Positions 1-64,000 of a DNA stretch of 64,000 nucleotides are shown in pieces. Made by a program: the position numbers and the translations under genes. Under the pieces are notes generated by a model, which saw nothing but the letters and a program-made list of their open reading frames with translations, made no database searches and was not told where the DNA came from. Positions within the stretch are counted from its first letter, which is position 1. Each line of letters starts with the position of its first letter. This DNA comes from an uncultured Actinomycetes bacterium (GTDB lineage: Bacteria; Actinomycetota; Thermoleophilia; RBG-16-64-13): assembly GCA_963706025.1 (NCBI GenBank), contig CAVPLM010000006.1, positions 1-64,000 of the forward strand, given 5' to 3'.

Positions 1-5
1 CCCGG

Positions 6-371
6 TCACTCCTGGCTTATCTCTAACAACGCGAGAAGCCGGTCGGGAGGATCGTTCCTACTGACGAACCCGTCGCAGCCGGCCCCCAATGACTCGCCGC
101 GCGACTCCGGTCTGCCGCTCATCGCGATCATCCGGCAGCCTGGCGCTCTCTGCTTCGACTCCCTGACGAACTCCGCGGTGCTCCCACCGGCGTAGTCCCC
201 CTGGGGAAGCTCCCAGTCGAGCAAGATCACGTCGACGCCCGCGCGCTCAAGGGCCGCGAGGGCCTGGCCCAGGTCGCCCGCCTCGAGGACGTCCCCCTCG
301 CCCAGTTCTTCGAGGAGCAGGCGAAGAGCCGCTCGGATCTCGCCGTTGTCATCTGCAAGAAGAGTCCTCAT
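6..371 (-). CDS. Single-domain response regulator (receiver only)
   Basis: 121 aa; LLADD, phospho-acceptor ILLDW, IAMSG; no output domain; the conserved Lys appears as Arg (FVSRN). Confidence 0.85.
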   Translation of the reverse strand: MRTLLADDNGEIRAALRLLLEELGEGDVLEAGDLGQALAALERAGVDVILLDWELPQGDYAGGSTAEFVRESKQRAPGCRMIAMSGRPESRGESLGAGCDGFVSRNDPPDRLLALLEISQE

Positions 372-413
372 GGGTCAACTGTGCCTCAGAGCGGCCCTGG
401 CGCCCAGCGGCAA

Positions 414-437
414 TCGGCCGGTTTGAAGCCTGGCCGG
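414..437 (-). promoter_or_regulatory. Candidate regulator binding site, copy 1 (CCGGCCAGG-N6-ACCGGCC)
   Basis: Minus strand reads CCGGCCAGGCTTCAAACCGGCC; same motif and spacing at 5061 and 8247. Confidence 0.45.
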
Positions 438-494
438 CTGGCCAGTTATGGGGCGGCTCGGGCCGGTCCTAAAGCTGCCCCGGGGCCAGTTCGG

Positions 495-2738
495 CTACGT
501 CGGCGGCACGGACGACCAGGTGACTTCGACCTTTGTCCCTTCCCCCGGGGCGGAACAGATGAGCAGATTGGCTCTGACCGACTCGGCCCGCTCCCGCATG
601 ATCCCCAGCCCAAGCTGGCCTCCGCCCGCCGCCGGGTCAAAACCGGCTCCATCGTCTTCCACGGCGAGGCGGGCGTCGTCCGGGTGCCCGACTAGGGGCG
701 CCAGCGAGACCTTGGCCTTGCGGGCGCGGGAGTGCTTCGCAACATTGTTGAGAGCTTCCTGGGCGATGCGGTAGAAGGCGAGCCGCACGTCGGTGGGCAG
801 CTCTCCGGAGCCCTCGGTGACCACCTCGACCGGTATGCGGGCGCGGCCCGTGACCGCTTCGCCGAGCTGCTTGAGCAGGTCTGGCAGCTTCGCTTCGGCC
901 AGAGCGGCGGGCCGAAGCTCGAGGAGCAGCGTGCGCATCTCGGCCAGCGCGCCCCGGCTCAGTTGGCGCAATTCGTCCAGGCGTTGGGCCCCCTGGACCG
1001 GATCTCTCTCGTAGATCCGGGGCAGGACCTCGGCGATCAGGCTCACGGAGAAGAGGGTCTGACTGACGGCGTCATGTAGGTCCCGGGCCAAGCGGTTCCT
1101 CTCCGCAGCAGCCGCGGACTCCTCCGCGTGCTCATACAGGCGCGCATTGTCGACAGCCATTCCGATCTGATTACCGAGGGCGGCGAGCGAGGACAGTTGT
1201 TCGGGAGAAGAATCCGGTTCCCGGCGGGTGAGGAGCATCAGAGCTCCAAAGACCGTCCCCTTCGCGTTCACCGGGATCTGGATCATAGAGCGCCAGCCGG
1301 CCGGCTCCAACAGACCGCGGAGTTCCTCGGAAACGGAGCCCATCGGGAGGGGCGCCGGCTGCCCCTCGAGCGCTGTCAGCCGCTGCTCCAGGTACTCAGG
1401 GGGAAGGGTGCGGATGCTGGCGAGCACGTCGGCGGGCAGATTTCGCGACGCGATCAGACGGACCTCGCCCCCCTGTCCCTCTCTCTCGGGGAGCATGAAG
1501 GCCACTCCCGCCTCGAAGCCCAGGTCGGCCATTATCTCGCCGAGCGCATCGTCGAGGATCCGTTCCAGATCGAGGGACTGGCTGACGACCGCGGCGACAG
1601 CGTTGAGCGTGGCGAGTTCCTGGGTTCGGGCGGCCACCCGCTTGTCCAGCTCGGCGTACGAGTCGCGAAGTTGCAGGGACATGATGTTGAATTGCTCCGC
1701 GAGCTCCTGCAGCTCATCATGCGTGGTGATGCTCACTGAATGCTCGAAGTCGCCTGCCGCCACCTTTCGGGCGGCTCCGGTGAGCACCTGCACCGGGCGC
1801 GTCACCCGGCGGACGCCGAACCACACCACCAGCGATGGGATCAACAGCCCGAGAACAAGTAGCACAATGAGAAAGGTGCGGTATCCCTGGAAAGGGCGAA
1901 TGATGGTGGCCCAATCTTCTATCGCGATGAGGCCCCAGTTGGTACCGGGGACGGGGGCATAGGCGGCGACGACGTCCCTCTGGCTGAGATCGCGAGTGCG
2001 CTGAGCGCCCGTCTGGCCGGATACGACGTCCTGGACGATCTTCTGAGACATCAAGTCCATGCCTACCAGAGCCGCATCTGGGTGCTGGATGACCCGGCCG
2101 TTCCCATCGACGACGTATACGTCTCCACTCACGCCCAGCCGGAGTTTGGCGATATCACCGTAGAGCGCGCTCACCGAGGTCGCTCCCACGCGGAACATGC
2201 CCGCCAGGACGCCGTTGAACTCTCCCCCGGGTCCGGTGATAGGCACAGCGACAGTCACCACGGGCGCGCCCTCCACTCCGTCGAGGCCGATGTCCGAGTA
2301 AACCGGTCGTGACGAGCGCAGAAGCTGGGCGAAGTAGGGACGGGACGACCAGCCCTGACCGACATCTCCGGGCCGGGAGGGCCAGGCGGCGGCGAATGTG
2401 CCACGGGGATCGAGGATGATCGTCCCGGCATCGAAGATAGAGAGCTTGTTCGAGGCCGCGGCCAGCGCCTTCTCCTGTTGGGCCGGTTGGTTGCCCGCGA
2501 TATCCGCTTGCCGGGTCAGGCTGCCAAGATCCAGGGCGAACTGGTTGATCTCGGCGGCCAGGTTCGCGGCCGACAAGCGAGCGAGTTCCTGATTGCGCTG
2601 TATGGCCTGCTGCTCTGTCACGCGGCCATACGCGTACACTGCGACCAGCGCCACGGCAAAGAGGATGACCGCGGTCGGCACAAAAGACCAGGCGAGAATC
2701 CTTCTTCGCAAAGGGCTGCGCGTGAAAAGAGCTCTCAT
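495..2738 (-). CDS. Sensor histidine kinase (TM-dCache-TM-HAMP-GAF-HisKA_3-HATPase)
   Basis: Two TM helices flanking a Cache-like region; HAMP (DELQELAEQFN); ERNRLARDLHDAVSQ H-box; QEALNNVAKHS; DDGAGF; GLGIMRERA. Confidence 0.95.
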   Translation of the reverse strand: MRALFTRSPLRRRILAWSFVPTAVILFAVALVAVYAYGRVTEQQAIQRNQELARLSAANLAAEINQFALDLGSLTRQADIAGNQPAQQEKALAAASNKLSIFDAGTIILDPRGTFAAAWPSRPGDVGQGWSSRPYFAQLLRSSRPVYSDIGLDGVEGAPVVTVAVPITGPGGEFNGVLAGMFRVGATSVSALYGDIAKLRLGVSGDVYVVDGNGRVIQHPDAALVGMDLMSQKIVQDVVSGQTGAQRTRDLSQRDVVAAYAPVPGTNWGLIAIEDWATIIRPFQGYRTFLIVLLVLGLLIPSLVVWFGVRRVTRPVQVLTGAARKVAAGDFEHSVSITTHDELQELAEQFNIMSLQLRDSYAELDKRVAARTQELATLNAVAAVVSQSLDLERILDDALGEIMADLGFEAGVAFMLPEREGQGGEVRLIASRNLPADVLASIRTLPPEYLEQRLTALEGQPAPLPMGSVSEELRGLLEPAGWRSMIQIPVNAKGTVFGALMLLTRREPDSSPEQLSSLAALGNQIGMAVDNARLYEHAEESAAAAERNRLARDLHDAVSQTLFSVSLIAEVLPRIYERDPVQGAQRLDELRQLSRGALAEMRTLLLELRPAALAEAKLPDLLKQLGEAVTGRARIPVEVVTEGSGELPTDVRLAFYRIAQEALNNVAKHSRARKAKVSLAPLVGHPDDARLAVEDDGAGFDPAAGGGQLGLGIMRERAESVRANLLICSAPGEGTKVEVTWSSVPPT

Positions 2739-2759
2739 GCGGCGACTTGAACCGGCGCC

Positions 2760-4232
2760 TTAGTTCCCGGCGTTCGTCTGAGCTGCTTCGATCTGTCGGC
2801 TCACGTCGTGCAAGATGTCGACCGGAGCTTGACCGAGGGTGAAGATCTTTGTAAAGGCGTCGCTGAGCAGGCGAGTGGCTTCGTCCATGTTGCTCGGGAA
2901 GACCTCCTGGACGACCGAGTAGCCTTCGCGGTGTGCGGCGGCGAACACGTCGAGATCGATGTCCCCGGCCTTCTCCGGGTACTGCTCCTTCACGAATCGC
3001 TGCCAGTCTGCCACAAGCGACAGCCGGGCCGGCTGCAGCAGGTTCGCCTCCGCCATGGCCAGCCCGTACTCCTTGCTCACGAGGAACTTAACCAACTCCC
3101 AGGCCTCCTGCGGATGCCGCGTTCCGGAGTAGATTCCGAAGCCGTCGGTCGTGCTCAGTGTCACCCGCTGCGCCGGCCCCGCCGGGATGGGCGCCACGCC
3201 GATACGGAAGTCGGCGTTTTCAAGGATGTTCTTGAGCCCCCAGGAGCCATCTTCGACCATCGCCAGCTTGCCCCCGTAGAAAGCCGCCTGGGTCCCCACG
3301 TTGTTCACGTCCGTGAACGTAGCCATCACCTTGTCGTCCCACATGCGCGCCCGCACCCACTCGAGAGCTGTCAGCGCCTCAGGGCTATTGATGACGCATT
3401 TGGACGGATCGCTGGGATCTACGATGTGGGCGCCCCAAGCATTGATGTGGACCTGCAGCCGGTCCCACCCGATATCGATCATGCTGCCCCAGATGTCGGT
3501 CTTGCCGTCGCCGCTGGTATCGCGAGTCAGCTTCTTCATGGCCGCAAGGTAGTCGTCGTGAGTCCAGGAGGCATCGGGATACGCCACGCCGTACTTGTCG
3601 AAGATGTCCTTGTTGTAGTAGAGGACGAGGGTGCCCTGGTACTTCGGCACGCCGAACTGGCGTCCGCTCGCGTCGAAGAAGGCCTTGTACTGGGCCGGAT
3701 CCCAGTCGGCGACGATGGCCGGGTCCAGGTCGGTCTCCACGTACTTACTCAGGTCGAGCACGTAGCCTTTCTGATTCCATGCGGGGAAGAACTCGCAGCA
3801 CCCCTGGAAGACGTCGGCTGCGTTACCGGCCTGCATGTCGAGGGGCATCTCGTCGGCGAGGTTCTCGGGGTCCGGCGTGTAGAAGACGCTGAGGTTCGGA
3901 TGCTCCGCCTGGAAGATCGTCAGCTCTTTCTGAGCCATAGGAGGAAACCACTCGGTCCTCCAGTCCTGGTACACGAGTTGCACCCTCTGCTCCGTCGAGG
4001 ATGACGTGGAAGGGCTGCTACCGCACCCCGCCACGACGAGGCCGGTCGTCGCGAGCGCGCAGGCGAGCAGGGCTGCCCCCGCCAACAGGCTGCTGAATAA
4101 TGACGCCGCGCCGTCAGGGCGCGATGGCCGCGCGCGAGAGAAGAACGCAGGAAGTGCGAATAGCAGCGCTATTCGTGCGACCGAGGACGTGCTATCGCGC
4201 CGGCCAGTGCGTTCTGGGGGCCGTGGCGTCAT
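2760..4232 (-). CDS. Extracellular solute-binding lipoprotein (sugar-type, family 1)
   Basis: Lipobox VVAGC followed by a Ser/Thr linker; LYYNKDIFDKYGVAYPD, FYGGKLAM, EAWELVKFL. Start uncertain (4232, or 4307 with an ATGA overlap); the ORF-track 5' part overlaps the regulator gene and is not real. Confidence 0.9.
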   Translation of the reverse strand: MTPRPPERTGRRDSTSSVARIALLFALPAFFSRARPSRPDGAASLFSSLLAGAALLACALATTGLVVAGCGSSPSTSSSTEQRVQLVYQDWRTEWFPPMAQKELTIFQAEHPNLSVFYTPDPENLADEMPLDMQAGNAADVFQGCCEFFPAWNQKGYVLDLSKYVETDLDPAIVADWDPAQYKAFFDASGRQFGVPKYQGTLVLYYNKDIFDKYGVAYPDASWTHDDYLAAMKKLTRDTSGDGKTDIWGSMIDIGWDRLQVHINAWGAHIVDPSDPSKCVINSPEALTALEWVRARMWDDKVMATFTDVNNVGTQAAFYGGKLAMVEDGSWGLKNILENADFRIGVAPIPAGPAQRVTLSTTDGFGIYSGTRHPQEAWELVKFLVSKEYGLAMAEANLLQPARLSLVADWQRFVKEQYPEKAGDIDLDVFAAAHREGYSVVQEVFPSNMDEATRLLSDAFTKIFTLGQAPVDILHDVSRQIEAAQTNAGN

Positions 4233-4303
4233 TGTTCGGTGGCCTCCCAAGGCAGGACGGCGCGCGAGCCATCGCACCGTGCGTCTGCGGGACCCGGCCG
4301 ACC

Positions 4304-4942
4304 TCATTTGACCAACCGCCCGTGGATGGCCATCGAAGCGGCCTCGGTGCGGCTGGCGGCCCCGAGCTTCATCAAGATGTTGCTGACATGGAACTTCACC
4401 GTCGACCGGCTTACGAACAGCTTCTTGGCTATCTCGGGGTTGCTCAGGCCGTCCACCATCAACTGGAGTATCTCGAGCTCGCGCTCGGTGAGGCCCGGGT
4501 CGGGCTCGGCGGGATGGGTTGTAGCCCGTATCAGTACCTCGGCCGCCTCCGGCGCCAGCGTCGGCCGGCCGGCGTGCGCAGCCCTGATGGCGTTGGCCAG
4601 CTCGTCCGCCGAGACGTTCTTCAGCAGGTAGCCGATGGCTCCGGCTTTGAGCGCCCCCTGCACCAGCTCCTCTTCCTTGTAGCTGGTGAGTGCGATGACC
4701 TGCACGTGCGGACAGGTCTGGCGGATCAGCCGGGTGGCCTCGGAACCATCCACCTCCGGCATCACCAGGTCCATCAGGACCACGTCGGGCCGGAGGTCCG
4801 GGCACTTGCGCACCGCTTCCAGACCACCGCTGGCGTCACCCACGAACTCCAGGTCGTCGTATGCCATCAAGAACGTCGATAACCCGCTCCGCACCACCGC
4901 GTGGTCGTCAACGATCATCACTCGTACCGCTCCCGCTTCCAT
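4304..4942 (-). CDS. NarL/LuxR-family response regulator
   Basis: IVDDHAVVR, VLMDLVMP, GYLLK, and LuxR HTH LTERELEIL...SNPEIA...TVKFHVSNILMKL. Confidence 0.97.
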   Translation of the reverse strand: MEAGAVRVMIVDDHAVVRSGLSTFLMAYDDLEFVGDASGGLEAVRKCPDLRPDVVLMDLVMPEVDGSEATRLIRQTCPHVQVIALTSYKEEELVQGALKAGAIGYLLKNVSADELANAIRAAHAGRPTLAPEAAEVLIRATTHPAEPDPGLTERELEILQLMVDGLSNPEIAKKLFVSRSTVKFHVSNILMKLGAASRTEAASMAIHGRLVK

Positions 4943-5060
4943 GCGACTCCTCCCCCGGATCGCCCGGTCGCGAATCGCTCGCGCTCCCCGAGCAACGTTC
5001 AGCCCTAAGGGTAGCGCGCCGGGCGCGGTTATTTAACCCCATCGGCAGAAACCCCTCCAT

Positions 5061-5085
5061 CCGGCCAGGTACAAGACCGGCCAGG
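5061..5085 (+). promoter_or_regulatory. Candidate regulator binding site, copy 2 (direct repeat of CCGGCCAGG)
   Basis: CCGGCCAGG TACAAG ACCGGCCAGG in the divergent intergenic region. Confidence 0.5.
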
Positions 5086-5179
5086 CAGACGTCCGAAGAC
5101 TCTCCTCCCGCCTGATTCGGCCGGCCGCGCAAACGACGAACATGGAGACAGCACATAACGCAAGACCGGAGGCGGAGCG

Positions 5180-6334
5180 ATGAGGATCTTCAGGAACGTG
5201 TTTCGCAGGAAGATGAGGGCCTTCTTGACCATATTCGGCATCACCATCGGGGTGTTCGCCCTGGTCGTGATGGGCAGCATGGCCGAGAAGATCAACCTGA
5301 TGGTGTCCGGCGGCACCCGCTACTACAGCGACAAGGTGGTCATCACCGACGCCTCCACCCCCACCGGCGGCTACAGCACCACGCCTATCGCCGTGAACCG
5401 CATCCAGGAGATCGAGGACGTTCCCGGCGTGGCTCGGGCAAGCGCCAGCATCTACATCCTGCTGGACGAAGACAGCGGCATGTCCATGAACGGCATCGTC
5501 GGCAGCGACATGCGGAACCAGGGCTATGAGACGTTCGAGCTCCGGATGGCCGAAGGCCGCGATCTGACCGCTGCCGACCGCGGCAAAGCGGTCGTGGGTT
5601 GCGATATCGCCAAAGCGCTGGACGCGGAAGTGGGAGGGACCATCGACCTGAGGGGCAAGCCCTTCGAGGTGGTGGGCATCTACGACAAGACCCTCACTGC
5701 CCCCGACAACACGGCGGTCATAAGCCTCCACGACGTCCAGCAGCTCCTCTACGTACAACTGCCTGCCATAGTGCAGGCGCAGGTGGACCCGGACGAACTG
5801 GCCACCTCGATCACGGCCTATCCGGATCCCGGTGTCGACCCCGACCAGCTCGCCTCGACGATCGAAGGCACAGTGTCCAACGTCACCGCTTCCGGTCCCC
5901 AGGCCTTCATCGACCAGTTCAAGAGCGCGACCAAGATCTTCAACAGCATCATCTTCGGTGTGGCGCTCATCTCCCTGCTGGTCGGCGGCCTGTCGGTGGT
6001 GAATACCATGACCATGTCGGTGCTCGAGCGGACCCGGGAGATCGGCATCCGCAAGGCGATCGGCGCCTCCCACCGGCAGATCGTGGGCCAGTTCCTGACC
6101 GAGTCCGCGTTCATCGGCTTCCTCGGCGGAGCCACCGGCCTCCTCCTGGGCTGGATCGCCGCGACCGTGGTGAACGCCCTGATGGAGCAGAGCGGCACCG
6201 TTCTCTTCCTGGTGACCCCGCGGCTGGCGATCGGCGCCGTGGCCTTCGCGATCGTCCTCGGTGTGGCCAGCGGCTTCTACCCGTCCTTCCACGCAGCGCG
6301 GCTCAAGCCGGTCCTCGCCCTCAGGTGCGAGTGA
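5180..6334 (+). CDS. MacB/FtsX-family ABC transporter permease
   Basis: RRKMRAFLTIFGITIGV; VNTMTMSVLERTREIGIRKAIGA; YPSFHAARLKPVLALR; SD GGAGG. Confidence 0.95.
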   Translation: MRIFRNVFRRKMRAFLTIFGITIGVFALVVMGSMAEKINLMVSGGTRYYSDKVVITDASTPTGGYSTTPIAVNRIQEIEDVPGVARASASIYILLDEDSGMSMNGIVGSDMRNQGYETFELRMAEGRDLTAADRGKAVVGCDIAKALDAEVGGTIDLRGKPFEVVGIYDKTLTAPDNTAVISLHDVQQLLYVQLPAIVQAQVDPDELATSITAYPDPGVDPDQLASTIEGTVSNVTASGPQAFIDQFKSATKIFNSIIFGVALISLLVGGLSVVNTMTMSVLERTREIGIRKAIGASHRQIVGQFLTESAFIGFLGGATGLLLGWIAATVVNALMEQSGTVLFLVTPRLAIGAVAFAIVLGVASGFYPSFHAARLKPVLALRCE

Positions 6335-6437
6335 GGGCGGCAGGATCGTGAGCCAGACCGACTCGAACAACAGCGTAATGACCGCCGACAGCAGCGACAC
6401 CGACATGACTACCAAGAACATAGAAGGGACGAAGACA

Positions 6438-7184
6438 ATGAAGACCATGGTGAGCGTACGCGGACTCGAGAAGCGTTATCAACTGGGCAAAGACAACTAC
6501 GTCGACGCTCTGCGCGGCGCCTCGGTAGACGTCGGGGCCGGCGAGATGGTGGCCATCATGGGACCGTCGGGATGCGGGAAATCGACGATGCTCCACATGA
6601 TGGGCTGCCTCGACGAGCCCGATTCCGGCGAGGTGTGGCTGAACGGCCGCCGGGTCGACGACCTGAGCACCCGGGCGACGACCAAGCTGCTTCGCGAGGA
6701 GATCGGCTTCATCTTCCAGGGCTTCAACCTGGTATCTTCCATGACGGCCCTCGACAACGTCGCCCTTGCCTCACAGTATGCGGGTAAGTCGCGGCGCGAG
6801 GCACAGAAGTTGGCGCGCGAAGCCCTCGAGGCCGTAGGCCTGGGCGACCGCGCCGGCCACCGGCCGTCGGAGCTCTCCGGGGGGCAGCAGCAGCGGGCGG
6901 CGATCGCCCGGGCGCTGGTCAACCGGCCCGCGGTCATCATGGGCGACGAGCCCACCGGCAACCTGGACAGCACCAGCTCGGCGGAAGTCATCGACATGAT
7001 GCGCGAGATCAACCTGCTCACGGGCACCACGTTCATCCTGGTGACTCACGATCCCGATGTGGCCTCGGGCTGCGACCGGGTGATCCACATGCGCGACGGC
7101 GTGGTCTCCGACGAGACCGCCTGCTGCATGGCGCTCGCCCGCGCGCCCGAAGGCGCCGACCGCGAGCTCGCGGCAGTAGCCTGA
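6438..7184 (+). CDS. ABC transporter ATP-binding protein (MacB/LolD type)
   Basis: Walker A GPSGCGKST, LSGGQQQR, DEPTGNLD, VTHD; start could be further upstream (6348). Confidence 0.95.
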   Translation: MKTMVSVRGLEKRYQLGKDNYVDALRGASVDVGAGEMVAIMGPSGCGKSTMLHMMGCLDEPDSGEVWLNGRRVDDLSTRATTKLLREEIGFIFQGFNLVSSMTALDNVALASQYAGKSRREAQKLAREALEAVGLGDRAGHRPSELSGGQQQRAAIARALVNRPAVIMGDEPTGNLDSTSSAEVIDMMREINLLTGTTFILVTHDPDVASGCDRVIHMRDGVVSDETACCMALARAPEGADRELAAVA

Positions 7185-7214
7185 CCGGAGCCGGCAAGAA
7201 AATGAGGAGTGCTC

Positions 7215-8186
7215 ATGAAAGCGATAGTCTACACACAGTACGGCCCGCCAGAAGTCCTGCGTCTGGCCGAAGTGGAGAAGCCGGTCCCCCGGGACGATGA
7301 AGTGCTCATACGAGTGCACGCGAGCACCGTGACGGCCGCGGACTTCCGCTGCAGGAGCTTCACGGTACCCCTGTCGTTCTGGATCCCCGCCCGTCTGTTC
7401 CTTGGCATCGTGAGACCCAAACGGCCGATTCTCGGCGCCGAGCTCTCCGGGGAGATCGTAGAGACAGGCAAAGACGTGACCAGGTTCAAGACGGGCGACC
7501 AGATCTTCTCCGCGACCATCGGTAGATTCGGCGGCTACGCCGAGTACACGTGCCTCCCCGAGACCGGTGTGATCGCCCCGAAGCCGGCCAACATGACCTA
7601 CGAAGAGGCCGCGGCTGTGCCGATAGGAGCCCGCGCGGCGCTCCACTTTCTCAAGAAGGCGAACATCAAGAGCGGCCAAAAGGTGCTTGTCTACGGGGCC
7701 TCGGGCAGCGTTGGTACCTTCGCCGTGCAGCTCGCCAAGTACTACGGAGCGGAAGTCACCGCCGTATGTAGCGGCTCGAATCTCGAACTCGTGAGGTCGC
7801 TTGGCGCCGACAAGGCTATCGACTACACCGCGGAGGACTTCACTGCCCAGGGAGAGATCTACGACGTCATCTTTGTGGCGGTGGACAAGGGCTCGTTCAC
7901 CGACTGCATGAAGGCGCTGAAGCCGAAAGGCATCTACCTGAACGCCACCACGCCGGTACGCTCCCCTCGCATGCGGTGGACGGCCCTGACCAGCGACAAG
8001 ACGATCGTCACCGGAGAACACCCAAGCGAAGAACCCGACGACCTCGTCTTTCTAAAAGGCCTGATCGAAAAGGAAGTACTGCGTTCGGCTATAGACCGGT
8101 GCTACCCGCTTGAACAAATCGTCGAAGCTCACCGCTACGTGGACCAGGGACACAAAAAGGGAAACGTAGTCATAACGATTGAGTGA
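7215..8186 (+). CDS. NAD(P)-dependent MDR-family oxidoreductase (quinone oxidoreductase-like)
   Basis: [47 protein letters not shown]. Confidence 0.92.
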
Positions 8187-8246
8187 AAGATGAACGGCGA
8201 AGCCGCCGGTCTGCGACGCCGCTCCCGTCCTGCCGCCCCTGTCCTA

Positions 8247-8268
8247 CTGGCCAGGGAAAATCCCGTCC
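8247..8268 (+). promoter_or_regulatory. Candidate regulator binding site, copy 3
   Basis: CTGGCCAGG GAAAAT CCCGTCC upstream of the MMPL gene. Confidence 0.35.
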
Positions 8269-8403
8269 TTCGGCGTAGTCCCGATTCCCGACTGGTGCCC
8301 GGTCCGCGCGAGCTCTACGCGCCCTACCCTTATGACATGTAGAAAGCCGGTGACGCGATCCGGCCGCGCGGCGGGAACGACTGTGAAGAGAGTGGGGTGC
8401 CTG

Positions 8404-10647
8404 ATGAAGAAGTTCAGTCTTGAGTCCATCGCCCGGGCGTGCGCCCGTCATCCCTGGAGGACGCTGAGCGCTTGGGCCGTGTTGCTTGTCTGTGCCGCGG
8501 CGGTGACCGTCCTGTACCTGGGCGGCGCGCTCAGCAACCAGCAGCACTTCACCAACGACCCCGAGTCCTCGCGGGCTACCGCCCTCATCAATGACAAGTT
8601 CCCCGGCAACGACCAGTCGCGAGAGCTGGTCATCGTCCGGTCGCCCGGGTTCAGCGTCGACGAGCCCCAGTTCCGCGAGCAGGTGCAGGCGGTGACATCC
8701 CGGGTGCTGGCCCTCGGTCCGAACGTGGTGCAGTCCGGCATCGACTACACCACCGATCCCTCCCCGGTACTCATCTCCTCCGACCGGCACGCCACCCTCC
8801 TGGTCTTCAGCATGGCTCAGTCGGCCGGCGCCGCGACGGACGACGCCGTAGCGCTCGAAACCGCCGCCCGCGACACGGCGTCCTCGGACTTCGAGGTGCT
8901 CGTCACAGGCGAGGCAAGCATCAACAGCGACTTCGGCGCTACCGCTGAGAGCGACCTCCGCAAAGGCGAGATGTTCGGCGTGGGGATAGCGCTCGTCATC
9001 CTGGTCCTGGTCTTCGGGGCCATCGTCACCGCTGCCATCCCTCTGATCATGGCACTCGCCTCCATCCTCCTCGCCATGGGTATCACCGCCATGATCGGCC
9101 AGGTGACCGATCTATCGTTCTTCATCACCAATATGATCACCATGATCGGCCTCGCGATGGGAATCGACTACTCGCTGTTCGTGGTCTCCCGGTACAGGGA
9201 GGAGAGGGCCACCGGACGGGACAAGGTCGATGCGATCGGCCGGTCGGCCTCCACGGCCACCCGCTCTGTGCTGTTCAGCGCCCTGGCCGTTATCCTGGCC
9301 CTAGGCGGCCTGTTCCTGGTCCCGTCGACCCTCTTCCAAAGCATGGCCCTGGGCGCCATCGTCGCCGTCTTCACCGCCCTGCTGGCTGCGCTCACCCTGC
9401 TCCCGGCTCTTCTGGGTGCAATGGGCGACCGGGCGAACGCTCTCCGGGTGCCCTTCCTGCACAAGACCGGGGCCACCGGCCGTCCGGGTGGCTTCTGGGA
9501 TCGCGTCAGCAATGGCGTCATGCGCCGGCCGGTGATGAGCCTCATCGTCGCGGGCGGGATGCTCGCGCTGCTGGCCTCGCTGTACTTCTCCATCGATCTG
9601 GGCTCGGCCGGGGTTGAGACCTTGCCCGCCTCCATGGCGTCCCGCCAAGGCTTCGAAGTCCTGCAGAACGGATTCCCCGGCGCCTCGATCCAGCCGGTCG
9701 AAGTGACCATCGCTGCCGGCCCCGAGTCTCCGGCCGTCACCAAGGGCATGGAGAACCTGCGCGCCGCGCTGGCCGGCGACCCGGCGTTCGTAGGCCCCGG
9801 CACGACGCGGACGAGCCCCGACGGCCAACTCACCGTGCTCTCCCTGGTCGTCACGGGCGAGCCGAACGGCGGGGGGGCGCAGGCGGCCGTCAGGACCCTG
9901 CGCTCCGAGTACCTGCCCGCGGCCTTCACCGGCACCGGGCTGGTCGCTGGGACTGACGTCCTCACCACCGGCCAGACCTCCCTCACCATCGACTACCTCG
10001 ACACCATCAACGGAGCCACCGGCTGGGTCTTCCTGTTCATCCTCGGCCTGTCGTTCGTGCTCCTGCTGGTCGTGTTCCGCTCGATCTTGGTGCCGCTCAA
10101 AGCCATCCTCATGAACTTGCTCTCCGTGGGGGCCGCCTACGGCCTCATGGTGGCGGTGTTCCAGAAGGGATGGGGAGCGGACCTTCTTGGACTCCAAAGG
10201 GTGGATTTCGTCGAAGCCTGGGTGCCCCTCTTTCTGTTCGCGATACTGTTCGGCACCTCCATGGACTACCACGTGTTCCTGCTTAGCCGGATCCGCGAGC
10301 GCTTCGACCAGACCGGCGACAACCGGGAGGCGGTGGCGTTCGGCCTGCGGCGGACGGGCGGGATCATCACCGGGGCGGCTCTCATCATGGTGGCGGTGTT
10401 CGGCGGGTTCGCAGCCGGCGACTTGGTGATGTTCCAGCAACTGGGCTTCGGACTGGCGGTTGCCGTGTTCCTCGATGCCACCGTCGTCCGCTGCGTGCTG
10501 GTGCCGGCTGCCATGCGCCTGCTGGGGACCGCCAACTGGTGGTTCCCGCGGTGGCTGAGCTGGCTGCCCGACCTGCGGGTGGAGGCGGGCGAGCCGGCAG
10601 GCCGGGGCACGTCGACCGGTGCCGGCCAAGGCGCGGACGTGCGGTGA
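8404..10647 (+). CDS. MMPL (RND-superfamily) transporter
   Basis: GLAMGIDYSLFVVSRYREE; FGTSMDYHVFLLSRIRE; ITGAALIMVAVF; ANWWFPRWL. Confidence 0.95.
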   Translation: MKKFSLESIARACARHPWRTLSAWAVLLVCAAAVTVLYLGGALSNQQHFTNDPESSRATALINDKFPGNDQSRELVIVRSPGFSVDEPQFREQVQAVTSRVLALGPNVVQSGIDYTTDPSPVLISSDRHATLLVFSMAQSAGAATDDAVALETAARDTASSDFEVLVTGEASINSDFGATAESDLRKGEMFGVGIALVILVLVFGAIVTAAIPLIMALASILLAMGITAMIGQVTDLSFFITNMITMIGLAMGIDYSLFVVSRYREERATGRDKVDAIGRSASTATRSVLFSALAVILALGGLFLVPSTLFQSMALGAIVAVFTALLAALTLLPALLGAMGDRANALRVPFLHKTGATGRPGGFWDRVSNGVMRRPVMSLIVAGGMLALLASLYFSIDLGSAGVETLPASMASRQGFEVLQNGFPGASIQPVEVTIAAGPESPAVTKGMENLRAALAGDPAFVGPGTTRTSPDGQLTVLSLVVTGEPNGGGAQAAVRTLRSEYLPAAFTGTGLVAGTDVLTTGQTSLTIDYLDTINGATGWVFLFILGLSFVLLLVVFRSILVPLKAILMNLLSVGAAYGLMVAVFQKGWGADLLGLQRVDFVEAWVPLFLFAILFGTSMDYHVFLLSRIRERFDQTGDNREAVAFGLRRTGGIITGAALIMVAVFGGFAAGDLVMFQQLGFGLAVAVFLDATVVRCVLVPAAMRLLGTANWWFPRWLSWLPDLRVEAGEPAGRGTSTGAGQGADVR

Positions 10648-10786
10648 GGGAGCGGGCGCGGGCAGAACCGCCGCCCCCCGGCCGGCAGCCGCCCCGGCGC
10701 TGATGGCAGCTACCGCCCCGGCCGTCCTGGCGCTGATCCCGGCGACCGATACCGAGTAGGCGACCGGCCACATTGCAGCAAGCGTG

Positions 10787-10818
10787 ACGGGCCTCCTCGA
10801 AGGAGGGGGCCCGTTTTT
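10787..10818 (+). terminator. Rho-independent terminator
   Basis: ACGGGCCTCCTC-GAAG-GAGGGGGCCCGT 12-bp stem followed by TTTT. Confidence 0.8.
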
Positions 10819-10994
10819 CGTGGGGAAGACTGCCGTGCTGCTGGATCGGCCGCTAGACCCCCGTGCCGTCTCGGATCCGACGCCCAAGTGCGCGGGTGCT
10901 CCCCGGCACACCTCTTAAGCGCGCGGCGACTGGACGGAGATGGCCACTCCCTGGTGTGAGCGCATCAGGCGACGTCTCTCCTCCCCTCTGCGCC

Positions 10995-11089
10995 AGCCGT
11001 ACCTCTCCTGCCCCCGGTTCCGGCTTCGGCACCTGCCGGATCTGAAGGACTTCCGGCGATCCGTAGCGTGTGTTGACGGCCGCTTTCAC
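10995..11089 (-). pseudogene. N-terminal fragment of an MDR oxidoreductase
   Basis: MKAAVNTRYGSPEVLQIRQVPKPEPGAGEV parallels the N-terminus of 7215..8186; similarity stops after about 30 codons (ORF runs on to 10853). Confidence 0.7.
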
Positions 11090-11188
11090 GGGCTCTATCC
11101 CAGAGAGGCTTTGGTACGGTCATTTCCAGGCCAGCTCACTGTACTATGTCCTTGTTCCGGGCATCGAAAGAAAGGGAGGCACGATCGC

Positions 11189-11581
11189 ATGGCAGAGGCC
11201 GAGCGTTCAGCCCGCGATCTCGTACTGGCTTTCTATGAGGCGGCTCTTAACGAGAAAGACGTCGAGAAGGCTGGAGAGTTCCTGGGTGATACCTATATCC
11301 AACATAATCCGGCGGTTGCTGACGGTCCCGAGGGGCTGCTACGCTTCGTGCGGTTTCGTCGGGAAAGATTCCCCCATTCACGCAACGAGGTCAAAATGGT
11401 CATCGCTGAAGGCGACCTGGTTGCGCTTCACGTCCACTCGGTGCTCGTACCTGGAACGCCGGGGCGCAATATCGTCGACATCTTCAGGGTCGACGGCGAT
11501 AAGGTCGTTGAGCATTGGGATACCATCCAGGACATCCCTGAGGCTCTCTTCCCCCCGCTGAACGACAACGGACTCTTCTGA
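11189..11581 (+). CDS. SnoaL/NTF2-like protein
   Basis: YIQHNP, IAEGDLVALH, VDIFRV...KVVEHWD; SD GGAGG. Confidence 0.92.
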   Translation: MAEAERSARDLVLAFYEAALNEKDVEKAGEFLGDTYIQHNPAVADGPEGLLRFVRFRRERFPHSRNEVKMVIAEGDLVALHVHSVLVPGTPGRNIVDIFRVDGDKVVEHWDTIQDIPEALFPPLNDNGLF

Positions 11582-11642
11582 TTCAGGTGGAAGCACTTCT
11601 CATTGAAGGGCTGCGGCTTTGAAACCAAATCAGCCGGCCAAA

Positions 11643-12731
11643 TCAGCCGGCCGTCAGAGTCAGCGATCGCCACATCACGCAGGGGCGGAGCTGCCAGCCC
11701 CAGGAAGTCTCGATCACGTCGGGGTTGCTGCAGATGGTGCAGTGGGCAGCTTCGCGAAGCATCTCCCGATAGCGGAGCTGTCGATAAAGCTCGGTGATCG
11801 GGATATCGGAGCGGCGATAATCGCGCACGTTGCCCAGGGGTACGTCCCGTCGCCGGCAATCTCGGAAGGAGCCGTCGGGAAGGACCGTGAGGACCGCATG
11901 GGGGAGGCGGCAACTGAAGCCCTGCAGCGCAGGATCGTCCTGCAGCAGCCGAAGATACTTGTTCGTCGCCTGCAAGGGATAGCCCGCCGCCTTGAGTTCT
12001 CGAGCAAGGCCCGCCGCCTGCCTTAGCTCGTCTTCGCTGAGTGCTAGGTCGCCATGCCTAACGACAAGACCTCCACTCTGCATCTGCCCGATCTCCATGG
12101 GGCAGAAATACAGGCCGGCACCCCAACGCTTCGCCACCGGGGCCACGCGGCGAAGTGCACCCCGGTTGAGGCGGGAAAGCACCGTGTTGACCAGCAGCCG
12201 CGGCCGGAGGGGGTCGTCGCGCAGGCCGAGCACGAACGAGTCTAGGCGGTTGAAAAGGCCGGGCAGCCCCCGCAGCCGGTCGTGGTCCTCGCCGACATCG
12301 TCGAGACTGAGCACGAGCGTCCTCACCAGACCGCGCAGCGTCGGCCAAAGGTCCGGAAGAAGCCAGCCGTTAGTCATCAGAGTGGTCGAGAGGCCGGCAG
12401 AAGAAGCTGAGCGCAGTACGTCGTCGATATCTTCACGCAGCAGGGGCTCGCCTCCCCAGAGAACCAGCTGGCAGATGCCTGCGTCGGCCGCCTGGCCATA
12501 CAGCCAGGCTATGTCTGCCGTCGTCAGCTCTTTCCCTGCGGCCCCTTTGTCCTCGCCCTCCGAGTAGCGCCATAAGCAGGTGGCGCAGCGGCCGTTGCAG
12601 CGAGCGGTCACGAGGTGGCTGAGAAAAAGCGGATGGTTCGAGACGCGACCTCGGATCATGTCATAGAGGACGCGCGCGTCCTCCCCCCGGCGCGCGGCAG
12701 GGCCCCATCGGAGATTTCGGCCACCATCCAT
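11643..12731 (-). CDS. Radical SAM protein with Cys-containing C-terminal extension (SPASM/twitch-like)
   Basis: CNGRCATC, GGEPLLR, MTNG, LSLDD; C-terminal SC...PDG...DC...CTIC; start uncertain (12662-12902). Confidence 0.88.
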   Translation of the reverse strand: MDGGRNLRWGPAARRGEDARVLYDMIRGRVSNHPLFLSHLVTARCNGRCATCLWRYSEGEDKGAAGKELTTADIAWLYGQAADAGICQLVLWGGEPLLREDIDDVLRSASSAGLSTTLMTNGWLLPDLWPTLRGLVRTLVLSLDDVGEDHDRLRGLPGLFNRLDSFVLGLRDDPLRPRLLVNTVLSRLNRGALRRVAPVAKRWGAGLYFCPMEIGQMQSGGLVVRHGDLALSEDELRQAAGLARELKAAGYPLQATNKYLRLLQDDPALQGFSCRLPHAVLTVLPDGSFRDCRRRDVPLGNVRDYRRSDIPITELYRQLRYREMLREAAHCTICSNPDVIETSWGWQLRPCVMWRSLTLTAG

Positions 12732-12934
12732 GCTTCTGCGTACCCCAAAGAGCGGCCGTATCAACCTCTCCGCCTCAACCCCGGAGCTTCCCAACCGGGT
12801 TGCCATCCGCCCTCTGGACTTTATCGCCCTGCCCGATGTAGCTGAAACCATGGCGCTTCCCAACACCGGGACCACAGAGACCTCTGGCGCCGCGGAGACC
12901 ACCGAGACAGCCCGTTAGCAGCCAGGAATCTCCC

Positions 12935-12962
12935 TTGACATCCGCCTTCAATGCCCTATTGT
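12935..12962 (+). promoter_or_regulatory. Putative sigma70-type promoter
   Basis: TTGACA-16 nt-TATTGT upstream of 13028. Confidence 0.4.
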
Positions 12963-13027
12963 GGAGGCAGGGCTTCACCCAGCCCACCCCCGTTGACGTG
13001 ACCTTGGAGCCTGCTGGGTAAAGGAAG

Positions 13028-13381
13028 ATGGAGGCGCGGTTCATACGGTTCGGCGAGATCGAGGTGAATGGCGTTCGCTACGACTACGACGTGGTGATCG
13101 ACGGCGGAAAGCTCCGCAAGAGGCAGAAGAAGCCTTCCAAGCCCTTCAGAGACCAGTTCGGGCACACGCCGCTATCGGCGGCGGAGGACATTCCCTGGGG
13201 AGGCTCACGTCTGATAGTGGGCGCGGGCGTGAACGGGAGTCTTCCGGTGATGCCTGAGGTGTACAGGGAGGCGGAGCGGCGCGGAGTCGAGATCGTTACC
13301 GTGCCTCTCGACAAAGCGCTCGAGTTGTTGGAAGCCGCCAAGGACGAGGATGCCTTCGCCGTCCTCCACGTCACCTGCTGA
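13028..13381 (+). CDS. Mth938-like domain protein
   Basis: FGEIEVNGVRYDYDVVI, GHTPLS, LIVGAG, C-terminal LHVTC. Confidence 0.85.
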   Translation: MEARFIRFGEIEVNGVRYDYDVVIDGGKLRKRQKKPSKPFRDQFGHTPLSAAEDIPWGGSRLIVGAGVNGSLPVMPEVYREAERRGVEIVTVPLDKALELLEAAKDEDAFAVLHVTC

Positions 13382-13576
13382 CGACCCTCGGCCCAGGGTA
13401 AGACGACCGGCGTCCGGCTACCTCGCTGGGATTCGACCCTGGCGGCTCAGAAGCACACCATCAAACTGCGCATTTGCCCTCAACAGCCAGGGTTCCTCCC
13501 CGAGCGGCTTGTCAAGGATTCCTCTCACCTCAGCGTGTCTGCTGTAGAAGTAGCACAATGGGGGTGGAACGAATCC

Positions 13577-14146
13577 ATGCGTGCGGATGACGAGATCCTC
13601 TCGCCAAGCGGGGGCGTGACCGCCTTGAGGGAACGGCCGAGGAAACGGGGCACAGTCCGCGAGCTCACGGGTTACGGTAGCCCGGACGAGGTCTTCGAGG
13701 ACCACTACGACCGCCTGGTGCAGGCACTCACGATCCTGGCCGGTGACCGCGAAGTGGCAGCCGACGCCGTTCAGGAGGCGTTCGCTCGTCTGGTGCGGAG
13801 CTGGGACTATCTGGCCCGCTACCAAGATCCGGCCGGCTGGGTGCGGCGCGTGGCTCTGAATCAGATCCGCGACAACCGCAGACTGTCGTTTAGGCAAGCC
13901 AGGTACCTTGCGCGATTCGGACAACAGGAGCCCACTACCGACGGACCGACCGCGGAAGATCCGGTCTTGTGGGCGAAGGTAAGAGCTCTCCCCCTCAAGC
14001 AACGCACTGCCGTCGCCTTGTACTTCGTAGGCGACTTGACCGCCCGGGAGGTTGCCCAGACCATGCGGGTCTCCGAAGGCACGGTCGACCAGCACCTGCA
14101 CCGGGCTCTGGAAACGCTTCGCGACAAACTGGAGGGACAGTGGTGA
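13577..14146 (+). CDS. ECF RNA polymerase sigma factor
   Basis: Region 2 ADAVQEAF...WVRRVALN; region 4 LPLKQRTAVAL...AREVAQTMRVSEGTVDQHLHRA. Confidence 0.93.
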   Translation: MRADDEILSPSGGVTALRERPRKRGTVRELTGYGSPDEVFEDHYDRLVQALTILAGDREVAADAVQEAFARLVRSWDYLARYQDPAGWVRRVALNQIRDNRRLSFRQARYLARFGQQEPTTDGPTAEDPVLWAKVRALPLKQRTAVALYFVGDLTAREVAQTMRVSEGTVDQHLHRALETLRDKLEGQW

Positions 14147-16581
14147 CCGACTACCCGCAACTTCGAGACAGTCTGAAGTCGCTGGCAGGACCGGTGGATC
14201 ACGACGCGGCGTGGGCGCAGATACGGCAACGGGCCGGGCGAAGGCGGCCGATGGTCAGCCTCTGGGATCGGACTAGATCACGATTGGCGGCTCTTTGGCC
14301 GGATCCGCGCTACTTGGACGAAGCCGCTGTCGCGGCTGAGGTCGAAGAGCGGTCTGGTGTCCTGAAACAAGCCTCCGCGCCCAGGCGGAGGAGCGGCTTG
14401 CGTATCGCGGTCCTTGCCTCTGTTGCCGTCGTCCTCGTGGCTGCCATAGCCGTCGGAAGCCTCCAGGCTGTCAAATACCTGGGCAAAGACCAACCCATCG
14501 TGGTGATCACCGACGACACCGTCGGAATCTCGCCGGGTTCGACCGGCCAGACCGCGCAGAGTCCGGGGGGGGTGCTCGCGACACTAGGTGCGGGGAATGA
14601 GGAGTGGGGGGCGGACAGCACGATGTGGGCGGTGAGGGCCGACGGTTCCCTCTGGGCCTGGGGGTATGACCCCTTTAGCCCCGACTCTTTCGCCCGCGTC
14701 GGCTCCGACACCGACTGGGTGGCCGCCGACGTGGACGGCTCGCAGTATCTGGCCTTGAAGTCCGACGGCTCCCTCTGGGCCTGGGGAGAAACGATCGGCG
14801 ATAACTGGACCGGGTTTACCAGCGTCTTCCGCTCTCCCGCTCGCGTCGGTTCCGACACCGGCTGGATGGCCGTAGCCACGGGCGCGGACCGACGGTTGGC
14901 CGTGAGCACCGACGGCTCGCTTTGGGTTTGGGACACGGAAGCGGGTTCTACCATCAACACCTCTCCCACCCGCCTCGGCTCCGACACCGATTGGGTGGCT
15001 GTGGCTGCCGGCGGAGGCTACTTTGTGGCCTTGAAGTCCGACGGCTCTCTCTGGGAATGGGGAGTGAGCTACTCGATCGACAGCAGCTCTCCCACCCGCG
15101 TCGGCTCCGACACCGACTGGGTGGCCATCTCCGCGGGCGGCTCACATTCGCTGGCCATGAAGTCCGACGGCTCCCTCTGGGAATGGGGAATGATAGCCGG
15201 CGCTCCGACTGCTGAGGGCACCACCTATCTCGACTCTCCCACCCGCGTCGGCTCCGACACCGACTGGGTGGCCATCTCCGCGGGCGACGCTCATTCGCTG
15301 GCTTTGAAGTCCGACGGGTCGCTCTGGGCCTGGGGAGACAACCTGTGGGGTCGACTGGGTGACGGTACCAGTACTACTCGCACCCTCCCCACCCTGGTCG
15401 GCTCCGACGCCGACTGGGTCGCTGTCGCGGCAGGTTACTCTCAGTCTCTGGCCCAGAAGGCCGACGGCTCCCTCTGGGCCTGGGGAGAGAACTTCGGGCG
15501 CGTTCCTCAGCAGGTCCTCGCCGCAGCGGAGACCACCGAAGAAGCAGGGGATTCGGCCTATACGTTCAACTGGCTGCAGAACTACCCCCGGCTTCTGGAC
15601 CCGGCCAACGATGTGATGATCATGAAGGTCACCTCGCCCTCGCCTTCCTACTGGCGGGCCAACGCGCTCGAAACCTTCACCGGCAACGCCTGGACTGCGG
15701 TCCAGGCCTTCCTTGAGCGCCTGGAGCCTACGCGGAGCGGGGACTCCTACGTCTACTCCGTACCGGAGGTGGCGCCCACACCTCCGGGGCTGACCGTCTC
15801 CCAGTCCTTCCAGGTGCAGTCGGTCTACACCAACTACCTCTTCGTGGGAGGCGACCCCCGGTCGTTCAGGATCGACCAGGATCTCGCTCTGCGTACCAAC
15901 GACGTGCGCGCCCTCCATTCGAACAAAGCCCTGGGGCCCACGCTCGCCTACCGAGTCACCGCCGTCATCCCCGATCTTAAGCCCACGGACGTGGTCGGCA
16001 AGGGAAGCGACTATCCCCAGGCTCTGGATCGCTACCTGGGCCTGCCCTTCCTCCCCGCCTCCCGGATCGAGGGCCCCGACCAGGAAGCCAGCTGGCGAAG
16101 CACCGTACCGGACAGCTTCCCCGGGGGTGGGGAGTGGGTGGACCTCTACGCCCTCAACCGGGAGATCATCGGCGAGGCCACCGACCCCTACGAGGTCACC
16201 CTGCGCATCGAGCGCTATCTGCGCAACTTCTTCGAGTACTCGCTCACCCCACCTTCCAGCGACTACTCCTCCCCCTACTCGGCTTTTCTGTTCGACACCC
16301 GCTCCGGCTACTGCCAGCATTTTGCCGGGGCCATGGCCCTGCTGCTTCGCTACAACGGCATCCCGGCTCGGGTGGCGGTGGGCTTCACGAGCGGTGAACT
16401 GGATGAGTCGAGCCCGGACACCTATACCGTGAGCACCAACAATGCCCATGCCTGGGTGGAGGTCTACTTCCCCCAGATCGGCTGGGTGGCCTTCGACCCC
16501 ACCCCCGGGCTGGAGCATACGATCCCCACTCCGGGAGCTTCCTCGACCAGCCCGGGCTTTGTGAATCCGTTTGGCGAGTAG
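14143..16581 (+). CDS. Putative anti-sigma membrane protein with RCC1-like repeats and C-terminal transglutaminase domain
   Basis: GTGA overlap with the sigma stop and SD GGAGG; one TM helix (IAVLASVAVVLVAAIAV); seven DGSLWxW repeats; catalytic motifs GYCQHFA, HAWVEVY, FDPTP. Confidence 0.88.
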   Translation: MTDYPQLRDSLKSLAGPVDHDAAWAQIRQRAGRRRPMVSLWDRTRSRLAALWPDPRYLDEAAVAAEVEERSGVLKQASAPRRRSGLRIAVLASVAVVLVAAIAVGSLQAVKYLGKDQPIVVITDDTVGISPGSTGQTAQSPGGVLATLGAGNEEWGADSTMWAVRADGSLWAWGYDPFSPDSFARVGSDTDWVAADVDGSQYLALKSDGSLWAWGETIGDNWTGFTSVFRSPARVGSDTGWMAVATGADRRLAVSTDGSLWVWDTEAGSTINTSPTRLGSDTDWVAVAAGGGYFVALKSDGSLWEWGVSYSIDSSSPTRVGSDTDWVAISAGGSHSLAMKSDGSLWEWGMIAGAPTAEGTTYLDSPTRVGSDTDWVAISAGDAHSLALKSDGSLWAWGDNLWGRLGDGTSTTRTLPTLVGSDADWVAVAAGYSQSLAQKADGSLWAWGENFGRVPQQVLAAAETTEEAGDSAYTFNWLQNYPRLLDPANDVMIMKVTSPSPSYWRANALETFTGNAWTAVQAFLERLEPTRSGDSYVYSVPEVAPTPPGLTVSQSFQVQSVYTNYLFVGGDPRSFRIDQDLALRTNDVRALHSNKALGPTLAYRVTAVIPDLKPTDVVGKGSDYPQALDRYLGLPFLPASRIEGPDQEASWRSTVPDSFPGGGEWVDLYALNREIIGEATDPYEVTLRIERYLRNFFEYSLTPPSSDYSSPYSAFLFDTRSGYCQHFAGAMALLLRYNGIPARVAVGFTSGELDESSPDTYTVSTNNAHAWVEVYFPQIGWVAFDPTPGLEHTIPTPGASSTSPGFVNPFGE
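14620..15490 (+). repeat. Coding tandem repeats (RCC1-like blades)
   Basis: GGCTCCGACACCGACTGGGTGGCC-like unit at 14701, 14848, 14977, 15103, 15250 and 15400 (period 126-150 bp). Confidence 0.9.
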
Positions 16582-16736
16582 TTCGTCGGAACTCCGTTCT
16601 TCACGCATGAAGTCACTCCAAAGGCCCCCGGCGCAGGCAAGGACGCATTCTGGCGTTCGAGTCGCGTAGCCGGGAAGGCTCGTAGCGGAACTGCGGGAAA
16701 GATGGGGGGAAACGTGGGGGCCTTCTAACTACCCGA

Positions 16737-16764
16737 TTGCCCCCAGCGGGCATCGGCCTACAAT
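16737..16764 (+). promoter_or_regulatory. Putative sigma70-type promoter
   Basis: TTGCCC-16 nt-TACAAT upstream of 16840. Confidence 0.35.
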
Positions 16765-16839
16765 GAAGCTACATGGGGAGCAAGGTAGCCTCCCTCTCGG
16801 CGGCGGTCTCCACCAGAAGGACGCGGCAAAGGAGCAGCC

Positions 16840-18672
16840 ATGGCAAGGAGAATCACAGGCGTTGTGGTCGCGGTAACGCTGGGGTGCATTCTTGTGCTTC
16901 TCGCTCTGGCCTTGCCGGCGAGGGCGTCTGAGCCCAATCCCTATCATTACTGGTCCAGCGAACGGCTCAACTCGGAAGGCAGGTGGAGCCACGTCTGCGA
17001 TGTGCGAGGCGATGATCTCCTCTGGTCGGAGCCCTCTCCGGGATTCGAGGGCGCCAGCGGAGTAGCAGACGATCCCCGGCTGCTCGACATGGCGTCCGGG
17101 GCGCGCTCCCTCCCTGCTGCCGGTCTGATGTTGGCCAGCCCGGCGCCTGCGCCGGTGAGAGGCGGGGGACTTGCGCCTACACCTCGATCGGTCCTGATGC
17201 CAATAGGCCCGTACTACGCGGCCAAAGAGCTGTTCCGATTCGGTATTCAGGCGGCCGGAGGCCGGAGAGAGGGTCCGGCATTCGCAGCGCGATGAGCCGT
17301 ACCAGCCGAACCACGAGGCTACGTGGCCTGGGCCACAAGCGGGAGGCCGTCCGACCCTACCTCTACTCCATCGACCAGTCGGCAGCTGGCGAGCGAGGAA
17401 GCTCCCGAAGCCGGCCTTCATGTCGGCGATGGGAGAAGGCGGTGTCGCCGGACGAAGGAGCGCGTCATTGTATCTGTATGACATCGCGATCCCCAGATCT
17501 GGTTGCTCAAGGGGGAGTAGACGTGACAGCGGCCGGATCATCAGGAACGGCTGGCGTGGGACCAGGATGGCGCGGTTGGCATCGCGCCGGATCAGCGACG
17601 GCGTGATGATGGCCACCGTCAAGGTGGCCGATGAAGATGTAGAGAGGGATTCGACCTTCAGCCGAGCGCCTCGTCTGGTCGATTGAATACCTCGAGGGAG
17701 AAGGCGGTGTCCAGGGCCGATCATCCCCCGATGTCATAACTGAAGAAGAGTCTCCGAACGGGGTACCAGATCACTGGTCTCACAAACGATGACGAAGCTC
17801 TGGCTCATGATAGCGACCACGTTCTGGCGGCCGGCAAGAACGCCGTCGAACGATCGCCAGACCTTGCGATCCGGGAGAACGTCTACGGTCGCCCCGTACG
17901 CCTATGGCTTCCGCCTCGACGGGGACCGGATCGGCTGGTACGAGTATCGAAGTAAGGGAGCCGCCTTCCTCGCGCAGGCTCATCGCTTCTCCGACGTTCC
18001 GCCGAATCACCCCCTCTACTCGGCCATCGAAGATCTCGCCCGGCGCGGCATCGTTGCCGGATTCAGCGATGGCAACTTCCGGCCCAGTGGGCCGCTCACC
18101 CGCCAGCAGTTCGCCAAGATGATCGTGAAGACTCTGGGGTTCACGGTGACCGGGAACGAGTCCTGCCGGTTCGCCGACGTGGACAGCGGGGTGGACCCCA
18201 GCGATCCCTTCTACCCGGATAAGTACGTGGCCGTGTGTGCCCTAATCGGGATCACCCAGGGCAAGACCCCCACCACCTTCGCGCCGTATGACAACATCAC
18301 CCGGGCCCAACTGCTTACCATGGTGGTGCGAGCGGCGGCGCGGATGGGCATCCTTGATGACCCGAGCCCGGCCTACTATCTGGGCACGAGCGATGGCACT
18401 CACTTCTTCCGCACCTGGGACGATCCCGATCATGCGCGTAGCGCCCAGACCGCGGAGTTCAATGGTCTCCTTGACGGGCTGGTCCTGGATGACTCCTCGA
18501 GCCTGCCCGGGACCCTTACAAGAATGCCACCCGGGGAGAGGTGGCCCAGATCCTGTGGCGCTTGCTCCAGAAGATGGACGCGAAAGGAACTAAGCATCAG
18601 GGTCGCCACAGGAGGCCGGAGGGGGGAAGGCTCGAAGGACAGGTGGACGGGTGTCTGGGGTCGCACGTTTAG
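16840..18672 (+). CDS. Secreted protein with C-terminal SLH domains (multiply frameshifted)
   Basis: Signal peptide ending ARA; propeller-like pieces (PYLYSID, LYLYDIA, FRLDGDRIGW) in different frames; SLH motifs FSDVPPNHP...GIVAGFSDGNFRP...TRQQFAKMI, ITRAQLLTMV, ATRGEVAQILW. Confidence 0.75.
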
Positions 18673-18873
18673 GGATCTGGCCGTTAGGGAATACCTATAG
18701 CGAGTCCCGAGAGACGTAGCGCGTCTTCTAGAGGTTCTCACAGGAGCTGGTGCAGAGGAAACGCGGGATCAAAACACTGCGGAGTACATTGAAGCGTCAG
18801 CAAGTGGGGGTCGTTGAAGGAAGGAAAGCGGAGCCACTTGGGACTCGCGCTTCGAACAAACAAGGAGGTCAAG

Positions 18874-19208
18874 ATGAGCGAAGACACACCCGTTCTCGAC
18901 ACTATCGCCGCCATGACCGCGGCATCGCTCGAGAACACCAACCTCGGTGACCGCGAGGTGATGCTCTCCCGCATCGCGGCCCTGGCGGCCTCGGCGCCCC
19001 CGCCGTGTCTTACCTGGCCAACATCGGCCCCGCCGCCGACTCGGGGGTCACGCTGGAAGATGCCCGGGGCGTCTTGACTGCGGTAGCGCCGATCATCGGC
19101 ACGGCCCGGACCGTCACTGCGGCGGCCAACATCTCTAAGGCGCTGGGGTTCCTGATACTGGCGGTCGAAGCGGAGATCCAGGCGGAGATCGAGGCGGAAT
19201 CGGCCTGA
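18874..19208 (+). CDS. Carboxymuconolactone decarboxylase-like protein (frameshift near 19000)
   Basis: SD AGGAGG; MSEDTPVLDTIAAMTAASLE...RIAALAA continues in another frame as SYLANIG...VAPIIGTART. Confidence 0.75.
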
Positions 19209-19261
19209 GCGGTGGGGTAGATTCGGCTCTGTTGTGTTAGACAGAAGCCTCATTCGACATC

Positions 19262-19287
19262 GACGGAGGTCCTTCGGGGCCTCCGTT
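19262..19287. terminator. Hairpin between convergent genes
   Basis: GACGGAGGTCC-TTCG-GGGCCTCCGTT with a cUUCGg tetraloop. Confidence 0.65.
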
Positions 19288-19297
19288 CGTAATCCTC

Positions 19298-19315
19298 GGG
19301 GGGGGGGGGGGGGGG
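19298..19315. repeat. G18 homopolymer
   Basis: 18 consecutive G. Confidence 0.85.
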
Positions 19316-19329
19316 CTGTTCGGCGGTGC

Positions 19330-22256
19330 CTACAGGAGCTGGAAGCCCGCCCGTATAGGGAGCGGCGTTCTCGAGCGCCTGCAGCGCGGTGATCACCTCA
19401 CCGAGTCGCTTGATCTTCTCTCCGTAGGTAGCCCAATCGTCGATTCGCTGGGCGGCCCGCGCTTCCTCGTAGAGCTGCTCGGCCAGGTCGAGAAGGGCCG
19501 CGCGATCGGTCGGAAGCGTCCCCGAGATCGTCGTCGTGGTCGTGCCCGGCGGGCACCGTGGTCGTGGTCGCTGAGGGGATGGTGGTCGTGGTGGCCCCAG
19601 GGACCGTGGTGGTTGGACCAGAGGGTACCGTGGTGGTCGGACCTGTGGGGGTGCCGGAGAAGATGGTATCGAGCGCCGACGGCAGGTCTTTCTCCATCAC
19701 CACCACATCGCCGTATGCAACGATCACCCGGGTCAACTCGGGGATGGCGCCGCTCTCAGACTGAAGGTACAGAGGCTCCACATAGATCAGCGAATCTTCC
19801 ACCGGTATGACCAGGAGATTCCCCCGTATCACCTCACTCCCCGCTTGGTCCCACAAGGTGAGTTGGGACGAGATGACAGGATCATTGTTGATGCGAGCTT
19901 CCACCTGGGCAGGGCCGAACACCAGCTTGTCCTTGGGGAAAGCGATGACGACCAGCTCTCCGTACTTGTCGCCGTCCATGCGGGCGGCCATCCAGGAGAC
20001 CATGTTCTGCTTGGTGCGGGGGGTGAACGGCTGCAGGAGCACGAACTCCTCCTCGACCACGCCGGGCAGGGCCATCACCAGGTAGTAGGGCTCGACGATC
20101 CTCTCTTCCTCCCCGTACATCTCCGTCGCGATCTGCCACACGTCTTCTTTGTTGTAGAAGATCTGTGGCTCCGTCATGTGGTAGACGGAGAGAGTCTCCG
20201 CTTGGATACTGAAGAGATCCTCTGGATAGCGCACGTGCCGGCGGATGTCGTCGGGCATCTCCCCGCCCGGGGTGAAGAGCCCGGGATAGATCTTGCCCCA
20301 GGTAGTGGCCAACGCATCGTCGGGATCCATTTGGTAGAAGGTCATGTCGCCGTTATAGGCGTCGATGACCACCTTGATGGAGTTGCGGATGTAGTTGAGG
20401 CCGCCTGGACTCGGCTGCGAGTTAGGGAAGCGATCGGTGGTGGTGTAAGCGTCCCATATCCAGACAAGGCTGCCGTCGTCACGCATCGCGATGTAGGGAT
20501 CTCGGTCGTACTGCAGGAATGGGGCGATGGTCTGCACCCGCTCGGCGAGCGAGCGCCGGTACAAGATGCGGGAGTCGGGCCGCAGGTAGTCAGAGACCAG
20601 TAGCTTGATCGTGGCGAAGCGCACGCTGAAGATGAGCTGGCGCGGAAAGCTACCGATGTCCACGCCACCAGTCCCCTCGTACTCGGCAAACACGTTTTCG
20701 TCGCCCATGGGATAGTCGAACTCTTTGGCGGTCGTGTTGACCAAAACGAAGGAGTCGGGGACTTCTCCATAGTAGATCTCGGGGCGCGTGACGCTCAGAG
20801 ATGTCTCGCTTGGGGGGGTATGTCGCGCACGAAAAGCTGCGGAAGCCCCTGCTCGGTCGGCCTCGCTCACCGGGCTGACCACCACTCCGTATCCATGCGT
20901 GTAGGTGAGGTGCTGGTTGACCCAGGTCTGGGCCTGGCCACTCAGCTTCGAGTAGTCGAACTCCCGGGCCGCGAGAAGGACCTGCCGGTACATATCGTCG
21001 ATGACATAGCGGTCGACATCCACATCAGTGAAGGTGTAGTAGGTGCGTATCTCCTGTATCTGCCGGTAGGTGTCCAGCGCCGGGCTGGGATCCCACACCC
21101 TGACGTTATCGAGGGTGGCGGCGTTAGCCGCGATGGAGTCCGCGTCGAGATTGGTGTTCGCTTCGAACGGAAACGTCTTCACCTCGTTCAACCCGAAGGC
21201 CCAGCGCGTCGAGCCGATGTTGTTGGCGATGTAGGGGGTCTCTTTCTCGATCTCTGTGGGCGACACTCGGTACTGCTGCACGATGGCCGGGTAGATCTGC
21301 CCGGCGAAGAGCCAGGTGACGAACAATAGCCCGATAGCCAAGGCAGGGAGGCGCCAGCCCTTGAAGTAGATATTGATCAGGAACAGAACGGCTGCGATCG
21401 CGGCGACGATGGCCAGGAAGCGCAGGACCGGTATCTGTACGTTCACATCGGTGTAGCTCGGCCGAAGGTGACGCCGCGCTCGGAGTAGGCCAGACCCCAC
21501 ACCCCAGGAGGTAATCCACGGCCTTGCCCAACATCGCCACGGCCAGGATGACCGACAGGTGTGCCTTCACGTGCGGTGCCGCGCGCAAGCTGCGCCCCTC
21601 CACGCGGATCGCTCGATGGGAGATGTAGATACCCAGGGCTCCCAGAAAGCTGAAGAAGAAGCAAAGCATCACGAAGGTCAAGACCATGCGGGCGACGGGC
21701 AATGTGAACACGAAGAAGGCCGCATCCCGACTGAACACCGGCGCACTGAAGCCGAAGTCGACCTGCCGGAAGAAGAGCCATATCCGCTCCCAGGATCCAG
21801 CGTAGCCCACGGCGAATATCACTCCCAACACGATGGAGATCGCGAGGAATAGGCGACGACCTCGCCGAGTCTGAGTGTCGACAAGTTCGTAGACCTCACC
21901 CTCGGTATCGCCGGCCGGTCTCACCTTGGGTACGAAATACCGGGCGAGCCGTAGGTTGCCGTAGAAGATGGCGAAGAACACGACACCGCGGCCACCATGA
22001 CCACGAGCGGCGCCCAGATCCTGGTCCAGAAGACGGTGGTGAAGCCCATCTCTTGGAACCAGAGATAGTCGGTGAAGAATCGGGAGACCACCCACAAGAG
22101 AACGACGAGGATGATGATCCCCAGCGGGACGAGAACGGCCGTCCGGCCCTTCCAGCTCGCGCCCCGCCACCAACGCACCAGGCCTTGCAGTTGATCCGCC
22201 GGCGTCTTGGGTCCCGCGCCGCTCCCTGCTCCGCCATTCTCGCGACCGGTAACCAT
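19330..22256 (-). CDS. UPF0182 family membrane protein (several frameshifts)
   Basis: FTDYLWFQEMGF, FFVFTLP, SYTDVN, DVDVDRY, WVNQHLTYTHGYG, NYIRNSIKVVIDAYNG, RYPEDLF, YVEPLYLQS, DWATYG; 3' end uncertain. Confidence 0.92.
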
Positions 22257-22315
22257 GAGGCCTCCTTCTTGCGCCAGGAACTCGCTGCGCCTGGCCCCGG
22301 TAATCTACCACATAG

Positions 22316-22816
22316 GTGGAAGTTGACTCTGACCCCAGGCTCGGCGCCGATCCACCGACCGGCGCTGGCGGGCCCTTCCTACTAAGACCGGTCCCTGCTA
22401 GGATGCATTCCTTGGGGTCCTTGCACAGAGGTGCCGCCTTGAAGATAGAGCAGAACGGGTCCGAGTCCGGCGAGATCTCGGCCAACGGCAGTTTCGTCAT
22501 AGTCCACGTTCCCGTCCAGTTGGTGGGGCAAGTCCCCGGGGGCGGGGCTACCCTGCGCTACAGCATCGGCTCCTTTGTCGGCCTGGAGACAAGGCTGCTC
22601 GCACGGACCGGCCCGCAGGCAATGCTCACCTTTCGTATCCCCAAAGAACTGTTTCGTGCCCGCCAACGCCTCCATCTGGAGGTCTTGGCGAGAGACGACG
22701 AGGGCCTGCAGAGGGTCCTCTGGACCAAGCGCTATGAAGCCAGTTGGACAGGGAGCACCCCCCACGTGGAACCGGTCGTCGACCTCCTGGGGGAGGGACC
22801 CGAAGCCAAGCACTGA
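22316..22816 (+). CDS. Hypothetical protein
   Basis: 166-aa ORF filling the gap; no motif recognised; start uncertain. Confidence 0.55.
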   Translation: MEVDSDPRLGADPPTGAGGPFLLRPVPARMHSLGSLHRGAALKIEQNGSESGEISANGSFVIVHVPVQLVGQVPGGGATLRYSIGSFVGLETRLLARTGPQAMLTFRIPKELFRARQRLHLEVLARDDEGLQRVLWTKRYEASWTGSTPHVEPVVDLLGEGPEAKH

Positions 22817-22862
22817 CCCAGCACACCCAGCGGCAGGCGTGTCCTCCTCGGCCCGTTACGGG

Positions 22863-23126
22863 TCAGTCCAGCGGAACAACGAACTCGATCGCGTCGATGC
22901 GAACAAGAAGGACGTCGTAGGCGACGGGGTCTTCGAGGGCCCCTGCGCCTGTTCTGTGCAGGAGAACGTCTGTAAGAGCGACAAACCGCGTGTTCTCATT
23001 CAGAAGGTCGAGTACCCGACCCTTGTACCCACCCGGTCTCGGCACAATAACGTACCCCTCGCACCAGAAGTCCCGGGCATGTACATTGACGCGGACGCTG
23101 TGGCCCCCAGCCTCCATGCGCAACAT
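22863..23126 (-). CDS. Small DUF6812-like protein
   Basis: RVLDLLN...FVALTDV...LLVRIDAIEFVVP pattern. Confidence 0.7.
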   Translation of the reverse strand: MLRMEAGGHSVRVNVHARDFWCEGYVIVPRPGGYKGRVLDLLNENTRFVALTDVLLHRTGAGALEDPVAYDVLLVRIDAIEFVVPLD

Positions 23127-23280
23127 CCTTCCCGACGGGTTGAAGACTCGCTCCCTCTATCGTCTTCTCGCCTCCGCTCCTTTAAGCTGTCCTCATTGCG
23201 GACATAGGGACGATGAGGGTCCCTGAACTCACGATTCGCGGATGCCTGAGGTACTGCTCCCTCCCAATTGGGGGGGCGCT

Positions 23281-25128
23281 CTAGAACCCGGTCGTAGGCG
23301 GGCTGGTGGTCGACGTCGGCTTCTCGGTCGTAGTGGTGGTGGCCGGGGGCTTCGTGGTGGTGGTCTTGCCCGTGCCTACCTCGACCTCCTGCGGGATCAT
23401 CTTCCATTTGCTGATGAAGGTGTCCTTGTGAATGACCGAGCCGTCCTTGGCCTTCACGACGCGGACCACCTTGATCTCCTTGCCGTCCTGGCCGGACATC
23501 CTGATGAACGTGGTCCCGGGACCCAGCCAGGAAGCCTTGTATTCGATCTTCGTCATCTTATCCACGTCGTAGAAGTCGCTGGTCTTGTAACTCACGGTGC
23601 GGCCGTCCTTGGTGCCGTAGATGTTGAACGTGGTGGTGATCCCGTTTGAGGCGCCTCGGACGAGGATGTAGTGGTCGGTGTCGTTTCGGAAGCGCATGTT
23701 CGGCGACTCCGCGCTTACCGTAGCGTCCCTGCCCTTGGGATAGTGGTCGATGAAGATGGAGTGGTTCTTGCGCTCTACTATCTCGAGCCCGGCGAAGAAA
23801 GCTGCGTTGAAGAGCGTGGTCGATACCTGGCAGATACCGCCTCCCAACACGTCCTCCAGTTTGCCCGGGCCGGTAATGCCATGCGCCAGCTTGTATCCTC
23901 GCTTCTCGGTACGCGGGCCCACCTGCTTGTCGAAGTCGTACACCTCGCCGGGAGCCAGGAGCACGTTGTTGGCGTATTCAGTGGTAATGCGCACGTTGGT
24001 CTGCCGGTCCTCGGTCCCTTCCCACTCGGTGATGAAGCCACCCAACTTGTCTTGGATGCCCAGGGACTCGGCTTCTTCGGTGGTGCGTTCGGGTTCGGTT
24101 GTGGTCACGACCACCTTGGCCGATCGCCCAGAAGCCTTGAGAGAGGCGGCCGTCAAAGCCTTGGCAGTCTCGTCACGGTCCAGCTTCCTCCCCTTGGCGG
24201 CTGGGACCACCCACGCCTGCTGTCCGTCACTCTTCCACGTGGCGTTGACGGGTTTTCGCACTACCCGCTCGGCGATCTTGTCAAAGAACGGGCCCATCTT
24301 CTCTACAGAGAGATACGGAACCAGAGTGGAGACCCCGTTCCGGTCCTCAGTAGAGAAGTCCATGTAGGCGCCTATCTGCTCGGGCGTGAGCTCCCAAGTC
24401 CTGTCGCCGTCATTGAGCACCAGATCGGAAACGATCATCTTCTTGGCCTGGACGACCGCTCCCTGGCTGTCCTCCGCCTGGATCTCGGGATCTTCGAGCA
24501 CCATGGGAACGGCCAGCTTTGTCGCATGGAGGGTGAAGAGCAGGGCCTTGAGCTCCTCACGTACGGCGGCTTGATCGACTACACGCCCCTTCTGGCCCTC
24601 TACCACTCTGACGTCGGTGCCGTCGATGATCAGTCCGGCGTTCACGGGGGGCATGTCGATCTCTTTTGCCACTTCGGCCAGGACCTCGTCCATCAGCTCG
24701 CTGTCGACCGTCCCTTCGAGAGCCACGGCCTTGTCTCTGAAGAACAATCCGAGACGTCGGCTCATGTCGACCAGGAAATTGCTTTGTCGAGACACGTCCA
24801 TCGCGGCCGACACCGCGCCCGTCACGTCGATCTTGGTGCCCACATCGCCGGGCATGACCGGCCAGGTCTTGTCGCCGCTCGTAAGGGTGATCGGCTCATC
24901 CTGGGCTTGTTTGACCAGTCTCGTGAGAGCAGCCGTGGCCTCATCGCGTGTGAGACCGCCCACAGGGTGGCCGGAGACGGTGACTCCCGCGTGCACCTTG
25001 TTGTAGTAGAGGGCGGAGTCTATGAGGGCGGCGAGCCCGAACAGGGCGATGACGGAACCGACCGCGATAAGCACGCGGAGTCGCCCGCGGCCGCGCCGGC
25101 GTTTCTTGCTAAGCCTCTTCTTTGCCAA
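23281..25128 (-). CDS. VanW family protein with peptidoglycan-binding (YoaR-like) domains
   Basis: Basic N-terminus and TM; GVTVSGHPVGGLT; GGGICQVSTTLFNA; ERKNHS...YPKGRDATV; FRNDT; Thr-rich tail. Confidence 0.93.
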   Translation of the reverse strand: MAKKRLSKKRRRGRGRLRVLIAVGSVIALFGLAALIDSALYYNKVHAGVTVSGHPVGGLTRDEATAALTRLVKQAQDEPITLTSGDKTWPVMPGDVGTKIDVTGAVSAAMDVSRQSNFLVDMSRRLGLFFRDKAVALEGTVDSELMDEVLAEVAKEIDMPPVNAGLIIDGTDVRVVEGQKGRVVDQAAVREELKALLFTLHATKLAVPMVLEDPEIQAEDSQGAVVQAKKMIVSDLVLNDGDRTWELTPEQIGAYMDFSTEDRNGVSTLVPYLSVEKMGPFFDKIAERVVRKPVNATWKSDGQQAWVVPAAKGRKLDRDETAKALTAASLKASGRSAKVVVTTTEPERTTEEAESLGIQDKLGGFITEWEGTEDRQTNVRITTEYANNVLLAPGEVYDFDKQVGPRTEKRGYKLAHGITGPGKLEDVLGGGICQVSTTLFNAAFFAGLEIVERKNHSIFIDHYPKGRDATVSAESPNMRFRNDTDHYILVRGASNGITTTFNIYGTKDGRTVSYKTSDFYDVDKMTKIEYKASWLGPGTTFIRMSGQDGKEIKVVRVVKAKDGSVIHKDTFISKWKMIPQEVEVGTGKTTTTKPPATTTTTEKPTSTTSPPTTGF

Positions 25129-25270
25129 TACGGGTCGCGCTCCTCAAATCGCGGATGGTACAAGATAACAGATGCAGGGCGTTTCTTTGAGGTTCCAGAG
25201 TGGCAGCTTCACCTGGTTTCCCGCGGGACCGCTGGGAGTAGAATGGCTAGAGCGGACGGGAGGAACGGGC

Positions 25271-25903
25271 ATGACCGTAGTCAAGGGATCTCTTGGCACG
25301 ATCCCCCTGCTTCGGGTATCGGGCGAGCTTGACCACCTGGGTGGCAGCGAGCTCCGTGCCGTTGGGAGGGAGGAGTTGGGCACGGATGGTCGGTTCCTCC
25401 TGCTGGATCTCAGTCAATGCACCCACATCGATAGCGGCGGGCTCGGCGCACTCATCGGGCTGCTTGGAGAGCTGGGCCCGCAGGGTGTGCTGGGATTGAT
25501 CGGGGTGAACCGCGACGTCTGTCGCATCCTCGAGATCGTCGGGCTGCCGAGGATGGCCAGCCTTCGGTTGTTTGCCGACGCCGCAGAGGCCTCCGCCGCT
25601 CTCACGGGCGAGGATTCTCCGTCCGCTGCTGCGGCAGCGGACGGGCCGGCGAGGCCGTCAACCAACGGCGTGATCGTCTCTCGGACCAACCATCGCAACT
25701 CGACCGCGCTAACATCTGCGCATGAACGACGATGCCCTTGTTTTCGACCTCGACGGGACCTTCTGGGATGCCGCGGCCGCCTCGACCCGGGGCTGGAACC
25801 TCGCCCTGCAGCGGATGGGCGTCTCCTTCCGAGTCACCGTGGACGGCATCAGGTCGGTTTCCGGCCGGCCGTTCGACGAGTGCGTCGAGGTACTCCTCCC
25901 TGA
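25271..25903 (+). CDS. STAS-domain anti-sigma factor antagonist
   Basis: VSGELD, LDLSQCTHIDSGGLGALI, ILEIVGL; domain ends near 25610, and the real stop is probably near 25710 since the ORF overlaps the next gene. Confidence 0.8.
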   Translation: MTVVKGSLGTIPLLRVSGELDHLGGSELRAVGREELGTDGRFLLLDLSQCTHIDSGGLGALIGLLGELGPQGVLGLIGVNRDVCRILEIVGLPRMASLRLFADAAEASAALTGEDSPSAAAAADGPARPSTNGVIVSRTNHRNSTALTSAHERRCPCFRPRRDLLGCRGRLDPGLEPRPAADGRLLPSHRGRHQVGFRPAVRRVRRGTPP

Positions 25904-26389
25904 GCTCAGCCCCGTGCCGGAAGCTGCTCTGCGCTTCGCTTGAAGCGCACGAACGCAGGGAGATCGAGGCTGTAGGCGGCGTCTTGTACGATGGCGTGGC
26001 CGACGGTCTCGGGGAACTGGCCACAGCTCTACCGGTTGTTCCTGGTGAGCAATTGCCCGGACTGGTATCTCGACGCGTTCTTCCGAGCCAGCGGCCTGCG
26101 GGAATGCTTCACGGGCTGGGATTGTCATGGCTCGTCCGGGATAGGCAAGTCCAGGATGCTCTTGGCGCTCAGTGAGAAACACCGGCTGGGGCGCGTGACC
26201 TACGTCGGCGACACCCACGGAGACCGGGAGGCGGCTGAAGAGGCGGGAATGGAGTTCGCTTTCGTGCGCTATGGCTTCGGAGAGGTAGGATCGGCTTCGC
26301 TTTCCTTCGACAGCTTCGGCGAACTGGTCGAGTACTTCCTCGGCCGGGGTGACTCTGCCTCGGCGCGTGCCGCGCGCGGGCGGCCGTAG
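25722..26389 (+). CDS. HAD-family hydrolase (frameshift near 25940)
   Basis: FDLDGT motif I; LYDGV, LFLVSNC; YVGDTHGD...YGFG. Confidence 0.88.
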
Positions 26390-27430
26390 ATGGACTCACT
26401 GGAGCGTGTGCGAACGGCCCTTTCCGGCGGCCGACCCGACCGAGTGCCCTGCGCTCTCGGCTTCTTCCCCCAGTCTCTTTTCGGAGCAGCGGACGCCGAC
26501 GAGCTTTTCGGGACCGACGTGAGATTCGTCGAGTTCGACCCGCCCCGAGAACAAGGCCGGTTCCTTGCGTATCTCGAGACCCTACCGGCAGACGTGCACG
26601 TGGGGAGCCAGGCTCAGCTCCGTACCTACCAGGAGTGGGGCTATCACCCCGCCAACGGCTCGACCCATCCGGTGGGCCGGCTGCAGTCCGTAGCGGACTG
26701 GGCCCGAGGCCTCCTGCCGGATCTCCCGGACTCCCGACGGTACGAAGGACTGGCGGGGCGCGTTGGACGCCTGCACGACAGGGGCCTGGCAGTCGCCGGC
26801 TCACCCCCGCATCTTGGGGGCGAGCTGTTCGAGAGCGCGTGGCGCCTGCGAGGTTTCGAGCGCTTCATGAAAGACCTCGTGAGGGAGCCCGAGCTGGTCG
26901 GGTATCTACTCGATCAACTCACCGCTCTGGCGACAGAGAACGCCATCGTCCTGGCCCGATCCGGAGTGGATGTGCTGCTTCTCGACGACGACGTGGCCTA
27001 CGGTGGGGGTCTGCTGATCAGCCCGGACACGTGGCGCCGGTTCTTCAAGCCCCGGCTCGCCCGGATCGTGGAGGCGGCTCGCGAGGCGGCGCCAGACCTG
27101 CTTGTCTTCTATCACAGCGACGGCGACTTCACCCGGCTCCTGCCCGACCTTGTGGAGCTGGGGGTCAACGTGGTGAACCCGGTGGCGCCGGACTGCATGG
27201 ACGCCGCGGCCATCCGCCGCACCTTCGGCGAACGTCTGGCGTTGTGGGGAACGATCGGGACCGCCGTGACCTGGGACCTGGGCACCCCGGCCCAGATGCG
27301 GGGGGAAGTAGGGCAGCGGATTCAGTCGGTGGGGAAGTCCGGCCTATTGCTCTCCCCGGCGTACGACCTGGATTTCGCTCCCCGCGAGAACGTCGCCGCC
27401 TTCGTCCAGGCCGTGCTCGAGTTCGGCTAG
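26390..27430 (+). CDS. Uroporphyrinogen decarboxylase / MtaA-like family protein
   Basis: MDSLERVRTALSGGRPDRVP; WRLRGFERFMKDL; DDDV; FYHSDG; LWGTIG; ENVAAF. Confidence 0.9.
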   Translation: MDSLERVRTALSGGRPDRVPCALGFFPQSLFGAADADELFGTDVRFVEFDPPREQGRFLAYLETLPADVHVGSQAQLRTYQEWGYHPANGSTHPVGRLQSVADWARGLLPDLPDSRRYEGLAGRVGRLHDRGLAVAGSPPHLGGELFESAWRLRGFERFMKDLVREPELVGYLLDQLTALATENAIVLARSGVDVLLLDDDVAYGGGLLISPDTWRRFFKPRLARIVEAAREAAPDLLVFYHSDGDFTRLLPDLVELGVNVVNPVAPDCMDAAAIRRTFGERLALWGTIGTAVTWDLGTPAQMRGEVGQRIQSVGKSGLLLSPAYDLDFAPRENVAAFVQAVLEFG

Positions 27431-27822
27431 GCTACCGCCATGGCCTCGAGCTCGATCATCCAGTCGGGCTGGGCGAGCCTTACAACTCCAAGCAGTGTAG
27501 TAGTGGGCTTGCAGCCCGCCGCCTTGAGGCGCTCTCCAACCACGGGCACGGCCTCGAGGAAGGCAGGAACGTCCGTCGTGTAGTAGTTGAGGCGGACAAG
27601 GTCGGAGAGCTTCAGGCCTGCATGACCGAGAACGATCTCGAGGTTGTCCAAGGCCGCATGAAACTGGGCCACCATGTCACCGGGATGCAACGAGTTGCCG
27701 TCCGCATCAACTGAGAGTTGGCCCGAGACTAAGACGGTCCGGCTCACCCCTTCAATCTCGATCGCCTGAGAGAAATCGAACTGATCCTGCCACGTCCCTG
27801 GATTTATCGCCCTTTTCTCCAT
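27427..27822 (-). CDS. RidA/YjgF family protein
   Basis: FSQAIE, VSGQ, LDNLEIVL, TLLGVVRLA...IELEAMA. Confidence 0.92.
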   Translation of the reverse strand: MEKRAINPGTWQDQFDFSQAIEIEGVSRTVLVSGQLSVDADGNSLHPGDMVAQFHAALDNLEIVLGHAGLKLSDLVRLNYYTTDVPAFLEAVPVVGERLKAAGCKPTTTLLGVVRLAQPDWMIELEAMAVA

Positions 27823-27970
27823 GATCATCGCTCCGATCGCTCGCTGTGGACATGATTGCCGTACGGTCGCCGCGCCTCCTGCGGGCCCTCCCGGTTCGGG
27901 TGCGAGGTGGCCTGAGGTACACTGCCGTCGCACACCAGATTATAGGGAGAAACACAGGGAGAATAGGACC

Positions 27971-28966
27971 GTGACGAAGATCGATCTCGAAAACCACTTC
28001 TGCACGCAGGCGTGGATAGATGCCCTCCGCGACAACCCCGGCTATCCCAGGCTCGAGAATGAAGGCGAACGGCTTTCCCCTGAGGTCTGGAGTTCCATGG
28101 CTAAGAAGAGGGAGCTTCTCGACCTGGGCGAGGGTCGTATCGAGCACATGGATGCTGCCGGTATCGATGTCGCCTACCTCTCGTTGACCTCTCCGGGGGT
28201 GGAAGCCTTCGACCCCACGGTGGGGGTGAAGGTCGCGGAGAACGCCAACAACCTCCTGGCCGAGGCGATCGCCCGCTATCCCGACCGCTTCGGCGGTTGG
28301 GCCACCCTCGCGCCCAAGGACGTCGACCACGCTGTGAAGGAGCTCGAGCGCTGCGTCAAGAACCTGGGCTTCAGGGGATGGGACACCCACTCGAACTTCG
28401 GGGATTCCTACCTGGATGACCCGATGTACTGGCCGATCCTGGCCAAGGTGGAAGAGTTGGACGTACCTATCTATCTCCACCCGGCCATACCCATGATCCC
28501 GGAGCTGCGGACCTTTGGGTTTGTCCTGGCGGGCCCCACTTTCGGCTTTGGGGTGGAGGTAGCGTTCGTGTTCATGCGGATGATCGTGCGCGGCGTCTTC
28601 GATCGGTTCCCGAACTTGAAGATCATCATGGGACACTACGGAGAGGCTTTGCCGTTCTTCGTCAACCGGGTCGATTGCGCCTACCGGCAGGGCAAGGGGG
28701 CGCCGAATCCCGAGTTCGGGCCGGGCAGCAAGAAGTGGGCGAGTGAATACATACTCAGCAACCTCTGGGTCACCACGAGTGGCAACTACTATCCGCCGGC
28801 CTACTACTGCTCCCGTGACGGTCTGGGTAGAGACAAGATCTTGCTGGGCTCGGATTTCCCCTACGAGAAGATGGGCACCTGCACGGATTTCATCACCGGC
28901 CTCGACCTATCCGCGGAAGAGCAGGCCCGGGTGTTCGCGACCAACGCCCGGGCCTTGGGCTTCTGA
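27971..28966 (+). CDS. Amidohydrolase_2 family protein, resembling dihydroxybenzoate decarboxylases
   Basis: KIDLENHF, MDAAGID, IYLHP, FDRFPNLKIIMGHYGEALPF, TTSGN, GSDFPYE. Confidence 0.9.
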   Translation: MTKIDLENHFCTQAWIDALRDNPGYPRLENEGERLSPEVWSSMAKKRELLDLGEGRIEHMDAAGIDVAYLSLTSPGVEAFDPTVGVKVAENANNLLAEAIARYPDRFGGWATLAPKDVDHAVKELERCVKNLGFRGWDTHSNFGDSYLDDPMYWPILAKVEELDVPIYLHPAIPMIPELRTFGFVLAGPTFGFGVEVAFVFMRMIVRGVFDRFPNLKIIMGHYGEALPFFVNRVDCAYRQGKGAPNPEFGPGSKKWASEYILSNLWVTTSGNYYPPAYYCSRDGLGRDKILLGSDFPYEKMGTCTDFITGLDLSAEEQARVFATNARALGF

Positions 28967-29035
28967 GCAACAAGGACTCTGGCCTCTCTCTAAGGAGACC
29001 CATCTATCTCGACCACTCGCCTTGTGCGGGATCGG

Positions 29036-30298
29036 TTAGAACGGGGTGATCGTGAGCTCCTGCACGCTGATCGAGACGAAGAACTGCTGGGCGACACCGC
29101 CCGCCTGATCCGCGTAGACGAGCTTCAGATCGGTCGCCCCGGGACCCACCACGTCGAAGGTCCAGACGAGCGCACCCTCAGTCGATCCTGGGCTGACCGG
29201 GACGAAGCGCGGGTCCTCCCGCAAGTCGATGACCGTGTTGTCGTAAGGGTCGAGCTGCCAGATCAGGTTGTCCGAGGTGTCGTCGGGCAAGGCTAGTACC
29301 AAGGCTGTCGCGGTGGTGGGAACCACCTGAATCTGGCCGTTGGCCTTCGGCCCGATGATGACGGTCCCTTCGGGGACATCGATCGGCGGGAAGGGGAGAG
29401 TGGTAGTCGTCGTAGGCGGCTTGGTGGTCGTGGTGGTCGGCGGTTTGGTGGTCGTGGTGGTCGGCGGTTTGGTGGTCGTGGTGGTCGGCGGCTTGGTGGT
29501 TGTCGTAGGCGGCTTGGTAGTCGTCGTAGGCGGTTTGGTGGTCGTGGTGGTCGGCGGCTTGGTGGTCGTCGTCGGCGGCTTAGCCGTTGTGGTGGTCGAG
29601 GCCGCCGTCGTGGTCGTGGACGCTTCGGTGGTCGTGGTTGTGGTCACCTCTGTTGTCGTGGTCGAGCTGGAGGTGGTGGTCGACGAGGCTGTCGTGGTCG
29701 ACTCAGCCACGGTGGTCGTGGTGGACAGCTGGTCTTCGGACACGATGCGGATGGTGCAGCTGAAGGTCCTGTTCACCTTGCCCGTGAAACTGACATTGCT
29801 GGCCTGTACCTGCACGTCCCCTTCGTCGAGGGTGAGCCCGGAGAACGTGTAGATCGCTTCCGGGGTCGGTGCGTACGACACGTAGGAGATCTGGGGTCCG
29901 GGGAATACCTGCACTAGATCGGCGTTGATAGCGTTCACGTCCCAGGCCGACCCGTCCTCCGGGTTCCCAGTGAGCTGCAACAAGACTACCCAGCCTGTCC
30001 CCACTATCACGGTGGAGCCGTTCTGCTTCTCGGTGATCGCCATGGTCGGAGCCGGAAGATTGGGTATTGTCGCCTCTGTGGTGCTCGTCGTCGTATCCGG
30101 AGCGACGGTGTCGTCGTTCGTCGCCCGGCCGATGAAGAAGGCGATCAGGAAGACCGCGATGACACCGATTAACACCCATAGCCACCACAGACGCCGGAAG
30201 ACGCTACTGGAGGGCTTGGACGGTGGCGTTAGATGCGCTCCCCCGGTCGGGGGTCCTGACTGCGCACTCGGTTCGCCCGGCCTAGTCTGTCCTTCCAT
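29036..30298 (-). CDS. Membrane-anchored protein with two chagasin/I42-like domains and a Thr/Pro-rich linker
   Basis: TM helix; ITEKQNGSTV...LTGNPEDGSAW; KANGQ...LALPDDTSDNLIW...PGSTEGALVWTFDVVGPG. Confidence 0.75.
   Translation of the reverse strand: MEGQTRPGEPSAQSGPPTGGAHLTPPSKPSSSVFRRLWWLWVLIGVIAVFLIAFFIGRATNDDTVAPDTTTSTTEATIPNLPAPTMAITEKQNGSTVIVGTGWVVLLQLTGNPEDGSAWDVNAINADLVQVFPGPQISYVSYAPTPEAIYTFSGLTLDEGDVQVQASNVSFTGKVNRTFSCTIRIVSEDQLSTTTTVAESTTTASSTTTSSSTTTTEVTTTTTTEASTTTTAASTTTTAKPPTTTTKPPTTTTTKPPTTTTKPPTTTTKPPTTTTTKPPTTTTTKPPTTTTTKPPTTTTTLPFPPIDVPEGTVIIGPKANGQIQVVPTTATALVLALPDDTSDNLIWQLDPYDNTVIDLREDPRFVPVSPGSTEGALVWTFDVVGPGATDLKLVYADQAGGVAQQFFVSISVQELTITPF
29401..29581 (-). repeat. 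Coding tandem repeat KPPTTTT(T)
   Basis: Eight KPPT(4-6) units of 21-24 bp. Confidence 0.9.
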
Positions 30299-30361
30299 CG
30301 TCACCCTCCTCGTGCCCCCGAAATCGGCGGCCCCGGCTGATTGCACATTTCCGTACCGATT

Positions 30362-31165
30362 CTAGCTCGAAGTCCGTACTCCTGCGGCTGCAGCTGTGAA
30401 ATCCCTGATGGCCTTGGCCACCTCTTCCGGCAAGTCGTAGTGCGCGCCGTGCCCACCGGGAATGGTCAGCACCGTCGTCCCCAAACGGCCCGCAAGCCAG
30501 TTCGCTGCCTCGCCGAAGAAAGGCGGGCTCTCGGCGCCGTACAGCACCGCGATAGGTCTCTGCGCGCTCGCCAACTCCTCGTCTGTGGGTCGGTAGTACT
30601 CGAACACGTCGAATTCGAAATTGATCCAGGTGTCATCAGCCGCTAAGCGACTGCGGTAGCCATCGGAGAAGCCTTCATAGACAACGTCGCCGGTCAGCAT
30701 ACGCAGGAAAGGCACCTTGCCGTTGGCGGTCGCCTCTTTCAGGAAGCCCAGGACCTGCTGATAGTCGCCCATGCCCGCGAAGAGTGGCGGCTCGTGCAGC
30801 ATGGCCTTGCGGATGACCTCCGGGTGCCGCAGGGTGAGGCTGAGTCCGATGATGGCGCCCGAGCTATTGCCCCACACGTCGACAGGAGCCAGGTCCAGAG
30901 CGGCGAGAAGGGCGGCGGCATCGTCGGCCTGCTGTTCGACGGTGGTCCCGTCAAAGTCGGCCGGCCGCGGGCTGCGAGAATAGCCGCGACGGTCGTATGA
31001 GAGGACCTCGAACTCGTCTTGAAGCAGCGCGGCCACCCTCGCGTATTCTTCCGCATCCCCTTCCGCTCCAGGGATCAGGAAGAGCGTGGGCCCCGATCCA
31101 CGAAGCTCGTAGTAGAGGGCAGTGCCGTTGGCTTCGACCGTTCCCGTCTCCACCCGCTTTGCCAT
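30362..31165 (-). CDS. Alpha/beta hydrolase
   Basis: YYELRGSGP, YDRRGYSRS, nucleophile elbow GNSSG, LHEPP, PGGH. Confidence 0.93.
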   Translation of the reverse strand: MAKRVETGTVEANGTALYYELRGSGPTLFLIPGAEGDAEEYARVAALLQDEFEVLSYDRRGYSRSPRPADFDGTTVEQQADDAAALLAALDLAPVDVWGNSSGAIIGLSLTLRHPEVIRKAMLHEPPLFAGMGDYQQVLGFLKEATANGKVPFLRMLTGDVVYEGFSDGYRSRLAADDTWINFEFDVFEYYRPTDEELASAQRPIAVLYGAESPPFFGEAANWLAGRLGTTVLTIPGGHGAHYDLPEEVAKAIRDFTAAAAGVRTSS

Positions 31166-31243
31166 GTCTGCTCCTTCCGCAGTGGTGACCCTTAGCCGCT
31201 CTACTCAATTCAATGACGCCCGTCCCCAGAAGTCAAATCCGAC

Positions 31244-31273
31244 GAAAGGCCTCTCCTCAAGAAAGGCCTCTCC
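31244..31273. repeat. 13-bp direct repeat in the promoter region of the hydrolase
   Basis: GAAAGGCCTCTCC at 31244 and 31261. Confidence 0.6.
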
Positions 31274-31330
31274 CTGTTGTGGTGCGGACCGGCAGTTTCG
31301 CCGGGCGGGTAGCGCGACCTGACCGAAGTG

Positions 31331-32476
31331 TCAGCACCCCTCTTCCAGGTTGTCCAGCAGGCGCAGTGCGAACACCAAGAACGCCCCGGCGATCACCGCC
31401 AGCCCGGTAAGTATGAAGCCCAGGCTGAAGCTATAAGCTTGTCCCATATAGCCCAGAGCGATCGGCAGGAGACCGCCCCCCAGGAGGAATGCGGAAGGGG
31501 GAGCCAATCCCGCGACCAGGCTGCGCAGGTTGGGCTGGACGATCCGTGACAGGGCGGCGAATGCGGGCGGAAAGAAGCAGGCCGAGAAGGCCGAAAGTAC
31601 GAACATGCTCGCGACCAACCAACCCGAGGACGTGCTGGCCACGGCGATGATGGCCAGGCCGGTGACGATCATGAACAACAGTATGGCTCGTTTCTCCCCG
31701 ATCCTGTCGGTGAGCCAGCCTGCGAAGAAGGTGGTGAAGAGCGGAGGGATCATGACCAGACCGAGGAGCGTGTTGGCAGAAGAAGCGGAGAACCCTCGCT
31801 CCTCCGTCAGGTAGAGCGGGATCATGGTGTAGAGACCGGCCTGCGCTCCAATACCCAAAGCAAAGAGTACGACCATGATCCAGAACGATCGCTGACGCAT
31901 TATCCCCCCGAAACGCCTGAGGTTGGGAGGAGTACCGGGAAAGCCTCCGCAGTCCCCCCAGAAGAGGAAGGCGATGCCGGACGCAGCCGCGAAAACCCCC
32001 AGTATCGCCAGTGAGGCCTGCCAGGAGAACGCCGCCAGAAGCGCCACAGCGAGGAACGGTGCGGCAGCATAGCTCAACCGGGGGCCTAGTTGCTGCAGCG
32101 AAAGGGCCTTTCCCCAGTCCTCGCGCCTTACCATCGCCGCCACCGTCGCGACCACCGAGGGTTGATTCAGGCCGGCGCACATCCCGAGGACGATCATTGC
32201 TACGCGGATGAACCAGACGGAGTGCGCGAAGTAGCAGGCCATCAAGGTGGCGCCCGTAACCAAGGCTGCAAAGATCAGGGTACCCCGATGGTTGATACGC
32301 GCCGACATGAAGCCGGACAGCAGCGAGCCGCCAAGAGCTCCGAGGGAAGCGAGGAAGAAGAGCGAACCGGCCTGGCTGGGGCTCAGGCCTACGTCCGCCC
32401 CGATGCTCGGCATCAACGGCGAGAAGATGAACCGGCTGATGAAAGTGAGGAAGAAGAGCAGGGTGACGAAGAGCAC
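31331..32476 (-). CDS. MFS transporter
   Basis: About 12 hydrophobic helices; GWLTDRIGEKR; start may lie slightly upstream. Confidence 0.92.
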   Translation of the reverse strand: MLFVTLLFFLTFISRFIFSPLMPSIGADVGLSPSQAGSLFFLASLGALGGSLLSGFMSARINHRGTLIFAALVTGATLMACYFAHSVWFIRVAMIVLGMCAGLNQPSVVATVAAMVRREDWGKALSLQQLGPRLSYAAAPFLAVALLAAFSWQASLAILGVFAAASGIAFLFWGDCGGFPGTPPNLRRFGGIMRQRSFWIMVVLFALGIGAQAGLYTMIPLYLTEERGFSASSANTLLGLVMIPPLFTTFFAGWLTDRIGEKRAILLFMIVTGLAIIAVASTSSGWLVASMFVLSAFSACFFPPAFAALSRIVQPNLRSLVAGLAPPSAFLLGGGLLPIALGYMGQAYSFSLGFILTGLAVIAGAFLVFALRLLDNLEEGC

Positions 32477-32815
32477 CCTGCCGTAGACGGCCTCGAAGCG
32501 CTGGGGAACGGGGCAGAGCTTGTCCAGAACGCGCCTCCCGCCGGGACGGTGACCTGCCAGGCACGGTGACCTGCCCGCACCGCCACCCGCCGGGCGCGGC
32601 CGACGAGGTGGCCTGGCAGCGTGCTGATCGCGAGCAGGATAGCACCCCCGCGCCTCCCCGTTTCAACTCGCAAAATGCTCTCTGAAAGCCCAACCTCCTC
32701 CCGGGCCTCGAATGCGCGGAGCCTGATTTGGGAAGCACCACATCTGGAACACCTTCTGGCTGCGGCGCTCACAGTGTCGCTGCAAGGTATGTGGTGGAAG
32801 AGAAAGAGGTGAGCC

Positions 32816-33864
32816 ATGACAAGATTCGGCCGCTTGCTCCTACTGGCAACTCTCACGGTCGCCGTATTCGTTCTGTGGGCCTCGGTGGCTCTTGCCCACG
32901 TGCCCCAGCTTCCGGATAGGGGCCCTACCCTTGAGACCGCGACCGTGGTGGACGACCCCGCCACTTCCTGGGTTTTCTACGGCACGAGCGAGAGCCCGGG
33001 CGAAGTGTGGTACTACCGGCTGGACCTTAGCTCGGGGGACCGGCTCTATCTGCAACTCCTGACCCCAGGACCTGAGGGCTTCTGTCCCACCCTGGCTGTC
33101 ATGGGTCCCGGGCTGACGCCCGAAGGTCAGTTGCCCGATTTCGTCGAGACGCCGGCGGAGGCCTTGGGCGAGGAGGTGCCGATCGTGGTCAAGCAGGGCG
33201 ATCTGGGCGAAGCCGAATATGAAGCGTTCACACCGGGTGCCTACTACTATCCGGCAGAGATGGACATGCCGGCGCCGCAGGACGGCACCTACTATGTGGC
33301 CGTCTTTGACGAGGAACTGGCGGGACCGTTCGGCCTGGCGGTAGGCTACGAGGAGAAATGGACACTGCCGGGCTGGATCCGTCTCCCCGCCGACCTGCTG
33401 TCGATCTATGCGTGGGACCGAGGTTGGGCGGTCGCTCTCGCGCCCGGCATCGCGGTGCTTGTCGTAGGGGCAGGGCTGGTCCTATGGAGGCTGCGCGCGG
33501 GACGGAAGAAGCATACCTGTCCGGATGGCTGGCGGTTGCGGCCGGTCTTTTCTGCCTTGCTACCTCCGCTACCGTTCTTACCCAGATGCTGCTGGCAGCC
33601 GGCCGGAGCGGCTTCGACCCGACCATGGCGATCACCGGATTCTTCCTGGTCGCCCCGGCGGTCATCGGAGGACTGCTCATATGGGTGGGTCGGCGCTCCC
33701 GGACTGCCTCGACCGTCGGTACGAGGATCCTGCTACTGGTTCTCGGCCTGGTGGGCCTGGGCTTCTGGGCCGGTTATTTCGTGGGTCCTATCCTCGCGAT
33801 CGCCGCCGCCGCGGCTCCGCCCTACCGGACGCACGTGCCGGAGGGAAGCACCTCGGTCGCTTGA
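32816..33864 (+). CDS. Hypothetical exported/membrane protein (frameshift near 33510)
   Basis: Signal peptide ALA-HVP; YEAFTP; GTYYVAVF; FGLAVGYEE; C-terminal TM helices continue in ORF 33358..33864. Confidence 0.75.
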
Positions 33865-33961
33865 GTTCCGGCAGGCGGGGCGGCCCGTGGGATCCACGGG
33901 CCGCCCCGATCCTGTATCCGGCCGCTCGCACGAGCGAGCGGTGTTCGCGCGAGCGGCGGAC

Positions 33962-34333
33962 TCAGACAGTCTGGAACGCCTTACTCACGATCTTCCATTC
34001 GCCGTCCGCGTTGAGCAAGTGGAAGTAGTTGACGAAGCTCGCTGTTCCGAAGAAGCCGGACTCTTCCACCCGGGCGCTGGCCACCCTGCCCGCCACGTGG
34101 ATCTCGGGGATATCGGCTTTGTAGGGGGCGCCGGTCTCGAGCATCGAAGGGTGGCTGCCTACGTCGGCGAAGAAGGATTCCGGAGTCCCCACGATGAGGT
34201 CATCGCCCAGGTACCCCGCCATGACGGCCTCGGGATGAAACGTGCTTCTAAGGCCCTCCACATCGGCCCGGTAGGTCGCGTCCACATACCGCTCCAGGAC
34301 GGCTCGCACGGCCGCTACGTCTTTCTCCTCCAA
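33962..34333 (-). CDS. NTF2-like (lumazine-binding type) protein
   Basis: YVDA...LRSTFHPEAVM...ASARV...FVNYFHLLNADGEWKIVSKAF. Confidence 0.88.
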   Translation of the reverse strand: MEEKDVAAVRAVLERYVDATYRADVEGLRSTFHPEAVMAGYLGDDLIVGTPESFFADVGSHPSMLETGAPYKADIPEIHVAGRVASARVEESGFFGTASFVNYFHLLNADGEWKIVSKAFQTV

Positions 34334-34434
34334 AGCGTCGCCCCCCTTTGGTCGCCATCAGTCCACCGCGAGAATCATGGCACGCCGACAATTGCGTGTC
34401 GAGGGCGCCCGCACTTCGCCGTGCCGCCCGTTTG

Positions 34435-34474
34435 GGGCTGGGGAGCCGGGCCGACAGGCCCGGCTCCCCAGCCC
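34435..34474. terminator. Perfect 18-bp inverted repeat downstream of the APC permease
   Basis: GGGCTGGGGAGCCGGGCC-GACA-GGCCCGGCTCCCCAGCCC; no U-tract on the coding strand. Confidence 0.65.
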
Positions 34475-34501
34475 TCATGGCCAACCAGTCCCGATCCGGC
34501 T

Positions 34502-35977
34502 CTAGTCGCCGGGGGTCGGTGCAGAACTTGCCTCCAGGGACTCACCGGTCTGGGTCGCATCCTCCTCCACCGCTTCGAGCATGATCCACTTCTTGCCCCG
34601 CCTCGGATACAGGTAGGCATAGTAGTAGATCAGGGCACCGATGGCGGCGCCGATGACGATCACCAGGTCTTTCCACTGGCCCTCGGTCAGCTTGTAGAGC
34701 ATGTAGATGACGCCGACCAGAGACAAACATGGCCAGAAGGGCCACATGGGCATCTTGTAGTGCTCGGGGAGGTTCTTGAACCGAACTCTGACCGCAATCG
34801 ACGAGGCGGCGATGAGGATGTATGTGAAGCCGAGCACTACCCCGGTGAAGGTTATCACGTAGGTCTTTGTGGTGGTTGCGCACAGGATCGCCCCGATGAT
34901 GGCCATCGTCAGGGCCGCCACCCAGGGGGACTTGAAGTTGGGATGTACCTTGGCCAGCCAGGCGCTGATGGGCTCAGGCCAGACTTTGTCGCGCCCGGAG
35001 CCGAACACGATACGGCTCATGAGCACCACGATGGCGAGGCAAGAGTTGAAGATGGCCACGAACACGAGCAGGCTGATCACCGTGTTGACCGTGTCGTTGC
35101 CGAGGGTCGTGAGAATGTACTGCATCGGCGACCCGCCGGGGGCCATGAATTCGGCCAGGTTGGGGGCTCCCAAGATGGCCGCGGTGATGGGGATGATCTC
35201 CACCAGTACCGTGATCAGCAGTGTCCACAGGATCGCGCGGGCGATGTTCTTGCGTGCGCCCTTGGTCTCCTCGGAGAAGACGATGGCGCCGCCGTAGCCG
35301 TTGTAGCAGAAGATGGCGAACACCACCGCACTCATGATCAGGCCGAAGCCCACGCCCGCCGCGGTGCCGGCCTCGTCGAAGATCACCGGATCGATGAGGA
35401 CGCTCCCCGACTGATGCACGTTGGCGAAGCCGAGGATCGTGATGGCGAGGACGGCGACGAGCTCGATGGCCAGGAGCACACCCTGGATAAAGGAGTTGGT
35501 CTTGATCTGTAGGACCGCCAGGCCACCTACCACGAGCATGATGATCGCGGCGATGATCTTCTGCCACATCGGGTCGGCAGCCCCCTCCCAGATAACGGTC
35601 AGGTACTGGCTTGCGCCCAGGGCGATGGAGCTCGGGATGACGATTACCGAGATCAACATGAACACCAGCGATACGAAGCCGAGCGGGCGTCCCAGACATC
35701 TCGAGACGAGTGCCCACTCACCCCCCGTCACCGGGAACGCGGTGCCGGCCTCGGCGTAGGCGAACGCCATCCCGATGCCGATGATGCCGGCGATGATGAA
35801 CGACCAGAACGCTCCCGTGCCCCCCACCCAGAGGGCGATGGGCGCGATGATGAACACCGACGCTGTCGGGGCGACCCCCGATATGGTCATCAGGACGTTG
35901 TGGATGACTTGGAGACCCCTGTCCAACTCCTGTTTGTAGTGCTTTGCTTGCGGTTGCTGACTACCCTGTTCCACCAC
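34502..35977 (-). CDS. APC family amino acid/amine permease
   Basis: AYAEAGTAFPVTGGE, YNGY...FSEET, SRIVFGSGRD, VHPNFKSP; about 12 TM. Confidence 0.95.
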   Translation of the reverse strand: MVEQGSQQPQAKHYKQELDRGLQVIHNVLMTISGVAPTASVFIIAPIALWVGGTGAFWSFIIAGIIGIGMAFAYAEAGTAFPVTGGEWALVSRCLGRPLGFVSLVFMLISVIVIPSSIALGASQYLTVIWEGAADPMWQKIIAAIIMLVVGGLAVLQIKTNSFIQGVLLAIELVAVLAITILGFANVHQSGSVLIDPVIFDEAGTAAGVGFGLIMSAVVFAIFCYNGYGGAIVFSEETKGARKNIARAILWTLLITVLVEIIPITAAILGAPNLAEFMAPGGSPMQYILTTLGNDTVNTVISLLVFVAIFNSCLAIVVLMSRIVFGSGRDKVWPEPISAWLAKVHPNFKSPWVAALTMAIIGAILCATTTKTYVITFTGVVLGFTYILIAASSIAVRVRFKNLPEHYKMPMWPFWPCLSLVGVIYMLYKLTEGQWKDLVIVIGAAIGALIYYYAYLYPRRGKKWIMLEAVEEDATQTGESLEASSAPTPGD

Positions 35978-36104
35978 TCCGGACCTCCCCTAGGTTCGAA
36001 CATATGCAAGCCGTCGACCTAGCTCTGCTCTTCATAGACATCCCCCACCCTTGCTGTCCGACTCATCCTCCGACTCGTTCTGACACCTATGCCTGGGCAG
36101 ACGC

Positions 36105-37295
36105 CTAGGCGAGAGAGATTCTGTATGCCGATATCAACTCACAAACCCGCTCGTGAGGAAGTGCGGGGACCCGGTGATCGTCTTGACCGACCATGTCCTC
36201 GTTCGCGACCAGCACGTTGAGCACCGCCTCCTCGACGGCGAAGACCACCGCCGCGAACAGGGGGTCGCACTCCCCCCAGGGTATCCACGACTGCGATTCG
36301 CGAGCCTCCGGCCTACCCAGGATCGTGGCCGCCCCGGTGGTCACAGAACCCGGGTTTCCGGTGGAGAACGCCAGGAAGATGTCCCCCGAGAAGTGGGAGC
36401 TCGTGGTGCCGGTCCGGGCGAGGCCGAGCGGCACCCTCCGGGCGAGGGCTTTGCATTGGCCGGGAAGCAGAGGGGCGTCGGTAGCAACGATGGTAATGCA
36501 GGAACCTGCACCCGGAGGCATGAGCCAGGAAACATCGTCGAGCGGATCGTCCTCTCGGATATGCACGCCGATAGGCACGCCCGCGATGGTGAGCTCGGGT
36601 CGCCAGCCGAAGTTGGCCTGCATGAAGACGCCCACCGTGTAGGTGGCGCCGCCGAACTCGACCCGACGCGACGCGGTGCCCGATCCCCCCTTGAACCCGT
36701 AGCAGATCATGCCGGTGCCCCCGCCCACCGAGCCCTCGTCGATAGGACCGCTCCGGGCCGCTTCCAGAGCCGCGAATGTGTGGTCGTCGGTCACGTGCTG
36801 CCCGTTGGTGTCGTTGAGGTAGCCATCCCAGGTCTCGGCGACCACCGGCAGGGTCCAGAGCTTGGCGAGGCTGGGGTGACGGGCGGCCAGCCAGCGGCTG
36901 GCTCCCGTGTGGGCCGCGCCGACCGAGTGGGTGTTGGTGATGAGGATGGGGGTGGAAAGGAACCCAGTCTCCTCTATGAGGGTGGTGCCGGTCATCTCTC
37001 CGTTCCCGTTGAACGAGAACCAGCCGGCCTGTACCGGGTCCGCGGTCCCTGCTCTTCCTCTCGGGTGGATGGCAGTCACGCCCGTTCGGATCGGGCCCTG
37101 TCCCTGGACCAGCGGACCTTGTCCCGAGATCAGCGTGGTGTAGCCCACCTCGACCCCAGGCACGTCTGTGATAGCGTTCCACGATCCGGGGGTACCCTGC
37201 AGCGGCAGGCCAAGCCCGCGGGCCCGCGATCGGCCGGACGGGGTGCGGGTCTGCGGATCGGCCGGAAGTGAGGGTGGTGAAGATGGGTCCGTCAT
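36105..37295 (-). CDS. DmpA / P1 (S58) family aminopeptidase
   Basis: RARGLG, NAITDVPGVEVG, NGNGEMTG, TNTHSVG, VVAETWDGYLND, GSVGGGTGM, autoprocessing GS-CI, SGDIFLAFST. Confidence 0.93.
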   Translation of the reverse strand: MTDPSSPPSLPADPQTRTPSGRSRARGLGLPLQGTPGSWNAITDVPGVEVGYTTLISGQGPLVQGQGPIRTGVTAIHPRGRAGTADPVQAGWFSFNGNGEMTGTTLIEETGFLSTPILITNTHSVGAAHTGASRWLAARHPSLAKLWTLPVVAETWDGYLNDTNGQHVTDDHTFAALEAARSGPIDEGSVGGGTGMICYGFKGGSGTASRRVEFGGATYTVGVFMQANFGWRPELTIAGVPIGVHIREDDPLDDVSWLMPPGAGSCITIVATDAPLLPGQCKALARRVPLGLARTGTTSSHFSGDIFLAFSTGNPGSVTTGAATILGRPEARESQSWIPWGECDPLFAAVVFAVEEAVLNVLVANEDMVGQDDHRVPALPHERVCELISAYRISLA

Positions 37296-37392
37296 CGTCG
37301 GCACTCCTCTCGTGCTCGCGAGCGGGCACAGAGCGGCAACGACGGGCGGACCCTCACGCTCGTCAGACTCCCTGTGACCGCGTGACGGCCCC

Positions 37393-37417
37393 ATAGTTGC
37401 AGAATCAGTACAAAGAA
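37393..37417 (-). promoter_or_regulatory. Candidate TetR operator, copy 1
   Basis: TTCTTTGTAC-TGATTC-TGCAACTAT; matches 38157..38181. Confidence 0.6.
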
Positions 37418-37485
37418 TCAAGAGCGTCTTTTTACGCTCTATCAAAGAAGAATGTGCGAATACCCGGCGTCCGAGCCGCGAATCC

Positions 37486-38091
37486 TTACTCGGGCAGGTC
37501 CACTCCGGTGGCCAAGCGGGCGTAGGCAAGTACCATGCGTTTGCCCTCGGTGTGGTCTAAAGTGGGGTCGTTCTGGACCATGCGGATCCCGCAGATATCC
37601 TCGAGCGCGACCAGAGTCTGGGCGATCCTGGGCACCTCATCGTTCAGCTGGAACGCCCCGGTCGCCGCTCCCAACTCCAAGATGCTCTCGTAGAGGAGTT
37701 CCTGTTGTTTGTGGAGCGTGGTCATGAGGACCGAGAACAGTTCGCTCTCCCCGGCCAGGCGCCCTCCTTCCCAGAGCAGCCGGGTCTCCATGTCGTCCGG
37801 CCCCAAGGCCACTCCAGAATCGATGGTGGCCACCAGTCTCTCGACAGGATCCTCGATCGCACGGGCTTGGGCCATCCGCTCGGTGAAGAAGCGCTCGATG
37901 GCTTTGCGGTGGGCCTCACGCAGGAGCTCTTCCACGTCATTGAAGTAGTAGCGCACCGTGTTCGGCGACACTCCGGCCTCGAGAGCCACGTGCTCGACCC
38001 GTACGCCGGCCGCTCCGTGCTCGGCTATGGCCCGTTGGGCCGCCTCGGTGAGTTGCGCTCTTCTGGCTGTCTGGTTCTTCGTACGTGCCAT
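37486..38091 (-). CDS. TetR/BetI-like transcriptional regulator
   Basis: RRAQLTEAA...VALEAGVSPNTVRYYF HTH. Confidence 0.93.
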   Translation of the reverse strand: MARTKNQTARRAQLTEAAQRAIAEHGAAGVRVEHVALEAGVSPNTVRYYFNDVEELLREAHRKAIERFFTERMAQARAIEDPVERLVATIDSGVALGPDDMETRLLWEGGRLAGESELFSVLMTTLHKQQELLYESILELGAATGAFQLNDEVPRIAQTLVALEDICGIRMVQNDPTLDHTEGKRMVLAYARLATGVDLPE

Positions 38092-38156
38092 GTTCGCTCG
38101 ATAGCTCCTCGCTTCAGAGCCGAACCCATCGCTAGGTTCGGGACTCCGGAACCTGT

Positions 38157-38181
38157 TTCTTTGTACCCGAGATGCAAGTAT
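38157..38181 (+). promoter_or_regulatory. Candidate TetR operator, copy 2
   Basis: TTCTTTGTAC-CCGAGA-TGCAAGTAT upstream of the tetR gene. Confidence 0.6.
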
Positions 38182-38203
38182 ACAGTCAGGTCGTCAAGAG
38201 TCT

Positions 38204-38650
38204 CTAGAGATAGTCGCCCGTGTTCAAGCCCATCGCGACGTTGAGGATGGGCCTGTCTACCCGCAGGAAGTTCATTGGGGCGTGTACCAAGCCCTTGGGC
38301 ACGTATATCAGGCTGGTCGAGTCGATGACGAATCTCTCCGCCTCTTCGCCCGCGCCCATGAACCACTCTATCTCTCCGCCCAGATCGCTCGTGTCTCTGG
38401 GGTTGGAGCCGATGAGCAACACGATCTCATCGAAGGGGTGGGAGTGAGCGCCGAGCAGGTCGGCCGGACTGGGGATCTCCCATATCCACATTATGTCCAG
38501 CCAATGGCCGGCCTCTTTGAGGATCTCTTTGTCCAGGTAGACCTCGTCCGGGAAGGTGATGCCGGAAACCTCGGTGAAATCGTGATGAGCCAGTTCTGTC
38601 ATGAGTCTTGGCCGGGTGATCACATACCTGCCGTACTTGCTTTCCGCCAT
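38204..38650 (-). CDS. Uncharacterised cupin-like protein
   Basis: HSHPFDE and YVPKGLVH metal-binding motifs. Confidence 0.8.
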   Translation of the reverse strand: MAESKYGRYVITRPRLMTELAHHDFTEVSGITFPDEVYLDKEILKEAGHWLDIMWIWEIPSPADLLGAHSHPFDEIVLLIGSNPRDTSDLGGEIEWFMGAGEEAERFVIDSTSLIYVPKGLVHAPMNFLRVDRPILNVAMGLNTGDYL

Positions 38651-38907
38651 GCCTCGTCACTCCTTTCGACTAGCCTCCCGGAGCGCTCCCTGAGCGGTGC
38701 CAGGTGCGCGGTCACCGTAGCATACATGCATCACCGGCTTGCCGGGGTCGCTCCTACTCCGGCGCAGTGCGGGTTCCGGCGGACGGTGCCACGGCCGCTG
38801 CTTCCGGACCGGCGGAGGGCAAAACGATAGCACCTCGTCGGCCCAGTTCGGCTTGATGTACACTTTCGTCGTACACCGCCTAGCAGCCAGGAATCCGGGA
38901 GGGTCGA

Positions 38908-39552
38908 ATGCTTGTCCGTGACCGAATGTCCAAGAATCCCATCACCACCTACCCCCACGCGAGCGTGCCCGACGCGCTACAGGTGATGCGCGGGAGCAAA
39001 GTCCGCCAGTTGCCCGTGCTCACGGAAAAAGGCGAGTTGATCGGCATCGTGTCTCTGGAGGATCTGCTCAGAGTCTCGCCATCGCCTGCCACCTCACTGA
39101 GCGTGTACGAACTGAACTACCTACTCGAGAAGATGAAGGTGGAAGACGTGATGACGCGCGAGGTCATCACCGTCACCCAAGACATGGCGCTGGAAGAAGC
39201 CGGGCGCATCATGGCCGACAACAAGATCAGCGGCGTGCCGGTCCTGCGTGACGGAGAACTGGTCGGCATCATCACCGAGACCCACCTCTTCAACGTTCTC
39301 CTGGAGCTCTTCGGCGCTCGCGAACCCGGTGTGCGCGTCGTCTTCCATATCCCCGAGGTGAAGGGGACATTCGCCAACATAACCGGGGCGATCTCCGCCC
39401 AGGGTGGCAGGATCATCGCCTTCGGCGAGGCGCTCGGCGCTCCGGGCACGAGAACGGTGACCATGAAGGTGCAGGACGTGGAGCGCGAGGCCTTGCTTGA
39501 CGCCATCCGGCCTTTCGTGCTGGATATCGAGGACGTCCGCGAATCGCAGTAG
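38908..39552 (+). CDS. CBS-CBS-ACT domain protein (AcuB-like)
   Basis: MLVRDRMSKNPIT, SPSPATSLSVYELNYLL, LVGIITETHL, C-terminal ACT-like region. Confidence 0.92.
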   Translation: MLVRDRMSKNPITTYPHASVPDALQVMRGSKVRQLPVLTEKGELIGIVSLEDLLRVSPSPATSLSVYELNYLLEKMKVEDVMTREVITVTQDMALEEAGRIMADNKISGVPVLRDGELVGIITETHLFNVLLELFGAREPGVRVVFHIPEVKGTFANITGAISAQGGRIIAFGEALGAPGTRTVTMKVQDVEREALLDAIRPFVLDIEDVRESQ

Positions 39553-40388
39553 CTGGCCTGAACGCTGCCATCCTTGAACGGGCCCGCCACTGGGGCGCAT
39601 CGCTTGCAGGGTTCGCCGCGATCGCCGATCTGAGGGCGGCGCCGTCCTTCACGTTCGCCCCCAGGCTGCTCCTCGAGGCGGGCGCTGGGGTCGCCACACG
39701 TTGGAGCAGGCTGGGCCTGGAGCCCGGTGAAGTCGCCTGGCCGGAGGGCGCTCGAAGCGTGTTGGTGATCGCAGTCGAGCACCCGGTGGACCGGCCGGAG
39801 ATGGACTGGTGGTTCGGTCGTTCCGACCCACCCGGGAATCGGATCCTGGCAGATACGATTCAGCGGCTTTGCGACTGGATCCCGGAGGCCTTCGGCATCC
39901 GGACCTTCCACCTGCCCTACCACGTCGAGAGGGGTGGCATATACCTCAAGGATGCGGCGGTCGTGGCGGGTCTGGGGTGCATCGGGCGCAACAACCTGCT
40001 CGTTACCCGGGAGTACGGTCCTCGGGTCAGGTTGCGGGCGCTGACTCTGGACGTGGACCTGCCGTCGACCGGCCCGCTGCCGTCGACCGGCCCGCTGGGA
40101 TTCGATCCCTGCGAAGGGTGCGATGCACCGTGTTTGCGGGCCTGCCCTCGGGGCGCGTTCGACCGGCGGGTCTATGATCCCGCGAAGGTGGGTCCGAACG
40201 TGGGTCCGGGACAGCTGCCGGGAAGGACCGGGCACTTCTCGCGCGCGGCATGCAATATCCAGATGGAGGCCGATATCGAGAACGCCGTCGAGCAACCCGG
40301 CGGGGGCGGTGACGACTGCATGAAGATCGTCAAGTACTGCCGGGCATGCGAGCTCAGCTGTCCCGTGGGGTCGGCGGAGCGCCTGTAG
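39549..40388 (+). CDS. Epoxyqueuosine reductase-like 4Fe-4S protein
   Basis: LKDAAVVAGLGCIGRNNLL, YGPRVRL, CEGCDAPCLRACP, CRACELSCP; the frame is open and plausibly coding from about 39549 (ARHWGASLAGFA), but the first canonical start is 39759. Confidence 0.82.
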   Translation, partial: VAGLNAAILERARHWGASLAGFAAIADLRAAPSFTFAPRLLLEAGAGVATRWSRLGLEPGEVAWPEGARSVLVIAVEHPVDRPEMDWWFGRSDPPGNRILADTIQRLCDWIPEAFGIRTFHLPYHVERGGIYLKDAAVVAGLGCIGRNNLLVTREYGPRVRLRALTLDVDLPSTGPLPSTGPLGFDPCEGCDAPCLRACPRGAFDRRVYDPAKVGPNVGPGQLPGRTGHFSRAACNIQMEADIENAVEQPGGGGDDCMKIVKYCRACELSCPVGSAERL

Positions 40389-40520
40389 CTGGGGGAGTGA
40401 AACCAAAGGACCGAGCGGCTCGTCGGACAATACCAGCGGTGGCTCTACCGGGACGACCGGGTGCAAGCGCTGATCCGGACGGAAGCTCTGAGAAGGATCG
40501 AGGAATCGAAAGGAACTGTG

Positions 40521-41339
40521 ATGACGCTCACGCGTCGTGGACTACTGAGGACGATAGGAGTGGTGGTGATGGCTTTCAGCTTCGCGTTGGGATTGGGTGG
40601 TCTCTTCGGAGGTTGCGGCGGTTCGGCAGCGACCGCGCCCGAGAACGACTCGCGTGTGGAGTACCGCCTCCTCTGGATCAGGAGGTGCCTGGCTCTTTCC
40701 AGACGGCATCGTTCGCCCTTGGCTGATTCTGGGGCGCTGAGGCCCAGTTTGGGTGCCTCGACGGAGTCATAAGAACGCGGGTCGGTTACACCGGGGGAAC
40801 GAAGGAGAACCCTTCCTACTACAGTCTGGGCGATCACACCGAGACCGTGCAACTGGATTTCGACCCCTCGCGGGTGACTTACGAACAGCTGGTGGAGACC
40901 TTCTTCGCCAGTCATGACGCCTCGCGTGGGTCGTTCAAGGTCCAGTACATGTCGGCCATCTTCTTTCACGACCTCGAGCAGGAGCGGATCGCGCGGGAGG
41001 TCAAGGCCCGTCGTAGAGAAGCAGACCGGACGGACTCTTCAGACCAAGATCCTCGCGGCCTCCACGTTTTACATGGCCGAGGACTATCACCAGAAGTACG
41101 CGTTACAGGGTGACAGACGGCTATTCGGAGAGTTCCGACAGATGTATCCGGATCTTTGGGCGATGGTCGATTCGACGGCTGCCGCGCGGGTGAACGCCTA
41201 TCTGTACGGATACGGTTCGACCGAGCAATTGCGGGCCGAGTCGGACCGCCTGGGGCTTTCCGCGGAGAGCAGAGCGCGCCTGCTGGATATGGCCGATAGA
41301 TTGGAGCCGGTGGGCTGTCCACTGCCCACCACGAATTGA
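40521..41339 (+). CDS. msrA: Peptide methionine sulfoxide reductase A, probable selenoprotein with export signal (indels near 40650 and 41010)
   Basis: FALG-TGA-FWGAEAQFG, RTRVGYTGG, NPSY, DHTETVQLDFDP, QYMSAIF, FYMAEDYHQKY; leader TRRGLL...FGGC. Confidence 0.9.
40739..40759 (+). promoter_or_regulatory. Candidate bacterial SECIS hairpin
   Basis: GAGGCCCA-GTT-TGGGTGCCTC; apical-loop G lies 20 nt after the TGA at 40724-40726. Confidence 0.6.
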
Positions 41340-41347
41340 GCCTAGTT

Positions 41348-42472
41348 TTAACGTTCCGGGCGCGGGCGCTTGAACCGCGGCTTGAGCGAGAGCTCGTACG
41401 TGCGGCGTAGGGTGGCTTTCCGGGAAGGGTAGAGCAGAGCCCCGACATCTGCAGGCAGATCGACGACGGCCGTGCCCGGCGAAGACGCCACGCGGGCGTC
41501 GAAGCCGCACGCCCTCCTCGGGGCTCGGCCGGTCGCGCCAGGATCCAGAGGACTTCCAGTGCGGCAGCGCCGTAGGTGGCGACCTCCTGCCGGCTCTCCA
41601 GGATCTCGAACCCGTTGATGAGAGACAGGCGGGCCAAGGAGTTCCTGGTGAAGAAGTTGACATGGGTGACCGGATCAGCCTCCAATCTCACTCCCGCCCA
41701 TATCTCCTGGGGCACCTCGGCATAGAGCACCCCTGAGGGGTCAAGGTGCCGCCGGAAGAAGTTCACCAGGCTGGTGAGGTCACTCACGTGCTCGAGGACG
41801 TGGCTGCAGATGATCAGGTCGAACGCCTCATCTCCGGTGAAGGCGTCTCTGGTGAAGCCGCCCATGTCGTCGCAGATCTTGGTCACGCCGGAAACCGGGT
41901 TGTCGTTATAGTCGATGAGGTAGCAGGAGTGCCCGCCGGCTACGAACGGTTCCAGCAACTTGCCGTTACCACCACCGTAGTCGAGCACTCTCAGCGCGCC
42001 GCCGGAGCTGAGGTAGGGCATGCACCGGTCACGGACCCGGCCGGCCCTCATGAGGTCAGAGCGCAGCGCTCGGGAATCGTAGCCGGCCTGGCCGCCGACG
42101 TCAGGCTCCACCTGCTTGAGGTAGGCGTATTTGGCGGAGACCTCTTGTTCCGTGGGCCGAGGAGAATAGGCCATGAACCCGCATGCGGTGCAGTGGACAG
42201 AGGTCAAGCGTGGTGGTCTCTGCGGTGGGAAACCACACCTCGAACAGGACCTTTCTCCGCAGGAACTGGTAGCTGCTCACGCTGCGGCAGGCGACCGGCC
42301 TTCTCCTGGGGCGGGCGAGGAGCAGGGTACGGCCGGCCGTCTTGACCCTGCGCCAGAAAAGGGTGAGGGGGAGAGCCCTCCCTCCGAGATGGTCCGTCCG
42401 GGCATAGACGAAGGTCTCCACGGGAGACCAATCCTGAGTTCCACAGACGGGACATGCGAAGGTGTCGAGCAT
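41348..42472 (-). CDS. Class I SAM-dependent methyltransferase with N-terminal Cys pairs (frameshifted)
   Basis: CPVCG and CTACG; VLDYGGGNG; CSHVLEHV; YAEVP; HVNFFT; indels near 42200 and 41490. Confidence 0.85.
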
Positions 42473-42528
42473 TTGTCTGGCTGTCCGGTCTATACTCGGT
42501 GAGGCGTGGACACGGAGGGGAGCTTCTC

Positions 42529-44043
42529 ATGCGGCGTCACAGATTTCCAGGTCTCGTGCTCGGCTCGGCCGTCTTACTTGCCGTCGCGCTGATATGCGGC
42601 GCATTATCGGGGTCTGGTCAGGTGCTTGCCGCAGGCACCCGTGCCGCGGATGCTATGCCGGCACAGCAGCTGTCGGCCGCGACGGCGGACGACGACATTC
42701 CTGGCGTCTCGCTCGCGGTGGGAGCGACCGTCTCGGGGACGGTGACATCGGCGGATGCCGGGGATGTCTATGCCGTGATCCTTAGCGAGGGCGAGGAAGT
42801 CCATTTTCGCTGCGATCCGGGGAAGGCCGGCAGCGCAGAAGGGATCTTCCATTTGCTGGTGCCGGGGGCCGTATCCGTGCAGAACCCAGGTCGGTATGAC
42901 GAGGTGGCCTACAATCTGATCGCCGGCAGCCCCACGCGCCACTGGGCCGACTTTGACTACGTGCCGGCACGATCCGGCACCTACTACCTCTGGGTGGATT
43001 GGAAAGACGGCACCTTGGACTACGAGCTGTCGGTGAAGCGCACGTCTCGGGCCGCGCTCGATCTTGTCTCTGACTCCGACGATATCCCGGGGACTCCGGT
43101 AGGTTCCGGTACTCTCGAGGGTATTGTCTCCGCTCTGGCCGACCCGGACGACGTGTATGCCGTCGTGCTCACTGCGGGTAAGCCGGTGACGGTGCAGCTC
43201 ATGCCCCTCACGCCTTACGGCAACACCATCTCGGCCCTCGCCTACCTCATGCTGCTCGATCCGGACACGGTCAGTCTTGCCGACACCGGCAACCGCGCGC
43301 TGGTGGGGCCGGTCCAGGCGAGGAACAGCAAGGAAGCGTACACGCGGCAAACGGCCGAGATCCGCTACATGCCGGCGAGGACAGGCACCTACTTTGTCCG
43401 CGTGCGGGCGGGAAGTGTGCCTTATGGCAGCAACTTCGCTTATCGGCTGCGGATACTAGGGAGTGGGGGTGCCGTGGAGCCTCCGGACTTCTCGGACGTG
43501 GCGGATTCCCCCTATGCGTCGGCCATCTACGAGCTGGCCGCCCGGGGGATCGTCTCTGGTTTCGTTGACGGTACCTTCCGTCCGGGCGAACCGGTGAGCC
43601 GCCAGCAGTTCGCCAAGATGATCGTCAGGACTCTGGGACTCAGCGTCACCGGCACCGAAGTCTGCCCCTTCCCTGATGTAGGCAGTGGGATGGACCCCTT
43701 CGACCCGTTCTATCCGGACAAATACGTGGCGGTTTGTGGCGTCCATCGGATAGCCCAGGGCTATGCCAACGGGACTTTCGGGCCCTACGACCGCATCCTG
43801 CGCCAGCAGCTGATCAGCATGGTGGCGCGGGCCGCGGCGCTGCCGGGCCCGCCCGATGGTTACGTGCCCGAGTTCTTGCCGGGGCAGTTCTATCCCGATG
43901 AACACTACCTGAACGCCCGCAAGGCCGCCCATGCCGGACTCCTGGACGGACTGCCGGGAGTGGGTCCCTCCTACGATTTCTATGCTCCCTCGAGCCGGGG
44001 CGAATGCGCCCAGGTGTTGTACAACTTGCTGGAGAGGCAGTAG
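42529..44043 (+). CDS. Secreted SLH-domain protein with two PPC-like beta-sandwich repeats
   Basis: Signal peptide; repeated DDIPG...DVYAV.L...PAR.GTY; SLH FSDV...GIVSGFVDGTFRP...SRQQFAKMI. Confidence 0.88.
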   Translation: MRRHRFPGLVLGSAVLLAVALICGALSGSGQVLAAGTRAADAMPAQQLSAATADDDIPGVSLAVGATVSGTVTSADAGDVYAVILSEGEEVHFRCDPGKAGSAEGIFHLLVPGAVSVQNPGRYDEVAYNLIAGSPTRHWADFDYVPARSGTYYLWVDWKDGTLDYELSVKRTSRAALDLVSDSDDIPGTPVGSGTLEGIVSALADPDDVYAVVLTAGKPVTVQLMPLTPYGNTISALAYLMLLDPDTVSLADTGNRALVGPVQARNSKEAYTRQTAEIRYMPARTGTYFVRVRAGSVPYGSNFAYRLRILGSGGAVEPPDFSDVADSPYASAIYELAARGIVSGFVDGTFRPGEPVSRQQFAKMIVRTLGLSVTGTEVCPFPDVGSGMDPFDPFYPDKYVAVCGVHRIAQGYANGTFGPYDRILRQQLISMVARAAALPGPPDGYVPEFLPGQFYPDEHYLNARKAAHAGLLDGLPGVGPSYDFYAPSSRGECAQVLYNLLERQ

Positions 44044-44110
44044 CCGGACCGGCGCCGCGCCCGGCGATCCGGTGGTTGCGACGAATGGAATCGCAAGAAC
44101 GGAGTGTTCG

Positions 44111-45388
44111 ATGACCTTTGAGACCGTGTTCACCATGGATTCCTCGAGCATCAAGTTCGGGGCCGGAGCCACCCGCGAGGTAGGCCTCGACATGAAGGAG
44201 TTGGGTGCACGCCGGGTCATGGTGGTGACCGACCCCACCCTATCGACGTCCGAGCCGGTAGCCGTCGCCCTCGCGGCTCTGCGGGACGAAGGGATCGAGA
44301 CCGTCCTGTTCGACCAGGTCCGCATCGAGCCTAACGACGTGTCGTTCAAGGAAGCCATCGCCTTCGCGACCGAGGGCAGGTTCGACGGTTACCTGGCCAT
44401 AGGCGGCGGCTCGACCATGGATACGGCCAAGGCGGCCAATCTCTACGCCACCTATCCGGCGGATCTCTTGGAATACGTGAACGCTCCCATCGGCAGGGCC
44501 ACGCCTGTGCCCGGGCCTGTGCAGCCGCTGATCGCCATCCCCACCACGGCGGGCACCGGCAGCGAGACCACCGGCGTGGCCATCTTCGACTTCTCCGAGA
44601 TGCACGCCAAGACCGGCATCGCCCATCGCGCTCTACGGCCTAGGCTGGGGATCGTGGACCCCGACAACACGCGCACTCTCCCCAAGATGGCGGTCGCCTG
44701 CACGGCCCTCGACGTTTTCAGCCATGCTCTGGAGTCGCTCACCGCGCTCCCGTTCGACCAACGACAAGCACCGGAAAGCCCCCGAGTACGCCCCGCCTAC
44801 CAAGGTGCGAACCCCATCAGCAACATCTGGGCGTCAAAGGCGGCCGAGATCGGCTCGAAGTACATGGGGCGGGCCATCGAGGACCCTGACGACGACGAGG
44901 CAAGGACCAACATGATCCTGGCCTCTACCATCGCGGGCATCGGCTTCGGCTCGGCGGGGGTGACGCTACCCCACGGGATGTCCTACCCCATCGCCGGCAT
45001 GGTGCGCGACTACCGGCCGGAGGGCTATCCGCAAGATCACGCCCTCATCCCTCACGGGATGGCGGTCATCCTTGGCGCTCCGGCGGCGTTCCGGTTCATG
45101 GGTCCGGGCAACCCGCGGATGTTTCTGCGGGCCGCCGAGTTGATCGGCGCCGACGTCTCCGATGCCGGGCTGGATGATGCGGGCGAGGTCCTCGCCCTGG
45201 CAGTGATCGAGGTCATGAAAAAGGCGGGTATGCCCAACGGCCTGCGAGCGGTCGGCTACACGCCGGACGATGTGGACGCGCTCGTAGAAGGAGTGCTGCC
45301 GCAGCACCGGGTAACGAAGCTCTCGCCTCGACCGGCGACCGCCGCCGATTTCAGGCAGCTGTTCCTCGATTCGATGACCATCTGGTAG
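44111..45388 (+). CDS. Hydroxyacid-oxoacid transhydrogenase-like iron-containing alcohol dehydrogenase
   Basis: GGGSTMDTAKAANLY, PTTAGTGSETTGVAIFD, RPAYQGANP, HGMSYPIAG, PHG. Confidence 0.92.
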   Translation: MTFETVFTMDSSSIKFGAGATREVGLDMKELGARRVMVVTDPTLSTSEPVAVALAALRDEGIETVLFDQVRIEPNDVSFKEAIAFATEGRFDGYLAIGGGSTMDTAKAANLYATYPADLLEYVNAPIGRATPVPGPVQPLIAIPTTAGTGSETTGVAIFDFSEMHAKTGIAHRALRPRLGIVDPDNTRTLPKMAVACTALDVFSHALESLTALPFDQRQAPESPRVRPAYQGANPISNIWASKAAEIGSKYMGRAIEDPDDDEARTNMILASTIAGIGFGSAGVTLPHGMSYPIAGMVRDYRPEGYPQDHALIPHGMAVILGAPAAFRFMGPGNPRMFLRAAELIGADVSDAGLDDAGEVLALAVIEVMKKAGMPNGLRAVGYTPDDVDALVEGVLPQHRVTKLSPRPATAADFRQLFLDSMTIW

Positions 45389-45471
45389 TCAAACCGGGAC
45401 GCCGTAGTCTCGGGCCCCTTCGCGCGGTGGTGCGCAGGTCGGCAAGAAGGGCCGCGCCTGCACCTGCCCAG

Positions 45472-46926
45472 CTACAACTCAGCGGCCGGACTCGCGGTCT
45501 GTACGGGTGTTTCGTGAGGGGGCATGGACCCGCGGGCGAGTGACGCCGCCACGCCCACCGCGCACAGGGCCGTCATGATGGCGAACGTGACCCGTATCGC
45601 GGTAAGGAGGTTCGGGTAGTCAGCAGGTTCTATGGTTTGCTCCCCCACGATGATCCCCAGCACCATGGTGGCCAGCCCGATGCTGATTGCCTGTCCCACC
45701 ACTCTGGTCGTTCCTACACTCGCCCCTGCGATCCCCACATACCGCCGGTCCACGCTCCCCATGATTGAACTCAGGTTGGGGGTCGAGAAGAAGGCATACC
45801 CGAGCCCGAGGACGACCAAGCCCGACACGATGTACCAGTAGGGCGTGTCGGTGGCCAAGAAACTGAAAGCGAACAAGCCTATCACGCAGAGCGTCATGCC
45901 GCCGGAAGCGACCCACCGAGGCTGGACGCGGTCGGACAGCCGGCCCGCCAGGGGCGAGAAAGAGGCCTGGAACGCCACCCCGGCGACGAGCACCAGCCCG
46001 GCCGTCTGAGCGTTCAGTCCCTTGACGAACTGCAGGTAGAGGCTCATCAGGAAACTCATGGCCCACACGGACGCATAGCTGATGAGGGCCGCCAAGTTCG
46101 AGAAGGCGAAGACCCGGTTGTGGCGAAACAGACTGACTTCGATGACAGGCGAGCGAGCCCGTGTCTCCCACCACACAAAGAGGGCCAGGCCTAACGCTCC
46201 CGCGGCCATAACGGTCACTCCTCTCACCTGGGGCAGCCACGAGAGCCCCAGCAGGAAGAGCGACAGAGAGACCGCATAAGCGATAGATCCGGGCCAGTCG
46301 GAGCCCGTCGCTTCTTCGTCCTTCCACTCGGCGCGGCGGAGTAGCCACAGGTCCAGGCCGAGGTTGATAACTCCGTAGCACGCCCCGATCAGAAAGAGGC
46401 CTCTCCAGCCGATGTTGAAGACGATGACTCCGCCGAGGATCGGCCCCATGGTCTGCCCGAGATACACGATGGCCACGTTGATGCCCATGGCTCTGCCTCG
46501 CCGCTCCGGAGGATAGACGAGAGTGATCATCGCTGTGGAACCCGCGAACATCAGTGCTCCTCCGAAACCCTGTCCGGCTCGGAACGCGACCAACGGCACG
46601 TACGAATCCGCGAACACCAAGGCCAGCGAGCTGAGGAAGAAGATGGTGAGTCCGATGAGATAGATGAGCCGCCGTCCGAAGCGATCGGCGATCTTTCCGA
46701 ACGGCACCAGGAAGACGGCTGAGGCCAGGACGTAGGCCAAGGGGAGCCAGCCGAGGGCGACGGCGCCAAGGTTCAGCTCCGTCTGGATCGAGGGGAGGGC
46801 GATGTTGATGGAGGTGGTCATGAAAGCCAGCATCCACATGGCCATGCTGTTTACCAGCAACACGTGGGCGGCTTTCACGGAGGTGTCGGCAGGCGACAAC
46901 GGCCGAAAGGAAGACCCGGGGTTCAT
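45472..46926 (-). CDS. MFS transporter (DHA2-like, about 14 TM)
   Basis: NIALPSI, GKIADRFGRR, FRAGQGFGG, YPPERRGRAMG, GRLSDR. Confidence 0.94.
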   Translation of the reverse strand: MNPGSSFRPLSPADTSVKAAHVLLVNSMAMWMLAFMTTSINIALPSIQTELNLGAVALGWLPLAYVLASAVFLVPFGKIADRFGRRLIYLIGLTIFFLSSLALVFADSYVPLVAFRAGQGFGGALMFAGSTAMITLVYPPERRGRAMGINVAIVYLGQTMGPILGGVIVFNIGWRGLFLIGACYGVINLGLDLWLLRRAEWKDEEATGSDWPGSIAYAVSLSLFLLGLSWLPQVRGVTVMAAGALGLALFVWWETRARSPVIEVSLFRHNRVFAFSNLAALISYASVWAMSFLMSLYLQFVKGLNAQTAGLVLVAGVAFQASFSPLAGRLSDRVQPRWVASGGMTLCVIGLFAFSFLATDTPYWYIVSGLVVLGLGYAFFSTPNLSSIMGSVDRRYVGIAGASVGTTRVVGQAISIGLATMVLGIIVGEQTIEPADYPNLLTAIRVTFAIMTALCAVGVAASLARGSMPPHETPVQTASPAAEL

Positions 46927-46981
46927 TGGTAGAACTATGACCGTTCGCGCCGGAGGACACAAGTCCGGATTCTGTGCCCAG

Positions 46982-47419
46982 TCACCCCTGTCTGCGGATG
47001 CCGAAGTACCTTCTTGTGGGACGGACGAGAGTCAGCACCAGGATGGCGATACCGATCGCTCCAAAGATGATCTGCAGAGCGACGCCGATCCCGGGTAAGT
47101 AGCCCAGCAGCGCGACTTCGGTGGCGATCCAGATCACGAGACCTCCCCCGACGGCGAGAGAGAGCCACCAACTCCAGCGGTAGCGAAGAAGGAGGCCGAA
47201 GAAGACGATCAACGGAAGCACGCCCAGGACTATCATCAGGATCAGCCCAGGGATCAAGAAGTCGTCGAACGGACTCCCCTGGAGCGTGTCAAGCGGCATC
47301 CCGATGTTGTCGATCGGGTCGAGGACCATGCCGAGCCCCGCGGGGATACCACCTATCGCCTGGATCAGGACTAACAGGGTCAGGGCGATAGCGGTTCCGG
47401 GACGCCTTCTGGCGGCCAT
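46982..47419 (-). CDS. Hypothetical membrane protein (4 TM)
   Basis: GSPFDDFLIPGLIL; hydrophobic helices; SD GGAG. Confidence 0.8.
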   Translation of the reverse strand: MAARRRPGTAIALTLLVLIQAIGGIPAGLGMVLDPIDNIGMPLDTLQGSPFDDFLIPGLILMIVLGVLPLIVFFGLLLRYRWSWWLSLAVGGGLVIWIATEVALLGYLPGIGVALQIIFGAIGIAILVLTLVRPTRRYFGIRRQG

Positions 47420-47649
47420 GGTCTGGGGCTCTCCTTGCAGGGGACGAGATCTTGCCGGGTAGCATACCACTGGGCCTCTCGGCGACGAGGCCGCGAGGGA
47501 TCGAGCCGCCGACTACGTGCGCAAGCAAGCGCGCCAGCTGCGTGCCGTCGGCTGCGGGCGATCTGACGTCAGAAGAACGCGCCCCGGGGTCCGGCCGGAC
47601 CCCGGGGCGTCACCACCAAGTCGTGTCAGGTGCGCGTCAGGCCACAGGA

Positions 47650-49272
47650 TCAGGCTGGGCCGGATTCCTCCTCGACGGCTTCGGCCACGGGAGTCTCGGC
47701 CGGCACCGCCTCGGCCGGCGCTGCAGTATCGTCGGCCGCTGGGCCGGTCTCTTGCGACGACTGACGCGAGGGCCGCAGCGGGATGGGTGTCGGCGGCTTG
47801 GCCGCGGTAGGTGAGGGGGTTTCGGTCGCGTCCGTTAGCGCCTCCTCCGCGACCGGGGGCGCTTCCTCTGCTACGGAGGGGGCCTCCTCTGCCGTCGGCA
47901 CGTCCTCTGCTGCCAGCACTTCCTCCGCGGCTGCGGGTGATCCTTCTGCTGCCGGCGCTGCGTCGCCCGCATCAGGCAGGTCAGTTGGTTGTACTGCCGC
48001 CGCCGGTTCCTCGGCCACCGCCGGTTCCTCGGCCTCTGTCTGGGCCGCCACCTCGGTCGCCGCAGCGCCGGTGACGGCCGCCGTCGCTGCCCCGGTCATC
48101 TCCGGAGCGACGTCGTCCATCGGGGGTGGCACGACCTCCGCGCCCGGCCTGATCTCGGTGGGATCCGGCTGGGCGGCGGAGTCTGCAGTCTGGCCGATAT
48201 CCGGTTGCGCGGCTGTGCCCGCGGGCTGCTCAGCGCCCGTCTGCGGGGCAGCGTCCGGCGCTTCGGCCGCGTCGGACTGCGACGGCGGAGCTTTGCGGCG
48301 GCGGCGCAGCAGCAGAATCACCGCCAGGACTATCAAGGCGACGACGACCACGGCTGCTACGATGACGCCGATGATGGCAGCCCAATTACGGACCATGCTT
48401 TCGGCGTACATGTCCGTGCTGCCGGAGAATCCGACGTTCCAAATGAGCGTGTTCCCCTCCACCATGTCCGCGTTGCTGTCCTCGATCTCGCCGGGGAGGG
48501 TCAGCCTGTTCTGGATCACCAGCACCTTCTCCAGAAGGTCAGCGGGCAGACTGGATGATCCGTTCTGGACTCCCGACATGACCTTGTCCGGGTCCAAGGT
48601 GGTGGAGAATACCGTTCTGGTCCCGAAGAAACCCTTCTCCTGAGTTATGTAGAATTCGTCCATCGGGGCGATGGAAGAGATCACGCCCTCGGACATGATC
48701 TGCTCTAGTTCTTCCAGGTCGGAGAACGAGCGGGTCAGGCTCAGCCAGCGGGTACCCGAATCGTCGGTCCCCCTCTCCACCTGCCAGTCCCCGGGTATCT
48801 GCCCCAAGATAAGGTCGAAAAGCTCATCCACGCTGGTGGGCAGCGCATCGGACAGATCGCTAACGGCACCCAACGCGCCCAGGATAGACCCGAGGGTCCC
48901 CATATTATCGAGGATCCCGAGATCCCCGAGGCCACCGAGGACCGATCCGAGGATGCCGAGATCTCCAAGGTCACCGAGATCTCCGAGGTCCTCAATGCCC
49001 CCAAGGCTCTCCCCGGCATTCGAGAGCTCATCCTGCAGTTCCTTGTCGGCGGCCAGACGTATGCCGACAGTGCCGGAGCCATCGGCCTCGACCTTGGTGT
49101 CGAGCCCGAACTGGATGGTGCACCCGGTCAGAAAGACCGCCATCACAACGACAAGCGCGAGAGTGGCGGCCAGTATCTTCGCCGGTGGTCTGTGAGTCGC
49201 CGGCCCTCTGCCCTTCGACGGCTCAGTACTTGTTCTCTCCGTCTTAGCAGGCGTAGCCGCCGTACGGTTCAC
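47650..49272 (-). CDS. LppM-like lipoprotein with C-terminal TM and acidic Ala/Pro tail
   Basis: Lipobox LTGC; KVEADGSG; LTLPGEIEDSNA...NTLIW; TM then RRRRK; LGD/LG repeat insertion. Confidence 0.8.
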   Translation of the reverse strand: MNRTAATPAKTERTSTEPSKGRGPATHRPPAKILAATLALVVVMAVFLTGCTIQFGLDTKVEADGSGTVGIRLAADKELQDELSNAGESLGGIEDLGDLGDLGDLGILGSVLGGLGDLGILDNMGTLGSILGALGAVSDLSDALPTSVDELFDLILGQIPGDWQVERGTDDSGTRWLSLTRSFSDLEELEQIMSEGVISSIAPMDEFYITQEKGFFGTRTVFSTTLDPDKVMSGVQNGSSSLPADLLEKVLVIQNRLTLPGEIEDSNADMVEGNTLIWNVGFSGSTDMYAESMVRNWAAIIGVIVAAVVVVALIVLAVILLLRRRRKAPPSQSDAAEAPDAAPQTGAEQPAGTAAQPDIGQTADSAAQPDPTEIRPGAEVVPPPMDDVAPEMTGAATAAVTGAAATEVAAQTEAEEPAVAEEPAAAVQPTDLPDAGDAAPAAEGSPAAAEEVLAAEDVPTAEEAPSVAEEAPPVAEEALTDATETPSPTAAKPPTPIPLRPSRQSSQETGPAADDTAAPAEAVPAETPVAEAVEEESGPA

Positions 49273-49368
49273 TGCAACCCCCTTGTACTATCTATCGCCG
49301 ACCGGAAAGGAATGCCCGGGCTACGACGGGTGGATACCCAGGGGGGTTCCCGTCTACACACGGCTCAC

Positions 49369-49452
49369 TTGCACTCATTCGAGCCACGGTGTACTATCAA
49401 GAACAAACACCGTTCAGCAATCCATAACCTGTTCATTGAACGTTTAGTGTTT
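49369..49452 (+). promoter_or_regulatory. sigma70 promoter with downstream TetR-type operator repeats
   Basis: TTGCAC-17 nt-TACTAT, then AAACACCGTTCA, TAACCTGTTCA and the inverted TGAACG...GTGTTT. Confidence 0.6.
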
Positions 49453-49462
49453 GGAGTTCGGC

Positions 49463-50110
49463 GTGGATCAGCAACCCCGGCTTTCCCGGCGCGAGCGACG
49501 GCGCCTGTCCACAAGAGAAGAGATCCTTACCGCGGCGCGGGAACTGCTGCTCGAGGTGGGGCCGGAGGCTTTGAGCCTGCGCCAAGTGGCGCGGCGGGCC
49601 GATTTCAGCCCGGCCGCGCTCTACACGTACTTCGCCAGCCGCGACGAACTGGTCGCCTCTCTCTTCGCTGAGTCATTCGAGCGTCTGGACGCGTATCTCC
49701 GGCGCGTGCCGGTCGACCTGGCTCCCGCTGAGCGGGTGGTGGAGCTGGGCATGGCCTACATGGACTTCGCTCGGGACAATCCCATGGACCTTCGCTGCAT
49801 CTTGTCGGCCACATCGCAGGATCTACCACCCTCGAGCGGCAAGGCCCTCGGTCTGGGCTCGGCCAGGCTCATCGGCCAGACCTTCAGAGAGGGGGTCGAG
49901 AAGGGAGTCTTCGCCGGCCCCTCCGGGCTGTCGGCCGCCGAGATGGCCTTCGGGGCCTGGGCTCTCGTACACGGGATGGTGTCCATCGCGGGGATCGATC
50001 TGACCGAGGTAAGCGACGAGGTGTCGGCGGAGCCCCGCCGCGTCCTCGAGAGTTACGTGCAGTTGCTGATGGCGCCCCGTGGTGCCGAGGAGCCGCTCGG
50101 CGAGGCTTAG
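49463..50110 (+). CDS. TetR/AcrR regulator (WHG-type C-terminus)
   Basis: LSLRQVARRADFSPAALYTYF; WALVHG. Confidence 0.93.
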   Translation: MDQQPRLSRRERRRLSTREEILTAARELLLEVGPEALSLRQVARRADFSPAALYTYFASRDELVASLFAESFERLDAYLRRVPVDLAPAERVVELGMAYMDFARDNPMDLRCILSATSQDLPPSSGKALGLGSARLIGQTFREGVEKGVFAGPSGLSAAEMAFGAWALVHGMVSIAGIDLTEVSDEVSAEPRRVLESYVQLLMAPRGAEEPLGEA

Positions 50111-50141
50111 AACGAGTTCTTAGGGCGCTCGAATCGAGGTA

Positions 50142-52514
50142 ATGGCTATGTTTGAGGCCTTAGGTAGGTTCTCCTACCGCTTCAGATGGATCGTGATCGC
50201 TGTCTGGATCGTGCTATTCGGCGTCAGCGTGGTGGCCACCCCTCGGCTTGCCGATGTCCTCCAAGGGAGCTTCAGCAATCCCGACGCTCCGTCCCAGCAG
50301 GCCGCGGCTCTAGTAGAGGAGAAGTTCCAGCAGGGTCCGACTACGGTGGTGGTCGTCTTTCAGAGCGACGATCTCCAGGCGACAGACGAGGCGTTCCAAG
50401 CAGCGGAGGCTAAAGCCCTCGATGGACTCACCTCCGCCCAGATCCCGCACCTGGAGAGCATCCAGACCTATGCCAACAGCGGTGCCACCCAGTTGATCTC
50501 CGAGGATGGCAAGAGCTCCGTGGCGGTGCTCAGCTTCAGCGCCTCCCTTCAAGAGATTCAGAATGAAGTCGAGCCGATCCGCGCTGCTCTAGAGGGAACC
50601 GACTTGCAGGTCTACGTGACCGGGGAACCGGCCGTGAACGCGGACCTCACGGAGCAGTCGTTCCGCGACCTACAGAAGGTGGAGCTGTATGGTCTGCCCG
50701 TGGCGCTGATCGCTTTGATCTTCGTCTTCGGCAGCCTGGTGTCGGCGGCGCTGCCGGTGATAACGGGGGGCCTGGCCGTAACCGTGACGCTGGGCGCCAT
50801 GTACCTCATCGGCCACGCCACCAGCATGTCGATCTTCGCCATGAACTCGGCCACGCTCCTGGGGTTGGCGGTGGCCATCGACTATGCGCTGTTCATCGTG
50901 TGGCGCTTCCGCGAGGAACTGCACAGAGGGGCCTCCGTCAAGGAGGCCGTGGTCGTGACCACGGCCCGGGCGGGTCGTTCCATCTTCTACAGCGGGGCCG
51001 CGGTGATGGTGGGGGTGGTCGGACTGGTGTTCTTCCCCTCTCCCGGACTGCGCTCGATGGGGATCGCGGGAGCCCTGGTGGTGTTCCTGTCGGTAGCGGC
51101 CTCGCTGACCTTCATGCCGGCGCTCATGGGGGTGCTCGGTCGCCGAGTGAACTCTGTTCCCGTGGTGAAGCTCCAGGCAGCGCACGATGGACGGTTCTGG
51201 AAGAGGTGGGCCGGTGTTGTGCTCAAGCGTCCCTGGCTCTCCATCACCATCGCAGTGGCGCTCATCGCTCTGGTCGCGGCTCCTGCCGCGACCATGAAGA
51301 CCCAGATGACGTCGGCCACCACCCTGCCGCGGACGATGGAGTCTCGCCAGGGCATGGAGATCCTCGACCAAGAGTTCGACCGGGAGGCGCTCTCGCCGAC
51401 CTCGGTGCTGGTCACCTGGGAAGGTGACGAGTCGATCGACATGACCCGAGCGGCCTCTCTCTTCATGTATGGACAGCAGATCTCCGAACTGCCCGGCGTA
51501 GCGTCGGTGATCAGTCCTCTCACGTCCACCGGTTTGAGCGATCCCACAGCTCTCGCTGCGTTATGGCCCCAGTTCGAGCAACTGCTCAACGACCCCGACG
51601 GTTTCGTCGTGCCCGAGGAGGGCATCACGCTCGAGTCCGGGACAACGATCACCGCCGAGCAGTTGGAACAGTTCAAGCAACTCATCAAATCCTCCGTCGC
51701 TCCGGGAGCCATGCTCTTCCGAGTGGTGTCGGAAAACCCGCCTGCCTCGGGCGAGTCCCGAGATCTGGTGGAATCCCTTATGCAGTCGGACGCGCCCGCG
51801 GGGTCCCAGATACACGTGGCCGGCGAATCGGCCTACAACTACGACTTCTTCACGGAAGTGGCCGACTGGTTCCCGTGGGTCATCGCCTGGGTGGTGGTCA
51901 CCAGCCTGGTGGTGTTCGTGATCTTCTTGCGCAGTTTGGTCCTGCCCGTAGTCGCCGTAGTGGTTAACCTCCTCACCATCGCCATGAGCTGGGGCTGGTT
52001 GGTCCTACTCTTCCAAGGCGATACCTTGGAACGAGTGCTGGGGTTCACCTCGTCCGGGGCCATCGACGTCGTCATCCCGGTGGTGATGCTCTGCGTCCTC
52101 TTCGGCATCACCATGGACTACGCGATCTTCATGCTCACACGCGTGCACGAGCACTGGAAACGTACCGGGGACAACCGGGAGAGCGTCGTCATCGGCCTGG
52201 TGCGCACGGGTCGCATCATCGTCAGTGCGGCCTTACTGGTGGTGATCGTGACCGGGGCGTTCGTCTTCACAAGTATCGCCGAGACGAAGATGCTGGGTCT
52301 GGGGATCGCCCTGGCGATCATCGTGGACATACTGTTCGTGCGCCTGACGCTTCTGCCGGCGATCATGGTCTATCTCGGCAAGGCCAACTGGTGGTGGCCC
52401 AGGGTCCGGGCCCGAGGACAGGTCAAGCCGGAAGCAGAACCGAGAACGTCGAGCCCAAGCCTTCCTCGCTCTTCAGTTCGAGGCGCCCGCCCGCCTGCTC
52501 GACGAGGCGCTTGA
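50142..52514 (+). CDS. MMPL transporter
   Basis: GLAVAIDYALFIVWRFREE; FGITMDYAIFMLTRVHE; KANWWWP. Confidence 0.95.
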   Translation: MAMFEALGRFSYRFRWIVIAVWIVLFGVSVVATPRLADVLQGSFSNPDAPSQQAAALVEEKFQQGPTTVVVVFQSDDLQATDEAFQAAEAKALDGLTSAQIPHLESIQTYANSGATQLISEDGKSSVAVLSFSASLQEIQNEVEPIRAALEGTDLQVYVTGEPAVNADLTEQSFRDLQKVELYGLPVALIALIFVFGSLVSAALPVITGGLAVTVTLGAMYLIGHATSMSIFAMNSATLLGLAVAIDYALFIVWRFREELHRGASVKEAVVVTTARAGRSIFYSGAAVMVGVVGLVFFPSPGLRSMGIAGALVVFLSVAASLTFMPALMGVLGRRVNSVPVVKLQAAHDGRFWKRWAGVVLKRPWLSITIAVALIALVAAPAATMKTQMTSATTLPRTMESRQGMEILDQEFDREALSPTSVLVTWEGDESIDMTRAASLFMYGQQISELPGVASVISPLTSTGLSDPTALAALWPQFEQLLNDPDGFVVPEEGITLESGTTITAEQLEQFKQLIKSSVAPGAMLFRVVSENPPASGESRDLVESLMQSDAPAGSQIHVAGESAYNYDFFTEVADWFPWVIAWVVVTSLVVFVIFLRSLVLPVVAVVVNLLTIAMSWGWLVLLFQGDTLERVLGFTSSGAIDVVIPVVMLCVLFGITMDYAIFMLTRVHEHWKRTGDNRESVVIGLVRTGRIIVSAALLVVIVTGAFVFTSIAETKMLGLGIALAIIVDILFVRLTLLPAIMVYLGKANWWWPRVRARGQVKPEAEPRTSSPSLPRSSVRGARPPARRGA

Positions 52515-52637
52515 CGATGGCCGGCCCCTCGCGGCGGCTGCAGCCCCGTCAACCATAACGCGATGGTGCGTGCAGCGACCCGCGGACGCATGACCGCGGG
52601 GCCGGTGTCATGCGTCAAATCGGCCAACAGCTAGGGG

Positions 52638-54130
52638 CTAAGAGAAGTACTTCTCCAGGTCGACGTCGACGAACTGTGAGCGCTCGAAGACGTCCTTCAT
52701 ATGAAGCGGCACCGTGCAGTCGAAGATGGTCTTGCAGGTGATGCCCGGGCCGGGCAACATCGGGTTGTACTCGGGGGTGGCCGACGGGTCGAGGGAGTGG
52801 CCGCGCACACCCGGTATGAATATGGTGTCCACGTCTCCCTGGTACCGGGTGGTCATGGCCCACATGACGTCGGCCGAGTCGTAGGGGTCGATGTCGTCGT
52901 CCACCAAGATCACGTGCTTGAGCTCGTAGAACGCGGCGAAGGCGGTCAGGGCCGCCTGCCGCTGCAGTCCCTCATCGGTGGGCTTCCGCTTCCTTACCTG
53001 CAGGATGGCCAGGTACTTGCCGCCGCCGGCCGAGTGGCAGTAGACGTTTTGGAGGAAGCCGGGTAGGGCGTCCTCGATCAGCCGGTAGATGCTGGCCTCG
53101 GTAGGCAGGCCGGTGAGGGTCACGTGCTCCTCGCCGGGGCCGACCAGGATCTGGTAGATGGGATCGGTGCGGTGGGTGATCGCCGTCACTCTCAAGACCG
53201 GCAGATGGGGCTGAGCCTTCCCGACGTAGCCGGGGAATTCCGGCATAGCCCAGCCGCTCCCGGTCAGTGCGTCCTCGTCGGCATACTCGCCCGGCCTGAA
53301 CTCGCCCTCGAGGACGATCTCGGCCCGGGCGATGGTCTTCGTTGCTTGCGTGAGGCAATCGACCAACTCCACCGGCCGCCCCCGCAGGCCTCCGGCGATG
53401 GTCAACTCGTCGAAGCCGAGGGGCGTTGTCGGCGCTTCGAACGAGGTGGCCACGTAGATGGCCGGATCGAGACCGATGCTCACGGAGACGGGTAGGGGCC
53501 TGCCCTTCGCCTCGGCCTTGAGCCGGAACACGTCGATGTGCCTACCTGGGGTGAAGCTGACGCTCATGCTGTCCGGCCCGTGGATGCACATGCGGTGGAT
53601 GGTGACGTCGGAGACCCCCGTCTCGGGGTCCTCGGCCCGGAGCAGGGCCATGTTGAAAAAGGGCCCCGTGTCTTTCGTGGTATTGATGATGGGGGGGATG
53701 ACCTCGCGCAGGTCGAACGGGGGCCTTGATGACCACTTGTTGGCAAGGGGCCTCGGCCGCCGCCACCGTCACGGGGAGAACCGGTCGGTCCAGAGGCGGC
53801 AAGAAGATCGAACATCAGGCGTTCCTTGGAGCTGCCCAGGAGTAGAGCGGTGCGCTCCCGACTGGCCAAGACACCGGCGACCACTCTCATCTTGTGGCCC
53901 TTGACGTTCTCGAACAGCATGGCCGGGCCCACCTGGGTGGGGGGCGCCGTAGGGGTGCCGGAGCCCACCCGGCGGTAGACGCCGGCCAACTCCATGTCGG
54001 GGTCCACTTCCACCTTGGTCGACACGAGTTGTCCGGGGATGTTCGCCAGGAAGTCGAGAGCCGAGCGCAAATCGGTGATGTCGCCGGCCTTCATAGGGGT
54101 CTTACCGGCCTGGGACTGCGAACTCTCCAT
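52638..54130 (-). CDS. UbiD-family decarboxylase, AroY/LpdC (protocatechuate/gallate decarboxylase)-like (frameshifts 53720-53800)
   Basis: PTQVGPAMLFENVKG; DVTIHRMC; AMPEFPGY; GEEHVTLTGLPTEASI; AGGGKYLAILQV; WAMTTR; LDPS; CKTIFDCTVP. Confidence 0.9.
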
Positions 54131-54383
54131 CAGATCGTCCTCGCTCTGTGGTGGCCGCTTTTCGGCTGTGCTCAGACTGCTTGCTACTGCGGGACTCTTT
54201 TGGTCGGGCTCACGCAACTATATCAGAGTCGCAATTCGGTTTGATCTGGGACCGACTCGAAGGCCTCCTGAGCGAGCTCTCGGTTCACACAGGCTAGAAT
54301 AGGTCCATCGTTCAGGAAAGGCGCTGGGGACGGGATGACGCGGGGATCGGGCCGGATGCCGCCGAGAGAGAGGGGAGAAGACC

Positions 54384-55400
54384 ATGGATGAGAGGAAAGG
54401 GGAATCCGCAGCGGCCGGCGTTGCGGCTGCGGCTGGGAACTCGGCGGTCAGGGGCACGGTCGCGGTCCTTGGTGCAGGCAACACCGGAGCGAGCTGGGCG
54501 GGTCTGTTCGCGGCGCATGGGTACGCGGTACGGTTGTTCGACACACAGCCGGGGGCCGCGGCGGCGGCGCTGGAGCGCACCGCCGCGGCGGCCCGGTTTC
54601 TGGTCACCAAGGGCCTGGCGGAGCCGGGAGCGGCCGAGCGGGGCATCGCCGGATTGGAGGCTGCCGCCACTCTGCAAGAGGCGGTCGCCGGAGTCGTGCT
54701 GGTGCAGGAATGCGTCACCGACAACGTCGCGCTCAAGCGCGGGGTATTCGCGGACGTCAGCCGCGCCGCGCCGGAGGATGCCCTGATCGCCACCAGTTCT
54801 TCCGGACTCTCGATCACCGAGATCCAGCAGGCGTCGCATCTTCCCGGGCGGACCCTGGCCGCCCATCCGTACAACCCGCCCCACATCGTCCCGCTGGTCG
54901 AGTTGGCCCCGGGCGCGCTCACCGACCCCGGCACGCTCGAGCGGGCGCGCGCGTTCTATCTGGGCGTCGGCAAGGAACCGGTCGTGGTGAGCCGCGACGT
55001 TCCCGGCTACATAGCCAACCGCATGTCCGCGGCACTCTGGCGGGAAGCGATCGAGTTGGTGCGCTCGGGCGTGGCCACGGTCGAAGACGTGGACAAAGCC
55101 ATCTGCTACGGCCCTGGTCTGCGCTGGGCGGTCATGGGCCCGCATCTCATCTACCATTTGGGTGGCGGGAACGCGGGCATACGTGGACATGTGTCCCACC
55201 TAACAGGTACCAAGGAGGGGATGCTGCGCGATCTCGCCACCTGGACCACCTTCCCTGCCGACATTGCCGACCTGCTTGCCGCGGGCGTGGAAGCCGAAGC
55301 CGGCGACAAGACCCTAGCGGAACTCGAGGTGGAGCGGGACGAGGCTCTGGCGGCTGTGGTGCTTGCACTGAGGGAAATCCGGCCGCCGCGGCGGGCGTAG
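54384..55400 (+). CDS. 3-hydroxyacyl-CoA dehydrogenase family (carnitine/L-gulonate dehydrogenase-like)
   Basis: LGAGNTG, VQEC, SSSGL, HPYNPPHIVPLVE, GYIANR, GPGLRWAVMGP. Confidence 0.92.
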   Translation: MDERKGESAAAGVAAAAGNSAVRGTVAVLGAGNTGASWAGLFAAHGYAVRLFDTQPGAAAAALERTAAAARFLVTKGLAEPGAAERGIAGLEAAATLQEAVAGVVLVQECVTDNVALKRGVFADVSRAAPEDALIATSSSGLSITEIQQASHLPGRTLAAHPYNPPHIVPLVELAPGALTDPGTLERARAFYLGVGKEPVVVSRDVPGYIANRMSAALWREAIELVRSGVATVEDVDKAICYGPGLRWAVMGPHLIYHLGGGNAGIRGHVSHLTGTKEGMLRDLATWTTFPADIADLLAAGVEAEAGDKTLAELEVERDEALAAVVLALREIRPPRRA

Positions 55401-55401
55401 G

Positions 55402-56307
55402 GTGGCTACCGCCGCCGCCACGCCGGTCCCTGGCGTAGAGCCCGCCCGTGGGCCTGTGCTCGCCATCGTCCCGGCGCACGACGAGGCGTCGCGAGTAGCC
55501 GCGGTCGTTCGAGGACTCATCGAGCAGGGTCTACCGGTGTTGGCCGTGGACGACGGCTCCACCGACGGCACCGGAGAGGTAGCCCGGGAGGCCGGCGCCC
55601 GCGTGCTCCGTCTCGAGCCGAACCAGGGTAAGGGCGCCGCGCTGAAGGCCGGTTTCCGACTGGCGCTCGGCGAGACGGTGAGCGAGGCGCTCGGCGAGGT
55701 GCCATCCGATAAGGCACCCGGCGTCGCGCCGGGCGGGGCGCCACCGACGGTGGCTGCCTCGTCGCCGGCGGTCGCAGGCTCGGCATCGGCCGACGAGTCG
55801 GCGCCCCGCGGCCAGGAGGCCGAAGAACCGGCCCCCGACGGCCGCTGGGCCGGGATCCTCACCCTAGACGGCGACGGACAGCACGATCCGGCTGAGGTCC
55901 CTGCCTTCCTACGGGCCTGGCGTGAGACCGGCGCCGACCTCGTGGTCGGCGCCCGCGACTACCGGCGCATGCCGCCGATCCGCTGGTTTACCAACACTGT
56001 CAGCCGCCGTCTCTTCTCCTGGGCGCTGGGCGAGACGATCAAGGACAACCAATCCGGATATCGTCTGCGCAGTCGTCGCCTGGCAGAGACGGTACTGGCC
56101 AGTCCCGAGGAAGGCTTCGCCTTTGAGGTAGAGGAGATCGCCATCTGCGTCGGTCGCGGATACAAGCTGGCCTGGGTGCCCATCCAGACCATCTACGGGA
56201 CCGAGACCAGCGACATCAAGCCGTGGACGCACTTCGTCAGCTTCCTGCGTGTCACGCGGCGGGCGCGGAAGCGCGTGCGGGAAGAGCGCGGACGCAGCTC
56301 TACCTGA
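55402..56307 (+). CDS. Glycosyltransferase family 2 (DPM-synthase-like)
   Basis: VPAHDE, VDDGSTDGT, NQGKGAALKAG, LDGDGQH, DNQSGYR. Confidence 0.9.
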   Translation: MATAAATPVPGVEPARGPVLAIVPAHDEASRVAAVVRGLIEQGLPVLAVDDGSTDGTGEVAREAGARVLRLEPNQGKGAALKAGFRLALGETVSEALGEVPSDKAPGVAPGGAPPTVAASSPAVAGSASADESAPRGQEAEEPAPDGRWAGILTLDGDGQHDPAEVPAFLRAWRETGADLVVGARDYRRMPPIRWFTNTVSRRLFSWALGETIKDNQSGYRLRSRRLAETVLASPEEGFAFEVEEIAICVGRGYKLAWVPIQTIYGTETSDIKPWTHFVSFLRVTRRARKRVREERGRSST

Positions 56308-56908
56308 TCTGCCCCCGGATGGCGTCCACAGGATGTGACTTGTTACCCACGCTCGCGTAGGCGTTGCCTTCCTTGATCAGGGCGATCAGATCGCCGACGG
56401 TCTGACCCGCCAGGGTGCCGGTGAGGTCGGCATCTTCGATCGTCCCCTCCGCGAGCACGCCGCGCTTGACTCCGATCTCGGTCGGCCCGGGGAAGAGGGT
56501 AAGGACGGCGGTACCACTCGTGCCGGGGGCTCCCTCGTAGATCGCGCTGACACTTGGATCTGTCAGCCCATCGACCTCCAGTACGAAGGTGAGCGAAGGA
56601 ACCTCCGGGTCGTAGGTGAGGGTGAGGGTCCCGGTAGACTCGGTCCTCACCGGCGGTACCGAGTCGTCCCCCGTGAGGACGGCGGTGTACGTCGCGGCTA
56701 TCAGGCTGGTGGACGTCGTTTCGGAGGTCTCGGTCGAAGTGGTCCCTGTCTCGTCCGAGTCCCCTGAGAAGGCGATCACGAGCACTATGATGAGGACGAT
56801 CAGAGCCAGTAAGAAGACCCCGAGCACCAGCCGGCGCCTGTATATCTGTTGCGCCCGGCGCTGGCGGGCTGGCTCGATGGCCGACGGGTCGCGTGAATCC
56901 GGTTCCAT
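56300..56908 (-). CDS. Membrane-anchored CHRD-domain protein
   Basis: YRRR followed by TM; LTGDDSVPPV; AYASV...HP...IRGQI. Confidence 0.85.
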   Translation of the reverse strand: MEPDSRDPSAIEPARQRRAQQIYRRRLVLGVFLLALIVLIIVLVIAFSGDSDETGTTSTETSETTSTSLIAATYTAVLTGDDSVPPVRTESTGTLTLTYDPEVPSLTFVLEVDGLTDPSVSAIYEGAPGTSGTAVLTLFPGPTEIGVKRGVLAEGTIEDADLTGTLAGQTVGDLIALIKEGNAYASVGNKSHPVDAIRGQIR

Positions 56909-57137
56909 GTGCGCTCCTCCGTGGATCGATGACGAAGCCAAAGCCGGGACGAGCGGAGTCTAGCCAACCGCCGCTTGTATAATGCTCCAAGTAAGCCCGG
57001 GCGGCAAGAGCCTGCCTCGGTCGTGAGCGTCGGTGGCGAGCGTCGGCCGCGAGCGGAGGTCACGCCGAAGCGCGTGCGCGTCGATCGCGTCGGCCGCCTG
57101 GGCGTCGGTCGCGCCTGTTCGCACAAGGAGGCATGTA

Positions 57138-57734
57138 GTGGAGTTCCAGGAACTGATAGCCCAGCGATACGCCTGCAAGCTCTTTGACGGCCGGCCGGTC
57201 CCGGAGGAGACTATGGCCGAGCTCCTCGAGTTGGTGCGCTGGGCCCCGTCGGGCTTGAACATGCAGCCGTGGAAGATCAGGGTCGTCAGCGACGCTGCGA
57301 CGAAGGAGCTCCTGTCGCCGGCCACCCACGACGAACCTCAGGTCAAGAGCTGCTCGCACCTGCTGGTCTTCTGCGCCGACACCGATGTGGCCGCCCTCTC
57401 CGAGAAACTCGGCCGGGAGATGAAGACCCACCACGTGCCGGAAAAGATCTGGGACATCGTCATGGGTATCGCCGGCGAGATGGCCGCTCTGCCCGCGCCT
57501 GCATTCCGGTCCTGGTCGCAGAGCCAGGTCTACATCGCCGCCACCTACGCCATCCTGGGAGCCAAGGCCCTCGGTCTCGATTCCTGCCCGATGACGCACT
57601 TCATGCCCGAGGAGTACTCCCGCATCCTGGGACTGCCGGCGATTCTCGCGCCGACCATACTCTGCGCCGTGGGCCACGCGGCCGACCAGCCCAAGCCCAA
57701 GTGGCGCTATCCGGTGGAGGATTTCATCATCTGA
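57138..57734 (+). CDS. Nitroreductase family protein
   Basis: RYACKLF, APSGLNMQPW, LGLDSCPM; SD AGGAGG. Confidence 0.93.
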   Translation: MEFQELIAQRYACKLFDGRPVPEETMAELLELVRWAPSGLNMQPWKIRVVSDAATKELLSPATHDEPQVKSCSHLLVFCADTDVAALSEKLGREMKTHHVPEKIWDIVMGIAGEMAALPAPAFRSWSQSQVYIAATYAILGAKALGLDSCPMTHFMPEEYSRILGLPAILAPTILCAVGHAADQPKPKWRYPVEDFII

Positions 57735-57844
57735 ACCCTCTGGGCATCGACTGCGGCCGGGGCCGCCCGGCCGGTCACGCCGGCGCTGCCGGCACGCCGA
57801 CTCCTGGCGGCCGTCTGGGAAGGCGCCCTGGCGCTCTCGGATTC

Positions 57845-58486
57845 TCAGCGTGCCCGGCCCATCAGGTGACCGCCTAGGCCTGTGATCCACATAAGGATGG
57901 GATAGGCCACCCAGCGCTCCACACCGCCGATGCCCAGCGCAGCTACCGGGCTGGAGTCACCCATGATCATGTACAGCAGCAGCATCGCAAGCGCGACCGC
58001 TCCCAACACGATGGAGAAATAGCGGAAGGGCGACGTCGCCAGGGTGTAGGAGACGATGGCCGCCACACCTCCCGCTACGAACGTGAGCAGGGCGAAGATG
58101 GCGTGCACGGTGCCGTAGTCGCCGGGGAAGATGCCCACCCCCAGCGCCCCGAGTCCGAACAGGGCGATGAGAATCGCTGCCGCTTTGCGTCCGAAGCCTC
58201 GCTGGATCCAGACCGACGCTGCCAGGACCAACACGCCGCACACGATCATCGTGGTATTGAAGATGGTCGCCGAGGGTTGCTCGATCACGCTATCCGGGGG
58301 CTCGGTGGCGCCCAGGTCGCTTATCTCGTTCTGAGAGGTGCTGTAGCCCGAAGGATAGAGGGCCTCGGCGGTGATGATCCCCATAAACGCGATGACACCC
58401 GCCGCAAAGAGCAGGGCGCCCGCCGCGGCGAGATATCGAGGCCGAAGGCGCTTGCCGCCCGGTTGGGACCGGCGTCCGTTGGTCAT
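57845..58486 (-). CDS. DUF998 family membrane protein
   Basis: YPSGYS...NEISDLG, FN, VGIFP, H, GGVERW. Confidence 0.85.
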   Translation of the reverse strand: MTNGRRSQPGGKRLRPRYLAAAGALLFAAGVIAFMGIITAEALYPSGYSTSQNEISDLGATEPPDSVIEQPSATIFNTTMIVCGVLVLAASVWIQRGFGRKAAAILIALFGLGALGVGIFPGDYGTVHAIFALLTFVAGGVAAIVSYTLATSPFRYFSIVLGAVALAMLLLYMIMGDSSPVAALGIGGVERWVAYPILMWITGLGGHLMGRAR

Positions 58487-58563
58487 GGGTGGTTCCTTTC
58501 TCGACTGACGACCGCTCGAAGCGGGTCGAGCGGCATTCTATCGCGTCCAGGGCAACATCGCGT

Positions 58564-59574
58564 CTAGGGGTACCGGATTCTATCGTCCTTGTTGTAGGCG
58601 GTCGTTCGATCCAGCGCCGCCAGGTGCCTCTGCTCGAGAATTTCCAGCTCTCGTTCGGGATCAAAATCGGGATCGTCTCTGGATTCGACCTTTTCGAGCA
58701 CCTCGATCACGAAGCTGTCCCTGCCGTAGGTCTCGAGATCGGCCTTCAACTCCGGATTCCAGCACATCCCCATGTCGAGCTCGAACTTGACCCGGTTAAG
58801 GGGTGGGTGCAGGTCCAAGGCCGAACCGAGCATGACCCGGCCGTTGGCCGTGTTGACCACTCTGAACACTCCCGCCTGTTTGGCTCGCTCTTTGTAGGCG
58901 CGGCGGAGCGCAGCCCGCCGCGCCCGGCTGTCGGTGTCATCGCGGGGGCTTGTTTCATCGTGAGGGCTCATCTGAGTTTCTCCTGGTTCTCCGACCCAAG
59001 GCGATCGCGTTCCTTGGGCCGGCTTGTCGGTGCGCCGATACCGGCCTGCCTGGCGCTGCAAGTAGCCCGCGTCTACCAGCAGTCTTCGGACCAGGCAGTA
59101 GTCGGCGTACAAGGTCGAGATGGTTCGGTCGACCTGGGGTTCCTCGTATTCCGAGCCCGGGGGGAAGAGCGCGGCGAACTCTTCCAGGACCATGTCTCGC
59201 TTGCGCTTCTGGGCCGGCATCCGGGTGAGCCGACCCTCAGAGAAGAAGGTGGCCAGGACCCTTGCCCGTTCTTGATCGACCCGTTCGGCTCGCGGCCCCG
59301 CCCCCGTATCCTGGAATCCGATCAGATCTCGCACTGTGAGCGCTTGCAGGTCGGGCCGGAGCGCATATACGGCGTAGTACTGTTCTTTCTTGAGATCGAC
59401 GAGACCGGCCAGCTTTAGCTTCTTCAGGTGGAAAGACACGGTCGACGAGGCCAGCTCCAGCCTGTTTGCCAGCTCTTCCACACACATGGGCCCCGACAGC
59501 AGGGCTCCCAGGATGAGCAGACGCGAGCGGTCCGCCAATGCCCCACCTACGGCCAGGGATTCTTCGATATTCAT
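58564..59574 (-). CDS. ArsR HTH - DUF2087 - GIY-YIG-like fusion protein
   Basis: ALADRSRL...STVSFHLKKL; YEEPQVD...DYCLVRRLLVD; AYKE...GVFRVVN...LGSA...NPELKAD. Confidence 0.85.
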   Translation of the reverse strand: MNIEESLAVGGALADRSRLLILGALLSGPMCVEELANRLELASSTVSFHLKKLKLAGLVDLKKEQYYAVYALRPDLQALTVRDLIGFQDTGAGPRAERVDQERARVLATFFSEGRLTRMPAQKRKRDMVLEEFAALFPPGSEYEEPQVDRTISTLYADYCLVRRLLVDAGYLQRQAGRYRRTDKPAQGTRSPWVGEPGETQMSPHDETSPRDDTDSRARRAALRRAYKERAKQAGVFRVVNTANGRVMLGSALDLHPPLNRVKFELDMGMCWNPELKADLETYGRDSFVIEVLEKVESRDDPDFDPERELEILEQRHLAALDRTTAYNKDDRIRYP

Positions 59575-59602
59575 TCGGCGTGTCCCGGTCCCTCAATTCT
59601 AT

Positions 59603-59627
59603 TTCGATATCTATCAACACAATAGTA
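59603..59627 (-). promoter_or_regulatory. -10 box and ArsR-type imperfect palindrome
   Basis: Minus strand TACTAT followed by TTGATAGATATCGAA in an AT-rich patch. Confidence 0.5.
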
Positions 59628-59916
59628 CCAGCTAGTGGCTGGCGGAGTACGGGGGATGAGATGCGGGTAAGGCTGGACTGAGCGGACCTGTTGATGGTGA
59701 CGTGTCTCTTCCCGGCTCGCGCGCCGACGCGAAACACCGGGATGGTCCACGGGGCTCGTGAGGGCGCTGACGCCGGGTTCGTGGTCACAGCGATCAGGTC
59801 GCCCGCCGATCTGGGCCGCTCCTGTTCACTCCTTCCTTCGGGCCCCGGGGCACTGTTTTCTCGTCCTGAGAACACGAATCTGCACATAGGACCACCGTAG
59901 GGCGGCGGAGGGTCTA

Positions 59917-59975
59917 TTGCGTGCGGACGTCAGAGGGCTTATAGTGGTCCCATAATCTAACCGACCGGTTGGTTA
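59917..59975 (+). promoter_or_regulatory. sigma70 promoter with an 18-bp palindromic operator
   Basis: TTGCGT-17 nt-TATAGT; TAACCGACCGGTTGGTTA at 59958-59975. Confidence 0.7.
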
Positions 59976-59994
59976 CCGCCCTGGGGGGAGAGTC

Positions 59995-61218
59995 ATGAAA
60001 GTCGTGATCATCGGCGCCGGCGAGCAGGGGTACGTTCTTACGTGGAACCTTGTCAGCCACCCAGCGGTCGATGAGATCGTCGTCGGCGATTGGGACCTCG
60101 AGCGCGCCGAGGAGGTGAAGGCCGCCTGGGGCGCCGGCAAGACAACGGCCGTGCACGTGGATGCTCGAGACGTCGACCACGTGGCCCGCTTGAGTGAGGG
60201 CGCCGATCTGATCCTCAATGCCGTGATACCCGAGTGGGACGACCCCCTCATGAAGGCCGCTCTGAAGGCGAAGACCCACTATCTCGACATGGCGACCCGG
60301 GTCGAGGGCGGCACCATCGACGACGGCTATCTCCTGCAGATCGCCCTGGACGAAGAATTCCGCGCCATAGGACGCACGGCGCTGATACACACCGGCATGA
60401 CCCCGGGTGTGACCAACACTCTGGCCGCTATCGGCTACGAGGAGATGGATCGCTGCGAAGCGGTGCGGATCAAAGCCGGAGGCCTGTTCAAGTCGGAAGT
60501 CCCGATCCAGGTATGGTCCCAGGAGACCTACTACATCGATTCCCAGACTCCCACCCTCTACTTCGACGAGGGCAAGTTCCTGCGAGCCGAACCCTTTGCC
60601 GGCTGGGAATACGTGGACTTCCCCGCTCCCGTCGGCCGGTTGGCCGCCGTGCTTCACGAGCATGAGGAGTGCTCGACCCTCCCTCGCTTCCTGCCCAAGC
60701 TGGGGGAGAAGGGCCTACGGCACATGGACTTCAAACTGGCCGGCGGCGAAGAAGGCATGAAGAAGGCGAAGATATTGGTGGAGACCGGCATAGCCAGCCC
60801 CATCCCGCGCCACATCCGGGGCCAACAGGTTCGGCCCATCGACGTGCTGGTGTCGGTGCTGCCGCGCTCCGCTCCGAAGGAGGAGATCGCCAAGTTGGCC
60901 GCCGAAGGGCGCATCGTGGACGAAGGCGCGTACATGATCGACCTGTACGCTCGGGAAGGCGAGCCTGCTACCGAGACCTTCTATGTCTTTCCGCCCAATA
61001 TCCAGAAGGTCACCCAGATGATCCCGGGGGCGAACCGCATCTCGTATGGGACGTCTACTCCTGCCGCCATCTACGCCGGCTACCTCCTCGACGGCACCAT
61101 CACGCAGAGAGGGGTGCTCCCGCCGGAAGGGTTGGCGCGCCAAGTGCGTTTGGCCTATGTCGAAGACCTCAAACGCGCCGGTCTGCGTTTCGCCCGGCGC
61201 AGCACCCGTTGGCTCTGA
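59995..61218 (+). CDS. Saccharopine dehydrogenase family protein (lysine 6-dehydrogenase / carboxynorspermidine dehydrogenase-like)
   Basis: IIGAG, HYLDMA, GMTPGVTN, HEE, GVLPPE. Confidence 0.9.
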   Translation: MKVVIIGAGEQGYVLTWNLVSHPAVDEIVVGDWDLERAEEVKAAWGAGKTTAVHVDARDVDHVARLSEGADLILNAVIPEWDDPLMKAALKAKTHYLDMATRVEGGTIDDGYLLQIALDEEFRAIGRTALIHTGMTPGVTNTLAAIGYEEMDRCEAVRIKAGGLFKSEVPIQVWSQETYYIDSQTPTLYFDEGKFLRAEPFAGWEYVDFPAPVGRLAAVLHEHEECSTLPRFLPKLGEKGLRHMDFKLAGGEEGMKKAKILVETGIASPIPRHIRGQQVRPIDVLVSVLPRSAPKEEIAKLAAEGRIVDEGAYMIDLYAREGEPATETFYVFPPNIQKVTQMIPGANRISYGTSTPAAIYAGYLLDGTITQRGVLPPEGLARQVRLAYVEDLKRAGLRFARRSTRWL

Positions 61219-61266
61219 CCTGAGCCACGAGAACGTTGGCGATGCAAGGATCGTGAAGGGGGGCTT

Positions 61267-62769
61267 ATGGTCGGTGCAAGCAGCAAGGCAGTGATACCCG
61301 AGGAGCTCGAGGACAGGAGCAATCTTATCGCCGGCCGGTGGGTGAACGCCCTCTCGGGAGCCAGATTCGCGGTCCGCAGTCCGGTGACAGGGGCGGTCCT
61401 CGCCGAGGTGCCGAAGTGCGCAGCTCCCGACATCGATGCCGCGGTGGCCGCGGCCAAGGCGGCCTGGCCGGCCTACCGGGCGATGCCGGTGTTCAAGCGG
61501 GCCGAAGTGATCCTGCGCATGGCGGAGCTCATCCGGGAACGGGCCGAGCCGATCGCTCGAGTGCTCTCGGTGGAGCAAGGGAAGCCCTACGCTGGTGAGG
61601 CCCTGCCCGAGGTCTTGGAGACCGCCCTCAACTTCCAGCTGGCCGCCGAAGACGTGGTGCGTATGGAGACCCCCGTCATCCCTATGCGAGACCCCGCGAA
61701 GCGCGTGCTGACCTTCCGGGAGCCCTACGGGGTCATGGCGGTCATCACACCGTGGAACTTCCCTACCGTGATTCCCTCCGAGTACTTGGGGCCGGGCCTG
61801 GCGGTCGGCAACACGGTGGTCATGAAACCGGCTTCCACGACCCCGCTCTCCATGATCTTGGTCGGGCGGTGCATCCAAGACGCGCTGGAGGAGTCCGATC
61901 TGCCTCCGGGCGTCTTCAATCTGGTGACCGGTCCGGGAGGGGTGGTGGGCGACTATCTGGTGGCCCACCCGGATGTGGCTCTCATCGGCTTCACCGGCGA
62001 GACCGTGACCGGAGAGGCCATCTGCTCGCGGGCCGGCATCAAAATGACTCTCATGGAACTGGGTGGCAATGGTCCGCAGATAGTCTGCGCCGACGCCAAC
62101 CTCGAGGAGGCCGCGAAGGCGGCGGCATTCGGTTGCTTCTACAACGCCGGCCAGGTGTGCTGCGCGACCGAGCGTATCCTCGTGGACAAGAAGGTCCACG
62201 ACGAATTCCTGGACCTGCTGATGAAGGAGGCCAAGGGCTACGTTCTCGGTGATCCTCTGGATCCCGCCACCACCATGGGCCCGCTCAACAACGAACCCAC
62301 GGCCCTCAAGACCGAGCAGCACCTTGACGATGCCCGGGCGAAAGGGGCGGAGATCCTGATGGGTGGGGCGCGTGAATCCGGCCGGCCTACCGACCTGTAT
62401 TTCCCGGCCACGGTGATCGACGGGGTGACGCGGGACATGCTTCTCAACCAGGAGGAAACATTCGGGCCGGTGGCGCCTGTCATCGAGTTCACCACCGACG
62501 CCGAAGCCGTCGAGATCGCCAACGAGACCGGCTATGGTCTGCAGATGTCGGTCTTTACCTCATCCATCAAGCGCTGCTTCTGGTATGCGGATCAGCTCCG
62601 CACCGGCAACGTGGTCTTCAACGACAGCACCGACTACTGGGAAGCTCATGAGCCTTTCGGCGGTGGAGGCGGGACGAAGAGCGGCCACGGACGACTCGGG
62701 GGCCGCTTCACCCTCGATGACGTGACCCACTTGAAAACGGTGGCCATCGACATAGAGAAAACGCTTTAG
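61267..62769 (+). CDS. Aldehyde dehydrogenase
   Basis: ITPWNFP, MKPA, FTGE, MELGG, NAGQVC, EETFGPV, YGL. Confidence 0.96.
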   Translation: MVGASSKAVIPEELEDRSNLIAGRWVNALSGARFAVRSPVTGAVLAEVPKCAAPDIDAAVAAAKAAWPAYRAMPVFKRAEVILRMAELIRERAEPIARVLSVEQGKPYAGEALPEVLETALNFQLAAEDVVRMETPVIPMRDPAKRVLTFREPYGVMAVITPWNFPTVIPSEYLGPGLAVGNTVVMKPASTTPLSMILVGRCIQDALEESDLPPGVFNLVTGPGGVVGDYLVAHPDVALIGFTGETVTGEAICSRAGIKMTLMELGGNGPQIVCADANLEEAAKAAAFGCFYNAGQVCCATERILVDKKVHDEFLDLLMKEAKGYVLGDPLDPATTMGPLNNEPTALKTEQHLDDARAKGAEILMGGARESGRPTDLYFPATVIDGVTRDMLLNQEETFGPVAPVIEFTTDAEAVEIANETGYGLQMSVFTSSIKRCFWYADQLRTGNVVFNDSTDYWEAHEPFGGGGGTKSGHGRLGGRFTLDDVTHLKTVAIDIEKTL

Positions 62770-62785
62770 GACAGGGGGAAGAAAG

Positions 62786-64000
62786 ATGCGAAGAGAAAAG
62801 AACACAATCCTGATCGTGCTCCTAGCGGCCCTGGTGATCCTCGCGCTCGCCGCTTTCGCGGCGGCCTGCGGAGGGGATGAAGAGGCGACCACCACCACCG
62901 CCGGCGGTACCGAGACCACCGCGGCAGGCACTGAGACCACCGCAGCCCCGCCCAGCGGCGAGCCTATCAAGATAGGGGCCCCACTACCGCTGACCGGAGC
63001 CTACGCGGCCGACGGGCAGCACATGGAGATGGGTCTGGAGATGGCGGTGGCCGATCTCAACGCGGCCGGCGGTCTCTTGGGCCGCCCGGTGGAACTGGTG
63101 ACGTTCGACATCCAGGAATTGCTCCCCGAGACGGTAGCTGCTTCCAAGGACTACCTCATCGAGAAAGAAGGAGTCGACTTCGTGGTCGAGGGCTACGGTG
63201 GCTACGGCCCTGACTTCGAGGCCTTCGGCGCCCAGAGCGACGTCCCCTTCGTCCACGGTAGCGGCTCGGTGCGGGCTGCCGAGATGGTCAGCGGCGATCC
63301 CGAGACCTTCGGCAACATGTTCCAGGTGTTCCCGGTCGAGGCGGAGTACGGGAAACGTGCCTGGGAGGGCATGATCCAGTTCGAAGACCAGTACACCTAT
63401 CCCAACAACAAGATCGCCATCCTGCACGGCGACCTGGAGTGGGACCTCAACTACACCGCAGCAGTGGCGGCGGAAGCTGAAGCCGCCGGCTGGGAAGTGG
63501 TCATGAACGAGACCTTCCCCTACGGTACCACCGACTGGGGCTCCATCCTGACCCAGATCCGTTCGTTGGAGCCGGCCGCCATCGTATGCTCGGTGCTGTC
63601 GGTGGCCGACATCTCGTCGTTCGTGAAGCAGTTCATGGAGGACCCCACCCCCTCGCTGCTCGACATCTCCTACATGGTCGTCTTCACGGAGACCCAGGAG
63701 GCCGTCGGCGAATCGCTCACGGGTGTCATGGGGTACGTGACGAGCTTCGTACCTCCCAGCCCCGAGAACGATGCCTGGAAAGCTCGTTTCGAGGAGATGT
63801 TCGGGATGCCGGTGCCCCTGACGACACCTCCGTCCACCTACGACTCGGTGATGATCTGGGTGGAGGCGGTTAAAGCCGTGGGTGATCCCACCAAATACGC
63901 GGAAATCGCAGATCACATGAGGGCCAATCCGTACACTGGTCTGCTGGGCGTGTACGACTTCAACAACCCGGAGCAGACGGTGCAGGCGGGCCCCGACTTC
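62786..64000 (+). CDS. ABC transporter substrate-binding lipoprotein (LivK-type), truncated by the window end
   Basis: My translation: MRREKN...AAACGG, ETTA repeats, EPIKIGAPLPLTGAYAADG, NAAGGLLGRPVEL; no stop seen, hence absent from the ORF track. Confidence 0.9.
   Translation, partial: MRREKNTILIVLLAALVILALAAFAAACGGDEEATTTTAGGTETTAAGTETTAAPPSGEPIKIGAPLPLTGAYAADGQHMEMGLEMAVADLNAAGGLLGRPVELVTFDIQELLPETVAASKDYLIEKEGVDFVVEGYGGYGPDFEAFGAQSDVPFVHGSGSVRAAEMVSGDPETFGNMFQVFPVEAEYGKRAWEGMIQFEDQYTYPNNKIAILHGDLEWDLNYTAAVAAEAEAAGWEVVMNETFPYGTTDWGSILTQIRSLEPAAIVCSVLSVADISSFVKQFMEDPTPSLLDISYMVVFTETQEAVGESLTGVMGYVTSFVPPSPENDAWKARFEEMFGMPVPLTTPPSTYDSVMIWVEAVKAVGDPTKYAEIADHMRANPYTGLLGVYDFNNPEQTVQAGPDF

Follow-up and report, generated by a model that had tools for sequence, protein, structure and literature searches.

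A putative ECF sigma/anti-sigma pair from an uncultured actinomycete in which the membrane partner carries an RCC1-like propeller and a TgpA-type transglutaminase domain

We analysed a window of 64,000 nucleotides (the whole stretch of DNA, CAVPLM010000006.1:1-64000 of GCA_963706025.1) from an uncultured Actinomycetes bacterium. Between positions 13510 and 16581 it holds a promoter-like element, a sigma factor gene and a gene for an 812-aa membrane protein, with the following features:

13510..13538, + strand, ECF-type promoter-like element TGTCAA-N18-CGTGT, 5' of the sigma gene
13577..14146, + strand, ECF (group 4) sigma factor gene, 189 aa, above the Pfam and TIGR02937 cut-offs
14143..14146, + strand, GTGA start/stop overlap (translational coupling) between sigma TGA (14144-14146) and partner GTG (14143-14145)
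14143..16581, + strand, anti-sigma-like sensor gene, 812 aa (P0001), ORF without internal stop
14143..14244, + strand, residues 1-34, predicted sigma-binding helices (complex model, paralog conservation)
14245..14397, + strand, residues 35-85, variable Arg-rich cytoplasmic linker, outside the confident interface
14398..14463, + strand, residues 86-107, single TM helix with RRRSG just before it; hydrophobic stretch kept in 15 of 15 aligned members
14479..14517, + strand, residues 113-125, conserved juxtamembrane motif LGKDQPIVVITDD (family alignment)
14584..15501, + strand, about residues 148-453, RCC1-like seven-bladed propeller (Pfam, repeat motifs)
15502..15558, + strand, residues 454-472, linker with VPQQVL from the propeller to the transglutaminase module
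15559..16578, + strand, residues 473-812, complete TgpA periplasmic domain (beta-rich part and transglutaminase core)
15564..16559, + strand, putative gene-conversion tract of 996 bp with 3 mismatches, 99.7% identical to G000:C3:241769-242764 (- strand)
16312..16314, + strand, codon of the catalytic Cys724, with His769 at 16447-16449 and Asp785 at 16495-16497
16579..16581, + strand, stop codon right behind the ectodomain; the TgpA C-terminal TM helix and tail are absent

The product of the first gene is a sigma factor of the ECF group comprising regions 2 and 4 only, with Pfam matches to Sigma70_r2 (32 bits, cut-off 24) and r4_2 (49.4 bits, cut-off 25.7), no Pfam match to region 3 or 1.2, and a score of 66.2 against the sigma70-ECF profile TIGR02937 (cut-off 42.9). 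Its best NCBIfam match is the actinobacterial SigE family (TIGR02983), at 102.8 bits and thus below the membership cut-off of 141.55. The start at 13577 is that chosen in the original prediction; an in-frame GTG at 13535 falls inside the promoter-like element. This element is kept with equal spacing 5' of 8 of the 16 sigma paralogs and orthologs examined, and is probably autoregulatory; in the window itself the element takes a variant form, overlooked by the search patterns and spotted by eye. A strict pattern matched three times in the genome, always 5' of a paralogous sigma gene of the family, and shuffled genomes also gave 2-3 matches, at arbitrary places. Across the genome the strict pattern yielded no extra regulon members, the sole matches being the sigma genes' own promoters, and a looser pattern gave 79 matches. 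A sigma-70 promoter and terminator scan around the operon returned nothing useful.

The GTGA coupling to an open 812-aa reading frame was found as originally described, and four-base overlaps recur in two paralogous pairs (L025 and L026). The public gene call for the sensor ORF (P0003) has 727 aa and begins at the TM helix; the 812-aa reading is supported by the conservation among paralogs of the 85 residues that precede the helix, in agreement with the proposed cytoplasmic N-terminus of about 85 aa followed by one TM helix. GC3 along the ORF is 70-86%, the figures for the transglutaminase part being shifted by one codon position. The positive-inside rule points to an N-in topology. Residues 35-85 differ in length and sequence among the 15 aligned members, and in the juxtamembrane motif L113, I122 and D124 are invariant and D125 nearly so. 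Taken at the level of sequence, these data support a sigma gene translationally coupled to a single-pass membrane protein with anti-sigma topology.

NCBIfam has no family for the 812-aa protein, and PADLOC gave no defence match for five proteins of the locus. The original prediction had noted that the MoxR and DUF58 genes often found beside TgpA are absent; this stood for the neighbourhood, with neither gene among the 18 ORFs scanned (495 to 25903), and did not extend to the genome, where both occur at a canonical tgpA on contig C3. MoxR and vWA genes of the kind found in Esr-type systems do not occur in the neighbourhood of the sensor gene either. An SLH-domain gene lies 1.2 kb downstream of the sensor gene. 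Two further downstream ORFs (16840-17295, + strand; 16729-17724, - strand) were rejected as genes, having no family and a weak codon-position signal.

The partner gene is co-oriented with the sigma gene and adjoins it through the GTGA overlap, as for anti-sigma genes, and the contact of its cytoplasmic domain with sigma regions 2 and 4 is predicted. No Pfam family, anti-sigma families included, matches residues 1-136, and the zinc motif HxxxCxxC of ZAS (class I) anti-sigma factors is lacking, with no Cys in residues 1-85. Structure prediction of the complex supports the proposed binding of the N-terminus to sigma: in the model, partner residues 1-34 touch sigma residues 37-74 and 124-189, and are thus predicted to wedge between regions 2 and 4; partner residues 23-31 are among the predicted contacts. 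The median score was 0.81 (runs 0.86, 0.79 and 0.81) against 0.03 for the best of 3 controls, with a contact agreement of at least 82% between runs and a partner pLDDT of at least 64. When the method was calibrated, 116 of 157 solved complexes passed the mark used, as did 2 of 215 mismatched pairs; these counts apply only roughly here because custom alignments were used. A resemblance to sigma/anti-sigma complexes of solved structure, and not binding by this particular copy, may also account for the score.

The window pair belongs to a lineage-restricted, multi-paralog family of uncultured Actinomycetota. The genome, a multi-strain MAG, encodes nine paralogous sigma/partner pairs including that of the window, and at all nine loci the sigma paralog (phmmer E <= 2e-14) lies directly 5' of a member of the partner family. 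Another 5 species-representative MAGs, searched with a 7-row family alignment, showed the same arrangement at all 10 of their loci. The N-terminal module, the TM helix and the juxtamembrane motif are common to the members, and the ectodomains differ: BNR/sortilin, PQQ and RCC1 types in this genome, and Kelch-like and VanW types in relatives. In a same-genus genome (G003), the ortholog is 69% identical over residues 1-127 and then continues into a BNR/sortilin ectodomain, the homology ending just past the juxtamembrane motif. From these alignments, the motif is the point at which ectodomains are swapped, and it is also a candidate processing site. Truncated or frameshifted members are frequent in the family (a C5 member of 212 aa, P0282, L043 and L045). 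The genome further holds a Peptidase_M50 candidate.

The first half of the ectodomain carries the seven RCC1-like repeats originally noted, as DGS[LV]W.W motifs at residues 167, 208, 257, 300, 342, 391 and 441. Pfam RCC1_2 (90.2 bits, cut-off 22) and RCC1 (58.5 bits, cut-off 21.7) both match, the whole-domain profile PF25390 scores 130.9, below its cut-off of 150, and the underlying DNA repeats with periods of 126 and 147. In the PDB, the propeller sequence matches HERC2, UVR8 and RCC1. The linker that follows (residues 454-472) resembles the natural C-terminal tail of L044, a family member with an RCC1 domain only.

The C-terminal 340 residues form the TgpA-like region, in which the triad read as intact in the original prediction aligns, with conserved motifs, to the catalytic residues of solved TgpA (phmmer against 6g49, E 6e-23). 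This module alone was folded, rather than the whole ectodomain, and gave a model (pLDDT 93.6, pTM 0.92) that Foldseek ranks closest to 6g4h and 6g49, both structures of the Pseudomonas aeruginosa TgpA periplasmic domain (E 2e-19, TM 0.69-0.71 of target). Pfam Transglut_core scores 100.1 bits at residues 670-786, and in 68 aligned TgpA-type sequences the catalytic Cys and His are invariant, the Asp column being conserved in under 90%. The TgpA_N match (37.1 bits) is limited to profile positions 217-330 of 333, which indicates that the multi-TM part of TgpA is missing, and the genome's canonical tgpA product runs on for about 185 residues past the point where the fusion stops. The module is cut exactly at TgpA's membrane boundaries. 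Like P. aeruginosa TgpA (PA2873), the window protein has the Cys-His-Asp core and the periplasmic-domain fold; unlike it, it has neither the multi-TM N-terminus nor the C-terminal TM helix with its cytoplasmic tail, stands outside a MoxR-DUF58 operon, and is fused to an anti-sigma-like part and a propeller.

These 340 residues are 99.4% identical to the genome's own TgpA, whose canonical gene sits in a MoxR-DUF58-TgpA operon on contig C3. Around the 996-bp block of 99.7% DNA identity, both flanks are homologous to tgpA in protein and diverged in DNA, which suggests an old fusion homogenised recently by gene conversion: the module would have been acquired long ago, and its inner 996 bp recently overwritten from the resident tgpA. 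That tgpA was the donor is indicated by its canonical ectodomain, whose divergence from orthologs parallels that of its TM part. Because the MAG mixes strains (7.3% contamination, duplicated contigs at 93.6-98.7% identity), contigs C6 and C3 may stem from different cells of one population.

Because the block has a near-identical counterpart on another contig and the MAG mixes several strains, and because no single contig among the runs examined spans the whole 2 kb, the fusion could be an assembly chimera in which an RCC1-type anti-sigma gene was misjoined to tgpA reads. This explanation is largely refuted and we give it very little weight. Contigs of runs X3 (272/36 letters) and X4 (105/33), each from a different metagenome study, bridge the 5' junction (15564; originally placed near 15500-15560). 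One X3 contig (16452-16772) crosses the 3' end, and in X1 the fusion-specific last codons are joined to the downstream DNA with zero differences (16568-16751). Bridging by contigs of other studies argues that the fusion is real; moreover, the diverged tgpA homologs that flank the block would not arise from a chimera, and the design recurs in other proteins. The sites at which the sequence occurs are freshwater and sediment.

Only two further anti-sigma/transglutaminase fusions were found, P0087 and P0282, both with a BNR propeller and the same junction. P0087 is intact and diverged, keeps the catalytic residues and ends with the same last four residues as the window protein; in P0282 the module contains a frameshift. 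Genomes of 40 relatives all lack the fusion, and a metagenome scan with P0087 found no fusion-like end among the best 61 (L048-L108) of at least 80 matched loci, which did not include P0087's own contig. The absence from these relatives, together with the ectodomain swaps and the broken members common in the family, would fit a recent recombinant without function, its tail being a tolerated by-product of rampant recombination among paralogs and tgpA with no signalling role. We find this quite improbable, given that the junctions fall exactly at domain boundaries, that the frame is intact across 1020 bp, that the diverged P0087 has the same architecture with its catalytic residues kept, and that the fusion occurs in at least two other metagenome studies.

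The near-identity to the resident gene also raises the possibility that the module is an integrated mimic of TgpA, a bait kept like the original by gene conversion and not a working enzyme. Agents that bind or attack TgpA, whether a toxin, an inhibitor, the receptor-binding protein of a phage or a partner protein of TgpA itself, would in that case strike the anti-sigma as well and switch on sigma. The module does reproduce the whole TgpA ectodomain, beyond the catalytic core, at 99.7% DNA identity, and a VanW-type member of the family likewise bears the fold of a resident envelope protein. That member, however, shares only 56-59% identity with its resident paralogs, which means that keeping copies alike is not a general rule in the family. 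The two BNR fusions are about 81% identical in their sensor parts and only 58% in the first 124 transglutaminase residues, the P0282 module being closer to five canonical TgpAs than to that of P0087, but an AU test of independent origin did not reject a P0087+P0282 clade (p 0.251, on a poorly resolved tree), and the closest canonical relative of P0087 in databases is only 72% identical, P0087's own genome lying outside this comparison. A single conversion event can moreover be neutral chance. Overall, we regard the mimic as unlikely. Distinctly unlikely, too, is its fuller form, in which the anti-sigma is an integrated decoy, a replica of an essential TgpA ectodomain held identical by recurrent conversion and detecting TgpA-targeting agents. 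If this were true, the cell would answer phage, toxin or inhibitor at TgpA through a dedicated sigma factor, and the arrangement would be the bacterial analogue of the integrated decoys that plant immune receptors carry.

The reading we prefer, and place just on the probable side, is that of an ECF sigma/anti-sigma signalling pair from an ectodomain-swapping family, in which this member has acquired an RCC1 plus TgpA ectodomain. The ectodomain would sense an envelope or extracellular cue, regulated proteolysis near the juxtamembrane motif and then by a site-2 protease would follow, and the freed sigma would drive its own TGTCAA-N18-CGTGT promoter. We more tentatively propose, as a possibility that we ourselves find somewhat doubtful, that the transglutaminase module is catalytically competent and part of the input, engaging a protein held by the propeller, or processing or cross-linking the sensor itself. 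The periplasmic part of TgpA has transglutaminase activity in vitro, according to the available text of the report (PMC3507681).

Cross-linking could instead serve anchorage, the transglutaminase covalently linking a wall or surface-layer component to the propeller sensor, or to Gln-rich linkers within it, so that the signal would report strain on, or loss of, a covalent tether. Both this protein and the diverged P0087 keep the catalytic residues, Gln-containing linkers lie beside the membrane and ahead of the module, and the SLH-domain gene is close by, but the protein is already TM-anchored and has no adjacent MoxR, vWA or kinase genes; we see this as an unlikely account. At the level of transglutaminases in general it parallels the Esr threat-sensing pathway of oral Actinomycetales (bioRxiv 10.64898/2026.09.08.750141), for which the available text describes a surface beta-propeller sensor and a transglutaminase, also in Actinomycetota, and proposes that the transglutaminase, EsrD, acts on the sensor, EsrA, by keeping it at the cell surface. 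There, sensor and transglutaminase are separate proteins and the signal passes via MoxR-vWA, a kinase/phosphatase pair and an FHA protein, whereas here both are combined in one protein paired with a sigma factor.

As a sigma/anti-sigma family, the pairs resemble SigI/RsgI of Clostridium thermocellum and Bacillus (PMC10328401, PMC12203970, bioRxiv 10.1101/2023.06.27.546760). Judging from the accessible parts of these sources, both have many paralogous pairs per genome (nine RsgI there, nine pairs here) and single-pass anti-sigmas in which the juxtamembrane part is conserved and the extracellular sensor varies. The two differ in that SigI is non-ECF, that RsgI has an autoproteolytic juxtamembrane domain where the window family has only a conserved motif of about 13 residues, and that RsgI sensors bind polysaccharides whereas the window family has beta-propellers, with an added transglutaminase domain in this member; release by regulated intramembrane proteolysis is shown for RsgI, and is proposed here. 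An extracytoplasmic cysteine-protease fold on a transmembrane anti-sigma already has a precedent in DdvS/DdvA of Myxococcus xanthus (PMC11506125), where, as far as the consulted portion of that paper goes, an ECF sigma is paired with a transmembrane anti-sigma bearing a Cys/His protease-type fold, and autoproteolysis before RseP cleavage is proposed. In DdvA the three-helix anti-sigma domain is of the zinc-bound CHCC type, and the TPR-CHAT (caspase-like) part has an incomplete active site; the window protein combines a short, Cys-free module with an RCC1 propeller and a transglutaminase fold whose triad is complete. The combination of anti-sigma, seven-bladed propeller and TgpA ectodomain appears to be new: in line with the original prediction, we found no anti-sigma of this architecture described in the literature searched. 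The paralog family, the 99.7% tgpA copy and the DdvA precedent had not figured in that prediction.

ECF sigma/anti-sigma pairs are a major bacterial signalling route, and for most of them the sensed input is unknown. The family described here is a natural domain-swap series, with one conserved transmission module and at least five kinds of ectodomain, and one of its members has borrowed its enzyme fold from a protein reported to be critical for P. aeruginosa viability. It thereby offers a handle on the surface role of bacterial TgpA-type transglutaminases and on how an extracytoplasmic enzyme or protein-binding domain may be coupled to sigma release. The sharply bounded conversion tract proposed between a housekeeping gene and a sensor gene would be unusual, and can be tested in more genomes.

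The following features were delimited in the window.

13510-13538, conserved TGTCAA-N18-CGTGT element
13577-14146 (+), ECF sigma gene, 189 aa (Pfam regions 2 and 4 and TIGR02937, all above cut-offs)
14143-16581 (+), partner gene, 812 aa
15564-16559, block near-identical to tgpA (99.7%, 3 mismatches in 996 bp)

The GTGA coupling claimed in the original prediction was confirmed: the sigma stop codon (TGA, 14144-14146) shares bases with the GTG at 14143, from which the 812-aa frame is open to 16581. The coupled sigma/partner pair is well supported, and the TGTCAA-N18-CGTGT element would allow the sigma factor to regulate its own gene. A ~35-residue extension N-terminal to region 2 and outside Pfam region 2 is conserved among the sigma paralogs (window 13382-13700). 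In the partner we found, as first described, a single hydrophobic helix (residues 86-107), seven DGS[LV]W.W repeats in a region where Pfam detects RCC1 repeats, and the triad motifs with Cys724 (codon 16312), His769 and Asp785. Pfam also returned Transglut_core and, over the last third alone, TgpA_N (profile positions 217-330). In the public annotation (P0003, 727 aa) the protein begins at the TM helix, 85 residues short of this reading; we preferred the longer one because these 85 residues are conserved in paralogs. The RCC1 blades also repeat at the DNA level (window 14961-15492, periods 126 and 147, 80-84% matches), which suggests recent blade duplication or homogenisation inside the propeller.

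The N-terminal module had no Pfam family match and no zinc motif. To model the complex, we used the sigma factor (5-row alignment) and partner residues 1-85 (15-row alignment), yielding scores of 0.86, 0.79 and 0.81, versus 0.03 for the best of three controls, with at least 82% of contacts in common between runs and a partner pLDDT of at least 64. In calibration, 116 of 157 solved complexes reached the score mark, compared with 2 of 215 mismatched pairs, figures that are approximate with custom alignments. The confident predicted interface joins partner residues 1-34 to sigma residues 37-74 (region 2) and 124-189 (region 4). This check, proposed with the original prediction, supports sigma binding by the partner's N-terminus, in a modelled geometry that is that of anti-sigma domains and may partly mirror likeness to solved complexes.

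The MAG (30 contigs, 3.66 Mb, 92% complete, 7.3% contamination) is a strain mix: contig C1 is 97.8% identical to C8 and 91-98% to C29, and the end of the window's contig, C6 (window 56937-64000, contig to 69307), recurs in C2 (96.0%), C24 (98.7%) and C4 (93.6%). A chimeric assembly therefore had to be excluded, and we searched Logan contigs from four metagenome runs (X1-X4; freshwater and sediment, three studies) over 14900-16900. The 5' junction, for which read support near 15500-15560 had been sought, is crossed in X3 (15292-15599) and X4 (15459-15596), and the 3' end in X3 (16452-16772); in X1 the fusion-specific last codons are joined to downstream DNA with zero differences. Canonical tgpA contigs with their own flanks were found in all four runs. 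These bridging contigs, together with two further fusions of the same design (P0087 and P0282), largely rule out a chimera.

The model of residues 470-812 (pLDDT 93.6) best matched the P. aeruginosa TgpA periplasmic domain over its full extent (crystal structures 6g4h/6g49; E 2e-19, TM 0.69-0.71 of target), and the ends of this module coincide with the expected positions of TgpA membrane segments. Lacking TgpA's TM parts and operon context, the fusion does not strictly belong to the TgpA family. The only other Transglut_core in the MAG is that of a canonical TgpA (P0009, 761 aa), encoded on contig C3 immediately downstream of genes for DUF58 and MoxR proteins. Beyond the 996-bp block, fusion and tgpA align as protein yet differ at many synonymous positions, as in the seven codons 5' and eight codons 3' of it. 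We read this pattern as a gene-conversion footprint (15564-16559) inside an older fusion rather than a newly captured tgpA segment. The likelier donor is tgpA, since its ectodomain has diverged from those of its orthologs at the pace of its TM part.

A propeller is present in just two of the 120 best relatives of the module, the window's protein and P0087 (P0087: 855 aa, BNR propeller, intact, C-terminal residues identical to those of the window's fusion), and four of the shorter entries examined proved to be canonical TgpA in truncated gene calls. In the 150 best representatives, such fusions were limited to the window's protein and P0282 (757 aa, BNR propeller, frameshifted within the module); none was found in 40 related genomes searched. 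P0087 and P0282 share 76% identity across 650 residues, by our count ~81% ahead of the module and ~60% inside it. Over the opening 124 residues of the module, identity of P0282 is 64.8-70.5% to five canonical TgpAs and 58.2% to P0087. The fused copies have long branches (0.43 and 0.31, versus a median of 0.17). Recurrent conversion, by which the module would keep tracking TgpA, is a lead only, because the tree is poorly resolved, a P0087+P0282 clade was not rejected (AU test, p 0.251) and identity between a VanW-type family member and resident VanW proteins is only 56-59%.

Searching the MAG with partner residues 1-162, we found eight more sites sharing the N-terminal module, TM helix and juxtamembrane motif (residues 113-125, LGKDQPIVVITDD in the window's member). 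With the sigma factor as query (phmmer), nine loci were retrieved at E <= 2e-14, all nine directly upstream of a partner-family gene and several with 4-base overlaps. Ectodomains of the paralogs tested are BNR/sortilin or PQQ propellers (Pfam); protein databases yielded only ten relatives of the N-terminal part, and these have BNR/sortilin, PQQ or VanW ectodomains. Across 185,579 species genomes, a scan returned 10 loci in five other MAGs (labelled uncultured Actinomycetes, Actinomycetota or Gaiellales), each with a sigma gene upstream and none with a transglutaminase; one has an ectodomain of RCC1 type alone, and two look Kelch-like by eye. The ortholog in a same-genus genome is 69% identical across residues 1-127 and continues just past the juxtamembrane motif as a BNR/sortilin ectodomain, so the motif marks the joint where ectodomains are swapped. 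The modular ectodomain is well supported, and so is the TgpA ectodomain of the window's member, which looks intact and derives recently from tgpA. A member on contig C5 (G000:C5:200041-200509; L027:1871-2509, -) has just 212 aa and ends soon after entering its first BNR-like repeat; of the family's N-termini its own is the most similar to that of P0087, and its juxtamembrane linker is near-identical to the window's. The gene is probably truncated and adds to the signs of paralog recombination.

Elsewhere in the window, VanW and PG_binding_4 are paired in one gene (23281-25128, -), as in the ectodomain of a family member from another MAG (P0128/L038). The 1.2 kb past the fusion stop (16582-17788) hold no convincing gene: ORFs 16840-17295 (+) and 16729-17724 (-) match no family and show only a weak GC signal by codon position, and the stretch has one sigma-70-like match (16737-16764) and zero terminator-like sites. 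An SLH-domain gene follows (17789-18700). A UPF0182 gene (19398-22500, -) is split into overlapping ORFs 19398-21500 and 21124-22500, matching profile positions 230-770 and 52-214, which we attribute to a frameshift or sequencing error near 21500. A dCache-HAMP-GAF histidine kinase (HisKA_3) gene beside a 681-aa solute-binding-domain ORF (495-4805, -) is unrelated to the fusion.

Literature searches on anti-sigma factors with a transglutaminase, ECF anti-sigma factors with a beta-propeller, and anti-sigma, ECF and RCC1 gave no described case among the papers listed, in line with the earlier statement that no described anti-sigma factor of this architecture was known; the terms transglutaminase, propeller, RCC1 and PQQ are all absent from the ECF reclassification paper's main text. 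By analogy, the fusion would work most like SigI/RsgI, whose nine paralogous pairs combine a conserved juxtamembrane part with varied sensors (available text of PMC10328401 and PMC12203970), and DdvS/DdvA, an ECF system whose anti-sigma factor has a periplasmic cysteine-protease fold (available text of PMC11506125).

On this model, signal-dependent proteolysis would occur close to the juxtamembrane motif, a site-2 protease would make a second cut (a Peptidase_M50 gene is present in the genome) and the sigma factor would then be freed. Transglutaminases act on glutamines. A Ser/Thr/Gln-rich linker of the STGQTTQT type is conserved, by eye, just outside the juxtamembrane motif in most family members (window 14518-14580 compared with paralogs L024-L027 and P0124-P0129), and VPQQVL (15502-15519) lies shortly before the window's module; their glutamines could be substrates. 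The module might instead anchor the sensor itself, as the transglutaminase EsrD is proposed to act on the propeller sensor EsrA in oral Actinomycetales (available text of bioRxiv 10.64898/2026.09.08.750141), or serve as a TgpA mimic, or be a tolerated by-product. Since even P0087, despite its divergence, has preserved the catalytic residues, we favour a transglutaminase that would be an active enzyme feeding into the input.

Follow-up and report, generated by a model that had tools for sequence, protein, structure and literature searches.

Does a selenocysteine (Sec)-containing methionine sulfoxide reductase ever work outside the cytoplasm, and does a gene broken into pieces in an uncultured actinobacterium encode such an enzyme? 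To our knowledge, the one setting in which selenoprotein MsrA has been characterized is the cytoplasm of an anaerobic Firmicute, where it contains no Cys and depends on glutaredoxin, and we know of extracytoplasmic Msr systems only with Cys. The locus considered here lies in the first 64,000 nucleotides (hereafter the window) of contig CAVPLM010000006.1, from an uncultured member of the Thermoleophilia whose assembly (GCA_963706025.1) comprises 30 contigs and is 92% complete and 7.3% contaminated. An original prediction, made from the letters alone, proposed a Sec-containing MsrA with a SECIS-like hairpin and a Tat or lipoprotein leader. We conclude that the locus probably represents a Sec-containing peptide-methionine (S)-S-oxide reductase with the two-domain organization of the Clostridium oremlandii enzyme, equipped with an N-terminal lipoprotein signal, and that the frame breaks that now interrupt it are most likely consensus errors.

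An MsrA gene in three pieces

When positions 40200 to 41700 were read in all three phases with TGA translated as U, the MsrA gene appeared as three stretches spread across two frames (Table 1). The first opens at the leader ATG (40521). The second, in phase 40520, carries P-P-P-L-D and G-U-F-W-G followed by about 95 more MsrA codons, and beyond the second frame break the leader's own frame resumes for the final 108 codons, down to the stop codon at 41337-41339. Because of these two breaks no single frame encodes MsrA, and the enzyme could not be produced from the window copy in its assembled form. The prediction that the frame past the TGA continues with MsrA motifs is borne out by the PMSR profile (3.3e-30), though only as far as the second break. 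A scan of 40300-41500 for promoters and terminators found none. RNA runs X18-X20 contain just 6 to 7% of the sampled words.

Table 1. Features of the MsrA locus, in window coordinates
Feature	Position	Strand	Remarks
Possible ribosome-binding site	40509-40515	+	Purine-rich AAAGGAA, 6-12 nt 5' of the ATG; candidate, by reading only
Lipoprotein-type leader, phase 40521	40521-40616	+	Positive N-region TRRGLLR, 21 uncharged residues, lipobox L-F-G-G-C
Linker rich in Gly/Ser/Ala/Thr/Pro	40617-40690	+	Joins the leader to the conserved P-P-L-D that opens the mature domain
First frame break, phase 40521 to phase 40520	40656-40672	+	Window has net +2 bases relative to related contigs
MsrA (PMSR) catalytic domain	40706-41108	+	Matches to profile and to structural relatives; interrupted by the second frame break
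In-frame TGA, read as Sec	40724-40726	+	Catalytic position of G-U-F-W-G (40721-40735)
Hairpin, candidate SECIS	40739-40759	+	Seven pairs, one bulged U, apical loop AGUUUG
Cys codon of FGC at Sec+10	40754-40756	+	Candidate resolving Cys; read from the frame
Second frame break, phase 40520 to phase 40521	41009-41015	+	Window has +1 base relative to related contigs
Helical domain of selenoprotein MsrA (PF20939), match	41172-41264	+	3.9e-5, borderline score
C-terminal Cys of G-C-P	41316-41318	+	Second candidate resolving Cys; stop codon at 41337-41339

Family membership is directly established. Pfam PMSR (PF01625) matches the core of the window gene at 3.3e-30 with 105.8 bits against a cut-off of 23.7, the msrA family is matched in the NCBIfam scan, and the catalytic G-C/U-F-W-G motif stands at the N-terminus of the domain as G-U-F-W-G. 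The intact ortholog in a congener (G003) scores 143.3 bits on PMSR and 123.1 bits on TIGR00401 (cut-off 108.1), a cut-off that the window pieces miss because the gene is split. The final window piece matches the end of PMSR and, barely, PF20939 (23.8 bits against a cut-off of 23.7); the latter domain scores 19.4 bits in the G003 protein, under the cut-off, and is carried by several close database homologs. The best solved relatives, 4w8c, 4lwj-4lwm, 4u66, and 7c13, match at about 3e-30 and share the active-site stretch FALG-C/U-FWG..AQFG; we take all of these entries to be structures of the C. oremlandii selenoprotein MsrA (CoMsrA). This locus is the sole PMSR match in the 92%-complete genome assembly. 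A search of genome contigs for related loci returned 45, among which only two (in G003 and G002) are true orthologs; 41 of the other 43 are ordinary Cys-type MsrAs, and the last two do not have the motif.

A leader in frame with the enzyme

The predicted N-terminus, with TRRGLL, a hydrophobic stretch, and FGGC, can be read as described, ending in a Cys codon at 40614-40616. A positive N-region, a hydrophobic core, and a Cys lipobox are all present when the leader is read by pattern; its lipobox residues at -3 and -2, F and G, are not the commonest ones of the consensus. In both matching congeners, G003 and G002, a single unbroken frame of 272 codons runs from the leader through the linker and the Sec enzyme to the putative helical domain, which places the leader in the same open reading frame as the enzyme rather than in a separate one.

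We surveyed leaders in 30 loci of the window's family with a regular expression for a run of uncharged residues and, after it, a lipobox-like tetrapeptide with a terminal Cys. These loci are the best 30 of 49 rows obtained with a query that itself bore a leader, and the choice thus favors leader-bearing copies. A lipobox leader was flagged in 21 of the 30, two more were recognized by eye (G062 and G075), and seven loci are leaderless, as are most of the lower-scoring rows outside the best 30. The recurrence of the leader in 21 of these best 30 of 49 rows points to a conserved lipoprotein-type selenoenzyme. The original prediction held the export signal to be the unusual part in this lineage. 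That view is overstated: among the best 30 of 49 rows the leader is the commoner form, and Cys-type lipoprotein homologs are frequent among metagenome proteins.

The genome encodes the apparatus that a lipoprotein would need, with one LspA, two Lgt, and one TatC, together with a CcdA/DsbD_TM gene. The presence of TatC bears on the predicted Tat character of the leader. Tat-dependent export of the folded selenoenzyme followed by lipidation would suit the T-R-R-G-L-L near the N-terminus and the Q-R-R-F-L-R of G018; Tat-exported lipoproteins are common in Actinobacteria, and E. coli formate dehydrogenase-N is a precedent for a Tat-exported selenoprotein. We nonetheless consider this route unlikely. 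The Pfam and NCBIfam scans, taken to E values of 0.1, 0.01, and 1, return no Tat-signal family when given either the leader or the G003 protein, and by a crude pattern a pair of arginines precedes the lipobox in only 10 of the best 30 of 49 rows, with the leaders of G005, G022, and G020 among those without one. MsrA, moreover, needs no cofactor that would call for export in the folded state. The lipoprotein half of the prediction is the half that we retain.

Origin of the two frame breaks

The original prediction recognized a single indel near 40650. The first break in the window corresponds to it; the second, some distance downstream, had been missed. Neither break occurs in G003 or G002, nor in metagenome contigs from four runs of four studies (X1, X2, X4, and X8; freshwater, sediment, and freshwater sediment) that cover the TGA site at 90 to 99% identity. 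Contigs of X1, X2, and X8 omit 40661 and 40663 at the first break, and a contig of X4 is net -2 over 40647-40672; at the second, contigs of X1, X2, and X4 omit 41011 and another X1 contig omits 41013. The frame is restored in every case. The window string at 41009-41015 resembles a merger of two variants that are seen separately in X1. Programmed frameshifting was rejected, as the breaks are found in no relative.

The surrounding sequence is similarly disturbed. Six of the 27 long G003 open reading frames with a window counterpart change frame in the window; in the reverse comparison 4 of 21 change frame, three of these being the same breaks viewed from the other side. The window copy (19358-22312) of a UPF0182 gene that in G003 forms one 1018-aa frame (5e-291) is 90 to 93% identical over most of its length and contains seven gap positions, six of which are single bases at or beside short base runs, and the adjacent methyltransferase gene changes frame twice. 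The genes rpoB, rpoC, selA, selB, and selD are unbroken, all on other, large contigs; the indel errors are thus local to this contig rather than genome-wide. With each piece of the MsrA gene compared with G003 in its own frame, dN/dS is 0.27 (leader and linker), 0.07, and 0.19, which indicates purifying selection throughout.

These observations make it quite likely that the frame breaks are consensus errors of a strain-mixed or thinly covered contig, and the organism probably has an intact gene. The competing reading, in which the window copy is a true and recent pseudogene whose breaks are real mutations and whose strain has lost MsrA, takes the assembly as given, with both breaks standing in it. 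It can also point to the unbroken long genes on other contigs, which show that the assembly is not uniformly error-prone, and to the congener G001, which is 95% complete and has no match, evidence that members of the genus do lose the gene. We judge it improbable all the same: a decaying gene would have to account for low dN/dS in all three pieces, for relatives and four metagenome assemblies in which both breaks are missing, for a second break that looks like merged X1 variants, and for the simultaneous decay of neighbors that carry similar one-base indels, which is hard to explain.

A sole MsrA and its proposed export

Export of the only MsrA in the genome would leave the cytoplasm without one, which is a puzzle. 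The single MsrB frame in the genome has no room for a leader and looks cytoplasmic. The puzzle would disappear if the N-terminus were an uncleaved anchor, or if a second, downstream start also gave a cytoplasmic form, so that a cytoplasmic MsrA were kept; in-frame GTG codons are indeed present 3' of the lipobox and 5' of the catalytic motif, and leaderless Sec orthologs do occur within the family. We find either arrangement highly improbable. The Cys that follows the hydrophobic stretch is kept in 21 to 23 of the best 30 of 49 rows, across many genera, as expected of a functioning lipobox rather than an anchor, and a start 3' of P-P-L-D would lose residues that the leaderless orthologs keep, quite apart from an internal ribosome-binding site for which there is no evidence.

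Decoding of the catalytic TGA

The reported string GGC TGA TTC TGG GGC, with its TGA at the catalytic position of MsrA, is read directly in the sequence. The original prediction also looked to the genome for the Sec machinery, and all of selA, selB, selD, and tRNA-Sec(UCA) are there. The three proteins score 506 bits (selA), 304 bits (selB), and 388 bits (selD), and selD itself has one in-frame TGA. The selA gene adjoins selB, and a tRNA-Sec of 79 bits with the anticodon TCA lies about 11 kb from selB.

The codon is also conserved. Across 41 related genomes, exactly one TGA is found in 20 of the 35 match rows. These 20 rows are all from the window's family, and they include each row with an identity of 49% or more. 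Rows lacking a stop hold Cys-type MsrAs of 30 to 47% identity and, apart from an extra copy in G024, come from other families of the class. Within the family, 41 of 61 genomes have a match, and no row that spans the site at 46% identity or more is without the TGA. The anticipated alternation of Sec and Cys codons in orthologs takes the form of a Sec codon in all close orthologs, which represent 15 of 19 genera, and Cys only in distant rows. The TGA is unchanged among the listed differences of the metagenome contigs, where the nearby positions 40714 and 40720 do vary. A second Sec at the C-terminus of one G015 copy, where a TGA aligns with the Cys of G-C-P, was considered and rejected: the frame continues for more than 100 codons beyond that point, and this TGA is a stop.

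The machinery and these comparisons together give very good support, without recourse to the hairpin, for decoding of the UGA at the catalytic position as Sec. That the TGA is instead a plain stop between two separate or defunct genes, as standard gene callers treat it and as the closest database entries beginning 3' of it would have it, is wholly implausible for a codon that coincides exactly with the catalytic residue and is flanked on each side by conserved MsrA sequence in every close ortholog, from 15 of 19 genera, in a genome with complete Sec machinery, and with a closest solved relative that is a natural selenoprotein.

The database entries illustrate the splitting by gene callers that had been foreseen. 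The closest database proteins are calls of 160 to 190 aa whose starts lie 3' of the TGA; leader and active site alike are thereby lost, and the export signal is invisible in protein databases.

The downstream hairpin

The SECIS-like hairpin exists where the original prediction put it, with 20 nt from the TGA to the loop G at 40747, and on its own it is without statistical weight. Against dinucleotide shuffles the z-score is -0.31, and 14% of 1000 synonymous recodings of the same peptide equal or beat the window fold. Each of the 17 orthologs folded has a hairpin at this place, and in 16 of them the observed fold lies below the recoded mean; from 0.03 to 0.75 of the recodings fold equally well, with only two of the 17 sequences under 0.05. 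Treated as fixed alignment columns, the helix pairs in 73.1% of cells against 71.3% in shuffles, and 101 of 500 shuffles reach as high a value. RNAalifold, given the 17 orthologs, chose another helix that pairs the UGA itself, with none of its nine pairs compensatory. The orthologs use three slightly different registers, which makes such column-wise tests weak. In G007 and G024, two members of one genus, a single pair covaries (C-G to G-C, both changes falling on synonymous third positions). No Rfam family matches between 40400 and 41500 at E values up to 1.

For the most part the hairpin arises as a by-product of coding for the conserved peptide E/D-A-Q-F-G. Sec forms keep A-Q at the hairpin, and Cys-type homologs show S-L, S-R, A-R, or A-S there; the retention of A-Q would fit a constraint at the RNA level. 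We describe the hairpin as compatible with a SECIS element and make no stronger claim.

Candidate resolving cysteines and gene neighborhood

Two cysteines of the window protein, the lipobox Cys aside, could serve in resolution. In the best 30 of 49 rows, scored by eye, Cys is found at Sec+10 in 12 loci and in the C-terminal tail in 15: ten have only the former, 13 only the latter, two (G003 and G002) both, and five neither, which leaves 25 of the 30 with at least one candidate. The window protein has both, like G003 and G002. This near-exclusive placement suggests a resolving Cys that can move between two sites, and with it a reductant of the thioredoxin fold.

The neighborhood names no partner. 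In both the window and G003 the gene has as neighbors a CBS protein, an ORF that matches nothing in Pfam, a methyltransferase, an SLH protein, and an Fe-ADH, and in five other genera it has unrelated ones (a pyridine-nucleotide disulfide oxidoreductase fragment, dihydroxy-acid dehydratase, SLAC1, PFK, an OLD-family ATPase, and a serpin). No conserved redox or operon partner stands beside the gene in the window, in G003, or in the five other genera. The SLH-domain wall protein is encoded 1 kb from the MsrA gene, as a neighbor only.

Proposed function and significance

We propose the following scheme from the predicted protein and the gene content of the genome. The UGA would be read as Sec by the ribosome with SelB and tRNA-Sec(UCA), and the downstream hairpin would be the likely SECIS. 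The precursor would be exported, and Lgt and LspA would lipidate it and cleave it at Cys32, leaving the enzyme tethered on the outer face of the cytoplasmic membrane. There it could reduce Met-S-sulfoxide in surface and secreted proteins. The selenenic acid formed in the reaction would probably be resolved by a nearby Cys (at Sec+10 or in the C-terminal G-C-P), and re-reduction might proceed through a thiol-disulfide relay fed by CcdA.

Extended to the whole of this Gaiellales-like family of Thermoleophilia, the scheme becomes a tentative proposal about which we are slightly more doubtful than convinced: the main or only MsrA of the family would be a lipid-anchored, extracytoplasmic selenoenzyme, the first exported Sec-dependent Msr, with a movable resolving Cys and with recycling outside the cell by a CcdA-fed relay rather than by glutaredoxin. 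If true, uncultured Actinomycetota of soils and sediments would have a selenoenzyme at the cell surface, which raises the question of which reductant serves the selenenic acid or selenenylsulfide beyond the cytoplasm. Two lessons concern sequence data. Genes of the Sec-MsrA lipoprotein type are systematically miscalled in databases, with the leader and active site dropped, and local indel errors in assemblies of this kind can mimic pseudogenes.

Comparison with known systems

The closest characterized relative is CoMsrA. The window protein resembles it in having Sec in G-U-FWG, then ..DAQFG.., and a catalytic domain followed by what may be a C-terminal helical domain (PF20939, borderline here). 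According to its published description, CoMsrA has 209 residues, Sec16, no leader, no Cys, and an essential additional helical domain, and it is recycled via glutaredoxin and not thioredoxin (PMC4333827). The window protein differs in an added N-terminal segment of about 55 residues, made up of a lipobox-bearing leader and a linker, in its two cysteines (Sec+10 and C-terminal G-C-P), and in its origin from a high-GC actinobacterial MAG lineage. Neither it nor the G003 protein is of the 1-Cys type, without a resolving Cys, to which CoMsrA belongs.

In location, which is putative here, the window enzyme resembles the surface MsrAB systems, and in location only. In the cited accounts, MsrAB2 of Streptococcus pneumoniae, with Etrx lipoproteins and CcdA, and the MsrAB of Neisseria and Haemophilus are extracytoplasmic, membrane- or lipid-tethered, and devoted to the repair of envelope proteins (PMC3914529, PMC9404787, PMC6372556). 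As presented there, these are Cys enzymes, fusions of MsrA with MsrB (and Trx), encoded in operons with thioredoxin-like partners. The window enzyme, in contrast, is MsrA alone, uses Sec, and has no conserved adjacent redox partner.

Nearer in architecture is a group of Cys-type lipoprotein homologs from this two-domain subfamily among metagenome proteins (P0019, P0022, P0027, P0039, P0046, and P0062), which show a hydrophobic leader ending in Cys, a linker, P-P-I/L-D, and G-C-FWG. They are 44 to 54% identical to the G003 protein over about 90% of its length, some match PF20939, and they differ from the window enzyme in having Cys in place of Sec. Their database entries bear generic names or none, and we know of no study of homologs of this kind.

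Among exported selenoproteins of other families, formate dehydrogenase-N of E. coli is one example. The substrate-binding selenoproteins of SAO systems can carry signal or lipoprotein signal peptides (bioRxiv 10.1101/2022.07.06.499078). Both are unrelated to the window MsrA in fold and function. The full texts searched yielded no report of an exported or lipoprotein Sec-MsrA, and a 2026 review of prokaryotic selenoproteomes treats MsrA just as a GUFWG/H selenoprotein, with the terms "signal peptide" and "periplasm" absent. Sec-MsrA itself is already known; what is new is its conserved lipoprotein form in uncultured Actinomycetota, together with the question of its extracytoplasmic reductant.

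Frame changes on the window contig and elsewhere

The window carries frame changes at several places beyond the selenocysteine MsrA (Sec-MsrA) gene itself. One case is a UPF0182-family gene that is broken across frames −1/−3/−2/−3/−1, whereas its counterpart in G003, the congener with an intact Sec-MsrA frame, is a single frame of 1018 codons (family match 5e-291). Seven gap positions separate the two. Six of the seven are single bases at or beside short base runs, and the overall pattern points to local consensus errors on the window contig. The Methyltransf_23 gene that adjoins msrA on the opposite strand likewise has two frame changes relative to an intact 407-codon G003 frame, and comparison with intact G003 frames revealed changes at two further sites, the first of which sits within a 367-codon frame.

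Elsewhere in the same genome, a weak DsbD_TM match (loci L097/L098) is divided between two different open frames and may represent another frame-shifted gene; the contig that bears it is small. Among the 41 family genomes with a match, only one other, G044, has a split Sec-MsrA ortholog.

Features outside the window's msrA gene (G000, genome of the window; G044, another genome of the family)
Feature	Location	Strand	Remark
UPF0182-family gene	window 19358-22312	−	five frame segments
Further frame changes	window about 33460-33508 and 53726-53801		vs G003
ORF upstream of msrA	window 39357-40388	+	Cys-rich CxxC motifs close to C-terminus
Methyltransf_23 gene	window 41363-42526	−	adjoins msrA
529-residue protein	window 42454-44043	+	just downstream; signal-like N-terminus, C-terminal SLH domains
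selA + selB	G000:C3:273492-277185		side by side
tRNA-Sec	G000:C3:287980-288072		anticodon TCA
selD	G000:C5:742679-743602	−	locus L011; one in-frame TGA
DsbD_TM match	G000:C13:7054-7627	−	split
Sec-MsrA ortholog of G044	G044:C13:190525-191305		two frames, switch at about residue 95

Selenocysteine machinery and gene neighborhood

The tRNA-Sec gene lies on the same contig as the selA/selB pair, about 11 kb downstream of it. Given its in-frame TGA, the selenophosphate synthetase is probably a selenoprotein as well. Downstream of msrA, the gene for the 529-residue protein, whose SLH match was scored on the G003 ortholog, implies that the cell wall carries SLH-anchored proteins. The 366-codon G003 counterpart of the upstream ORF had no Pfam match at E values up to 0.001.

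Candidate resolving cysteines and a partial match to a (seleno)protein family

Among 30 family orthologs (L099-L128, the best 30 of 49 rows for the leader-bearing query), inspected by eye, a candidate resolving Cys occurs ten residues after Sec (Sec+10) alone at 10 loci and in the C-terminal tail alone at 13; 2 loci have both and 5 neither, making the two positions nearly mutually exclusive.

Residues 47-183 of the G003 protein (P0001) partially match NF041383, the "VPGUxxT family thioredoxin-like (seleno)protein, type 2" (4e-12, far under the cut-off), which suggests that members of NF041383 join an MsrA-like region to a Sec-thioredoxin fold.
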